NCBI GenBank assembly: GCA_900128585.1
Contig: LT642186.1
Coordinates: 1 to 38,965, forward strand
DNA from: Stramenopiles sp. TOSAG23-3
Lineage: Eukaryota
DNA length: 38,965 nucleotides
Direction of reading: 5' to 3'
Made by a program: the position numbers and the translations under genes. The notes below the pieces were generated by a model. That model ran no database searches and had not been told where the DNA came from. It was given only the letters and a program-made list of their open reading frames with translations. The first letter of the stretch is position 1; each line of letters begins with the position of its first letter. Shown here in pieces: positions 1 to 38,965 of this stretch.

Positions 1-3000
1 AAGAAGCGTGAAAGATGGGAAAATGAGTGGAAAGCAGACGAAACCTTGTATTACGAGGCCCTTGCATTGTATATTGAAAATCTGGACCTGAAACTAAACG
101 GCCAAGCGGACGGATTAAGCGCGCCACTGTGGACCAACAGGTTTGCAAAAATATGGACACGACTACAGGAGTATCATTGGTCCAGTAGACCTGGAAGCGA
201 ACGGGAAACGTTAAACAAGGGTGAAGATGTAGTCGTTCAGCTAAGAAAAAATGAAACATTTTTTAAAGCAACAATTTCCAATCGTTACAATGACGGGACA
301 TACTTGGTAACATTTAGGACAGGAGATAAGAAGCATGTGCGAAGAGACCAGATTCAATTGGGGGACAAAGAGAAAGAAAAGAACAAAAAAAGTTCTCTAA
401 AGTTTGGAGATGGGGTGATTGTGCATTTAAAAGGATGGGAAAAGCCATACGAGGGATACATTGTGCGCATTAACACCGACGGAACGTATGATGTAAAGTT
501 CATGGATGGAAGCAAAGAGCAGTATCTAGAACGCGAGCAGATGAGAAAGAAACCCCATCCGATCCCGTACTATTATTTCCTTCCCGGCGCTTTAGTATCG
601 TCGGGGAAAGAGTTTGAAAATTACTTCACCCGGGAGGAACATGTCCTGGAGTACATAGTTTATCACAGTAGCCACTTTAAGGAAGCGGTGAACAACAGTC
701 GAAGGAGGGAAGTGAAAATCGAAGAATTAGAAAGTTTAATGCGTGAAAGGGACGCCGAAATCAGCCGTCTCCAGGAAACCATACAGACCAGGAATCATGA
801 TTTGAAAGTTGCGACAGAAGTAGAACGACTTTTGACACCATCCCAAAACAGGAGTAAAAAGTATCGCGCCGTTCGGCGTGTTTTCTCGCTATTAGATGTT
901 GATAATGACGGTGAACTGTCTTCGGGTGAAATTTTGTCTGGGTTAATGCATAACAAGGCTGTCATTGCGCTCGTCAACAAGGTGCCCGAGTTGCGCCCTT
1001 TGGCTTCCCCGGAAATATACAGAGATGCCTTTGAGACCATGGATGCCGACGGAGATGGTTCTGTGAGTTTAGAAGAATTTCTCGAGTTCCGCCAAAAATT
1101 GGATGACACACTATCGTTGTTTAAAGCTATTGATAAAAATGGCGACGGGTACTTGTCAAAGTCGGAACTGTTACATGGACTTAAGCGGCCAGAAGTCAAA
1201 AAGCTTTTATACCGCCAACCAGAACTGAAAGAGTTCACGAATTCTTCTACGTTTGAAACCGCATGGTTTGAATTGCACGTAAAGAAACCTAGTTTTGGCG
1301 TCTCCATGGGAGAGTTGCTATGTTTTGCTCGCAAGGTTGGTGTCGCCCGTCGCATTTTTGAACTAATGCCACGTGATGAAAAAGGTCGGATACTCAAGCG
1401 AGATTTTTTACACCGTGTAACAATGGACGATGTGCGGCTTCTCTTGCTGAAAGAGCAGGACTTGTCTTCGCTGGCAAATCCTGATGAAGTCGAGGTTGCT
1501 TTGTGGGATGTGAACGAAGGAAACCATATTGCTCTGGACGAGCTAATACGGTTTTCAAGAAAAACTGCAGGCCTCCGAGCCGTATTTGACCGTCTGGGAC
1601 CCGTTGACGGGCGAATAATTAGGCAAAAATTTATGGATACCCTGCAGGAAAAAAAAGGAAATGATGTTATTTTCCTGCTGAAGACTCACCCAGATCTCGC
1701 AGGCCTTCTAGATGGATCGTACAGGGAAAGCTTTTTGGTGTCTGCAAACCCTAACCATTTGAATACGGCTTCGTTCAGTGAGGTATTAATATTCACTAGA
1801 AAGCTAGGGCTTCTCCGATCTGTCATGGACTCAATATTACAGCTAGAGCAAGGGAAATCACAGCATGGAGCGGAAGTGAAAAATAATATGCAGGATTTTT
1901 CCACACGAGTTGGGGTCCATGCATTTATTAAAGCTGTGTCAAGTCGAAATAAAATCCGCCGTCTTTTGCAGCAAGAGCACAGTCTGAAACTTCTGCTAAA
2001 CCCAAGGGCGATCAAGAAACTCTTGATCATGGTGTCAGATGCGGAAGACCAAACCCTTGATGCGGATAAGCTGATGACGCTGAGCCATCAAATTCTGGTT
2101 TGCGTCAAAATATTTGAAAGCATTGATCCTAGCAACAATGGCTCTCTCTCTCTTCACGATATCAAGGCCTTCTACGGTGAATCTGAAACCAACAAGCAAA
2201 TGTTTCTTCAAGTGCCTCTATTTGCAGATTTAGATTGTTTCCTGCATGATCAAATGTCTTTTAAACCGTTTGATGTGGGGATCAAGGGCATGATTTCTGT
2301 TGAAGAGTTTATTTTGGGAGCGAAGCGATCTCACATATTATCCAATGCACTGGACGATGGCAATGGACGGGAAAGTGGTGCTCTTGACGACCAACCGATG
2401 GTTTCACAATTTCGGGTAGGTTTATCAATGTCGCCGCTGTCGCCCGCGTTCTTAGTGCTGCAATTGTCACAGGATTCCTACTTACTTGATTTCTTAAAAA
2501 ACTTGGAGCTTTGTGAAAAATCTATGGAAGCACACACGGCGTATGCCGGAGTTTACGAAAGTCCAAATCCCACGTTCAACACATTTAACAAAGCGTTGGA
2601 TGACATCGCGACAATTGGCCTGTGTTTAAACTATGTCACTAACACTCTCTTCCCAATGGTAGCAAAACAAGGCAAGGGGAATTGCAGTGGTGACAGGATA
2701 CCAAGCACTGAATTTTTGAGAGTCTTGAAGCATGATAACCAAGTGCGGGAAAATTTAACGATAGCCGCGCCAAAAGGTGTTTTACAGTACATGATAGAGA
2801 CAGAAGAGTTTAGGACAGATTTTTTGGAAATGAGCGATACCTACAGCCCCGATTTATTTTATTCCTTTGCAATAAAATACTGCGCAGAACGGTTTGAATA
2901 TAATAAAATGGCCGTCTCTCTGTTTTACAAGGCATCCCATAGTTCTACCGCTAAGAACAGATTCGATGATATGCTCAGGAAAGGAAGCAACTCCCTTCAA

Positions 3001-3306
3001 ATACCGGGAGAATTCACCACACGGACCATTCTCCGAGAAATTGAAAACCTGAGAGTGAAAGGGAACAAGGACTTGAACGCTCTGCAAAAATTCATAGACA
3101 CTGAAAAGAAAAAAATACGACGCTTACTAAACCGAGTGTTCTGCCGAGTGAATACTGTTGAAAAAGAATTTAATTTATTGTCCAGAGATGATTTTTTTGT
3201 ATGGGTTCGACCACCGAAGGAAAAAAAGGCATCGGGCACAACACCAAACGACGACGAAGAAAATGACCGAAATATCTCTTCATTGTCGCAAAATGAATTG
3301 GCGTGA
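1..3306 (+). CDS. 5'-truncated protein with two Tudor/Agenet-like repeats, a coiled coil and about 6 tandem EF-hand-pair modules
   Basis: Frame is open from base 1 (KKRERWENEWKADETL...); the track start at 46 is a TTG. Two repeats 'GEDVVV..FFKATI...DGTYLVTFRTG' and 'GDGVIV..YEGYIV...DGTYDVKFMDG' (about 211-546). Canonical EF loops DVDNDGELSSGE, DADGDGSVSLEE, DKNGDGYLSKSE, DPSNNGSLSLHD. Confidence 0.85.
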   Translation, partial: KKRERWENEWKADETLYYEALALYIENLDLKLNGQADGLSAPLWTNRFAKIWTRLQEYHWSSRPGSERETLNKGEDVVVQLRKNETFFKATISNRYNDGTYLVTFRTGDKKHVRRDQIQLGDKEKEKNKKSSLKFGDGVIVHLKGWEKPYEGYIVRINTDGTYDVKFMDGSKEQYLEREQMRKKPHPIPYYYFLPGALVSSGKEFENYFTREEHVLEYIVYHSSHFKEAVNNSRRREVKIEELESLMRERDAEISRLQETIQTRNHDLKVATEVERLLTPSQNRSKKYRAVRRVFSLLDVDNDGELSSGEILSGLMHNKAVIALVNKVPELRPLASPEIYRDAFETMDADGDGSVSLEEFLEFRQKLDDTLSLFKAIDKNGDGYLSKSELLHGLKRPEVKKLLYRQPELKEFTNSSTFETAWFELHVKKPSFGVSMGELLCFARKVGVARRIFELMPRDEKGRILKRDFLHRVTMDDVRLLLLKEQDLSSLANPDEVEVALWDVNEGNHIALDELIRFSRKTAGLRAVFDRLGPVDGRIIRQKFMDTLQEKKGNDVIFLLKTHPDLAGLLDGSYRESFLVSANPNHLNTASFSEVLIFTRKLGLLRSVMDSILQLEQGKSQHGAEVKNNMQDFSTRVGVHAFIKAVSSRNKIRRLLQQEHSLKLLLNPRAIKKLLIMVSDAEDQTLDADKLMTLSHQILVCVKIFESIDPSNNGSLSLHDIKAFYGESETNKQMFLQVPLFADLDCFLHDQMSFKPFDVGIKGMISVEEFILGAKRSHILSNALDDGNGRESGALDDQPMVSQFRVGLSMSPLSPAFLVLQLSQDSYLLDFLKNLELCEKSMEAHTAYAGVYESPNPTFNTFNKALDDIATIGLCLNYVTNTLFPMVAKQGKGNCSGDRIPSTEFLRVLKHDNQVRENLTIAAPKGVLQYMIETEEFRTDFLEMSDTYSPDLFYSFAIKYCAERFEYNKMAVSLFYKASHSSTAKNRFDDMLRKGSNSLQIPGEFTTRTILREIENLRVKGNKDLNALQKFIDTEKKKIRRLLNRVFCRVNTVEKEFNLLSRDDFFVWVRPPKEKKASGTTPNDDEENDRNISSLSQNELA

Positions 3307-4321
3307 CAAATCAATCCCTCGGGTATTTATTCACATAACTTTAGATACTGCTACTAATGAACAAAAAACATTTATTATTTGAGCAAATATGTCTTGTTTT
3401 TCCTTAATAAGCTAATAACTTACTAAAAACTGCTGGAGAAGAAATCCACATTATGAAGGAGGCTCAAGTCGCACACTGCACTCATCCTCAAAGTAACGGA
3501 CGAAAAAATCGATGGTGTGCCCTTGTGGAATAATAGGGCGTGTAGTCCAAAATTACTACTGGAGGACAAACTCATCATTTTGTCGTTTAACTTCCCTTTT
3601 TCGATCCCAGGCTTCAAAAGTCTGTCTTACAGAAGCTATAAAATCAAAATAAATTGTCGCCGTGTCTGCTATATTATTTAATACTATTTATATATATATA
3701 TTAAAGGGAAAATATCAACAATTTTTAATTATTTTTAGTCGATGTTCATTCTGTTACAATTTTTTTAATTCTATACAGTTTGTTCAATGCAAAAGTATTA
3801 ATCGTATTATCATATAATAATTACTGCTATAATAGAAAAACTGAACACTATTTACCTGTTTTAAAAAATATTGGTTTTTAATTATTTATTATGAGATAAT
3901 AAATTCGCTTTTCCAATGCTGTATACCAACTAATGGAACCTCGAAAAAAGAACAGCTATAAAAAAAATAAAAAAACGAAAACAAAAAACAAACACAGCAT
4001 TGAGTAAATTTAGCATCCTTCTTTCGTATCCTATTACTACGATAAGTATGAAATAAATATATAAAGCCTCTATCTAGCCTCTATCTATTATTCCTTTTCT
4101 TTTTTATTATATTATTCTATTTTTAGCACAGTTTATTTACTACTCCAACCTCACTTCTGTGATCTATCGAAAGGAAACATTAACATCGAGAACTAACAAT
4201 CAAAATGAATAGAGTTGAAAGAATAGGAATGAGAAGATAAAGAAGATCAAGTATTTACCTTTGGGAAAGTATATTTATATTTCTGTTCGTATAGAAATCC
4301 ATTTATAGAGATAGAGTCACA

Positions 4322-7300
4322 ATGGAGATTTCTAGAAACCTTTTCTCCTTCCTATTGGAGAAAGGAATTGTCATCCCGTCTCAAGGCAGGGTGAAAGGGA
4401 GTTTAGTTCGTGTGGACGAGAAAACTGCGACCGATATAGAATCTGGGGCGTTGCTGTCCGTTGTGCTTGGTCGCATGGGGCATGCAGATAAATTGCAACA
4501 GATCGACACGAAGGTAAACAGCCCGTTGATTAGACTGCAAAACTGGAACCTGTTAAGCCCCGTCCTTAAACGATATAATATAGAAATACAATCGGACCAA
4601 AAGTCCTTGCTGATAGCGGCCGATACAACTGCTTTGCTGAAGGTGCACGAAGACGTCATGGAGCGATTAAAGCGGCGGCAAGTGTCTGGAAAGGCCTCTA
4701 TCAACAACCAAAAAGCCACAATGAATCGCACTGAAAAAATGCGGTCGCCGAAAGCGGACCATAGGGAAATGAGCAAAGCACGAACCCACGGCCTGGGCAG
4801 CTTTGGGACCCTCCGGATAAAAGCCCCTGTAATAGAAGTAATAGAAAATGCACCTGGGCGGGCACTGGGTAAATGCGAGTCCCTGATAGAGGTCTTGCTT
4901 ACTAGCATGGTGCAGCAGTTGAACATTCGTCCGGCTCAAGCAGCTGCGCTGCTGACCACGAACAAGCGGTATTTAAGCCATATATTGATCCATGGCGTAA
5001 AGGGGTCCCACGACTCCGTAAGAAACTGGTTCGGCGTGCTCTTAGATTTTAACGACAACTTTACTACCATTATGCTGCAAGACATTAAAGGCGGCCAAAC
5101 GGCCTTGAGGCGCCGGCATGGCGTAGGTCAAGACCAGGGCTCAATCCTTGTCATCTCAACATTAACTGCTCTACAACCGGGCGTCCTGTCGCACGATACA
5201 CAAGTTGCGCAACGGGCGTGTCAACTTTTGGCGACCATTGGAAATGCATTGTCGCTAACGAAGCACGGGGGTTTGGCATGGGATTGGTTTACTAGTGAAG
5301 GGCCGGAAAGTGGTCTTTTATCCGCTATTTCGTGCTTGAAACGGCACTTAAATTCAAAAGAGTGGGTGTCATCATTCATTGATGCTTTCAGCCGTTCCAA
5401 AATGGGCGAATTGTTCAATACACACTTGCGAAGTGCTATGCCAAGCCCGCTGAGTTACATGTCTTTGATACATGACATTATAGGGCCGTTGGCAGCTAAT
5501 CGTGGCAGTAATGAAGCAATTGTGCAAGGGGGTGTAATCAACCAATTACTTTCGCTCGCAATTCGAAGTGCCGATCCCCAAATGTCGCCGGACCTCCGTG
5601 GCACTGCGCTAGCATTTGTCACAGATTTGTGGCTGTTGTTGCCGGAAGCTGTTGAAGTCGGAACACGAAAAGATTTGCCAAAGACGATACTGTCCCTTTT
5701 GAAGAAAGGGGCCCGAGATCCCTCGCTGTCTTTGCAAATTGGTGCACTAACATGCTTGTTCCATTTATTGGATGGCTTCAGTCATACAGAGCATTCCTAC
5801 GCGCCGTACATATACAAGACTCTCATTTTTGCCCTCATCGAAAATCATGCAAACGAAGTCGCCCGTGAATTTATTATAAGCAACATCATCTTCACGTTAG
5901 AAGCAATGCCCCATGTTCCCGTGGGCGTCATGGTGCCACCAATTGTGAAACAGGCCACTTTATACGGGTACAACAACCATGATTTTGACTTCTTCATAAC
6001 GCTGGCAAAGCACCCCAGGCTGACGCTACGCCATGGCCTTTTGCTGGTGGATTTGATTGGAAAAATTTGTTTGAACGACCCACTCTTTGGGCGAGTAGCT
6101 ACTGTTCCGTTTCTTATTTTGGCAAAGAAATTCGGCGAAGAGGATGCTATGCAGGAGTACATGGAGCGCTTTTGCAAGGTGGCACTTTCCATGTTCATGC
6201 ACATCGAATCAAAGCAAATATCTGATCAAGCAAAGTCTCCTAACCGCTCGAATCTAGATCCTGCGCATATAAGGCGGACGCTAATAATTGAAACACTCGC
6301 GAAACTAGTCAGTCTGAAGGGTGAAGAATTCAACAACAGGCTATTACCACTATTGAAAGTTGTAGACTCCCAATACGCAAAAATAAACGGGGGCCGAAGG
6401 CATCGAAATATTGCAGCACTGCGCCGCATGTGCGGGGGTGAAGAAGGCGTTGAAATAGTGCCCGAAAGCGAGGAATCGGATGCTCCCGCCGGGGGGAGCA
6501 TGGGAAGCAGTTCAATGCGTAAATCGTCGAGCCGCCTTGAAAGTGTGGAAGAGGCGTTTGACGAGTTCAGCGACGAAGAAGAAATGTTCAGCGATGAAGA
6601 TGAATTTTTTGATGACGAGCTCGACGAAGATGCAGAATACTTAGAAGCCACGCGAAGTGATGGCAGAGGACTGGACCATGCGCAGCACTTGTTTCAGCTC
6701 ATTGATCGGGACAACGATGGTTCAATTACGCGGCGGGAATTGCTACATGCTGCTACTATGGATGATGAATGCATGGCGCTGATGAGGGGTAACGCTCGTT
6801 TAAAGCATTTGATGGAGCCCAAGCATTTCGATGAGACTTTCAAGGCCCTGGACATGGACCACAATGGAAAAATAACGTTTCCAGAATTTAAGCAATTTTC
6901 GCTGCACCTGTACAAGCGGGCCGTTCGGAGAAAAATAAAGAAGCGGCGACTGGACAAGCAACGCAGGAAAGAGGATGCATCCCGCCCCTCATCGCGAGCA
7001 TCAAGTGTGTTTGATATTCTGGACGAGGAAGAAGGTGGAGACCTCTCTTCCCCGGAAGAATATGTATCCAGTGAGGAAGAGGAGGTTGAGGAAGAGAAGA
7101 AGGAGTCAAAGAAGCCACAGAAAGAAGACTTGAGTCGGGAAGAACGCAAAGCGCTTGCGTTGAAAAAAGCAGCTGCTAGAAAAAGTACAGTTCAGATTGG
7201 AAAGCGTACGGTAAAATTGAAGATAAAGAAGGCCGCAAAGTCTGTCCAAGGCGATATAGATGCTGCAAAAAAGCGCCTGGATGATTATCGGAAGAGGCAG

Positions 7301-9322
7301 GTTCTCAAGGAAGAGCGGAAGCGCTTGAAGGGGGCAGAGCAAAGGAAAAGAATGAGGAAAGAGTTCTTAATTCGTCAAGAGCACAGGCGCGCCGCTCGTA
7401 GAAAAGAGAAAGAGGAAAAGCAATTTGGTGTGAACACAACCACTGTTCTGTATGGTCGCACCACAAAACCAAGCTTGCACGAAGGGGACTTTGATACTAG
7501 GCAAAAGAATAGCTTGGTTGCGAACCTAAACTACGCCAAAGAGTTTAAACATGAAAGGGAGAATGAGCTGAAATGGCTCAGGCAGTCCAAAAAATTGTTT
7601 CGCTCGTGGCTGGTGCCATTGAAGCGTATTTTTCGAAACTATAGCAGAGACTTTATGCCACAACGCACAAATACAATAGACTTCGATGAGCTAATGAAAC
7701 TTCAGGCTGGCCTCACTATTTCGGACTGGATGATTTTTGTGACTGATTTTTCCTTAGTTCCTTGGCAAGTGACAAAGACGCAAGCGTTGGCAATTTTTCA
7801 TTATTCAAACGTGAATCTTGGTGCCGGATCGTCCGACCTTGGGGCGCGCAGAGGCTCTCAAATTATTACGTTCGACGAGTTTATCTCCTGCCTGCGAGGG
7901 ATCGCTATGGGGGAGGGCTTCCGTTCACTACCAACGAGCAAAGAGCGCATAGATGCTTTGGGGTCGTACATGCGCGCGAAGGCGTACAAAAGTGGTAGGA
8001 ACAATAAAGTCATGCAGAGGCGCATGGGAAATGCAAAATATTGGGAAAAGGCTGGCGTACCGAGGTGCTGTTACAAGTTTGAGGTACCCAGGACAATTGG
8101 GTTAAAAGAATCTTTTTGCATAGGGTTGGAGATGGTTGACCTCATTGTCGCAAATGCCATTCAACGCCATGTTTTGACTCTTGTCAAAAGAGAAATAACA
8201 CCAACAGATCCATCAACTCTGGAATCGGTGCCATGGGAAGCTACTACTGCATATGAACCGTTATCGGATGCCATGAAAAGCTTGATCGAGATACCCGAGT
8301 CTAAGAAGAAGTTGCAACCCGAGCACAATAAAACACCTAGTAAAGTAGGGTTTGGGGGAGGCTTTACGCCAACAAAGAAGGGCAAAAAAGCAAAAAAAGC
8401 CAGAATAACGCCGTTGAAGTACGGCGAATCGAGCGTTCGTAAATTGCCCCTGCATCAATTACGTGCAGCAAGGGCTAGTGTGGAAGTCATTATTCAATTG
8501 ATCAACGATGTTTGCAACGGAAGTGCCCAAAAACGCCTGCTTGAAGTGTATGAAAAACCTGCGAATACATTACAAGGATGGCTGCAAGCCAGCAAAAAGC
8601 CCAACATGGAGGGTAAATTCGCCAGGTTCAGAAAATCAAAAACTAAATTGTTTCGTCGGCGGGAACCTTCAAAGAACACTAATATTCCGTACGAATTCAG
8701 AAAACATCAAGACGAAGCGCGCAGGAAGAAAACGGAAGCCCGACGGAAAAAATTGCGGGACAAACGGCAACAAGAACTGAAAGAAATGCTGGAGGTGCAG
8801 CGAGAAGCATACGAACAAAAGGTCGCTACCCAAAAGGAGAAGAAGCGACTAAAGGCCCAAGCCCAGAAAGCGAAACAGCGGGAGGAGATGGAACGAGCGG
8901 CAGCCATGCTAAAAAAACAGAAAGCAGATGTCAAAAAGTGGTTAGCGGAAGGTGGGAAACGTGGTGGGGGCAAGCGACTGACGCACGAAGAAATGGTGCA
9001 TCAGGAAGAGCAAGAGTCGAAAAAAAAACGGGAAGCAGCGCTTGCAAAGGCCCGGCGCGAGAAATTTAAGAAGCAAAAGGCCGAAGACGCCGCCAAGGCT
9101 GCCGAAGCGGCTGAAAAGAAAAAAGCAGCAGATGAGGTAGCTGCGAAGGAAAAAGCAAAAGCTCTACAAGAGCAGAAAGCGAAGGAGCTTGAGGTAAAGC
9201 GAAAAGCGGAGGAAGAAAAGGCGGCAAAGGCAGCGGAAGAAAAGAACGCGGCTGCGGAGAAGACGGATGCACCCGCCGCAGAGAAAACGACGGATGAGCC
9301 CGCTGCGGAGAAGACTGAATAA
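4322..9322 (+). CDS. Large protein: N-terminal CH-like domain, ARM/HEAT-like helical region, EF-hand pair, acidic linkers, charged coiled-coil tail
   Basis: 1666-aa ATG-initiated ORF. 'RLQNWNLLSPVLKRYNIEI' resembles SPEF1/CH_2-type calponin-homology domains. EF loops DRDNDGSITRRE and DMDHNGKITFPE. K/E/A-rich C-terminus. Function unassigned. Confidence 0.85.
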   Translation: MEISRNLFSFLLEKGIVIPSQGRVKGSLVRVDEKTATDIESGALLSVVLGRMGHADKLQQIDTKVNSPLIRLQNWNLLSPVLKRYNIEIQSDQKSLLIAADTTALLKVHEDVMERLKRRQVSGKASINNQKATMNRTEKMRSPKADHREMSKARTHGLGSFGTLRIKAPVIEVIENAPGRALGKCESLIEVLLTSMVQQLNIRPAQAAALLTTNKRYLSHILIHGVKGSHDSVRNWFGVLLDFNDNFTTIMLQDIKGGQTALRRRHGVGQDQGSILVISTLTALQPGVLSHDTQVAQRACQLLATIGNALSLTKHGGLAWDWFTSEGPESGLLSAISCLKRHLNSKEWVSSFIDAFSRSKMGELFNTHLRSAMPSPLSYMSLIHDIIGPLAANRGSNEAIVQGGVINQLLSLAIRSADPQMSPDLRGTALAFVTDLWLLLPEAVEVGTRKDLPKTILSLLKKGARDPSLSLQIGALTCLFHLLDGFSHTEHSYAPYIYKTLIFALIENHANEVAREFIISNIIFTLEAMPHVPVGVMVPPIVKQATLYGYNNHDFDFFITLAKHPRLTLRHGLLLVDLIGKICLNDPLFGRVATVPFLILAKKFGEEDAMQEYMERFCKVALSMFMHIESKQISDQAKSPNRSNLDPAHIRRTLIIETLAKLVSLKGEEFNNRLLPLLKVVDSQYAKINGGRRHRNIAALRRMCGGEEGVEIVPESEESDAPAGGSMGSSSMRKSSSRLESVEEAFDEFSDEEEMFSDEDEFFDDELDEDAEYLEATRSDGRGLDHAQHLFQLIDRDNDGSITRRELLHAATMDDECMALMRGNARLKHLMEPKHFDETFKALDMDHNGKITFPEFKQFSLHLYKRAVRRKIKKRRLDKQRRKEDASRPSSRASSVFDILDEEEGGDLSSPEEYVSSEEEEVEEEKKESKKPQKEDLSREERKALALKKAAARKSTVQIGKRTVKLKIKKAAKSVQGDIDAAKKRLDDYRKRQVLKEERKRLKGAEQRKRMRKEFLIRQEHRRAARRKEKEEKQFGVNTTTVLYGRTTKPSLHEGDFDTRQKNSLVANLNYAKEFKHERENELKWLRQSKKLFRSWLVPLKRIFRNYSRDFMPQRTNTIDFDELMKLQAGLTISDWMIFVTDFSLVPWQVTKTQALAIFHYSNVNLGAGSSDLGARRGSQIITFDEFISCLRGIAMGEGFRSLPTSKERIDALGSYMRAKAYKSGRNNKVMQRRMGNAKYWEKAGVPRCCYKFEVPRTIGLKESFCIGLEMVDLIVANAIQRHVLTLVKREITPTDPSTLESVPWEATTAYEPLSDAMKSLIEIPESKKKLQPEHNKTPSKVGFGGGFTPTKKGKKAKKARITPLKYGESSVRKLPLHQLRAARASVEVIIQLINDVCNGSAQKRLLEVYEKPANTLQGWLQASKKPNMEGKFARFRKSKTKLFRRREPSKNTNIPYEFRKHQDEARRKKTEARRKKLRDKRQQELKEMLEVQREAYEQKVATQKEKKRLKAQAQKAKQREEMERAAAMLKKQKADVKKWLAEGGKRGGGKRLTHEEMVHQEEQESKKKREAALAKARREKFKKQKAEDAAKAAEAAEKKKAADEVAAKEKAKALQEQKAKELEVKRKAEEEKAAKAAEEKNAAAEKTDAPAAEKTTDEPAAEKTE

Positions 9323-9431
9323 AAATGAGACGGCCTTTAATTAACAATTAATCGGATGACGAAACATGTCTAAAGAAATCTTAATTCTTATTAAAATACA
9401 TTAATTCGTAGAAAAATAGCATGCGTTGGTC

Positions 9432-9746
9432 TTAGTAGTGAAAGTACCACGATTTCTCCAGCCTGTCAATGCCGAACCCTCCTATTATGCCTGATGCTGT
9501 TTCGCCTCTCTCGTTTCTGCAGGTTTTCTTTTCGACGTCGCAAACTGGATAATTCGCTGGGCAACAGTGAATGTGGTCGGAACAGCACGTGGCGCCGGGC
9601 GTAGGACAACACGTATAACTCCCGTGCCCGTTCGGGCAACAGGTTTCCTCGGCTTCGCAGGACGAACCATCCCCGCAATCGACCGCCATAGCGGCGCAAA
9701 AATATACAAATAGAACGGATACAGTAAGCAAAAACCTGTGAGTCAT
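9432..9746 (-). CDS. Secreted single-domain granulin
   Basis: Hydrophobic signal peptide (MTHRFLLTVSVLFVYFCAAMA) followed by the complete 12-Cys granulin pattern C-C-CC-CC-CC-CC-C-C (CCSDHIHCCPANYPVCD). Confidence 0.9.
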   Translation of the reverse strand: MTHRFLLTVSVLFVYFCAAMAVDCGDGSSCEAEETCCPNGHGSYTCCPTPGATCCSDHIHCCPANYPVCDVEKKTCRNERGETASGIIGGFGIDRLEKSWYFHY

Positions 9747-10501
9747 TGTTCTGAAAAGCTCTTACTTAAACGGGCACGAATTCGAGGCACACTCTCTGCG
9801 GCAGTACGGGGTACAACCAAATGACTCGGCAGTGCTAATAATGTTCGTTTGGTGGATAACACTTGAGCACAAAAGTTACTTACTCTCGCCGCTTCCCTTT
9901 TTTAACATTCTGAATTAATATGAATTAATATCGGTTTCGTTTACATTCACTCTAAAACCAAATATACCAATGGAAGGAAGGTGGAGGGAGGATGCGACGA
10001 AGCGAAGTGGAGGAGTCTTCCTCCTTGTTGTTGTCGCAATTTGAGCCGGCGAATAATAGGAAATGTCAACAACAGTATTCTTCATAATGTTATGTTTATG
10101 TTATATATTAGTATATAATCTCATGCCTATATAAGTGGCAATAAGTGTTCCTCCTTCCTATTCTAATATTATATTATAATTATTTTAACATATAACAACA
10201 ACAGCATCTAATAGAGCGACGACGGCGGTGGTGGTGGCCAACAAAAGAAGAAGTAGAATGAATATAATAACATTAATTAAAATAACGGTTATTATTATAA
10301 TTCATGTGTGAAAAGTAAACGTCTAACAAACAAAAAGAAACATTTTAAAGACACGAAGGAGAAAAAGAGAAAACATTGTTAAGCACGTTTCTATTGCTAC
10401 AGACCATTTAAAATATATTTAAATTTTGAACGCAAACGTTGTTTCATTGTATCGTTTCGATTAACCTACCTTTGAATTTCGCGTATATTTATTCTTGAAT
10501 T

Positions 10502-11263
10502 ATGGGGGACTATGGGAGCGACTTTACAAAGGCGTTGCAGACCCAACTTAGGCAGTTGATACACTACGCGAAGGGAGCTGACGCAACGCTGCAGCGGGAG
10601 GTGGCAGAAAAATTAGCAAATGAAGCGGTCAAGCCTGATCGACAGGAACAAATTGTAGAATTAGGTGGTCTTGAATTGCTCCTGCCTCTGGTCCAGTCAA
10701 GCGACAAGGAAGTCCAACGGTTAGCAGCGCACGCCTTGGCGAACCTTTCAGTCAACGCAGAAAACCAGATTATAATGGCAAATGAAGGGGGAGTTGAAAT
10801 GTTAATTGAGCTTTTGGAAACGGCAAACCCTCACATACAGAGGCAGGCGGCGAAAGCGCTGGCAAATTTAGGAGTCAATTCAGATAATAAAGCGACAATT
10901 GCCCAGAAAGGGGGGATCGCCCCACTGATACACCTGACTACGAACGCGCCAGACGCTGTAAAAATCGAAACCGTTGCAGCTTTGGCCAACTTGGCTGTCA
11001 ACGATGATAACGAAGTTTCAATAGGTGAAGATGGTGGTTTGCAGCCCATTTTGAAGTGCGCATCTTCGCGCAATTCAGAACTTCAGGCGCAGGCTTGCAG
11101 GGCATTGCGAAACCTGTCCGTATGTGGCCGTAACAAGGAGATAATTTTATCCATGAATGGTGATGCTTTGCTCGAGACACTTACCAACAGCAACAATGAT
11201 CGAATACGATCGCAGGCGACTAGGGCACTCAACAATTTAGGGGGTAGTAGGAACAGGAAATAA
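10502..11263 (+). CDS. Armadillo-repeat protein, Vac8-like
   Basis: About 5 ARM repeats of about 41 aa: 'VQRLAAHALANLSVN', 'IQRQAAKALANLGVN', 'VAALANLAVN', 'QACRALRNLSV', each with GG-hydrophobic-x-x-L segments. Confidence 0.9.
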   Translation: MGDYGSDFTKALQTQLRQLIHYAKGADATLQREVAEKLANEAVKPDRQEQIVELGGLELLLPLVQSSDKEVQRLAAHALANLSVNAENQIIMANEGGVEMLIELLETANPHIQRQAAKALANLGVNSDNKATIAQKGGIAPLIHLTTNAPDAVKIETVAALANLAVNDDNEVSIGEDGGLQPILKCASSRNSELQAQACRALRNLSVCGRNKEIILSMNGDALLETLTNSNNDRIRSQATRALNNLGGSRNRK

Positions 11264-11793
11264 GAATGGGCGTGTATTTGTACACTGCCTTTCTTTGCCG
11301 CGTTAAATTGACTGTTTTTGACACCGTAGACCATTCAATAATAAACAACTCATCACTAAAACATAGGAATATTTAACAAAAATGCATATATGCATTTTTG
11401 ACAGCAGTTAACTCACTTGGGGAAGAAGATAAATTTTAATTTACTTACATAAAAGTTAAAATGAATGTGTAATTGATAAGCAGCTGCTTCACATTCGCGG
11501 TTAAAGAAGATGAAATAAATTATTATAAAAATTGCAGTAACATTAATGTGAAGTTTACTTTAAACTTCATTACTGCAACTAACTTTAAATTAACAGTTGT
11601 TCGCAGTACATTTTAATATTTTTTATATTACACTTAAACCAATTTTCTTGTTTTTAATAACAGCCAATTTTCTTGGTTTTATAAAAATTACTCTCCCAGG
11701 TTTATAAACGTGAAATTTTAAAGAGGTTTACGAAAGGTGCTTTTATAAAAAAAAGTCCCGGTAAAACATCTTCTGCCGCGCTTTACTCTTTCT

Positions 11794-12633
11794 TTATTTG
11801 CTTTTATTTGCTTCTTTATTTGCTAGTGCTTTCTTAGTTTCTCCCCAGTATGCAATGATTTGTATCACGACCAGGACATTCAGTGTAACAGCGACCACTT
11901 GCCCCCCCACGATGTACGGTCGGGATTCTTTTGAAATACCTTTTTCGTGCAGGCTCGTGAAGGTTCTTCCCAAGCTGCCACCCAATTGCAAGAACCATGT
12001 CGAAAATGACATCACGCCTGTGTGCTTTTGAGAAAAGTTTTGGGCAATAGTTGGGATTCGCGACATTATATTGAACAATGAACTGACACCGGGAAGAATC
12101 CATACCCATTCCGCAGGCAAATTCGAAAGGCCGATTGTAGTTCCAGCAGCCAAAATCGGCAAGGCGAGCATGGTCCCGAAGCTTGGGCGTTCCTCTGCGC
12201 TCAAATAATACCAGTACAAAAATACGATTAGTACGTTTTGCACCAAAATTACCAGAAGTTCGCCGTACGTGACGAAATCGTTTCCGTTGATAATGTTGTA
12301 GACCGTTACAGGCAAAAATGCCGCGACATCCATGTAGAGCGCTGTCGGAGACAAGCCTGTAACCTTTCCTGCGCGGACCATATTGATGACCTGCGGCAGT
12401 TTGAAAACAAAGGCTCCAGCGATTATGCCTAGATTAATGGCTTTCGAGGCAGTCGTTTTCAAGCAGTCGATATCCAGAAAATTGAAATCGTCAAAGTAAT
12501 TCGTAAAACATTCTGGGGTGAAGATAAACAATTTCAAGCTCGGGTCTGGCAGTTTTGCCGCGTGGGCCACCGAAAGAAAACTCCCCACCACCGCCACCAC
12601 CAGGAGCGAATACTGAATATTTAAACGAAACAT
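11794..12633 (-). CDS. MPDU1: Mannose-P-dolichol utilization defect 1 protein (PQ-loop family)
   Basis: 'ECFTNYFDDFNFLDIDCLKTTASKAINLGIIAGAFVFKLPQV' and 'NFSQKHTGVMSF...GSLGRTFTSLHE' match MPDU1/Lec35. First ATG is at 12633; the track start at 12678 is a TTG. Confidence 0.88.
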   Translation of the reverse strand: MFRLNIQYSLLVVAVVGSFLSVAHAAKLPDPSLKLFIFTPECFTNYFDDFNFLDIDCLKTTASKAINLGIIAGAFVFKLPQVINMVRAGKVTGLSPTALYMDVAAFLPVTVYNIINGNDFVTYGELLVILVQNVLIVFLYWYYLSAEERPSFGTMLALPILAAGTTIGLSNLPAEWVWILPGVSSLFNIMSRIPTIAQNFSQKHTGVMSFSTWFLQLGGSLGRTFTSLHEKGISKESRPYIVGGQVVAVTLNVLVVIQIIAYWGETKKALANKEANKSK

Positions 12634-13366
12634 GTTGACAAATGAGACTGGGATTACTCGAGAGAATATCGTGTTCAATAGCTAAATATGCGTGAAACAA
12701 AGTCTATAATTGTTACAGTGTGTTCATTCTTTTAATGTATATAAATATAAATTAACTCATTAATAATACGAGAAATCATCCATCACCGGCGGCTAAACAC
12801 AACAAACAAAAAACGTGTGGTGTTTTTTGTAGTTGTTATTAGTGTACGAGTAAGAGTGTAGTAATAAGTATTAATAAAAAATAAACAACAAAAAAACAAA
12901 AAACATTAACTGGAATTATAATGGGGAGTCTTTTTTTAAATATAATAAATAATATATTAGACCTACTACTAATAAAGAGCTTATTTATTATTAGTCAGTC
13001 CACAGTCTGTTGTATTATTATATATAAATACAAAAAGCAATAAAATAATATCTATCCAAATAATAATACCAAAAAAGAAGAAGAAGAAGTAAAAATTTTT
13101 TAAAAAATATGATAATAAGAGAAGAGAAGAAGAGAAAAGAAGAAGAGATTTTGAGAAGACGATGGATTTGAGATTCAAAATTTTTGAAATTTTTAACAGG
13201 TGTGTAGTATAAATAAAGATGCTGTGTCGGCTGCATCTCGTTTTAGTGGGTTCTGGCGTGCACAGCGCAGGCAAAGGTGTTCTGATTATTTTTAAAAACA
13301 AAATTATGGCTGTTTATTGAAAATGGCCGTTCGCATCGTGGAATTCCCGACGCTTGTTTTCCCCGT

Positions 13367-13606
13367 TTAGTTCCGTTCCATAGAATTATTAAGTGCTTCT
13401 ATACGCTGGAGGCCTACTTGGCATGCACTCAGAGTGAGAACATATAGGGTTCTACTGTACTGCAACGCGTTTAAAATATAGGAGGCGCCAGTGTCTTCCA
13501 TACAGTGATAAAATGTGCAATCCAGCACCTCAATATGTTCATCCCTTGAAATCATCTCTCCCAAGGCGTTTGCCGCTTCTGTCATTAGACCACGGCCCCG
13601 CAGTGC
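13367..13606 (-). pseudogene. RI-like leucine-rich-repeat fragment, in frame after the CobW stop (relic or read-through extension)
   Basis: ALRGRGLMTEAANALGEMISRDEHIEVLDCTFYHCMEDTGASYILNALQYSRTLYVLTLSACQVG fits about 2.5 RI-type LRRs. Same frame as CobW, starting at the codon after TGA. Confidence 0.5.
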
Positions 13607-15241
13607 TCAGTCGCATTTGCAAACTTTGACATTTGCGAATGCAACCTTTAATGCATTGTCGGCTTCTCTGGTAAATACAGGCCACCACCATTTCGACTCC
13701 ATGTCTTTTGTATGTGTCGATTCCTTGAGTTCGTACGCACCGGGAAGGCAAACGCAAATGCCGACGTTAGGAATTGTTGCATATGCAACAAAGACTTTCG
13801 GCTCGTCAAGTGAAGAGTTTATGGAATCAACAAAGGCCTTGTTTACATCGTCCATTTTTACCCTCAATTCTTGGTGAACTTCGTCGTCGTCTTTGAATCC
13901 ATACGACGCCCCATTGAGGCGAACCCAGCAGCAGCCACTTCTCCCTGTGGTATAGTCCCCGAATACTTTAACAAAACGATTGTCGTCTCCCCATTGTCTC
14001 ACTGCCACTTCCCTGTCTGTAAGAACCTGCGACAGTTCCGCAACTTCCTGTCCCTCGTCCAGGAGCATTCGCCTAAGCTCAACCTCCTTTAACCTTGGAC
14101 CAATGAACACGAGCTTGCTCTGCGGAGGGCCTTGCCACTCGCCGTCTAGTTCCCAGCTCCATCGACCAGGAGAGCGACCGCTCATGTGAAACACGCAGCG
14201 CCATCTCTCTAAAACACCTTTACCATCACATGGGTTGTCGTTTTCAGTGACCCACAGGATGCCCTTCGCCCGAACTAAGATATGCCCGGGCAACAAATTT
14301 CTAACAAAGTTTATCCAGTTGCTCAACCGGATCGGTTTTTCTCCGAGGGTTAGGGAGAACGACGTAAACTTGTCTTCTTGCAAATGGTTCGTTTGAGGCG
14401 TCGAAACTCCCGAGGGGTTTTCTAACATTTTGCCTTTAAGGCGCCGCAGCGCCCCACCAGTTGCAGACACGTAATAAGGGGCATCCGTTTTCTCGTGGGT
14501 AACATTGGTTTGGCCATCGCCGGTAGACGCTGCACTCAGCGTACTATCTACAATGTCCAATATTTTATGTAAGGGAATGCGGCTATTTACAGTTTCTACC
14601 ACTTTGGCGTGCGGGGAAAACGATTTAATTTTTGCCCTTACCAGTGCTTTCCTAGCTTCTGACACTAAATCGACTTTGTTCATCAGGACGACATCAGCGC
14701 TCCTGACTTGAGCCGCTGCGGCAACAGTGCGCTCCGGTGACCACGCGTCTGTGTCGACTACGCAGACTACACTGTCCAGTCTTGCGCGGTACATTTTTCC
14801 GAAAGTGGCGTCCAAAGTGGAAACAATTTTACGTGGATCAGTCACCCCACTAGTTTCGATCACTAGATAGTCATACGCAGCAGTCCGGTCGATTTCTTGC
14901 AGGAGCGTCCAGACAGCCTCCGTCAGATCGTTTATAATGGAGCAGCAGGCGCAGCCGTTCGAAAGTTCTATTGTTCTCTGAGTGGTCTTTGACGTTGAGT
15001 TCTTCACCAGTTGGCCATCAATGTTTAAAGCTCCAAAATCATTAACAGCAGCTGCTATTCTAAGGTTCTGTTTGTTCTCCAGCATGTACTTCAACAGTGT
15101 GGTCTTTCCTGCCCCTAAAAAACCCGTCACTACCGTGACAGGCAAGTGCTGCGGCTGCGCGCTTCCAAAAATCCGAGTGTTTTCTGCGTGCAGGAAAAGG
15201 TTTATTCTACTGACTTCATCTCCTGCTACAACAGACGCCAT
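13607..15241 (-). CDS. COG0523/CobW-family G3E P-loop GTPase (putative zinc metallochaperone) with C-terminal extension
   Basis: Walker A GFLGAGKTT, ELSNGCACC (CxCC metal motif), IETSG, NKVD, and CobW_C 'VRAKGILWV...SKLVFIG'. First ATG is at 15241; the track start at 15259 is a TTG. Confidence 0.92.
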   Translation of the reverse strand: MASVVAGDEVSRINLFLHAENTRIFGSAQPQHLPVTVVTGFLGAGKTTLLKYMLENKQNLRIAAAVNDFGALNIDGQLVKNSTSKTTQRTIELSNGCACCSIINDLTEAVWTLLQEIDRTAAYDYLVIETSGVTDPRKIVSTLDATFGKMYRARLDSVVCVVDTDAWSPERTVAAAAQVRSADVVLMNKVDLVSEARKALVRAKIKSFSPHAKVVETVNSRIPLHKILDIVDSTLSAASTGDGQTNVTHEKTDAPYYVSATGGALRRLKGKMLENPSGVSTPQTNHLQEDKFTSFSLTLGEKPIRLSNWINFVRNLLPGHILVRAKGILWVTENDNPCDGKGVLERWRCVFHMSGRSPGRWSWELDGEWQGPPQSKLVFIGPRLKEVELRRMLLDEGQEVAELSQVLTDREVAVRQWGDDNRFVKVFGDYTTGRSGCCWVRLNGASYGFKDDDEVHQELRVKMDDVNKAFVDSINSSLDEPKVFVAYATIPNVGICVCLPGAYELKESTHTKDMESKWWWPVFTREADNALKVAFANVKVCKCD

Positions 15242-16116
15242 ATTCGCTGTTCGACACAACTGTCATCAATATAAGATTCCAATGCTCTTGGATAAATAAT
15301 TATGCCTATTATAACGGTATGGGCAGTTTCTTGATTGTCGACTCTGGGTTCTTAATAAAGAGAGAATGATTTTTCTTAATTACTATACACCTGAACTTTT
15401 GCTTGGGGCGGCCTTGCGGCCTTCTTCTTCATCAACAACAACATCATCAATCATCAGTCCAACTCGTCTATAATAAAATAAAAAAATAATATATTATTAT
15501 TATTTATTTTTTTATATTAAAATAGTACCAGCAGTAATACCTGTAATACAAATATTTTTATATTGCTGCTGCGCGCTGTGTAATATTTAATTTTCAAGTT
15601 GTTGTTGTTGTTCTTTTCTTGCTGCTGTTGGGAAATGTGTTGTTTTTGGACGTCTTCTTGTGTATTTTCTATATATAATATTATTATAAGTATAAATTGG
15701 TAATAATTTACCTATCTAACATTATCATCAGAAGATGATTCAGAAGTCCGTATCTTCTACCAAAAATTATTAATTAGGAAGAAGAAAGAAAGAAGAAAAA
15801 AAAAATAATTGGATTTTTTTTACCCTGATTCAACAAAATAAATAAATAGTTTTTTTAGTGCTGTGTGAATGCTTTGGCAATTGTTGTTGGGATAAAAAAA
15901 AAAGAAGAAGACGACCGATAAAAAATAATATATATCTTCATCGCATCTTCACCACCACAGGTTACGAACAGACAGTTTACAGAGTTCAAAGTCCAGGGGA
16001 TGCGATATTGCATCAAAGTGGGAAAATTAAATACATCGACAACCCGATACGCTAAACCATTCGCAGTTACAAACGCTCAGTTTTAATCGCAGTTTTTTTG
16101 AGGTAAAAAAATAACC

Positions 16117-18762
16117 ATGCATAAGCAGCTAGAAACCCATTTTCACGATGCTGCAGAAGCATTAAAACTCGCATTTGACGCCCATTCTGCTCAGGAGACA
16201 CCTTCGGCAGAACTTTATGGGCAAATAAACGAATATGCTGGAAAATATTTCCGATCGTTTGATGAAGATGTATGGGAAAAGGTTTCTGCGGTGACGAATC
16301 TTTATGAATTCTCACCTTACGCCCCGATTAATTTTACGGCACCCAACACTGCATCCAAAGTCGATGGAGTGGGGCGTGACTACTTCTTTGTTGTCGACGG
16401 TACCGTTGAAGCTGTCGATAGCAAGCAAACAAGCCTTGGCATAGTTAAAGCCAATGAAGATAGCGAGAGGTTGTACTTTGACGCAGAAATATTTCAAGAC
16501 TCGTCTGGTGAGCCTATGCATCTCCTTGCAGGCCGCTGCGGCGCAGTACTTCTCCGCCTTGCCTTCAGCGATGTAGCAAAATTGCGACCACGGAACGTGG
16601 GTAGTACGTACGATGAGCCCCGTGTCGGGTCGGCGGAACTATCCCGGCGCATACAACTTTTACGAACATGTCCATTGTTCTCGCAGTGGAAAAACAAAAA
16701 GTTGGGGAAAATGTCAATGTCCCTGCGAAAGGTTGTTTTGAACCCGTTTCAAAAGCTTGGTAGTGAAGGAGATCGTTTCAAGGAATGCTTCATAGTTGCG
16801 CAAGGTGAAATTCGATTAAGGGGCGAAAGGAAGGATGCACAGAAAGGCACCGAGGAATTTTACAAATGCAAAAGTGCACACCCATCGACGACTTTAGCAG
16901 TTTTAGGCAGGGGGCATTTAGGAGGTGTGGTTGAGTTGGTCGATGCCCACAAAAATGGTTGCGCAGCGCACCGTTGTTCTTTTGCAGGGGGGCACACAGG
17001 CGCGACCATTTACACAATTTCTCTATATTTTGCGGACATTTTCTTCCTCTCCGCGCCTAGGCAATGGAACATACTTGTCGCGTTGCGACGGCGGCGGCTA
17101 CTTTGGGAAAATATGAGGTTTGATATGCAACAAAACCACTCAGGGGTAAACATACGGCTCACCGACTCGTCCATGATGGTCAATTTTGGCTACGTGTTAA
17201 ACTTGTCGGTAGTTGCCTTCCTCAAAGAAGGCAATAAAGTCATTGACAAGTGTGGTTTTGGCGAGACAGTGTTTGGTGAAGAAGAGAAAGTACTCTCGGA
17301 GTACCAGTTAACGCTACATAGTGCAAGAGCTCTCCGCCGAACTGGTGAAGCATTAATTCGAAATCATGAACACCTTTCCGCTATCTCATCGTTTTCACTT
17401 GCTTCCAAAATATTCCGATCAACGCTTGACCTAATTCCCCATAATATAGGGGACGATCGTAGACGATTGGCGGCGCAGAATGCAACTAGACTCGCAAACA
17501 TGTCCGAATCTTTCGCAAACTTGGCTACATTTTGTATCCAGCAAAAGCACGCAATGGAGACAATCCACGCATGCAAACTTCAATTTTCTCGCAAGAATTA
17601 CAATGCAGCAACCAAGAATTTCGTAAAAGCCCATGATGTCTGGAAAGAGTTTTTGAAGCTTTATGAAGAAGATAATTCCCAGTATGTAGTTCTGAACAAA
17701 GAGCACAAACGGGTCAACGGATTGGTAACCATTCTTCTCTCGGAAATGTCGGCGCTAACGAAAAGAGCGCATGTAGTCAGGCAGAAAACCTCGACCCAAA
17801 GTGTGCAAAAATTACAGAAGCAGCAGCTGAAAGACTCGAACCGTCTGGCGTCTACTCAGCCGCTTGTTCGTAAGTGCCAATTTCCAGTCTCGCCACCCCC
17901 ATCTGCGATATCACCAGAGACCCAAAACACCCAGTTGTTAAAGACAATGAAACGATATGGTGTGCGAAAAGACGGGCATGTACCTGCACGGCCTCGAGAG
18001 AATCGAAGCCCACCCCTTCGGCAGGACTCTCCTAGATTATTACGTCAAAAGCGAATCATGACCTACAACGATATGACTGATAGCAGTGCTGACCACAATC
18101 ATCCAGATGCCGTGCATCACATCACGACACCAAAAACCACCAGAAAAACTAGCAAATCAAAAACAAAGTCCATGATATCCATACTTCAGCCTAAAGTTGG
18201 TCTACAAAACAAATACAGGCGTGCCACTGGGGGGGGCGGGGGCCCTGGTATAAAGCATAAAACGGAGATGAACATTTTGCTTATTGAACCGAGTGAGCAA
18301 ATGTCAAAACAAGCATGCGCACTGTTTCCAAACCAAGGGAAAAGATACGGCTACATCTGTAACGTTGAAGTTGCATTGAATGGAATAGCCGCTTTAAATA
18401 AGCTGTATCCTGTAAAACATGCCCCTAAAAATGATGAGAACACCCCCGAGTCCGAGCTACTTCCTGCGAGAATAGAGAAAAGGTACAATGTTGTGATAGT
18501 GTCGGCAAGCATTATGGATGTGTCGTGGAGAAGTATAGTTGAAAAGGTCAGACGCAGAGGGAATGCGCGCTTCATATATGTGACTGGTGAGTTTCAAAAC
18601 GATTACCATAGTGCTGCAATGGCAAAAGATGTCATGCGGTACGGTGGAAATGGGATATACCCCCGACCGTATAACAAAACTGTTGTTTCGAACATACTCA
18701 TGAACGTCGAAAAGTACAGTCGAGGTCCAGGTACTTCTTGCAATAAGAGGAAGAAAAAGTGA
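16117..18762 (+). CDS. Protein with cyclic-nucleotide-binding-like domain(s), TPR-like helices and a C-terminal pseudo-receiver (REC) domain
   Basis: 'LLRTCPLFSQW...EGDRFKECFIVAQGEIRL...LAVLGRG' is CNB-like, with a degenerate first CNB (FFVVDGTVEA). C-terminal 'MNILLIEPS...VEVALNGIAAL...YNVVIVS...FIYVTG...GGNGIYPRPY' is REC-like. Confidence 0.8.
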   Translation: MHKQLETHFHDAAEALKLAFDAHSAQETPSAELYGQINEYAGKYFRSFDEDVWEKVSAVTNLYEFSPYAPINFTAPNTASKVDGVGRDYFFVVDGTVEAVDSKQTSLGIVKANEDSERLYFDAEIFQDSSGEPMHLLAGRCGAVLLRLAFSDVAKLRPRNVGSTYDEPRVGSAELSRRIQLLRTCPLFSQWKNKKLGKMSMSLRKVVLNPFQKLGSEGDRFKECFIVAQGEIRLRGERKDAQKGTEEFYKCKSAHPSTTLAVLGRGHLGGVVELVDAHKNGCAAHRCSFAGGHTGATIYTISLYFADIFFLSAPRQWNILVALRRRRLLWENMRFDMQQNHSGVNIRLTDSSMMVNFGYVLNLSVVAFLKEGNKVIDKCGFGETVFGEEEKVLSEYQLTLHSARALRRTGEALIRNHEHLSAISSFSLASKIFRSTLDLIPHNIGDDRRRLAAQNATRLANMSESFANLATFCIQQKHAMETIHACKLQFSRKNYNAATKNFVKAHDVWKEFLKLYEEDNSQYVVLNKEHKRVNGLVTILLSEMSALTKRAHVVRQKTSTQSVQKLQKQQLKDSNRLASTQPLVRKCQFPVSPPPSAISPETQNTQLLKTMKRYGVRKDGHVPARPRENRSPPLRQDSPRLLRQKRIMTYNDMTDSSADHNHPDAVHHITTPKTTRKTSKSKTKSMISILQPKVGLQNKYRRATGGGGGPGIKHKTEMNILLIEPSEQMSKQACALFPNQGKRYGYICNVEVALNGIAALNKLYPVKHAPKNDENTPESELLPARIEKRYNVVIVSASIMDVSWRSIVEKVRRRGNARFIYVTGEFQNDYHSAAMAKDVMRYGGNGIYPRPYNKTVVSNILMNVEKYSRGPGTSCNKRKKK

Positions 18763-18958
18763 GAGAGCAGGGAAACAATCAAAATGCATTTTTAAATACA
18801 TATCTTTTTATATAATTTTTCATTAAACATGTATCATGTGTCATAGAAGTGAAAATGAGATCGGTGGTAAACGTTTTTTCGACTAGTCAGAAACAACCGC
18901 TCTGACTTTCACATTTTCCTGCGCATATAAGAGTCAATACACACGTCATGATATTAAA

Positions 18959-21652
18959 TCAGTAACCGCCCATCCCCGCATCGAAAATTACACCCATGGG
19001 CATCCAAATATTTTTACACTCTGTTGAGTTGTATAAGAATTCGACGCCTTGGCCCTGTTCGTCGACCATCCAGTCTCGTTTGCAACCGTAATTTACCCAA
19101 GAGCGCTTCATGTTGCCTGCTGAAGCATGTTCAACGAAGCGACTGCCCTCTGCGTCACCGAAATACCACATGGCTTCAATGTTTTGGTGCTCAACTAAGT
19201 ATTTTGTCAGGTGGTTGCGGTTGCCAGTAATTATGTTTACAACCCCAGCAGGGACATCCGAAGTTTCAAATACCTGGTACAGATCCGTTGCACTCAATGG
19301 GTAGGCTTCGCTTGGAACAATGATAATTGTGTTGCCGCGTACTACAGCTGGCGCAAACAACGATACAAAACCGAGCAACGGGTACTCGTCCGGGCATGCG
19401 ATGCCAATGGTGCCTACAGGTTCGTTGATCTTCACTGTTGCGCCGTAAAAGGATGTCTCCTGGACTTCCCCGCCGTACTTGTCGGCGTACGCCGCCCAGT
19501 AGAACAATCGGTTGATAGAGGCTGAGACTTCCGCGTTTGCTGACTCGATAGTTCTGCCGGTCTGGGCTGCAATTCGCCCTGCAATTTCATCGAAGCGCAG
19601 CTCCAAATTTTCTGCAATGTAATAGACGATCTGGGCGCGATTATGGGCCGCACGTTTACCCCATCCTGGAGCCGCTTTGTACGCGCACTCTACAGCGTTG
19701 CGAATGTCTTTTCTGTTTCCTTCCGACACTTGCCCAAGCAATGTCCCCGAACCTTCCGCAAGGACTGGGCGGCAGTAAGTTGCGTCCGGCCGCTTTTGTT
19801 TGCCCCCATAGAACATTTTCAACGTTCTGTCAATGGGAGGCATGTGAGTGACAGCTGTGTTGGTCGTCCCGCCTGGAGTCCCCGGCGCTGGGCCGGGAAG
19901 CATCGTTGGTAAAGTTGGTGCTACGGGTGTCATTGTGCCGAATCCTTTTACCCCTGGGTCGTTCTCGGGGTACTCGGGCCTCGCACGCTCCATCCATGCT
20001 GGTTTGACGTACTCGTACAGCCCTTCGCGGCCACCGTCGCGGCCAAAGCCAGATTCGCGGAAACCTCCAAAGCCAGATGCAGCGTCGAACATGTTGTGTC
20101 CATTGATCCAAACAGTTCCAGCTTTGATCCCCAGGGCAACTTCCATGGCCAAGGTCATTTTTTCTGTCCACACGGATGCCCCCAATCCATACCGGGTATT
20201 GTTTGCCAATGCAATGGCTTCTTTTGGCGTCCGAAACGTTTGAACGGCCAACACGGGGCCAAACACTTCCTCCTGTACGATCGTAGACGTCGATTCAACG
20301 TTCAGGACCAACGTTGGGGGGAAGAAAAGCTCGCCCTCTGGGAGGTTGGGGGGGTTTGCGGCGCCATTGCAGGCTTGATAAACTTCGGCCCCTTCGTCCC
20401 GGGCCGTTTGCACATGGTGGGACACATCTTTCCAGTGGGACAACTGGACCAGGGGGCCCATGTCGATGCATTTGTCCAGACTGTGGCCTAATCGCAAAGT
20501 CTTCATTCTTGCCTTTAATTTGCCGACAAGCTTCTTGTAGATGGGCTCCTGGACTAGCAGCCGGGATCCGGCGCTACAGACCTGCCCTTGGTTGAACCAA
20601 ACGGCATTGACAACCCCCTCTACCACAGAGTCTAAATCCGCTGATTCGAACACGCACACCGGCGATTTTCCACCTAGTTCCAGTGAAATTTTCTTTCCAG
20701 TCCCGGCCAAATTGCGGCGGAGTAGCGCGCCGATGCCAGTGCTGCCAGTGAAGGCGACTTTGTCTACGTCGGGATGCTCTGCAAGGCTCGACCCCATTCG
20801 GCCACCGCCTGTGACAACGTTAAATACCCCGGGGGGAAGGCCTGCTTCGGCGCATATTTCGGCGAACAGAAGGGCGGACAGGCGCGTGGGGGTCGCCGGC
20901 TTGAGTACAACGGTGTTGCCCATTGCCAGCGCGGGCGCTACTTTCCATGTGGTGAGCATCAACGGGAAATTCCACGGGACAATCCCACCAATGACACCCA
21001 CAGGTTTCCAGCCCTGCATTTCTTTCGGGGCGAGTTGGGCCCAGCCGGCGTAGTGGTACAACCAACGCGCTACGATAGGCACGTCTGCATCGCGGGTTTC
21101 GCGCACGGTTTTGCCGTTGTCGAGCGCTTCTACGACAGCAATCAGGCGCGCATGCTTTTGCACGTGCCTCGCCAGCGAGTACATATGCCTTGCCCGTGCG
21201 TGCGGTGGCAACGCCGCCCACTTGACCTGGGCTCGTTTGGCGGCCTGGACCGCTACGTCTACGTCTTCGGCCGTTCCTTCCGTGGTGCTGGAGAGGACTT
21301 CCCCCGTAGCGGGCGCCGTAGTCTGGTAGTGGCGGCGTTCGCCGGCGGGCTTGTACCACTCGTTGTTGATAAAGTGGCCAAAGTCACGCCCGTGGCTGTC
21401 AAGCCAAGCGTTTGCAGCTGCTGGGGACTCTGGGGCTGGACCATACTCCAACGTCGAGAAGACGCGGGCAACGGTGCTTGTGGACTGCTTTCCATCGCTT
21501 CCCATAAGTGCGTACTTTGGCTTGTGCGCGCCATTGGACGCGGGGGGTTCGGCAGCGGGTGCGGCCTGCTGCTTCTGCTTCGCCGCAGCCGCCGTTTTTT
21601 GACGCTTCTCACCAGCGGTATTTGAGTTGCTTTTCTTGTTTTTCTTTGCCAT
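18959..21652 (-). CDS. ALDH16-type aldehyde dehydrogenase (full ALDH domain plus second truncated Rossmann-like ALDH domain)
   Basis: EYGPAPES N-terminal motif, PWNFP, FTGSTGIG, ELGGKSP (catalytic Glu), NQGQVCSAG (catalytic Cys), EEVFGP. Second domain 'DRTLKMFYGGKQKRPD...YWAAYADKYGG...PAGVVNIITG' lacks a catalytic subdomain. Confidence 0.93.
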   Translation of the reverse strand: MAKKNKKSNSNTAGEKRQKTAAAAKQKQQAAPAAEPPASNGAHKPKYALMGSDGKQSTSTVARVFSTLEYGPAPESPAAANAWLDSHGRDFGHFINNEWYKPAGERRHYQTTAPATGEVLSSTTEGTAEDVDVAVQAAKRAQVKWAALPPHARARHMYSLARHVQKHARLIAVVEALDNGKTVRETRDADVPIVARWLYHYAGWAQLAPKEMQGWKPVGVIGGIVPWNFPLMLTTWKVAPALAMGNTVVLKPATPTRLSALLFAEICAEAGLPPGVFNVVTGGGRMGSSLAEHPDVDKVAFTGSTGIGALLRRNLAGTGKKISLELGGKSPVCVFESADLDSVVEGVVNAVWFNQGQVCSAGSRLLVQEPIYKKLVGKLKARMKTLRLGHSLDKCIDMGPLVQLSHWKDVSHHVQTARDEGAEVYQACNGAANPPNLPEGELFFPPTLVLNVESTSTIVQEEVFGPVLAVQTFRTPKEAIALANNTRYGLGASVWTEKMTLAMEVALGIKAGTVWINGHNMFDAASGFGGFRESGFGRDGGREGLYEYVKPAWMERARPEYPENDPGVKGFGTMTPVAPTLPTMLPGPAPGTPGGTTNTAVTHMPPIDRTLKMFYGGKQKRPDATYCRPVLAEGSGTLLGQVSEGNRKDIRNAVECAYKAAPGWGKRAAHNRAQIVYYIAENLELRFDEIAGRIAAQTGRTIESANAEVSASINRLFYWAAYADKYGGEVQETSFYGATVKINEPVGTIGIACPDEYPLLGFVSLFAPAVVRGNTIIIVPSEAYPLSATDLYQVFETSDVPAGVVNIITGNRNHLTKYLVEHQNIEAMWYFGDAEGSRFVEHASAGNMKRSWVNYGCKRDWMVDEQGQGVEFLYNSTECKNIWMPMGVIFDAGMGGY

Positions 21653-22474
21653 TTCGTCTCGGTGTAGTGTTTCAGGTTGGTATCGGTTCTCAGCTAAAAC
21701 TAATGCTTGCTTGGTTCCTGCTTGACATAACGTTTTTTATTCTGTTGCCTTACTTTCGATCCTGTCACAATCGTATCTTGTTGTACTCACAAACATGCGT
21801 TGTTAACATCATTCATATAAACCATTATTCCCCTCGCTCAAGATACATTTATTAATTAGTTAGTGGTGGTGACCAAATCATCTTCTTTCTTCTTCCTCCC
21901 CCTTCAATAATAATCCTCCTCCTATTATATAAAATATCTATATTGGGATAAAGGGGGAATCCAAACGTAAGGTTTATTATTATTATATAATTTCCTTTTT
22001 TTGGAATCTTAGTATAATAATATGGAAGGTGAAAAAGTTTTATTATTAATATAATTGACCTACTGTTCCTTATTTATATGTTCTAGTTGAGTTGAGTTGA
22101 AGAGATTGATTGATGAGCCTGCCTTGATGACTTGATGACTTGAGCCTGCCTTGAGCCTCTCCTTGAGTTGAGCTTTTATTTAATTTAGATTTATATATTC
22201 TATAATAGAACTATATAACTTGGAACTTGGATGGATTGAAGAAGAATGAAGAAGTGGATGGTGTCACAGTTGGTAGGTTTAATTAAAAGAGAGACAATGT
22301 ACATTCTATTATTATTCAACAATTTATTAGTCTACATTTATTTATACCTTGTGGTACTTCGTTTTCTTGCCTTTTCCTTTCTTGCTTTTATTAGGGGCGG
22401 ATGATGTGGCTGGTGGTGATGGTAGTGGAGAAAGATATATTAAAATATATATATAGGAAGAGAGCATATCATTA

Positions 22475-22547
22475 TACCAAGGGTAGTTCAATATTAATTA
22501 ATAAATAATACGATGGAAAATAAATTGAGAATCCTTCTTGTTTCTCT
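22475..22547 (+). repeat. 73-bp exact dispersed repeat, copy 1
   Basis: taccaagggtagttcaatattaattaataaataatacgatggaaaataaattgagaatccttcttgtttctct is identical to 38893-38965. Confidence 0.95.
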
Positions 22548-22600
22548 CACTCAACTCAACACACAACAACAACAACAACAACAACACAACATCCATGGTT

Positions 22601-22644
22601 GGGCGGGCGCGGGAGGGGGGAGGGGGAGGGGAGGGGAGAGGGGG
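22601..22644 (+). promoter_or_regulatory. G-run tract with G-quadruplex potential upstream of DERA
   Basis: gggcgggcgcgggaggggggagggggaggggaggggagaggggg has more than 4 runs of G3+ with short loops, about 210 bp before the DERA ATG, in otherwise AT-rich DNA. Confidence 0.5.
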
Positions 22645-22852
22645 CTTTATAGCGATAGGCGACTACTTGGAATCTATACGATTACTACAATGTATACATA
22701 ACATAAACACATACGTACCTCTTCGATGATAATTTAAACAAGACGTTAACTACATTCATTGCTAAAACATTTGAAATTACATAAGTTTAGCGCACTGTTG
22801 CCAATTCAAGATACATTCAGATTTACGTACAAAAAGAGACTTCTCTATCACC

Positions 22853-23866
22853 ATGGCTGCTATGGCTTCCGACTCCCTCCATCACGTCCACCAACCACGG
22901 AACACACCCCGCCCACTAGACATGGCGTGGGTCAACTCGATCGATATCAACCTCCCTGCGTGCAACCTCCGGGCTGCAACACACATGAAGCGTCGGTCGG
23001 TCAAGAAAGAGTACCAAGCGGCGTGGTTGCTCCGGGCGGTAACCTGCATTGACTTGACTACACTTTCTGGATCGGACACGCCGTCCAACGTTTCGCGAAT
23101 GTGCTTCAAAGCTGTCAACCCTATCCGTAGCGACCTAGTGACCTCGTTGGGGGTAGACCCGTCGCTTGTGCGGACTGGCGCCGTTTGTGTGTACCCAGAA
23201 ATGGTGCCCGCTGCTGTTACGGCCCTCGAGAATGCCAAAGCAACAGACAAATTAGCAAGGGCTGTGCCCATTGCGTCTGTCGCGACAGGGTTCCCTGCTG
23301 GACAAACACCGCTGAAACAGCGCCTCGAAGAGATTTCCAAGGCTATTGAATATGGCGCCACGGAGATCGATATGGTTATTAAAAGAGAGTTCGTTCTTTC
23401 TGGGAGATGGCAAGACTTGTACGACGACGTGAAAGCATGCCGCGAAGCATGCGGCGAAAGGGCCCACTTAAAGACGATTTTAGCGGTTGGTGACTTAGGT
23501 ACGTTTACGAACATTGCCAAGGCAAGTGTCGTCGCAATGCTGGCCGGCTCCGATTTCATTAAAACGTCAACGGGGAAAGAAAGCGTGAACGCGACGTTCC
23601 CCATTGCCCTTGTGATGATTCGTATGATACGTGAGTACTATGAACGTTTCCAAGTTAAGGTTGGCTTCAAGCCTGCCGGCGGTATCCGAAGCGCGAAAGA
23701 TTGCCTGAGCTGGCTTTCTCTCATGAAGGATGAGCTGGGGGACGAATGGACCACCCCAGAGTTGTTCCGTTTAGGAGCAAGTAGTTTGCTTGGGGACATT
23801 GAGAGGCAATTGTATCATCACGTGCATGGGAAATATGCCGCTGGGCACCAATTTCCCATGGCATAG
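22853..23866 (+). CDS. DERA: Deoxyribose-phosphate aldolase (long, human-DERA-like type)
   Basis: 'SVKKEYQAAWLLRAVTCIDLTTL', AVCVYP, ATGFPAGQ, GATEIDMVI, FIKTSTGK (Schiff-base Lys), GFKPAGGI, RLGASSLL. Confidence 0.96.
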   Translation: MAAMASDSLHHVHQPRNTPRPLDMAWVNSIDINLPACNLRAATHMKRRSVKKEYQAAWLLRAVTCIDLTTLSGSDTPSNVSRMCFKAVNPIRSDLVTSLGVDPSLVRTGAVCVYPEMVPAAVTALENAKATDKLARAVPIASVATGFPAGQTPLKQRLEEISKAIEYGATEIDMVIKREFVLSGRWQDLYDDVKACREACGERAHLKTILAVGDLGTFTNIAKASVVAMLAGSDFIKTSTGKESVNATFPIALVMIRMIREYYERFQVKVGFKPAGGIRSAKDCLSWLSLMKDELGDEWTTPELFRLGASSLLGDIERQLYHHVHGKYAAGHQFPMA

Positions 23867-24184
23867 GGAATGGAAAAAAAAAGAATGGGAGAAACGGTAG
23901 GAGCTGGGGGAAAGGACGTGAATGGTTACCTAGACCCAGGACGGGCCAGTGCTTCGGTTGGTTTCGACGACTTTTACAAATACAAGCGGGACCACAGATT
24001 AACGTACTAAAGGGTCTGGGCGAGGGATCTTCATCCTTTACCAATTTACCTGCAAGAGTAGAACTCTTGAGTAAAAAAATAAAATTATATAATTATGCTT
24101 TAATAAATTATATATTTGCTTTAATAATAATGTTACTTCCGTACATCAATAATGCTTAATTGCTCCACCTCCGACAACTTATGC

Positions 24185-24338
24185 TTTACTTTCCTACAAG
24201 TTAGGATTAGGGTATGAGGAAGCTAAATTTATAATTACTTAAAAAATAACAGCCAATTTTTTCTTGTTTTTACTTTCCTTAGGATTAGGGTATGAGGAAG
24301 CTAAATTTAATTACTTATAAATAACAGCCAATTTTCTT
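24185..24338. repeat. Imperfect tandem duplication, two copies about 84 bp apart, between convergent DERA and TPR-IQ genes
   Basis: tttactttcc...ttaggattagggtatgaggaagctaaattt...aattactta...aataacagccaatttt occurs twice (starts near 24185 and 24269). Confidence 0.9.
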
Positions 24339-24341
24339 ACT

Positions 24342-27300
24342 TTACTTGCCCTGAACATGAATACACGACGCCAACTCTCGCCAAAGTTCGCCATCGAGAA
24401 CACTTATTCCTAGGGTAGTTTGCTCAATTTCGAGCACGGTGCCCTCCGCCAGTCTTATAGCGTCAACTATCTCCAGCGCAAAGGCGGCAATGCGATGCTC
24501 GTTCTCCTCAATTTCCACTGCGGTTTTCTTCCAATTGCTGGTTGAAACCCTGCGGTGATTGCCGATAAAACATTTGGGCAGGTCGACAGGGCCCAACGTC
24601 CCACGTTCCTCTCGCTTGCGTGCCAAGTCAGGAAACTTCCAATGTCTGCAATAAAGCCCTCGCCACCACGCCTGTATACTAGTGGCCTTTCCGGCAAGTT
24701 CAGCTTGCAATAGAGCAGACAATAGCTTTTCTCGCTCCTCCCGCTTTGCTGATACAATTTTCCAGTTTATCTTAGATCTCCAAAGACTTTGAACTACGAT
24801 TATGTTTCGCTTTGAAGCAATGAAGCGCTTGCGTGCGATCGATTGCCGTACATTTTTAGCGATTACTACCGCAGCATGTGTCCGTACGTAGAGAGAATAG
24901 AATACGTTTCGTCCCAAATGTCCACGAACCACGCGCTGGATATTCTTGGCAGACACTGTCTTTTTTTTTAATACAAAAAGTGTATTCCGTGCGAGCATAG
25001 AGCGTACGTGTTTTTGGACCACAACGGCGCTATCCTGTTCGTGCACCATGTCCCTGAACATTTGTCTCGCTCGCAATCCTCGGCATAGGGATTGTAACAG
25101 GACTATGGACGCCATTAGTTTCCTTCTACGCGCCTTTTCCAGTGCAAGCAGGTTTCTACGTTTCTGCGCCGATCGCCGGGCTATGTGGGAACGCCAATTC
25201 GATTGAATTTTTACCACTGCATCCCGATGCACGAGACCCATTTGCATGTCACGGTATCGTTTCATGGCGAGGAACATACGGATTTGCCTTTGAATATTTG
25301 TTGCAGCACCTAGGGCGATCTGGCCAGAACGTTTCCGAGCAAGTCTTCGTCCTTTTCTGCCGCGAAAAAGAGTCTGCATCTTCAACGCGACAAACAGCTT
25401 TTGGCGCTGCGTTCTCATTTTATTGCACAGTCTCACGGCCTTTTGTTTTCTAGAAAATGCCTGAAGTACTACTGCAGCCTTTAGTTCCTCTGCTTTTTTG
25501 GTCTGCAGGGAATGCATTAGCTTCCTAGCTGCGTGGCATCGAAATGTGTTTTGTATTTTAGTCGCCGATACGTTACGTTTCTTTCTTTTGCATCGTTGAA
25601 TGCCAAGTTTTTTTCGATGCCGTACTCTTGCACAGTAAACCCGGAACATACACTGGATCGTAAGGGCGGCCCGACTTTCGATGTTACGCCTGAACTCGCC
25701 GCGTAGCTTTTCCATGCACATTTTGCTGTTGTATGTCCGCCATTGATTTTGAATCACAATCGCGCTTTGGTCCCTAGCCTTCATGCGGGCCGTACGCAAG
25801 CATGCACACCGTTTGGTTGCAATATGCCGTCTTCCACACCCTTGTATTTTAATCGCGGCTGCATTCAACTCTTTTACGATGCATTTCTTTTTTATCGCTC
25901 GTATCATCCTGATGTAACATTGCAAGACAACAGCGGCGGCATTCTCTCTCTGAACTTTAAGCCTATGTTCACACTTCATGGCTGTGTACAGCCGTACAGC
26001 TCTGTACCGTCGAAACCCGGATTGGAGTCTTACGGCGGATATGTTTCTCTGCCGTTCTATTTCCTTTTGCAATGCTTCTTCTGCCTTTCTACTCTTTTCC
26101 TCTTTTTTCTGCAGGGCCCGCCCCTTCATTTTTTGCTTTCGCGCCTTCAGGATGCTCGACAGTTTAGTCGCCATTTTGCTGAAAAATGGTGCTGTTTTTC
26201 TGGTGGTCGGCTGGGTGGCATTGTGTTCCAGGTCCTTTGTTTTAGCGCCTTGAACGCTCTTCTCTGCTGTGCGTTTTCGTCGTTCTCGTGAACCCCTCAT
26301 GACTGCTTGTATTTTGATGGCACTAATAATCCTCTCCTGGCGACCCTTGTCAAAGGATTTTGGGGTGTCTTTCTCAATAACGATTTGTTCAGATTCAATA
26401 CGGAATTTACGAAATGCCGATTGAATCTTCGCTGCTGCATTTCCCGCTTGCAGCGGCAAACAGACTGGTCGCAGGTCAATTTCTTCCGATGCTTTATTTT
26501 TCTTTTCTTCACACGCTGCCGTTTCCGATTCAACTACCCTAGGGTTTTCTTTGAGGTTTGATATTGAGTAACTGTTCCCCCCGTTCAGGAAGCTCAAATA
26601 CGACGGTGCCTGCGGAGACTTTGTCGCCGTTGGCAATGTTGGTTCCGACGGCTCGCTTGCAACCTCGGGTTCTTTTGGTGACCCTTCGTCGCCTTTATCT
26701 CTATCTTTCATCAGTTGCGCTCTCAACTTCCGAGTCTGTGTTGTCGAAGCTGCAACACTGTCGCCCCATGGCTGGGCGAGAAGCTTACCTGTAAGGCCCG
26801 TCGCGCTCGTGCCTCCGTGTACAGTTTTTCGACGCACTGTTGGATCACTGACTTGTGCCATTATGTTTCTCGTTCCTTTCAAAGTGGCCGATTTTGGTCG
26901 CGTTTTCTTGTACTTTTCTAACGATGGTGGCCGGAATATCATACCTCCTTGAAGCAATGGTGGAGGGGCTACTTGCTGGCGCATTTTCATCGCATTTGCT
27001 CGGCTTTTCCCTTTGGCAGCTGTGTATTTTTTTTGCTTTACCGTTTGAACATGATTATTTCCACTAAACGCGTGTTTCTTCACAAACGGCTTGGCCGGGG
27101 GCTGTCTGCGCCGATGCATGGGTGCGCTTGTTGGTCGTGCTTTCCTTCCGCCACTTTTGCTGTCTCGGCGAGGTTTTGAGCGTCCTACTGCGCTCTGTGG
27201 CCTTCGCCGGGCTTTCTTGGTTGTGCGACCGCCCCTTTCCAATCGTTCGGTCCTCGTATTTACTGCTGGTTTCCGTTTATTTTGCTTGTTTGCGAGTAAG

Positions 27301-28418
27301 ACAAATGTCTTCGCTCGAGACGTACGCTTCTTTACAGGAAGCTTTACTGTTTCCACAGATAAACTCTCATCCCTTTCTCTATTACAAAATTCGTTCTGTG
27401 CTACTCCGTGTGCAGACTCAGATGAATTACTAGACGAAGAGTAAGGCGACGAAAACATAGTATCGTTGAAACCTTTTCCGCTATCCGATGCAGACGAAGA
27501 GGACGTATAAGGCGAGAAAGCCCCGACGCTGTTTTCGCCGAGAGAAAAAGTCGATGATGACGTCGATGACGATGCTGCCCGCACGCTCCTGCCTTTGAAC
27601 TCGCGTCTCTCTTCCCTTCGCTGCCGCCTTTGCCTAGCCGGGTCTACTCCTTTGGTTCCCATGCCTGGTTTTGTTCTAATTGGCAGAAAATCGTTCTTGT
27701 AGCTATCGCCGGAACGGTTGTGGTTGCAAATGTTTTCCTTCGCGTCTCTCTCCGCCAGTTTTTTCTCAATTGTTCCAAGCGCCGCGTTCGCATTCTTGTG
27801 TATCGCTTTCGTCAGCTTATGGTCTTCCCCTAAAGCGCCTAAACATGCGTGGCAAGCCGCCATGTAACTATTTAGTGCTGCCTTGTAATCATTCAAATAT
27901 TCTTGCTCGACCGCCAAGTTGTGATGCGCTAATGCAAGCACACTGCTGGTTTGTCCCGCGCCGTCGGTGGTGACTTTCGGACTTCGGCCTTCTTTCAAAA
28001 GTTTCAACGCGCACTTCGCGTGCTTTCGAGCTTCCCTGTGTCGCTTCAGCTTTGATAGCATGGCACATATGTTCAAGTGCGTGCCCGCTGGATTTGGGGG
28101 CGGGGGGGCTTCGGGGGGCATGCCTACTTCTATCCTTAGTGCTTTGGTAAAATACTCAAGGGCATTTTCAATTTCACTGTTTTGCTTCACGGCACAGCCC
28201 AGGTTGTTCAGCGTCGTTGCGTGCAAAAGCTTGCGCTTGTACTTGTCCTTAAATCTACTTTTATCCCTGATGCAAGCGTGCCGAGCCCTTCGCAACAGGT
28301 TCACTGCATCGTCGATCTTTCCTTTTCTTACAAGTTTGCACGCTTGCAAATTTAACTGCACAATGGCCTGCTCTTGCGGGTCCGTTAAGGTCGCGAAAGA
28401 CTCGGTCGGTGCGAACAT
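24342..28418 (-). CDS. TPR-repeat plus multi-IQ (calmodulin-binding) protein
   Basis: N-terminal TPRs (TTLNNLGC..., THLNICAMLSKL, AHHNLAVEQEYL), a disordered basic middle, and about 18 IQ-like motifs (e.g. AAAKIQSAFRKF, AVVKIQSNWRSH, ATSIQAWWRGL). Confidence 0.9.
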   Translation of the reverse strand: MFAPTESFATLTDPQEQAIVQLNLQACKLVRKGKIDDAVNLLRRARHACIRDKSRFKDKYKRKLLHATTLNNLGCAVKQNSEIENALEYFTKALRIEVGMPPEAPPPPNPAGTHLNICAMLSKLKRHREARKHAKCALKLLKEGRSPKVTTDGAGQTSSVLALAHHNLAVEQEYLNDYKAALNSYMAACHACLGALGEDHKLTKAIHKNANAALGTIEKKLAERDAKENICNHNRSGDSYKNDFLPIRTKPGMGTKGVDPARQRRQRREERREFKGRSVRAASSSTSSSTFSLGENSVGAFSPYTSSSSASDSGKGFNDTMFSSPYSSSSNSSESAHGVAQNEFCNRERDESLSVETVKLPVKKRTSRAKTFVLLANKQNKRKPAVNTRTERLERGGRTTKKARRRPQSAVGRSKPRRDSKSGGRKARPTSAPMHRRRQPPAKPFVKKHAFSGNNHVQTVKQKKYTAAKGKSRANAMKMRQQVAPPPLLQGGMIFRPPSLEKYKKTRPKSATLKGTRNIMAQVSDPTVRRKTVHGGTSATGLTGKLLAQPWGDSVAASTTQTRKLRAQLMKDRDKGDEGSPKEPEVASEPSEPTLPTATKSPQAPSYLSFLNGGNSYSISNLKENPRVVESETAACEEKKNKASEEIDLRPVCLPLQAGNAAAKIQSAFRKFRIESEQIVIEKDTPKSFDKGRQERIISAIKIQAVMRGSRERRKRTAEKSVQGAKTKDLEHNATQPTTRKTAPFFSKMATKLSSILKARKQKMKGRALQKKEEKSRKAEEALQKEIERQRNISAVRLQSGFRRYRAVRLYTAMKCEHRLKVQRENAAAVVLQCYIRMIRAIKKKCIVKELNAAAIKIQGCGRRHIATKRCACLRTARMKARDQSAIVIQNQWRTYNSKMCMEKLRGEFRRNIESRAALTIQCMFRVYCARVRHRKKLGIQRCKRKKRNVSATKIQNTFRCHAARKLMHSLQTKKAEELKAAVVLQAFSRKQKAVRLCNKMRTQRQKLFVALKMQTLFRGRKGRRLARKRSGQIALGAATNIQRQIRMFLAMKRYRDMQMGLVHRDAVVKIQSNWRSHIARRSAQKRRNLLALEKARRRKLMASIVLLQSLCRGLRARQMFRDMVHEQDSAVVVQKHVRSMLARNTLFVLKKKTVSAKNIQRVVRGHLGRNVFYSLYVRTHAAVVIAKNVRQSIARKRFIASKRNIIVVQSLWRSKINWKIVSAKREEREKLLSALLQAELAGKATSIQAWWRGLYCRHWKFPDLARKREERGTLGPVDLPKCFIGNHRRVSTSNWKKTAVEIEENEHRIAAFALEIVDAIRLAEGTVLEIEQTTLGISVLDGELWRELASCIHVQGK

Positions 28419-29986
28419 GCTGCGTTAAAAATGCACTGGTCTAAAGCATTAACCTGTGCCAGAAGACAGTCCAACGTTTTTCTGTCTCTTTTTTCGAACC
28501 AAGTGTGAAAAGAATCGGGACCTGCATAACTCAATGTGTCAAAAAATTATTAAGAGTGAATTCCATCAATTATCTTTTGTTCTAATGTCTGTAAGGTACC
28601 TCCAAGTCGTTTGTGTCGTACCGATATATATGTCATAATAATATATTATAATTAAACAAACAAGATGAGATATGATAAGAAGAAATAAAATAATAAAAAA
28701 AAGAAGAAGTATAGAAGAAGAAGAAATTCAATAATAATTAATAAAATCGATCGATCGATCACAACACCACAGCAAGAAAAGAAGAACATCTCCTCGCACT
28801 TTTTATAATTTTTTTAATTAAAACTCCTCGACGTTGATTAATTATTTATTGAAAGAACAATTGTATTGTAAATACAGGCAATAATATATATAAGCATACA
28901 TTCAACCCAGATAACGGTTCCTTGTTTCCTTTTCCCTCCTCCCTCGGATATAACCCTTCATTCTAACTCTACTCTTTAAAAGTACATAGCTGTCCTCTTC
29001 CTAAGCTATTTTACACTTACTGTGCGGTTACGAGGACTCTTCCTACAGTATTTAAATGTCTTCTTTTCCTTCATCATGTTGTACCGGCATAATAATATTA
29101 TATAATGGCCCCACCCCTCTCTTCTCTCTTCTTCTTCGTTACCACGGTTCCGGGTTCGATACTTCGGTATTAATTATATAATATTTTCACCACACATGCT
29201 ATTACCTTTTTACTGTTGTATTCCTGAGTTCCCAATTACAGACGATTCTTCTGTATCACATCATGTAATAAATATAATTAAAAAAGAGAAGGAAAGAAAA
29301 CAAAACAATAAATGGCTGTGAGATTACGACAGTTTTCTTATTCTAAAATATAATACAAGTACATAATGTTTCGCTAAAAATATATGGAAAAAACGAAACT
29401 CTAAAAAAAAAGCTCGAATATTATATGTATATAGGTAAGAATATTATCTTAGTATACTATTTTACATATTTAAACCACATATTTCTGTTCTTAATAAGAA
29501 TTCGATGAGATCGAATGGACTGACCACCGTCCATCTCTCCACAACTTCTCACATATGGTTTGGAAGTCATATTAAATTATGTAATACTATATTAATCTAA
29601 ATTATTTAGACATATTATTTATATTTAAATGCATTTATGTATTTATGTATATTATGAATTTCTTAGTTTTTTCTCTTTTCTCACGTTCGTACCGTTCCTT
29701 CTTCTTTTCTCGTCCTTCTTCTTCTTTCTCTTCTGATTATTTTATTATTTAATAATAAAAGAGAATAAAACGAAAAAATAATAATAATTATTATTAATAA
29801 TATAATAATAATAACAAAAAATTAGTACAAAAGTTGTTACTAGAACTATGTTCGTTCTAGTCGCGTGTACATTTGAAATTGGCTGCAACGATTTGTTTAA
29901 CGGTTTTTCCAAAACGTCTTCTTCGTAAATTTAGGTATTAATCAATACAGACGAGAAAAAAAGTATTGTAATTGCAGGTATTAAAC

Positions 29987-30886
29987 ATGAACGCTATCCG
30001 AGGTTTAGTCGCTAAAATCCCAAAGCCATCTGGTGGTGGCGGAGGACCGAGTGAAGGTACACGAGCCTTGTTCGGCCTTTTAGGTCTCACTGGGTTCGTG
30101 GGGGCGTGCGCTTATGAGTCGTTCTACGATATTCAGCCGGGTACCCGGGCGATTCTTTTCAGTCGCATCACCGGGATCAGGAGTGACATTATCGAACCAG
30201 GAGCTCACTTTCTGCTTCCGTTTATTGAGCGGCCGATAATATTCGACGTGAAGAAGAGACCTCGTAACATACAGTCCTTAACCGGTAGTAACGACTTGCA
30301 AATGGTTACATTGAACGTGCGTGTTCTTACCCGCCCCCGTGTAAGCAAACTGCCAAGCATTTACCAAGAATTAGGGGACGATTACGACGACCGAGTTTTG
30401 CCTTCGATTGTCAACGAAGTGTGCAAGATGGTAGTCGCCCAGTACAACGCAACGCAGCTGCTGACCCAGCGTGCACAGGTGAGCATGCGAATTAAAGACG
30501 AGCTTATTGCGCGTGCGGACAAATTCGATATCATTATGGACGACGTTGCGTTGACAGAGTTGCGATTTAGTAATGAGTTTAGGGCCGCCGTTGAGGCCAA
30601 GCAGGTCGCGCAACAGGATGCGGAGAAAAGCAAGTATTATGTTGTAAAAGCGTTAGAGGAGAAGAAGAGTATTACCATTCGTGCCGAGGGAGAAGCGCGC
30701 AGTGCGGAACTTATCAGTAAATCGATGAAAGACAATCCTGGGTTCATCGAACTTCGTCGTTTGGATACTGCCAAGGAGATTGCCGGGAACATTGCCAGAA
30801 GCCGAAACCAAGTTTACTTGAACGCCGACTCGCTGCTACTCAACTTGCTAGAACGGGTTGACGGAAGTTCTCATCACGCCAAATAA
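29987..30886 (+). CDS. PHB2: Prohibitin-2 (mitochondrial SPFH protein)
   Basis: 'RPRNIQSLTGSNDLQMV', 'YDDRVLPSIVNEV', 'AVEAKQVAQQDAE', 'NPGFIELRRL...VYLNADSLLLNL' (PHB2-type C-terminus). First ATG is at 29987; the track start at 29972 is a TTG. Confidence 0.93.
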   Translation: MNAIRGLVAKIPKPSGGGGGPSEGTRALFGLLGLTGFVGACAYESFYDIQPGTRAILFSRITGIRSDIIEPGAHFLLPFIERPIIFDVKKRPRNIQSLTGSNDLQMVTLNVRVLTRPRVSKLPSIYQELGDDYDDRVLPSIVNEVCKMVVAQYNATQLLTQRAQVSMRIKDELIARADKFDIIMDDVALTELRFSNEFRAAVEAKQVAQQDAEKSKYYVVKALEEKKSITIRAEGEARSAELISKSMKDNPGFIELRRLDTAKEIAGNIARSRNQVYLNADSLLLNLLERVDGSSHHAK

Positions 30887-31164
30887 GTGAACGAGATTCT
30901 AGAGGGATGCCAAGTGCCCCGACGGACTCATTGGCCTATGCTACGATTACGAGAGAAAAATGCGTTTCAATGAGCACAAAAGGTGGTGTGTTGAGTCAAG
31001 CACTTCTTGCGAAAAAGAAGTGCACAGTCTCAAGATTTCCTATAAAACTCTAGAATTAACTTTATCTAATATCTTATCTTGCAAACTAAGAATTCTTACT
31101 CGTATCAAGAATTTTCTTAAGGGTATTTGCATTTTGTTCTTTTTCTCTTTCGCACTTCTTAAAA

Positions 31165-34100
31165 CTACGGGCAATGTTTCCCTGGCCAGATGACGTTCGC
31201 CAGTGTACTTGCAGCTTCCGCGTTGGACACCAGCTGCACGCCCTGCTCCGTGATCATTTTTCCATGCTTGTCCACAAACACGAGTTTCGGTAAACCCTGT
31301 ACATTGTACTTCTCTCCCAGGCGTTCCCTTGCGTCTACCTCATTATATGGAACTGCCGCCCAAGGCATCTCTTCATAGTATGTCTTGAATTTCCCGGCAG
31401 TGTGGCAGTTTGACACGAAAACTATTTGTAGGCCGTGGCCGGCTTTCTTCAACTCGGAGTACGCTTCGATTAGTTTTGGGGTAAATTTACGGCAGGGGGG
31501 GCACCAATTTGCAGAAAAGTATATGCCAACAACATCGCTTTTGCCGAGAACTTCGCTGGTTGGCTTTTCCGCCATGCTTGCCCCTTCCAACAATGTACTG
31601 CCAAAGCCTTTCGAGGCATCCGTACCAGGGGGCAAACTGCCGGGCAACGGTTTCTTTTTCTTTCTTCTGCGATTCAACAGGGTCAACTCCTTTCCGGCAT
31701 TTTTCATACCAGGCTCATTCCCAACAATTTTTTCCAACCCTTGCTGTTTTATTTTACGACGGATTCGTTTCATCTCGTCGTGCATTGATTCATCCATCAA
31801 AGGCAATATGGCTTGCTTTAAATTGCCGTACATGCCGCCGATTAAACTTTCCTGCTGCGCCAACATTTTCTTAACTCGCTGCCGCTCTTTGGGGGCTTCA
31901 AAACAAGCGGGGCAGTTCTCGTTGATTACTGGAAGCTTTGCTTCATAGGCGAACTTCTTTAGTTGAGACTCTCGGGTGTAAGCAAATGGTCGAATAACTC
32001 TGATGTCTCCTGCGCCTATGGTGTAATTCGCTTTCATTGTGCGAAGCTGCCCATTGTGAAACGCTGACATGACGAAGCTTTCTGCAAGGTCGTCCAAATG
32101 CTGGGCCAGGACGAGGACATTGTAACCTTCCTTGCGGCAACACGAATACAAAGCCCCACGTTTCATCCTGGAGCAATAGGCACAAATAGATGTTCCCTCC
32201 ATTTCCGTCTTTGCCCTGTCCATAATTTTCTCCGATAGATAAAAATAGGGTATTCCCAGGCTTTTCATGTAAGCAATCAACGGGCTTGGGTCAAACGCAT
32301 CGGTTCCAGGGTCCACAGTCGCAGCAGCAAGCTCGAACTTGATCGGGGACCGTTTTTGTAAGTTGTGCAGGACGTGGAGAAGGGTCAAGGAGTCTTTGCC
32401 CCCCGACAATCCCAACAAAAGTCGATCGCCCGGTTGAACCATTTTCCATTGCGCCATTGCTTGGCCGACGGAGCGGTAAATTTTTTTGGGCGGTTTTGGA
32501 AACAAAGTTGCTCTGTTGTTTTTGGCCGACTGCAAGGCCGCATTTGAGGCTGCCTTGGACAAGTTCGCCGCGCCGGTCGATTCTCTTTTCCCGCTTGCAG
32601 AACGCAGGGGATATTTTTCCTTTTTTTTCTTCTTTCCGTTCGAATACGAGTGGGCTTTGGTCCCGCTTCCCGCGCCCGATTCAGGCTTCCCCCCCACCTC
32701 TTCCCATTTTCTTTTTCTCACCTGGCGGTTTTCGCCCGTGTCCGCCCCACGGCTGTACTGCCGTGGATACAGGCCGCCTGCGACCTCCTCCAAAGAAGTT
32801 AGAGACCCAATTTCTTCGGCCAAGTTCGTTTTGCTTTCAAGGGCATCCGTGGCTTCGGAAGGCAGCACGCACCATCGTAAGCCCGATTCCACCATGTGTG
32901 TTTGGTCTATGCCTAACCCTTCTTTTCCTGCGTTGCTTCGGGCTGCGTCAAACAACCCGTCGGCTTCTTTCTTTGCGCGGCTCATCCACTCCTTTGCGTC
33001 TGGGAGATGACTTCCACCAACAGCAGCATTCACCAAACTGTCGGTATCAAATGCGTGCGAAAGCCATTTTCGCTCGACAAACTTCGTAATTCTCGACCGA
33101 TGTTTCCATTCACCAGTTTTGTGATTGAAGCGATAAAAGGGGAGAAGCTTCCATCCCTTTGTCGCAATATCCCCAATAGCATGGGTGATGTACAAAACTT
33201 CTTCCTCTGCCAAAAAGTATGGAAAGCTCAAACGGCTAAAACCAGGGCGCAAATATTCGTTCTTCTCGATGCACGCAGCCTCAAACCTCTGGGCCGTGCT
33301 GTAATCAATGCTCAGCAATGCTTGCCCGTACGGCCCGGCACACTGGCAACCGCCCCGACTCTGGATTCCATACAGATCATTCAGCAAGGCGCAAACGTAA
33401 TTGTAGTGAAGAAAACGCTTTTCGCCTCCACACTCGATCAAAAACGACAGAATTGGTAGTCGCTGAACCGTAGTGCTTCCTAGAATATGAACTTGCGGAA
33501 ACGTCTCCAGCACTTCAGTGACTAACTTCCAATTCCTTTCTTCGAGCTTATGAATCAACGCCGTTCCTACTTTCTGTTTCAAATGAAACGCCAAACCAGC
33601 CCGGGCGCTCCCTAATATGTTCGGCGTCCCCCCCTCCTCCCGCTCTTCACGGTTTGCCAAGTACCGATGGTCACGGTCCGTTACGAAAAACACCGTCCCG
33701 CCCCCTGGCTGTTCTGGCACGGCGTTGGACAGAAGGCGCTTTTTTACAACCAAAATGCCTGGGGACCCGGGGCCCCCGACCATTTTGTGCGGTGACAAGA
33801 ACACGGCGTCCTTATATACAAATGCCCGTCCTTCACCTGGCACGACGGGATTCATGTCTATCTTCATGTATGGTCCCGCGGTTGCGCAGTCCCAGAAGGC
33901 TAGACCCCCTGCGCGATGCATCATTTCCGTGATCTCGTGGGCGGGCGCAACGATCCCGGTAATGTTTGAGGCCATGGTAAACGAGCCAATCTTTAGCTTT
34001 CTGCCTTTGTATTTTTCTAATTTCAATTTCAAGTCGACGACATCAAACGCACCATCAGCGTTTTCTTTCACATGAATGACGTCCGCATGGGACTCCCGCC

Positions 34101-34641
34101 ACGGCAAAATATTGGAGTGGTGCTCATGGGGGCCCACAAAGACCACGGCACGCTCGCTTTCGGGGGGCGTAGTGCCGTCTTTCTGGGTGGGGGCGTGGTT
34201 CAGCCCCAGGATCGCCACCAATTTGTTGATAGCTCCGGTACATCCGCTCCCAACAAAGAGCACAACGTCCTCTTTCGTGTTGCAATTCAATGACTGGGAT
34301 ATTATTTGTCTTGCCTCGTGGCGAAAGCATGTTGACTGCAGCCCAGTAATCGACGTGGTGGTATGCGTGTTTCCGTACAACGGCATTACTTGGTTCTGAA
34401 GATACTTTTCCACAAAGGAAAGGTTCCGGCCGCTGGCTGTCCAGTCCGCATACAAGATTTGGCGTTTGCCATAAGGCCCCAAAAACGTCGAACCATGCCC
34501 TATGATACTGTCATGAATTCGTCTCACAAACTCTTGTGACTGACTGCTACCTTCGTCCCCGCTTGCCCGTTTAGTCTCCAACCCAGACCCTGTTGGGTCA
34601 ACGCGGCCTCCCAACTCTTCGTAAAAGGAGCGGTGGTACAT
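31165..34641 (-). CDS. Three-domain fusion: class-V PLP cysteine desulfurase-like + TtcA-type tRNA 2-thiocytidine synthase + nucleoredoxin/tryparedoxin-type thioredoxin
   Basis: Desulfurase: YADWTASG, HEHHSN, SPHK (33784-33795), RGGCQCAGPY. TtcA: SGGKDS (32389-32406), CAYC (32173-32184), HLDD, CPAC (31903-31914). Trx: YFSANWCPPC (WCPPC 31492-31506), IVFVS, MPWAAVPY, GLPKL. One uninterrupted 1158-aa ORF. Confidence 0.92.
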   Translation of the reverse strand: MYHRSFYEELGGRVDPTGSGLETKRASGDEGSSQSQEFVRRIHDSIIGHGSTFLGPYGKRQILYADWTASGRNLSFVEKYLQNQVMPLYGNTHTTTSITGLQSTCFRHEARQIISQSLNCNTKEDVVLFVGSGCTGAINKLVAILGLNHAPTQKDGTTPPESERAVVFVGPHEHHSNILPWRESHADVIHVKENADGAFDVVDLKLKLEKYKGRKLKIGSFTMASNITGIVAPAHEITEMMHRAGGLAFWDCATAGPYMKIDMNPVVPGEGRAFVYKDAVFLSPHKMVGGPGSPGILVVKKRLLSNAVPEQPGGGTVFFVTDRDHRYLANREEREEGGTPNILGSARAGLAFHLKQKVGTALIHKLEERNWKLVTEVLETFPQVHILGSTTVQRLPILSFLIECGGEKRFLHYNYVCALLNDLYGIQSRGGCQCAGPYGQALLSIDYSTAQRFEAACIEKNEYLRPGFSRLSFPYFLAEEEVLYITHAIGDIATKGWKLLPFYRFNHKTGEWKHRSRITKFVERKWLSHAFDTDSLVNAAVGGSHLPDAKEWMSRAKKEADGLFDAARSNAGKEGLGIDQTHMVESGLRWCVLPSEATDALESKTNLAEEIGSLTSLEEVAGGLYPRQYSRGADTGENRQVRKRKWEEVGGKPESGAGSGTKAHSYSNGKKKKKEKYPLRSASGKRESTGAANLSKAASNAALQSAKNNRATLFPKPPKKIYRSVGQAMAQWKMVQPGDRLLLGLSGGKDSLTLLHVLHNLQKRSPIKFELAAATVDPGTDAFDPSPLIAYMKSLGIPYFYLSEKIMDRAKTEMEGTSICAYCSRMKRGALYSCCRKEGYNVLVLAQHLDDLAESFVMSAFHNGQLRTMKANYTIGAGDIRVIRPFAYTRESQLKKFAYEAKLPVINENCPACFEAPKERQRVKKMLAQQESLIGGMYGNLKQAILPLMDESMHDEMKRIRRKIKQQGLEKIVGNEPGMKNAGKELTLLNRRRKKKKPLPGSLPPGTDASKGFGSTLLEGASMAEKPTSEVLGKSDVVGIYFSANWCPPCRKFTPKLIEAYSELKKAGHGLQIVFVSNCHTAGKFKTYYEEMPWAAVPYNEVDARERLGEKYNVQGLPKLVFVDKHGKMITEQGVQLVSNAEAASTLANVIWPGKHCP

Positions 34642-34839
34642 TTATCTCCTACAAAAACAATATATCTTTCTTGTGCTAGCTAGCAACGACACGCACTTGA
34701 ACTTCTCAATGTTTCTCTTGTCCTATCCTCTGCTTCCAAATGGTTGTCTTTTCTCTATCCATTCATTTCCTCCATTTTTTCTGTTCCATATTCCGTACAT
34801 TCGCACACCCTTGATCCCAACGGGTGCGCTTTCATTATT

Positions 34840-34863
34840 GGTGGTGGTGGTGGTGGTGGTGGT
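34840..34863. repeat. (GGT)8 microsatellite
   Basis: Direct reading of the sequence. Confidence 0.9.
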
Positions 34864-34929
34864 TTTGATGATGGCCTATGTGAGCAAATGACTTTGTATT
34901 TTACATCTCGATGCTGTGCTTGCTATAAG

Positions 34930-35072
34930 TGATAAATGTCGCATTTTTTAAAAATTATTTTGGAAAACCTTTTTTATTATTCTAATGTGTTTTTTGATAG
35001 GATATTTATTACATAGCCATATCATTGGGTATAGGTTTCCAAAATAATTTTAAAATGCGACATCATTTATCA
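34930..35072. repeat. Imperfect inverted repeat with about 40-bp arms (hairpin or MITE-like)
   Basis: Left arm 34930-34970 tgataaatgtcgcattttttaaaaattattttggaaaacct; right arm 35033-35072 aggtttccaaaataattttaaaatgcgacatcatttatca. Reverse-complementary apart from small indels. Confidence 0.85.
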
Positions 35073-35370
35073 TCATCACTACTTGGATATACATACACAT
35101 TGCTCAAATGCAGCGGCATGATGTGTACCTGGTAGAGACTCAACTATGGGAAGCTTAGTTAACTGTAACTTTAGAGTACGAACCAGTATCAATACTGTTC
35201 GATAGGGTGATACAATACTAAATTTACATAGGGATTATTTTTACAAACTAAAATTATTTTGGAGTGCTGTTGACAGGGTGGTAAATGTACTAAATACATA
35301 CAAAAGGGCAAAGCCGCATTTTTTATCGACTACTAATAATATTATTATTAAATAATAATAAAAACAGTGT

Positions 35371-38160
35371 TCACGCTTCCCAGGAGTCTCGTCGGGCCAG
35401 TGGCCTGCCTTTTCTTCTCTTATCCGGAAAGTTGCCATGTGCGGGAGTTTTCCGTGCCCTATTAGTTTTTATTTTCGCCTCGATTGGCTGCATTTCACTC
35501 GGGGTAAACAGCAACTGATTCCCTCTCACGTCAATCGTGAGCGTGGTACCGTTACAAGCTGATCCTGATAAAATCATTTCGCTGATGGGCGTAATCAACG
35601 CGTGCTCGATGAAACGCTGGAGTGGTCGCGCACCCAGTTCAGGATCGTACGCTTCTTTCACGATAAAGTCCAAGACTGGCGGTTTCACGTCCAACAATAT
35701 ACCCGATGAAGCAATTCTTTTGGCAATAGCGCTAATGTGGATGTTGCATATCGTCTTGAGCTGTTCGGTTTTCAACGGTTTAAAGATACAAATGTCGCTC
35801 AAGCGGTTTAGAAACTCAGGTCGAAAATGCTTCTGCACTTCTTCCATTGCCCTTTCTTCTCCCTGCGATAAACTGATCTTTTCCCCCGAAGAAGATACTT
35901 TTCTCCGTTTTGAGGTGCTGGCTTGTTCTTGAAGCAAATGCCGTGCTCCAATGTTCGATGTCAAGATGACCACTGTGTTGCAAAAGTCTACAGTACGCCC
36001 CAATGAATCTGTCAAACGACCGTCGTCAAGCACTTGCAGCAACACGTTCAATACGTCAGGGTGTGCTTTTTCCACCTCATCAAAAAGTATGACACTGTAA
36101 GGTCTCCTTCGAACGGCTTCCGTCAGTTGACCGCCCGCATCGTGGCCAACATAGCCCGGTGGCGCGCCAATCAAACGGGAAATGCTATGCTTCTCCATGT
36201 ATTCGGACATGTCGATTCTCACCATGTGCTTTTCGCTGTCAAATAATTCTCCGGCCAACGCTTTTGCCAATTCGGTCTTTCCAACTCCTGTGGGACCAAG
36301 AAACATAAATGAACCAGTCGGTTGGTTGGGTCGTGCCAATCCAGCACGGGATCGAAGCACTGCAGCTGCGACGCTCTTTACTGCCGGTTGGCCAACGACC
36401 CGCCTGCTCAGTCGTTCTCCCAACTTTAAAAGCCTGTCTTTCTGGGATTGGTTTAGTTTGGACACGGGAATAGATGTCCAGCGGCTGACTACTTCAGCAA
36501 TTTGATCTTCGTCCACACATTCTGTCAACAAAGACTTGCTGCCTTCGGCGTCGCCCAGGGCGCGGGCTGCTTCTCTTTCTTGATCAATTTCCTGAGACAA
36601 AGCTTTCAGCCTGCTCTCGGTGTCTGGAATGGCATAGTACTGCAAATCACTTGCAGTGGCGATGTCACCGTTCCGCTTGGCATCAGAAGCTTTCTTTCGC
36701 AGCCTGTCGAGTTTTTCTTTCAGTCGCTTTATCGCATCGACTCTCCCCCTCTCTTGCTCCCATTTTGCTTTCAGTGGAAGCAAAGATTCCTGGACGTGTG
36801 CTAACTGACGCTTCACCTCCTCCTTTCGCTTCTGGCTTGCATTGTCTTTTTCGCGCTTCAGAGCTGCCAGTTCAATTTCCAACTGAAGCTTGGATCTCTC
36901 CAGCTTGTCGATTTCTTCTGGGCGGCTGTCCAGCTGGACACGGACGCTTGCACAAGCTTCATCGACGAGGTCGATCGCCTTGTCTGGTAAAAAACGCTGT
37001 AAAATATAACGGCTGGACAATTTCGCAGCGGAGACGAGCGCGGCATCCGTAATACGCACACCATGGTGGGTTTCGTAGCGTTCTTTTAAGCCTCGAAGAA
37101 TAGACACAGTTGACGGTATGCTGGGCTCCCCAACAAATACTTGTTGGAATCGTCGTTCAAACGCTGCGTCTTTCTCCACGTGCTGTCGGTACTCGTCTAA
37201 CGTAGTAGCCCCAATGCAGCGCAGTTTTCCACGCGCAAGCAACGGTTTCAGCAGGTTCGCAGCGTCCATTGCCCCGTTCGACTTTCCAGCGCCCATCAAC
37301 AAGTGCATTTCGTCGATGAATAGAATAACGTCTTTGCCGGACGAACCTTGCTCTTTGCCAACGACTTCCTGCAGTACTGACTTCAGCCGCTCTTCAAACT
37401 CTCCCTGGTACTTTGCGCCCGCCACTAGCGCACCCATGTCCAAAGACCAAAGCTCGCAGTGCAAGTTTTGAGGAATATCGTTGGCAACGATGCGCTGAGC
37501 GAGTCCTTCTACGATCGCAGTTTTTCCTACTCCTGGCTGCCCAATGAGTACAGGGTTATTCTTCGTGCGACGTGCAAGAATTTGAATCACTCTTCTGATC
37601 TCCTCGTCCCTGCCAATAACTGGATCTAACTCGCCCTGGGCTGCTCTTTCGCATAAGTTGATGCCATACTTTGACAATGCTTCAAAGTGCTGGTCCCCTG
37701 TCCTGGAGTTGACCGACTTTCCTTTGCATAACGTTTGAATGGCATCTCGCAGCGCGAGCTTTTGAATCCCATTTTTTTTCAAGGCCTTCGAAAGTGCTGG
37801 TGTTTCGGACAATGCAAGTAGTAAGTGGTGCTCTCCTAGGTACGAGTCTCCTGATTTGCTCTTCAACTTGGCTGCTTTCTGCAAAACTTCTCGGAAGCTT
37901 CCGGATGGGGACGGGTCCGTCGGTGCCGGGCTTTGTCTTGGGTACGACATCAGAACCTGCCGAAGGGTTTTTGTTACTGAAGTGGCCGAGACGGTCATCT
38001 TTTCAAGTATGTTAAACCCGAGCGACCCTGGCTCTGAAAACATTACCATTGCTAGGTGCTCAGGAAAGTATTGTGCATGGCTAAACTCACGGGCCAAATT
38101 TGGTACGTGGGTTCCTAAGATTTCAAGCGTCCTCTCTGTCATTTTGTTTGGGTCGCTCAT
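35371..38160 (-). CDS. HSP104: ClpB/Hsp104 (Hsp100) disaggregase, cytosolic type
   Basis: Clp N-domain; NBD1 GQPGVGKT and ILFIDEMH; coiled-coil M-domain; NBD2 [46 protein letters not shown]. No obvious transit peptide. Confidence 0.96.
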
Positions 38161-38190
38161 GTTGGCGGTATGTGGTGTAGTTATTTTGTT

Positions 38191-38258
38191 TGTTTTGTGT
38201 TTATAATTTGTTGCTGTCTGTTTTATGTTTATAATTTGTTGCTGTTTGTTTTATGTTT
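38191..38258. repeat. 28-bp tandem repeat (about 2.4 copies) just upstream of the Hsp104 ATG
   Basis: tgttttgtgtttataatttgttgctgtc / tgttttatgtttataatttgttgctgtt / tgttttatgttt. Confidence 0.85.
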
Positions 38259-38338
38259 TGTTTTGAACCATTTATTGAATTTTTTCTTTGATCTTTATAT
38301 TTATTTTTAACATACTGCACAAGAATGAGTTTTCAGTT

Positions 38339-38392
38339 TTTTTACACTTTAAGGTACAGGTACCGTTTTTACACTTTAAGGTACAGGTACCG
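38339..38392. repeat. 27-bp perfect tandem repeat x2
   Basis: tttttacactttaaggtacaggtaccg at 38339-38365 and 38366-38392. Confidence 0.9.
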
Positions 38393-38650
38393 CACGCCGT
38401 TTTTTACCCACACAACACACAACAACACCAATTTCTCTTTTTTATTAATTTTGAAATAAATAACAGGTCAATATCATTTATATAAGTGCAATTAGGCGAA
38501 AAATTACATATTCCTATTGTATATAGACACAGCATATACATTTTAAAATACGATGATACCACGCACAACAAATGAAAAAAGAAGAAGTCAATCAAGAAGA
38601 AGAAAAAGGTCAATAGCAGCGCATACAATACTATTATCACCATACCCCGG

Positions 38651-38676
38651 TACGGTACCAGGTACCTGGTACCGTA
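38651..38676. repeat. 26-bp perfect palindrome
   Basis: tacggtaccaggtacctggtaccgta equals its own reverse complement. Confidence 0.9.
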
Positions 38677-38892
38677 AAATACTAGAACGACTATTATTAT
38701 TATTATTATACCAAGTAAATAATACTTTAAAAAGAAGAAGAGAAGAAGAGAAGAAGAATCGAGAAGAAGTACAGAAGGATTCGAGATTGTTAATGCTGTG
38801 TTTATATATATAGCCTAAAATTAAGCATAATAACTGTTTTATGTTTTCCCCCGCACGTGTTCTTTGACGGGTTGACGGGGTTGTACCTGCCG

Positions 38893-38965
38893 TACCAAGG
38901 GTAGTTCAATATTAATTAATAAATAATACGATGGAAAATAAATTGAGAATCCTTCTTGTTTCTCT
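38893..38965 (+). repeat. 73-bp exact dispersed repeat, copy 2 (runs off the window end)
   Basis: Identical to 22475-22547, same orientation. Confidence 0.95.

What the first reader, a model, noticed from the sequence alone, without database searches (positions are those of the whole stretch)
18959..23866. Head-to-head ALDH16 and DERA pair: eukaryotic deoxyribose-catabolism mini-cluster
Seen: an ALDH16-type dehydrogenase (-) and DERA (+) are divergent across a 1200-bp spacer (21653-22852). Known: DERA cleaves deoxyribose-5-P to glyceraldehyde-3-P and acetaldehyde, an ALDH substrate; the physiological substrate of ALDH16 is unresolved. From memory, unverified here: deoC sits beside ALDH16-type genes in many alphaproteobacteria and actinobacteria, and human ALDH16A1 and DERA co-occur in interactome data. 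Inference: co-regulated, possibly channelled pathway for using prey-derived DNA sugar while removing acetaldehyde. Linkage in a eukaryote would be independent evidence for ALDH16 function.
Basis: partly seen in the sequence, partly recalled or inferred. Interest (0 to 1): 0.78.

Follow-up and report, generated by a model that had tools for sequence, protein, structure and literature searches.

The report
Linked DERA and ALDH16 enzyme pair
A marine protist keeps the genes for deoxyribose-phosphate aldolase and the orphan enzyme ALDH16 side by side, and comparison with bacteria indicates the two are an ancient, probably physically docked, two-enzyme unit, which gives ALDH16 a testable job.

Summary
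An 897-aa two-domain ALDH16 (18959-21652, minus) and a 337-aa long-type DERA (22853-23866, plus) lie head to head across 1200 bp in a eukaryotic contig. Both keep their catalytic residues, and both occur as intron-free contigs in RNA libraries of three studies.

The pairing is not chance. Among bacterial ALDH16 loci with enough upstream DNA, 61 of 72 have this DERA subtype upstream on the same strand. In even samples of two bacterial classes, ALDH16 and long-type DERA occur in exactly the same 15 of 200 and 15 of 151 genomes. Natural DERA-ALDH16 fusion proteins exist.

In both gene trees the eukaryotic sequences form one clade next to the same Anaerolineae-type bacterial genes, which suggests the two-gene operon entered eukaryotes as a unit.

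A complex prediction passed: score 0.76, best of 3 controls 0.00. It docks the N-terminal extension specific to long-type DERA onto ALDH16's N-terminal peptide, near the mouth of the aldehyde tunnel.

Most likely mechanism: deoxyribose-5-P is cleaved to glyceraldehyde-3-P and acetaldehyde, and ALDH16 oxidises the acetaldehyde on the spot.

Still untested: the substrate, co-regulation, and adjacency in relatives (same-contig evidence only). Earlier notes of this scan had already seen deoC-ALDH16 adjacency in bacteria. I found no paper on it.

The parts
18959..21652 (-). ALDH16 coding sequence, 897 aa, no intron
   Evidence: ORF. Pfam Aldedh in two stretches. 6mvr matches both domains. Asn228, Glu325 and Cys359 are invariant in the 44-sequence alignment A3. 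They align to Asn165/Glu261/Cys295 of 6MVR as named in PMC12041015.
21479..21652 (-). Lys/Ala/Gln-rich N-terminal extension of ALDH16 (residues 1-58). It has no counterpart in bacterial ALDH16 and its role is unknown.
   Evidence: Bacterial hits start at query residues 41-65. RNA contigs reach 21704-21707, and no upstream ATG lies between there and 21652.
21431..21478 (-). Conserved ALDH16 N-terminal peptide (residues 59-74, ...EYGPAP). Predicted docking element for DERA.
   Evidence: Interface residues 59-65 and 67-74. Y70 and G71 are invariant and P72, A73, P74 at least 90% conserved in A3. The peptide lies ahead of the part that aligns to ALDH2, which starts at residue 94.
20000..21373 (-). 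ALDH catalytic domain (residues 94-551)
   Evidence: Aligns to human ALDH2 residues 23-488, E 1.6e-104.
18992..19837 (-). ALDH16-specific C-terminal pseudo-ALDH domain (residues 606-887)
   Evidence: Aligns to 6mvr residues 498-766. Alignment A1 of this domain retrieves ALDH16 genes at 330-503 bits, against 135 bits or less for ordinary ALDHs.
21653..22852 (.). Divergent intergenic spacer. AT-rich, with a (CAA)n run and a G-rich run at about 22555-22647. Presumed to hold promoters for both genes.
   Evidence: Sequence. No tRNA or Rfam match. RNA contigs of three studies cover neither 21708-22768 nor any joint across it, while a DNA contig runs on to 22006 (a weak hint only).
22853..23866 (+). 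Long-type DERA (deoxyribose-phosphate aldolase) coding sequence, 337 aa, no intron
   Evidence: ORF. Pfam DeoC. Alignment to E. coli DERA. D173, K237 and K273 are invariant in A2; they align to positions I recall as E. coli D102, K167 and K201.
22898..23035 (+). N-terminal extension specific to long-type DERA (residues 16-61). Predicted docking element for ALDH16.
   Evidence: Conserved from bacteria to animals (A2). Absent from E. coli DERA, whose alignment starts at residue 58. Absent from short-type DERAs, which match the profile only from about position 49. Holds 25 of the 35 predicted interface residues.
18870..21707 (-). Extent of ALDH16 sequence found in RNA-library contigs
   Evidence: Runs X11, X14 and X18 (three studies): contigs 18870-21704, 18870-21707 and 18870-21682, collinear with the DNA.
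22769..24090 (+). Extent of DERA sequence found in RNA-library contigs
   Evidence: X11 covers 22769-24090, X14 covers 22829-24017 and X18 covers 22829-24024, all collinear.

Best explanation
The two genes encode the two halves of one conserved catabolic unit. DERA cleaves 2-deoxyribose-5-phosphate, which comes from deoxynucleoside breakdown, into glyceraldehyde-3-phosphate and acetaldehyde. ALDH16 is catalytically intact here. It docks on DERA and oxidises the acetaldehyde to acetate with NAD(P)+. This removes a toxic product that also inactivates DERA, and it pulls a reversible cleavage forward.

Docking is predicted to use two elements that define the subfamilies: the roughly 45-residue N-terminal extension of long-type DERA, and the N-terminal EYGPAP peptide of ALDH16. 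This would place DERA near the mouth of the aldehyde tunnel.

The pair arose as a bacterial deoC-ALDH16 operon. It most likely entered an early eukaryote as a unit from an Anaerolineae-like donor. In this protist lineage the two genes have stayed neighbours, now head to head around a shared promoter region.

Shown: gene identities, intact catalytic residues, operon conservation, co-occurrence, fusions, congruent trees, and presence in RNA libraries. Inferred: the substrate, physical binding (a model only), co-transfer, and co-regulation.
For: (1) Identity and intact active sites.

(2) Seen from ALDH16. The 80 best bacterial loci (of at least 596) come from several phyla. In 53, DERA lies directly upstream on the same strand (gap -31 to +290 bp). 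In 7 the gap is 539-938 bp, and the four intervening ORFs with a confident Pfam match are unrelated small genes (PIN, NUDIX, PD-(D/E)XK, DUF559). In 1 the gap is 4.8 kb. 11 have none although at least 1000 bp of upstream DNA is available, and 8 cannot be tested.

(3) Seen from DERA. Of 55 metagenome loci, ALDH16 is adjacent in 22 and lies 1.3-1.5 kb away in 10. 9 have none despite at least 1000 bp of room: three are the window's own close relatives, two have a DERA match split into pieces as if by introns, two match at 66% identity and are of unknown origin, and two look bacterial. 14 cannot be tested.

(4) Co-occurrence. In 200 evenly drawn alphaproteobacterial genomes (one unpublished genome left out), ALDH16 and long-type DERA are in the same 15, always adjacent, and in none of the other 185 (Fisher p 7e-23). 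Of the 19 genomes with a short-type DERA, 18 lack ALDH16. In 151 genomes of the class of an Anaerolineae genome, the two are again in the same 15, and in 12 of those on one contig and strand. A genome whose ALDH16 has no DERA neighbour still holds one long-type DERA elsewhere.

(5) No other neighbour is conserved: the best other family occurs in 9 of 61 loci. Among the ten recurrent families I scanned, four belong to the deo pathway: thymidine phosphorylase in 7 loci, purine nucleoside phosphorylase in 4, adenosine deaminase in 4 and phosphopentomutase in 4.

(6) Natural fusions of DeoC plus two-domain ALDH16, 1054-1184 aa (P0295, P0293, P0298, P0301, P0303). Also fusions of about 800 aa joining DERA to an ordinary ALDH.

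(7) Trees. Eukaryotic DERA forms one clade (SH-aLRT 99), sister (99) to five Anaerolineae-type genes plus L042. Eukaryotic ALDH16 forms one clade (100) inside a clade (100) with the same bacteria. AU tests reject a eukaryote plus alphaproteobacteria clade for both genes (p 0.014 and 0.013).

(8) Complex prediction with ALDH16 residues 59-560 plus whole DERA. Score 0.76, best of 3 controls 0.00. That mark was reached by 51 of 78 solved complexes and 2 of 108 mismatched pairs; for eukaryotes, by 39 of 65 solved pairs with no like complex among older structures and 2 of 126 unrelated pairs. The runs agree in at least 92% of contacts and the partner's pLDDT is at least 88. The ALDH16 contacts align to ALDH2 positions 115/119, 282-292 and 454-455. 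From memory, these flank tunnel-lining residues.

(9) Linkage in a relative. The ALDH16 at 78% identity and the DERA at 85% identity are both recorded on contigs of 22,465 bp, and other cluster members on contigs of 33,034 bp.

(10) The ALDH16 tunnel-neck Phe (F528) is kept, and Loktanella ALDH16 oxidises hydrophobic aldehydes (PMC12041015, passages).
Against: No enzyme assay exists for any ALDH16 with acetaldehyde. The only reported substrates are medium-chain aldehydes such as hexanal.

The predicted interface residues are not more conserved than the rest of either protein (13 of 29 against 173 of 473, p 0.43; 12 of 35 against 113 of 287, p 0.59).

The C-terminal domain of ALDH16 had to be left out of the complex job because of the size limit.

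The arrangement here is head to head, not the co-directional bacterial order, so at least one inversion is needed, and the neighbourhood could instead be a secondary re-association.

Adjacency and orientation in relatives were not seen directly. Loci of the relative at 80% identity lack upstream DNA, and they do not share the window's genes on the far side of DERA.

In three animals the two genes lie on scaffolds of different size, so they are unlinked there.

11 of 72 testable bacterial ALDH16 genes have no DERA neighbour.

Both trees are quick searches with SH-aLRT support only.
Confidence: 0.72

Rival explanations
1. The partnership is real, but ALDH16 acts on a different aldehyde. It could oxidise the other DERA product, glyceraldehyde-3-P, as a non-phosphorylating GAPN-like enzyme would. 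Or it could oxidise open-chain deoxyribose-5-P, or longer aldol products that DERA forms from acetaldehyde.
For: The operon, co-occurrence and fusion evidence does not identify the substrate. The only reported activity of an ALDH16 is on medium-chain aldehydes such as hexanal, not acetaldehyde (PMC12041015).
Against: The review describes an aromatic box and a Phe neck, with no phosphate-binding residues, and the Phe is kept here. DERA is also fused to ordinary single-domain ALDHs. According to earlier scan notes it pairs with aldehyde:ferredoxin oxidoreductase in anaerobes (unchecked). Convergence of this kind fits a small generic aldehyde better.
Confidence: 0.15
2. ALDH16 serves mainly as a non-catalytic scaffold or regulator of DERA, for stability, localisation or allostery. 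That is the role mammalian ALDH16A1 must have if it works with DERA at all, because it lacks catalytic residues.
For: The vertebrate enzyme is described as a pseudoenzyme with a proposed protein-interaction role (PMC12041015). The predicted docking uses N-terminal elements that lie outside the active site. ALDH16A1 and DERA both co-purified with AAV from HEK-293 cells (PMC4554548).
Against: In this window, and in all 44 aligned sequences including frog and lamprey, Asn228, Glu325 and Cys359 are invariant. That shows selection on catalysis. The Loktanella ALDH16 is an active enzyme.
Confidence: 0.06
3. In this eukaryote the adjacency has no present function. The two genes simply ended up, or stayed, next to each other. 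They are transcribed independently and need not be co-regulated.
For: The 1.2-kb spacer is typical of divergent pairs in this contig (857 and 1553 bp). No shared motif or co-expression was shown. In three animals (Nematostella, Sycon, Spea) the genes sit on scaffolds of different size. Genes on the far side of DERA are not conserved in the relative at 80% identity.
Against: For a pair that is an obligate operon in bacteria, the chance that the two are immediate neighbours among thousands of genes is very small (a rough estimate, not computed). A relative at 78-85% identity has both genes on one contig, seen in two separate records. This holds even though synteny on the other side of DERA has broken down.
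Confidence: 0.07

Closest known systems
Bacterial ALDH16 of Loktanella sp. (PDB 6MVR/6MVS/6MVT/6MVU; Liu and Tanner 2019, known to me only through the review PMC12041015)
   Same: Same two-domain architecture. Aligns over both domains (E 5.8e-241). The catalytic Asn/Glu/Cys and the neck Phe are conserved.
   Different: The window protein has a 58-residue basic N-terminal extension and a longer interdomain linker. The passages I read on the Loktanella enzyme mention no partner or pathway.
Bacterial deoC-ALDH16 two-gene operon and its fused form (for example P0295, a 1164-aa protein of a Rhodospirillales MAG)
   Same: The same two subfamilies, long-type DERA and ALDH16, and the same strict partnership. 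The eukaryotic genes nest next to the Anaerolineae-type operon genes.
   Different: The bacterial genes are co-directional, with DERA first and gaps of a few bases. Here the genes are head to head, 1.2 kb apart, and each is found as its own RNA contig.
Human DERA and ALDH16A1
   Same: Animal sequences fall in the same eukaryotic clades for both genes; human itself was not in my trees. The N-terminal extension of DERA and the EYGPAP peptide of ALDH16 are conserved in the animal sequences aligned.
   Different: Vertebrate ALDH16A1 is reported to lack the catalytic residues (review). The frog and lamprey sequences in A3 keep them. The two genes are unlinked in the three animals I could compare.
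DmpFG / BphIJ aldolase-dehydrogenase complexes that channel acetaldehyde (recalled from the literature, not read here)
   Same: The same logic: an aldolase that releases acetaldehyde is bound to a dehydrogenase that consumes it at once.
   Different: The protein families are unrelated: a metal-dependent 4-hydroxy-2-oxovalerate aldolase and a CoA-acylating dehydrogenase. Here it is a Schiff-base class I aldolase and a non-acylating ALDH-superfamily enzyme.
E. coli deo operon (deoCABD)
   Same: DERA acts in deoxynucleoside catabolism. Thymidine phosphorylase, purine nucleoside phosphorylase and phosphopentomutase genes sometimes flank the bacterial pairs.
   Different: E. coli DERA is the short type, without the N-terminal extension. 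From memory, its operon holds no aldehyde dehydrogenase. Of the 19 short-type-DERA genomes sampled, 18 lack ALDH16.

Membership tests
ALDH16 (cd07111-type two-domain aldehyde dehydrogenase) | N-terminal ALDH catalytic domain with the Asn/Glu/Cys triad | tested here: met
   Asn228, Glu325 and Cys359 align to Asn165/Glu261/Cys295 of 6MVR. They are invariant in A3.
ALDH16 (cd07111-type two-domain aldehyde dehydrogenase) | An extra C-terminal Rossmann-like pseudo-ALDH domain of about 280 residues | tested here: met
   Residues 606-887 align to 6mvr residues 498-766 at 254.9 bits. Pfam finds a second Aldedh stretch.
ALDH16 (cd07111-type two-domain aldehyde dehydrogenase) | NAD(P)+-dependent aldehyde oxidation; physiological substrate | not testable with these tools
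   Needs an enzyme assay.
Class I deoxyribose-5-phosphate aldolase (DeoC/DERA, PF01791) | TIM-barrel DeoC fold with the Schiff-base Lys and its Lys/Asp partners | tested here: met
   Pfam DeoC. K237, K273 and D173 are invariant in A2 and align to the E. coli catalytic positions (the E. coli numbering is recalled).
Long-type (ALDH16-associated) DERA subfamily | A conserved N-terminal extension of about 45 residues ahead of the barrel | tested here: met
   Residues 16-61 align with bacterial and animal long-type DERAs. Short-type DERAs match the profile only from about position 49.
Bacterial deoC-ALDH16 operon | DERA directly upstream of ALDH16 on the same strand, in one transcription unit | tested here: not met
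   Here the genes are divergent and 1200 bp apart, with separate RNA contigs. The genes are related to the operon genes, but this is not an operon.
DmpFG/BphIJ-type channelling aldolase-dehydrogenase complex | A class II metal-dependent aldolase plus a CoA-acylating dehydrogenase | tested here: not met
   The Pfam families found are DeoC and Aldedh. The resemblance is one of logic only.
Heteromeric DERA-ALDH16 complex (proposed here) | Direct binding of the two proteins | tested here: inconclusive
   The model supports binding: score 0.76, best control 0.00. Natural fusions exist. A model is not a measurement, and the C-terminal domain of ALDH16 was not included.

The most novel reading that the evidence does not exclude
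DERA and ALDH16 form an ancient obligate heteromeric enzyme, conserved from bacteria to animals, that channels acetaldehyde. It is held together by the DERA N-terminal extension and the ALDH16 N-terminal peptide. It entered eukaryotes once, as an operon from an Anaerolineae-like bacterium. In mammals the catalytically dead ALDH16A1 persists as a DERA-binding subunit. That would tie the unexplained ALDH16A1 association with gout and urate to deoxynucleoside and purine catabolism.
Probability: 0.3. Interest if true: 0.9.

Novelty: new variant of a known kind. Interest (0 to 1): 0.8.

Why it matters
ALDH16 is an orphan enzyme. A 2025 review still lists its physiological role as unknown and the vertebrate form as a pseudoenzyme of unknown function (PMC12041015, passages).

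The evidence here names one partner (long-type DERA), one pathway (deoxyribose-5-P cleavage) and a specific docking surface. All of these can be tested with standard biochemistry.

It also suggests that two animal genes, DERA and ALDH16A1, share a single bacterial operon origin. A protist that still keeps them linked gives a natural system, and a compact intron-free gene pair, for studying them.

My searches found no paper linking the two functionally. Interactome supplements were closed and may already list the human pair.

Tried and rejected
(1) My script suggested that L042, L036 and L055 carry in-frame DERA-ALDH16 fusions. This was an artefact. L042 has a stop at 10940-10942 and two separate ORFs. 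In L036 the two genes lie in different frames. L055 was not re-checked. Real fusions were then found among database proteins.

(2) The 'Artemia franciscana' DERA-ALDH16 protein P0287 looked like an animal fusion. In both trees it sits beside an Opitutia bacterium (SH-aLRT 99), so it is bacterial contamination.

(3) Direct test of adjacency in close relatives. Loci L001-L005 lack DNA upstream of DERA. What remains is the same-contig-length evidence.

(4) Synteny on the far side. The window's four neighbouring proteins have no homologue in any of the 55 metagenome loci.

(5) Test for higher conservation of the predicted interface: negative.

(6) No whole genome is held for the window and there are no earlier notes on it. 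The organism stays unidentified. The ALDH16 tree places it with the clade holding Salpingoeca rosetta (SH-aLRT 96). My 'choano' labels for unnamed EukProt entries were guesses. The Atlas look-up showed only that the CobW neighbour is eukaryotic.

(7) RNA contigs do not cover 21708-22768. That is a gap in cover only, not proof that the spacer is silent, and contig depths cannot rank expression.

(8) No tRNA or Rfam family in the window.

(9) The Liu and Tanner 2019 paper is not held, so I relied on the review.

(10) The complex job used only ALDH16 residues 59-560. The full pair exceeds the 1000-residue limit.

Full report
WHAT IS THERE. The window is a eukaryotic contig with long intron-free ORFs on both strands. 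They encode EF-hand, armadillo, IQ/TPR, PQ-loop, Band 7, CobW and ClpB-type proteins.

At the stated coordinates lie an 897-aa ORF (18959-21652, minus) and a 337-aa ORF (22853-23866, plus). They are head to head, with 1200 bp between the start codons.

The first ORF is a true ALDH16:
- It aligns to the Loktanella ALDH16 structure 6mvr over both the catalytic domain and the family-specific C-terminal domain (E 5.8e-241).
- It keeps Asn228, Glu325 and Cys359, which correspond to Asn165/Glu261/Cys295 of 6MVR as named in the review PMC12041015 (passages read).
- It keeps the tunnel-neck Phe (F528).

The second ORF is a DERA:
- It has the Schiff-base lysine and its partners (K237, K273, D173), which are invariant in a 44-sequence alignment.
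- It is a 'long' type, with about 45 conserved residues ahead of the barrel that E. coli DERA lacks.

Contigs from three metatranscriptome studies contain ALDH16 (18870 to about 21705) and DERA (22769 or 22829 to about 24020-24090). They are collinear with the DNA, so there are no introns, and each annotated ATG is the first one in its contig. The spacer holds no tRNA or Rfam family. Its length is ordinary for divergent pairs in this contig.

IS THE PAIRING MORE THAN CHANCE? One adjacency proves little, so I looked elsewhere.

Starting from DERA in metagenomes, 55 loci:
- ALDH16 follows on the same strand directly in 22, and 1.3-1.5 kb away in 10.
- 9 have no ALDH16 despite at least 1000 bp of room. 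Three are the window's own close relatives, where ALDH16 would lie on the other, missing side. Two have a DERA match split into pieces as if by introns. Two match at 66% identity and are of unknown origin. Two look bacterial.
- 14 cannot be tested.

Starting from the ALDH16 C-terminal domain in one genome per bacterial species, there are at least 596 loci. Among the best 80:
- 53 have DERA directly upstream, 7 at 539-938 bp and 1 at 4.8 kb. Four of the intervening ORFs have a confident Pfam match, to unrelated small genes (PIN, NUDIX, PD-(D/E)XK, DUF559).
- 11 have none, and 8 cannot be tested.
- The loci span Chloroflexota, Gemmatimonadota, Pseudomonadota, Acidobacteriota, Bacteroidota, Verrucomicrobiota, Myxococcota, SAR324 and Bacillota.

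No third gene is conserved; the best other family occurs in 9 of 61 loci. Among the ten recurrent families I scanned, four are deo-pathway enzymes: thymidine phosphorylase, purine nucleoside phosphorylase, adenosine deaminase and phosphopentomutase.

Unbiased samples give the cleanest result:
- In 200 evenly drawn genomes of the class of a Sneathiella genome (one unpublished genome left out), ALDH16 and long-type DERA occur in the same 15 genomes, always adjacent with DERA first. Neither occurs in the other 185 (Fisher p 7e-23).
- Short-type DERAs occur in 19 genomes, and 18 of those lack ALDH16.
- In 151 genomes of the class of an Anaerolineae genome, the same strict pattern holds (15 and the same 15). 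In 12 of them the genes are on one contig and strand.
- A genome whose ALDH16 lacks a DERA neighbour has a long-type DERA elsewhere.

Natural proteins fuse DeoC to a complete two-domain ALDH16. There are five, of 1054-1184 aa, one of them from a Rhodospirillales MAG. Others fuse DERA to an ordinary ALDH or to phosphopentomutases.

ORIGIN OF THE EUKARYOTIC GENES.
- In the DERA tree (66 rows), the eukaryotic sequences form one clade (SH-aLRT 99). It is sister (99) to five Anaerolineae-type operon genes plus metagenome locus L042.
- In the ALDH16 tree (70 rows), the eukaryotes form one clade (100) inside a clade (100) with the same bacteria and a few more Chloroflexota.
- AU tests reject a eukaryote plus alphaproteobacteria grouping for both genes (p 0.014 and 0.013), so a mitochondrial origin is unlikely.

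The congruence suggests the operon was transferred as a unit. The direction bacterium to eukaryote is the more economical one, because the operon form is shared by many phyla.

Caveats: these are quick searches with SH-aLRT support only. Nine unnamed DERA rows count as eukaryotic only because they cluster with the sponge Amphimedon. Eukaryote sampling is dominated by animals.

The window's ALDH16 groups with the clade that holds Salpingoeca rosetta (96). This hints at, but does not establish, a choanoflagellate-like organism.

LINKAGE IN EUKARYOTES.
- Relatives at 78% (ALDH16) and 85% (DERA) identity are recorded on contigs of identical length, 22,465 bp. Other members of the same clusters are on contigs of 33,034 bp. 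So the genes share a contig there too, but distance and orientation are unseen.
- In Nematostella, Sycon and Spea the two genes lie on scaffolds of different size.
- The relative at 80% identity has lost the window's genes on the far side of DERA, so local gene order is not generally frozen.

DO THE PROTEINS TOUCH? A complex prediction with ALDH16 residues 59-560 and whole DERA passed.
- Score 0.76, best of 3 controls 0.00. That mark was reached by 51 of 78 solved complexes and 2 of 108 mismatched pairs. For eukaryotes it was reached by 39 of 65 solved pairs with no like complex among older structures and by 2 of 126 unrelated pairs.
- The runs agree in at least 92% of contacts, and the partner's pLDDT is at least 88.
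- No similar complex appears among solved structures by sequence search, so a pass from memory seems unlikely.
- The interface joins the N-terminal extension of long-type DERA (25 of 35 contact residues lie in positions 31-61) to the N-terminal EYGPAP peptide of ALDH16 (residues 59-74). These are the very elements that set the two subfamilies apart from E. coli DERA and from ordinary ALDHs.
- Further ALDH16 contacts align to ALDH2 positions 115/119, 282-292 and 454-455. From memory, these flank tunnel-lining residues 120, 124, 292, 296, 457 and 459.
- Against this, interface residues are not more conserved than the rest of either protein, and the C-terminal domain could not be included.
- In human cells, ALDH16A1 and DERA were both among the host proteins that co-purified with AAV (PMC4554548, passages). 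This is circumstantial.

MECHANISM. The most likely sequence is: deoxyribose-5-P is cleaved to glyceraldehyde-3-P and acetaldehyde by DERA, and the docked ALDH16 oxidises the acetaldehyde to acetate.
- The substrate is inferred from three things: the DERA reaction, the hydrophobic pocket of ALDH16, and the repeated independent coupling of DERA to aldehyde-oxidising enzymes (and the earlier scan notes).
- From memory, acetaldehyde-derived adducts inactivate E. coli DERA through Cys47. The equivalent Cys112 is invariant here, which would make a bound scavenger useful.

NOVELTY. Five literature searches found no paper that links the two functionally. The 2025 review calls the ALDH16 function unknown. 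Earlier notes of this scan had seen deoC beside (split) ALDH16 in two bacterial genomes. New here are the eukaryotic linkage, the strict co-occurrence with one DERA subtype, the congruent origin of both eukaryotic genes, and a specific docking model. Interactome supplements, which may list the human pair, were closed.

Noticed in passing
window 24201-24338: A repeat unit of about 78 bp occurs twice in tandem, with identical 31-base cores at 24201 and 24279, between the 3' ends of DERA and the IQ/TPR gene. In a marine metagenome run the summed contig depth over it is about 300-2000, against about 5 for the flanking genes, and many different sequences join on either side. So it is a widely dispersed repeat.
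   Followed up: partly
window 31168-34641 (-): A single 1158-aa ORF combines a class-V aminotransferase (cysteine-desulfurase-like) domain, a PP-loop ATPase domain and a thioredoxin-like domain. This is an unusual three-part fusion that suggests a sulfur-relay or thiolation enzyme.
   Followed up: no
protein P0287 (nr: Artemia franciscana): This 747-aa DERA plus ALDH16 protein, filed under a brine shrimp, groups with an Opitutia bacterium in both gene trees (SH-aLRT 99). It is probably bacterial contamination of the animal data.
   Followed up: yes
L057, L065, L082, L097, L107 (Anaerolineae-type loci), between DERA and ALDH16: Small ORFs of 124-172 aa are wedged between the two operon genes. 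Four have confident Pfam matches, each to a different family: PIN (L065), NUDIX (L082), PD-(D/E)XK (L097) and DUF559 (L107). The L057 ORF has no match. They look like independent insertions.
   Followed up: partly
L021-L025, L027, L028, L030: In one metagenome lineage a gene of about 1.2 kb sits between DERA and ALDH16. In L021, the one locus I scanned, it encodes a 397-aa GAF plus adenylate/guanylate cyclase protein.
   Followed up: partly
proteins P0311, P0330-P0368 and P0388-P0405: DERA is also found fused to PGM/PMM-type mutases (about 840 aa) and to PF01676 phosphopentomutase (about 609 aa). That joins consecutive steps of deoxyribose catabolism in one protein.
   Followed up: no
alignment A3: P0035 Lethenteron, P0076 Xenopus: Lamprey and frog ALDH16A1 keep the catalytic Asn, Glu and Cys. 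So the review's statement that vertebrate ALDH16 lacks the triad does not hold for all vertebrates.
   Followed up: partly
G346 contig C54:15317-16171 and G316 contig C1:38227-41660: In one Anaerolineae-class genome the ALDH16 C-terminal domain sits in an open frame of only 361 aa, so it may be a split ALDH16. In another the open frame is 1086 aa and runs towards DERA, so it may be a fusion.
   Followed up: no

Follow-up and report, generated by a model that had tools for sequence, protein, structure and literature searches.

The 38,965-nucleotide stretch of contig LT642186.1 from Stramenopiles sp. TOSAG23-3, referred to here as the window, contains an open reading frame in which a cysteine desulfurase-like domain, a TtcA-like thiolase domain and a thioredoxin (Trx) domain follow one another. 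Is this a single gene, and could one polypeptide carry sulfur from cysteine all the way into RNA?

One gene and its transcripts

The frame is continuous (Table 1). A Pfam search of the 1158-aa protein (P0001) places Aminotran_5, ATP_bind_3 and Thioredoxin_8 in this single frame, all three above their gathering scores. RNA contigs from three studies are colinear with the gene over the TtcA-Trx junction with zero joints: record 2 of X15 spans 31089-33390, record 8 of X16 spans 31139-32235 and record 16 of X17 spans 31099-31777. The neighbouring gene is found on RNA contigs apart from those of the fusion gene. Nine of the 12 variants in the RNA contigs are synonymous, including all three within the Trx domain. 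The fusion gene is real and single. The initial annotation had treated the frame as one gene and had named reads over the TtcA-Trx junction as a check; the uninterrupted frame and the bridging contigs bear it out.

It is hardly credible that the Trx domain lies outside the protein, as a separate gene, a two-gene read-through or a chimeric assembly. The apparent source, run X1, is small (4 million letters), and the linker preceding the Trx domain lacks conservation; against this stand the continuous frame, the gapless RNA contigs of three studies and an identical protein, P0002, called on an independent ENA contig. The stretch is also recovered beyond the possible source run, with 0.72-0.92 of its sampled words present in 13 other DNA or unlabelled runs (X2-X14), and P0003 and its cluster have the same architecture. 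Post-translational cleavage in the linker between the TtcA and Trx domains may occur. Fourteen studies have marine or seawater metagenomes that contain the window DNA.

Pfam, NCBIfam, the alignments with E. coli TtcA and with SufS, Foldseek and the tryparedoxin matches agree on the three domains originally assigned. The first estimates of their extent also fit: 34530-33050, 32500-31790 and 31600-31200 correspond to residues ~38-530, ~714-950 and ~1014-1147. The motifs described as intact (SPHK, RGGCQCAG, SGGKDS, CAYC, CPAC and WCPPC) are all present at checked coordinates.

Table 1. Features of the fusion gene, in protein order (positions in the window; residues of P0001)
Feature	Position	Strand	Basis
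Whole ORF	31165..34641	-	ATG-to-stop, 1158 aa + stop, one exon, intron-free
SufS-like (type II) PLP cysteine desulfurase domain with family-specific C-terminal extension, residues ~40-560	32962..34524	-	Pfam, AF2, Foldseek
K286, predicted PLP (Schiff-base) lysine in SPHK	33784..33786	-	Aligned with lysine of sGHKm in SufS chains 8d8s and 7e6d
C432-Q-C434 active-site loop, RGGCQCAG	33340..33348	-	Alignment with SufS 8d8s/7e6d
Conserved linker motif LRWCVLPSEA, residues 588-597	32851..32880	-	W590 invariant; L588, P594 and E596 >=90% conserved (30 sequences)
Linker 1, residues 561-715, mostly low-complexity, basic cluster KKKKKEKYPLRS	32497..32961	-	Poorly conserved in alignment A1
TtcA-type PP-loop thiolase domain, residues 716-965	31747..32496	-	NCBIfam TtcA model and identity to bacterial TtcA
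PP-loop SGGKDS, residues 746-751 (ATP binding/adenylation, predicted)	32389..32406	-	Invariant in 19/19 sequences
First CxxC, CAYC, C820 and C823, predicted [4Fe-4S] ligands	32173..32184	-	Aligned with E. coli TtcA C122/C125; invariant in 19/19
Second CxxC, CPAC, C910 and C913; C913 predicted third cluster ligand	31903..31914	-	Aligned with second CxxC of E. coli TtcA; invariant in 19/19
Linker 2, residues 966-1014, Lys/Arg-rich, predicted flexible tether	31600..31746	-	Unconserved between P0001 and P0003; pLDDT <50 from residue 969 on
Tryparedoxin/nucleoredoxin-like thioredoxin domain, residues 1015-1150	31192..31599	-	Pfam Thioredoxin_8, PDB matches
WCPPC redox motif, residues 1046-1050, C1047 and C1050	31492..31506	-	WCPPCR common to tryparedoxin chains

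The desulfurase and thiolase domains

The Aminotran_5 match covers residues 64-442 (E 1.9e-34). An AF2 model of residues 1-600 has a pLDDT of 84.5 and a pTM of 0.85, and Foldseek lists, to rank 50, only SufS/Nfs2/CsdB-type cysteine desulfurases from the PDB, with target-normalised TM of 0.83-0.88. Besides this fold, the domain shares with the type II desulfurases SufS and CsdA a PLP lysine and a short loop bearing the catalytic Cys. K286 aligns with the lysine of the SufS sGHKm motif, the established PLP lysine of that enzyme. The loop reads GGCQCAG in the fused protein and AGHHCA in SufS; the catalytic Cys of RAGHHCA aligns with C434, C432 stands in place of His, and the HH of RxGHHCA is thus replaced by C432-Q433. 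K286, C432, C434, H174, D251 and R429 are invariant in 30/30 homologues. Unlike SufS and CsdA, the fused protein also has an extra C-terminal extension of ~120 residues and a conserved LRWxxLPSE motif; linker 1 is modelled with pLDDT <50 at residues 632-712 (full-length AF2 model). In the NCBIfam search, the SufS models score far below their curated cut-offs (TIGR01979, 126 vs 475; PRK09295, 70 vs 661), and the PLP domain belongs to a distinct subfamily.

By its model scores the middle domain is TtcA-like, as proposed in the initial annotation, rather than of the TilS or Ncs6 type. Pfam ATP_bind_3 covers residues 741-906 (E 3.5e-17). The NCBIfam TtcA model NF007972 covers residues 704-965 (profile 7-268 of 295, E 4.9e-59) and is the best by far, with 200 bits vs 65 for TilS_N, 37 for TtuA and 33.5 for NcsA. 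Identity is 36% with E. coli K-12 TtcA (E 2e-44), both CxxC pairs being aligned, and 53-60% with stand-alone gammaproteobacterial TtcA of the Thiotrichales type. In the tree, E. coli TtcA and 13 Thiotrichales-type TtcA fall into one starred group beside the eukaryotic domains; this tree is rooted on TilS by a very long branch and has no TtuA or Ncs6 rows. One of the Thiotrichales-type stand-alone genes sits in a housekeeping context.

Three Cys of E. coli TtcA hold its [4Fe-4S] cluster, and C122 and C125 are reported as essential ligands (PMC4081106). Its second CxxC is C210/C213 in the RefSeq translation and 219/222 in that paper; these are taken as the same pair. The fused protein resembles the E. 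coli/Salmonella TtcA-IscS s2C32 pathway in the PP-loop, the two CxxC pairs and, by prediction, the three-Cys [4Fe-4S] site and a PLP desulfurase as sulfur source; it differs in its desulfurase, which is type II (SufS-like) while IscS is type I. Bacterial TtcA and IscS are separate proteins encoded far apart, and we know of no dedicated thioredoxin in their pathway. The 200 bits of the middle domain lie under the TtcA equivalog cut-off of 272; since both the TtcA and the SufS scores are below cut-off, functional identity with the bacterial enzymes is not established.

A Cys scan of the fused protein found no Cys at residues 592-819 or 914-1046; the terminal Zn fingers of TtuA/Ncs6 are therefore absent, as first described. 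An identity as Ncs6, Ctu1 or TtuA was rejected, as there are no Zn-finger CxxC pairs and the models give 33-37 bits vs cut-offs of 450-500. The 2-thiouridine synthases TtuA, Ncs6 (Ctu1) and NcsA belong to the same superfamily, probably with the same cluster-dependent chemistry, and are the nearest solved structures to the middle domain (TtuA, E 1.6e-7). However, they carry Zn fingers at both termini and use a ubiquitin-like thiocarboxylate as sulfur donor; the fused protein has neither.

A fused core and its C-terminal dithiol

The desulfurase-TtcA core is widespread in stramenopiles and animals and is found in a heterolobosean and a dinoflagellate. Both Pfam families (Aminotran_5 and ATP_bind_3) are present in 119 of the best 120 homologues listed, and the window protein has the features of the eukaryotic fused family, namely the domain order and the conserved CxC and NCPAC (alignments A1, A2). 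The mollusc homologue P0163 (Nucella) is 45% identical to P0001 (alignment A1).

The core is already known. A September 2026 preprint reports s2C32 in Aplysia tRNA-Lys alongside a fused CsdA-TtcA gene, the link to the gene being correlative, and connects the molluscan fusion with the first eukaryotic s2C32 (bioRxiv 10.64898/2026.09.27.754811). The initial statement that s2C32 is not an established eukaryotic modification is thus overtaken by this report. The initial annotation mentioned desulfurase-TtcA proteins in automated annotations of some eukaryotes; the two-domain core is already in print (bioRxiv 10.64898/2026.09.27.754811). The CsdA(IscS-like)-TtcA of Aplysia californica (LOC101861551) and other molluscs shares the two domains and their order, and also has a long variable linker. 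Its PLP Lys, the Cys-x-Cys of the desulfurase part and the SGGKDS and C..CSFC..CPAC of the TtcA part are conserved. The available text of the preprint leaves the catalytic Cys unnamed (in the window protein, C434 aligns with that of SufS) and describes no thioredoxin domain (bioRxiv 10.64898/2026.09.27.754811).

The Trx domain is the new part. Thioredoxin_8 (PF13905) matches residues 1036-1128 (E 5.4e-24; 84.8 bits vs a gathering score of 27; profile 2-93 of 94), and the full domain aligns with PDB entries 2lus (1.2e-21) and tryparedoxin I (4e-21). It is thus like the tryparedoxin/nucleoredoxin/16-kDa thioredoxin class in WCPPCR and in its full-length alignment (E about 1e-21); in contrast to that class, it is the C-terminal domain of a predicted tRNA-modification enzyme. 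Trypanothione, glutathione and thioredoxin reductase are candidates for its reductant. In the full-length AF2 model its pLDDT is <50, with few alignment rows there, and the model is uninformative on docking.

P0003, which is 64% identical to the window protein and whose cluster bears the name of a MAST-4 stramenopile, keeps all three domains; these and WCPPC are also kept in 7/7 other full-length members of its cluster. Between P0001 and P0003 the C-terminal 279 residues are 52% identical vs 84% for the TtcA domain; constraint is weaker on the Trx than on the TtcA domain.

Of the 274 fused homologues whose TtcA domain is complete, seven have a C-terminal Trx domain, 21 a conserved C-terminal Cys tail (22 in a larger homologue set) and 240 neither, some of them possibly from truncated gene models. 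The tails are those of ochrophyte homologues, which end in a conserved Cys-x-Pro-Cys instead of a Trx. The Trx domains belong to two families by Pfam: Thioredoxin_8 in P0001, P0003 and P0125, and classic Thioredoxin in P0165, P0217 (Biecheleria) and P0213/P0321 (Triparma); the two share just 22% identity over 37 aa. The initial annotation knew of no Trx addition elsewhere; database records of Triparma and of a dinoflagellate transcriptome also contain one. On the TtcA-domain tree the Trx state needs at least four changes, and a single clade of all six Trx-bearing rows is rejected (p-AU 0.00026); a C-terminal Trx was gained at least twice, from two families. The closest Trx-less relatives (P0005, P0128, P0168, P0006 and P0010) lie in the same starred clade as P0001. 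Since these relatives lack a Trx and most homologues have neither Trx nor tail, a fused dithiol is dispensable.

A proposed sulfur relay in one chain

These features are best read, with a probability of about one half, as a single cytosolic polypeptide that runs a whole RNA-thiolation pathway, with s2C32 in tRNA as the most likely product and the Trx domain as dithiol acceptor or reductant. The SufS-like domain would take sulfur from L-cysteine to form a persulfide on C434. The tryparedoxin-like domain, on a flexible basic linker of ~50 residues, would use its CPPC dithiol to accept this persulfide and/or reduce it with two electrons; alternatively, it would act on a C432-C434 disulfide remaining after release. 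S(0) would thus be converted to sulfide, which would bind to the iron left free in the [4Fe-4S] cluster that C820, C823 and C913 ligate. The PP-loop would adenylate the target cytidine, AMP would be displaced by the cluster-bound sulfide, and a cellular reductase would re-reduce the oxidised Trx domain.

The persulfide of type II desulfurases such as SufS and CsdA is taken up by a dedicated acceptor (SufE, SufU or CsdE); in the fused protein the proposed acceptor is the fused CxxC module, in place of SufE/SufU. A reductant is needed stoichiometrically to convert persulfide S(0) to sulfide. In vitro, E. coli TtcA requires DTT when IscS supplies the sulfur (PMC4081106), and the Trx domain would be the physiological counterpart of this DTT. 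The DTT might serve other ends in the E. coli assay, e.g. cluster integrity. The recurrent C-terminal Trx/CxxC additions lend indirect support to the role first proposed for the Trx, reductive sulfide release or cysteine reset, as does the DTT requirement of the E. coli enzyme (PMC4081106).

More tentatively, and at somewhat less than even odds, the repeatedly recruited dithiol (tryparedoxin-like Trx, classic Trx or Cys-x-Pro-Cys tail) may be a swinging arm that carries the persulfide from the buried desulfurase Cys to the TtcA cluster and frees sulfide via its own resolving cysteine. By analogy, the ochrophyte tails resemble the CxxC tail at the C-terminus of the large subunit of class I ribonucleotide reductase, an unrelated enzyme with which any likeness would be functional only. 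That tail is a mobile dithiol that passes reducing equivalents between thioredoxin and a disulfide buried in the active site.

Other readings concern each domain. It is unlikely that the core thiolates RNA while the Trx stays outside sulfur transfer and either protects the enzyme or switches it with the cellular redox state; protection would mean holding the cluster-ligand and active-site cysteines in reduced form, ready for Fe-S (re)insertion where oxygen is plentiful. The oxygen sensitivity of the TtcA [4Fe-4S] cluster (PMC4081106), the seawater and marine metagenomes of 14 studies that contain the window DNA, the 240/274 homologues without fused Trx or tail and the lower conservation of the Trx relative to the catalytic domains are consistent with such a role. 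However, the module is always a C-terminal CxxC dithiol after a long linker, drawn from at least two Trx families and a minimal Cys tail, an arrangement more in keeping with a mobile reactant than with a sensor; the stoichiometric need for a reductant and the DTT requirement in vitro also argue for direct participation (PMC4081106).

A target other than C32 of tRNA is improbable, whether a different base or position in tRNA, a different RNA or a small molecule; the eukaryotic clade would then be a TtcA-like paralogue with its own specificity. The sub-cut-off score and the 36% identity to E. coli TtcA would allow this, and the PP-loop/CxxC-C scaffold serves TtuA, NcsA and LarE for other substrates (PMC8584467). 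Against it, s2C32 was mapped in an animal with the fused gene (bioRxiv 10.64898/2026.09.27.754811), and the stand-alone TtcA that are 53-60% identical to the domain share a starred group with the E. coli enzyme. Very improbable is a PLP domain that is another class-V enzyme, e.g. a selenocysteine lyase or C-S lyase, delivering selenium or using another substrate. Selenocysteine lyase does appear in titles of E. coli CsdB/SufS structures, CQ replaces HH and the SufS scores are low; however, there is no variation in the catalytic Cys, PLP Lys, HHSN or R429, the Foldseek matches listed (to rank 50) are uniformly SufS/Nfs2/CsdB-type cysteine desulfurases, and the domain is fused to an enzyme that inserts sulfur.

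Natural fusion is a long-recognised sign that proteins act together. That Trx domains from two unrelated families, and a Cys tail, were all attached at the same place speaks for a dithiol partner as part of the pathway. The mechanism of TtcA was listed as unknown in a 2017 review (PMC5372739), and the fusion addresses the question of how sulfur is supplied in vivo at the sulfide level to [4Fe-4S]-dependent thiolases (TtcA, TtuA, NcsA/Ctu1). If the swinging-arm reading is true, the missing physiological sulfur carrier or reductant of cluster-dependent tRNA thiolases would be identified. The window protein would then be the most complete single-chain version, allowing the pathway to be reconstituted with only cysteine, ATP and NADPH/reductase. 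The single-chain protein is a simple system for testing the dithiol partner, and it also bears on the spread of s2C32, so far reported from a single eukaryote, in protists and invertebrates.

A single gene for three domains

A cysteine desulfurase-like domain, a TtcA-like thiolase and a thioredoxin (Trx) are joined in one uninterrupted ATG-to-stop ORF of 1158 aa, as the initial annotation described. All three domains are recognised by Pfam, and translation places every motif that had been named at its position. The annotation also held that the Zn fingers of TtuA and Ncs6 are missing; there is no cysteine at residues 592-819 or 914-1046, so these flanking fingers are indeed absent.

Features of the three-domain protein and of other genes in the window (residues are those of the 1158-aa protein)
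Feature	Position	Strand	Basis or remark
Three-domain ORF	31165-34641	-	single ATG-to-stop ORF
Aminotran_5 (PF00266)	residues 64-442		Pfam E 1.9e-34, above gathering score
SPHK, desulfurase	K286		translation
RGGCQCAG, desulfurase	C432, C434		translation
LRW[FC]xLPSE(A), linker	32851-32880	-	otherwise variable linker
ATP_bind_3 (PP-loop, PF01171)	residues 741-906		Pfam E 3.5e-17, above gathering score
SGGKDS, TtcA domain	residues 746-751		translation
CAYC, TtcA domain	residues 820-823		translation
CPAC, TtcA domain	residues 910-913		translation
Thioredoxin_8 (PF13905)	residues 1036-1128		Pfam E 5.4e-24, above gathering score
WCPPC, Trx domain	residues 1046-1050		translation
Band_7 prohibitin-like gene	29972-30886	+	neighbour
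ClpB/Hsp104-like gene	35371-38160	-	neighbour
881-aa ORF	16117-18759	+	no Pfam family at E <= 1e-5
Aldehyde dehydrogenase ORF	18962-21652	-	897 aa, two Aldedh stretches, ~350 residues longer than the usual family enzyme

The window stretch is present in runs from 14 studies, mainly marine or seawater metagenomes; six of these runs are recorded as RNA. Contigs from four metatranscriptome runs of three studies were compared with the ORF. Record 2 of run X15, a contig of 2302 nt, matches 31089-33390 colinearly and so takes in the 3' end, the Trx, the TtcA domain, the linker between desulfurase and TtcA (residues 561-715) and part of the desulfurase. Record 8 of run X16 spans 31139-32235; run X17 contributes records 16 (31099-31777) and 17 (31779-32589). 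No joints (introns) are reported in the contigs aligned to the ORF. X15 record 2, X16 record 8 and X17 record 16 thus cross the TtcA-Trx junction colinearly, in agreement with a single gene that includes the Trx; contigs of this kind are no proof of one transcript, since DNA may be present in RNA libraries and contigs are assembled. The convergent neighbour lies on separate RNA contigs ending at 30946-31082. Its depth differs from that of the ORF by ~3- to 7-fold in X15-X17, and upstream intergenic cover is almost nil.

Nine of the 12 variants that the RNA contigs show inside the coding sequence are synonymous, including all three within the Trx domain. An identical protein (P0002) is called on an independent ENA contig. 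A homologue with 64% identity over 1154 aa (P0003) has the identical three-domain set and WCPPC; its 90% cluster contains EukProt entries named 'Stramenopile-MAST_4', and WCPPC is retained in all seven other full-length members. In view of the colinear contigs, the variants and these homologues, it is very unlikely that the fusion is an artefact of chimeric assembly or of two genes read as one. The three-domain gene is almost certainly real.

Neighbouring ORFs are long, uninterrupted and of eukaryotic type. Other genes in the window encode EF-hand proteins, PQ-loop, CobW, aldehyde dehydrogenase, DeoC and IQ/TPR proteins; neither these nor the Band_7/prohibitin-like and ClpB/Hsp104-like genes gave a functional hint. 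There are no tRNA genes in the 38,965 nt. A scan of the window for bacterial promoters and terminators gave no more than chance would, and has no bearing on a eukaryote.

Relatives of the desulfurase and TtcA domains

With the whole protein as query, 119 of the best 120 homologues listed have both PF00266 and PF01171; the exception, P0004, is listed with PF00266 only. Oomycetes, labyrinthulids and brown algae are represented among these homologues, as are many metagenome proteins, and other searches extend the range to diatoms, crabs, spiders, a sponge, a mollusc, a hemichordate, Percolomonas and a dinoflagellate. The two-domain desulfurase-TtcA core is thus widespread. The core is no longer without a prior report. 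In its accessible text, a preprint of 28 September 2026 (10.64898/2026.09.27.754811) maps s2C32 in Aplysia tRNA-Lys(UUU), called the first s2C in a eukaryote; this supersedes the statement that s2C32 is not established in eukaryotes. The same text puts forward a 1177-aa CsdA-TtcA fusion for the modification, by association, and describes the fusion as conserved in molluscs and reaching 'birds and insects'. The window's protein belongs to this eukaryotic fusion family, in print since September 2026. With reports of both the core and s2C32 in eukaryotes in hand, the fusion is less surprising than was first thought. Judged by NCBIfam cut-offs, the protein falls short of equivalog level for bacterial TtcA and for SufS; sequence comparison also places it outside Ncs6/TtuA.

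TtcA is the top NCBIfam model for the middle part (200 bits, E 4.9e-59, residues 704-965, profile positions 7-268 of 295), against 65 bits for TilS_N, 37 for TtuA and 33.5 for NcsA. This upholds the earlier assignment as TtcA-like and speaks against TilS or Ncs6; the score is below the equivalog cut-off of 272. In a 211-aa alignment with E. coli K-12 TtcA (E 2e-44) identity is 36%, and the two CxxC pairs of each protein coincide. No solved TtcA structure was found; among solved structures TtuA (E 1.6e-7), NcsA and TilS come closest. The accessible text of Bouvier et al. 2014 (PMC4081106) has the [4Fe-4S] cluster of TtcA bound by three cysteines of the CxxC motifs. The residues named there as Cys200, Cys219 and Cys222 are numbered 9 higher than in the RefSeq translation of E. 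coli ttcA (L001:16014-16949, reverse strand), in which the second CxxC is C210/C213 and an extra cysteine is at 191; C122/C125 show no offset. We assume that the pair 219/222 of that text is the pair 210/213 of the translation.

A prokaryote search, with one genome scanned per species, gave 13 stand-alone TtcA genes (244-297 aa) in Thiotrichales-type gammaproteobacteria: Leucothrix, Cocleimonas and Thiotrichaceae MAGs (loci L002-L011 and L013-L015). Their products share ENCPACFE with the eukaryotic domain and are 53-60% identical to it, well above E. coli TtcA. This suggests that the gene was transferred between the two groups, whichever was the donor. No desulfurase or Trx gene lies within 8 kb of the 13 TtcA genes (tblastn, E <= 1e-3), so there is no operon support; the one locus that was read, L009 (TtcA gene at 7989-8741, forward strand), has a housekeeping context. 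Thiotrichales-type and E. coli TtcA form one starred group in a 47-row tree, whose TilS root is unreliable: the long branch of E. coli TilS attached inside the eukaryotes, and it failed as a root. A further locus, L012, has a fused desulfurase-TtcA gene in frame-changing pieces (7810-11311) on a 133.7-kb contig filed as a Verrucomicrobiota MAG; its appearance is that of an intron-containing eukaryotic contig binned in error.

The desulfurase domain has its best PDB sequence matches among SufS enzymes (8d8s, E 7e-23); the SufS model score of 126 bits is far below the cut-off of 475. K286 aligns to the lysine of the SufS sGHKm motif and C434 to the cysteine of RAGHHCA; C432 stands where SufS has histidine. 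For residues 1-600, an AF2 model based on 30 homologues reaches pLDDT 84.5 and pTM 0.85. Type II desulfurases (SufS, Nfs2, CsdB, encapsulin cargo) make up all of the best 50 listed Foldseek matches in the PDB, at target-normalised TM 0.83-0.88. K286, C432, C434, H174, D251 and R429 are invariant in all 30 homologues. Unlike SufS, the fused family has a CxC loop, a conserved ~120-residue extension (GWKLLP..TGEWKH..RKWL) and a conserved linker motif, LRWxxLPSE. The longer form of this motif, LRW[FC]xLPSE(A), is conserved from animals to stramenopiles, and all 30 sequences compared have its W590. Stramenopile homologues also have a basic KYPLRS motif in common. Possibly these motifs are a docking site or bind tRNA.

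Dithiol modules behind the TtcA domain

Alignments of the Trx domain with 16-kDa thioredoxins and tryparedoxins (2lus, 1.2e-21; tryparedoxin I, 4e-21) extend across the whole domain, and WCPPCR and the cis-Pro loop region are common to all of them. A Trx fused behind TtcA is rare but recurrent. With residues 880-1158 as query, PP-loop and Trx Pfam families are combined in four of 120 listed proteins (P0002, P0003, P0125, P0165). An exhaustive search with residues 701-1158 added P0217, the one Trx carrier among ten Pfam-checked proteins, chosen from the best 150 listed for extra or long matched stretches. A motif scan over all stored proteins added P0213, with the Trx confirmed by Pfam.

Two Trx families are involved. 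Thioredoxin_8 with WCPPC is found in the window's protein, P0003 and P0125; classic Thioredoxin (PF00085) is found in P0165 (WCVPC), in P0217 from the dinoflagellate Biecheleria cincta (WCAPC) and in P0213/P0321 from Triparma strigata and T. verrucosa (WCKPC). In the 37 aa that can be aligned at the active site, the two types are just 22% identical. The Trx part of P0125 is 43% identical to that of the window's protein (E 2e-31). P0125 lacks a desulfurase, possibly owing to a truncated gene model, which starts right at the TtcA domain. Its last ~25 residues are a hydrophobic, tail-anchor-like stretch (LVACAALSAGVASFCLW).

A 96-row maximum-likelihood tree of TtcA domains covered all Trx- or tail-bearing rows, the named taxa and the nearest relatives, together with E. 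coli TtcA and 45 rows picked at random from the others. The window's protein and P0003 are a starred pair inside a starred seven-row clade whose other five members lack a Trx, and the Trx state changes at least four times on the tree. Forcing the six Trx-bearing rows into one clade costs 109 log-likelihood units (p-AU 0.00026); a clade of the three Thioredoxin_8 rows alone is not rejected (p-AU 0.127). A cautious count is thus two or more independent acquisitions.

Other homologues have a conserved C-terminal cysteine tail where the window's protein has its Trx. Among 274 homologues in which the TtcA domain is complete, 21 have the tail, as do 22 sequences of a larger set; 240 of the 274 have neither Trx nor tail, although truncated gene models may hide some. 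Phytophthora and Aphanomyces carry the fusion without a dithiol module. Tail patterns are C-x(3-6)-Y-C-x-P-C-Y-E-L-A/C, also C..YC[PAV]PC[YFH]EL[AC], and in diatoms C-x9-P-C-R-E-L-M-E, also C-x9-PC[RY][EQ]LME. Carriers, judged by their last ~20 residues, are P0064, P0065, P0070, P0074, P0083, P0093, P0096, P0100, P0117, P0137, P0143, P0153, P0155, P0164, P0173-P0175, P0179, P0196, P0197, P0281 and P0286; where named they are ochrophytes (Pylaiella, Chrysoparadoxa, Paraphysomonas, Skeletonema and a Lepto- diatom). Full-text searches of openly accessible literature gave no description of the TtcA-thioredoxin fusion, of the recurrence of Trx in two families or of the cysteine tail; three-domain proteins are present unremarked in public records (Triparma).

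Proposed sulfur transfer and its alternatives

Two electrons are needed to turn persulfide S0 into the sulfide used by a [4Fe-4S] thiolase. The catalytic cysteine of type II desulfurases is poorly accessible, and the persulfide is normally passed to a partner thiol (SufE, SufU, CsdE). With Cys/IscS as the sulfur source, E. coli TtcA 'absolutely' requires ATP and DTT, according to the accessible text of PMC4081106. A flexibly tethered CxxC module could be persulfide acceptor and two-electron reductant in one. The linker between TtcA and Trx (residues 966-1014) is unconserved between the window's protein and P0003, and pLDDT is <50 from residue 969. C1047 would take sulfur from C434 (or attack it), and the Trx arm would then move to the TtcA cluster. 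There C1050 would resolve the persulfide, releasing sulfide onto the free iron of the cluster; the PP-loop-adenylated cytidine would be thiolated afterwards. Alternatively, C432 may resolve the C434 persulfide, with the Trx re-reducing the CxC disulfide. The Trx has pLDDT <50 in the full-length AF2 model because few alignment rows cover it, so that this model is useful solely for showing low-confidence linkers, and a complex prediction with the three domains as separate chains scores 0.00, which is uninformative in either direction.

RNA thiolation in a single chain with a role for the Trx has a probability of about 0.5 as a whole. That the desulfurase-TtcA core thiolates RNA, probably tRNA C32, is likely. 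The TtcA and SufS scores below equivalog cut-offs count against the mechanism; the invariant desulfurase residues and the aligned CxxC pairs speak for it. Less probable readings are that the enzyme thiolates another substrate and, at low probability, that the PLP domain does other chemistry. Most homologues, the nearest relatives included, are without a fused dithiol, and the Trx part evolves faster (52% identity over residues 880-1158 versus 84% for the TtcA domain). These findings also count against the mechanism, and the Trx could be protective or regulatory. The main comparative argument for a Trx role in the sulfur pathway is that three different dithiol modules occur at the same position in different lineages. 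Sulfur reduction or transfer by the Trx is slightly favoured.

Compared with the system of IscS, TtcA and a reductant, the window's protein is predicted to work alike, in a single chain. The fusion is a concrete, testable clue to the in-vivo sulfur donor or reductant of cluster-dependent tRNA thiolases.
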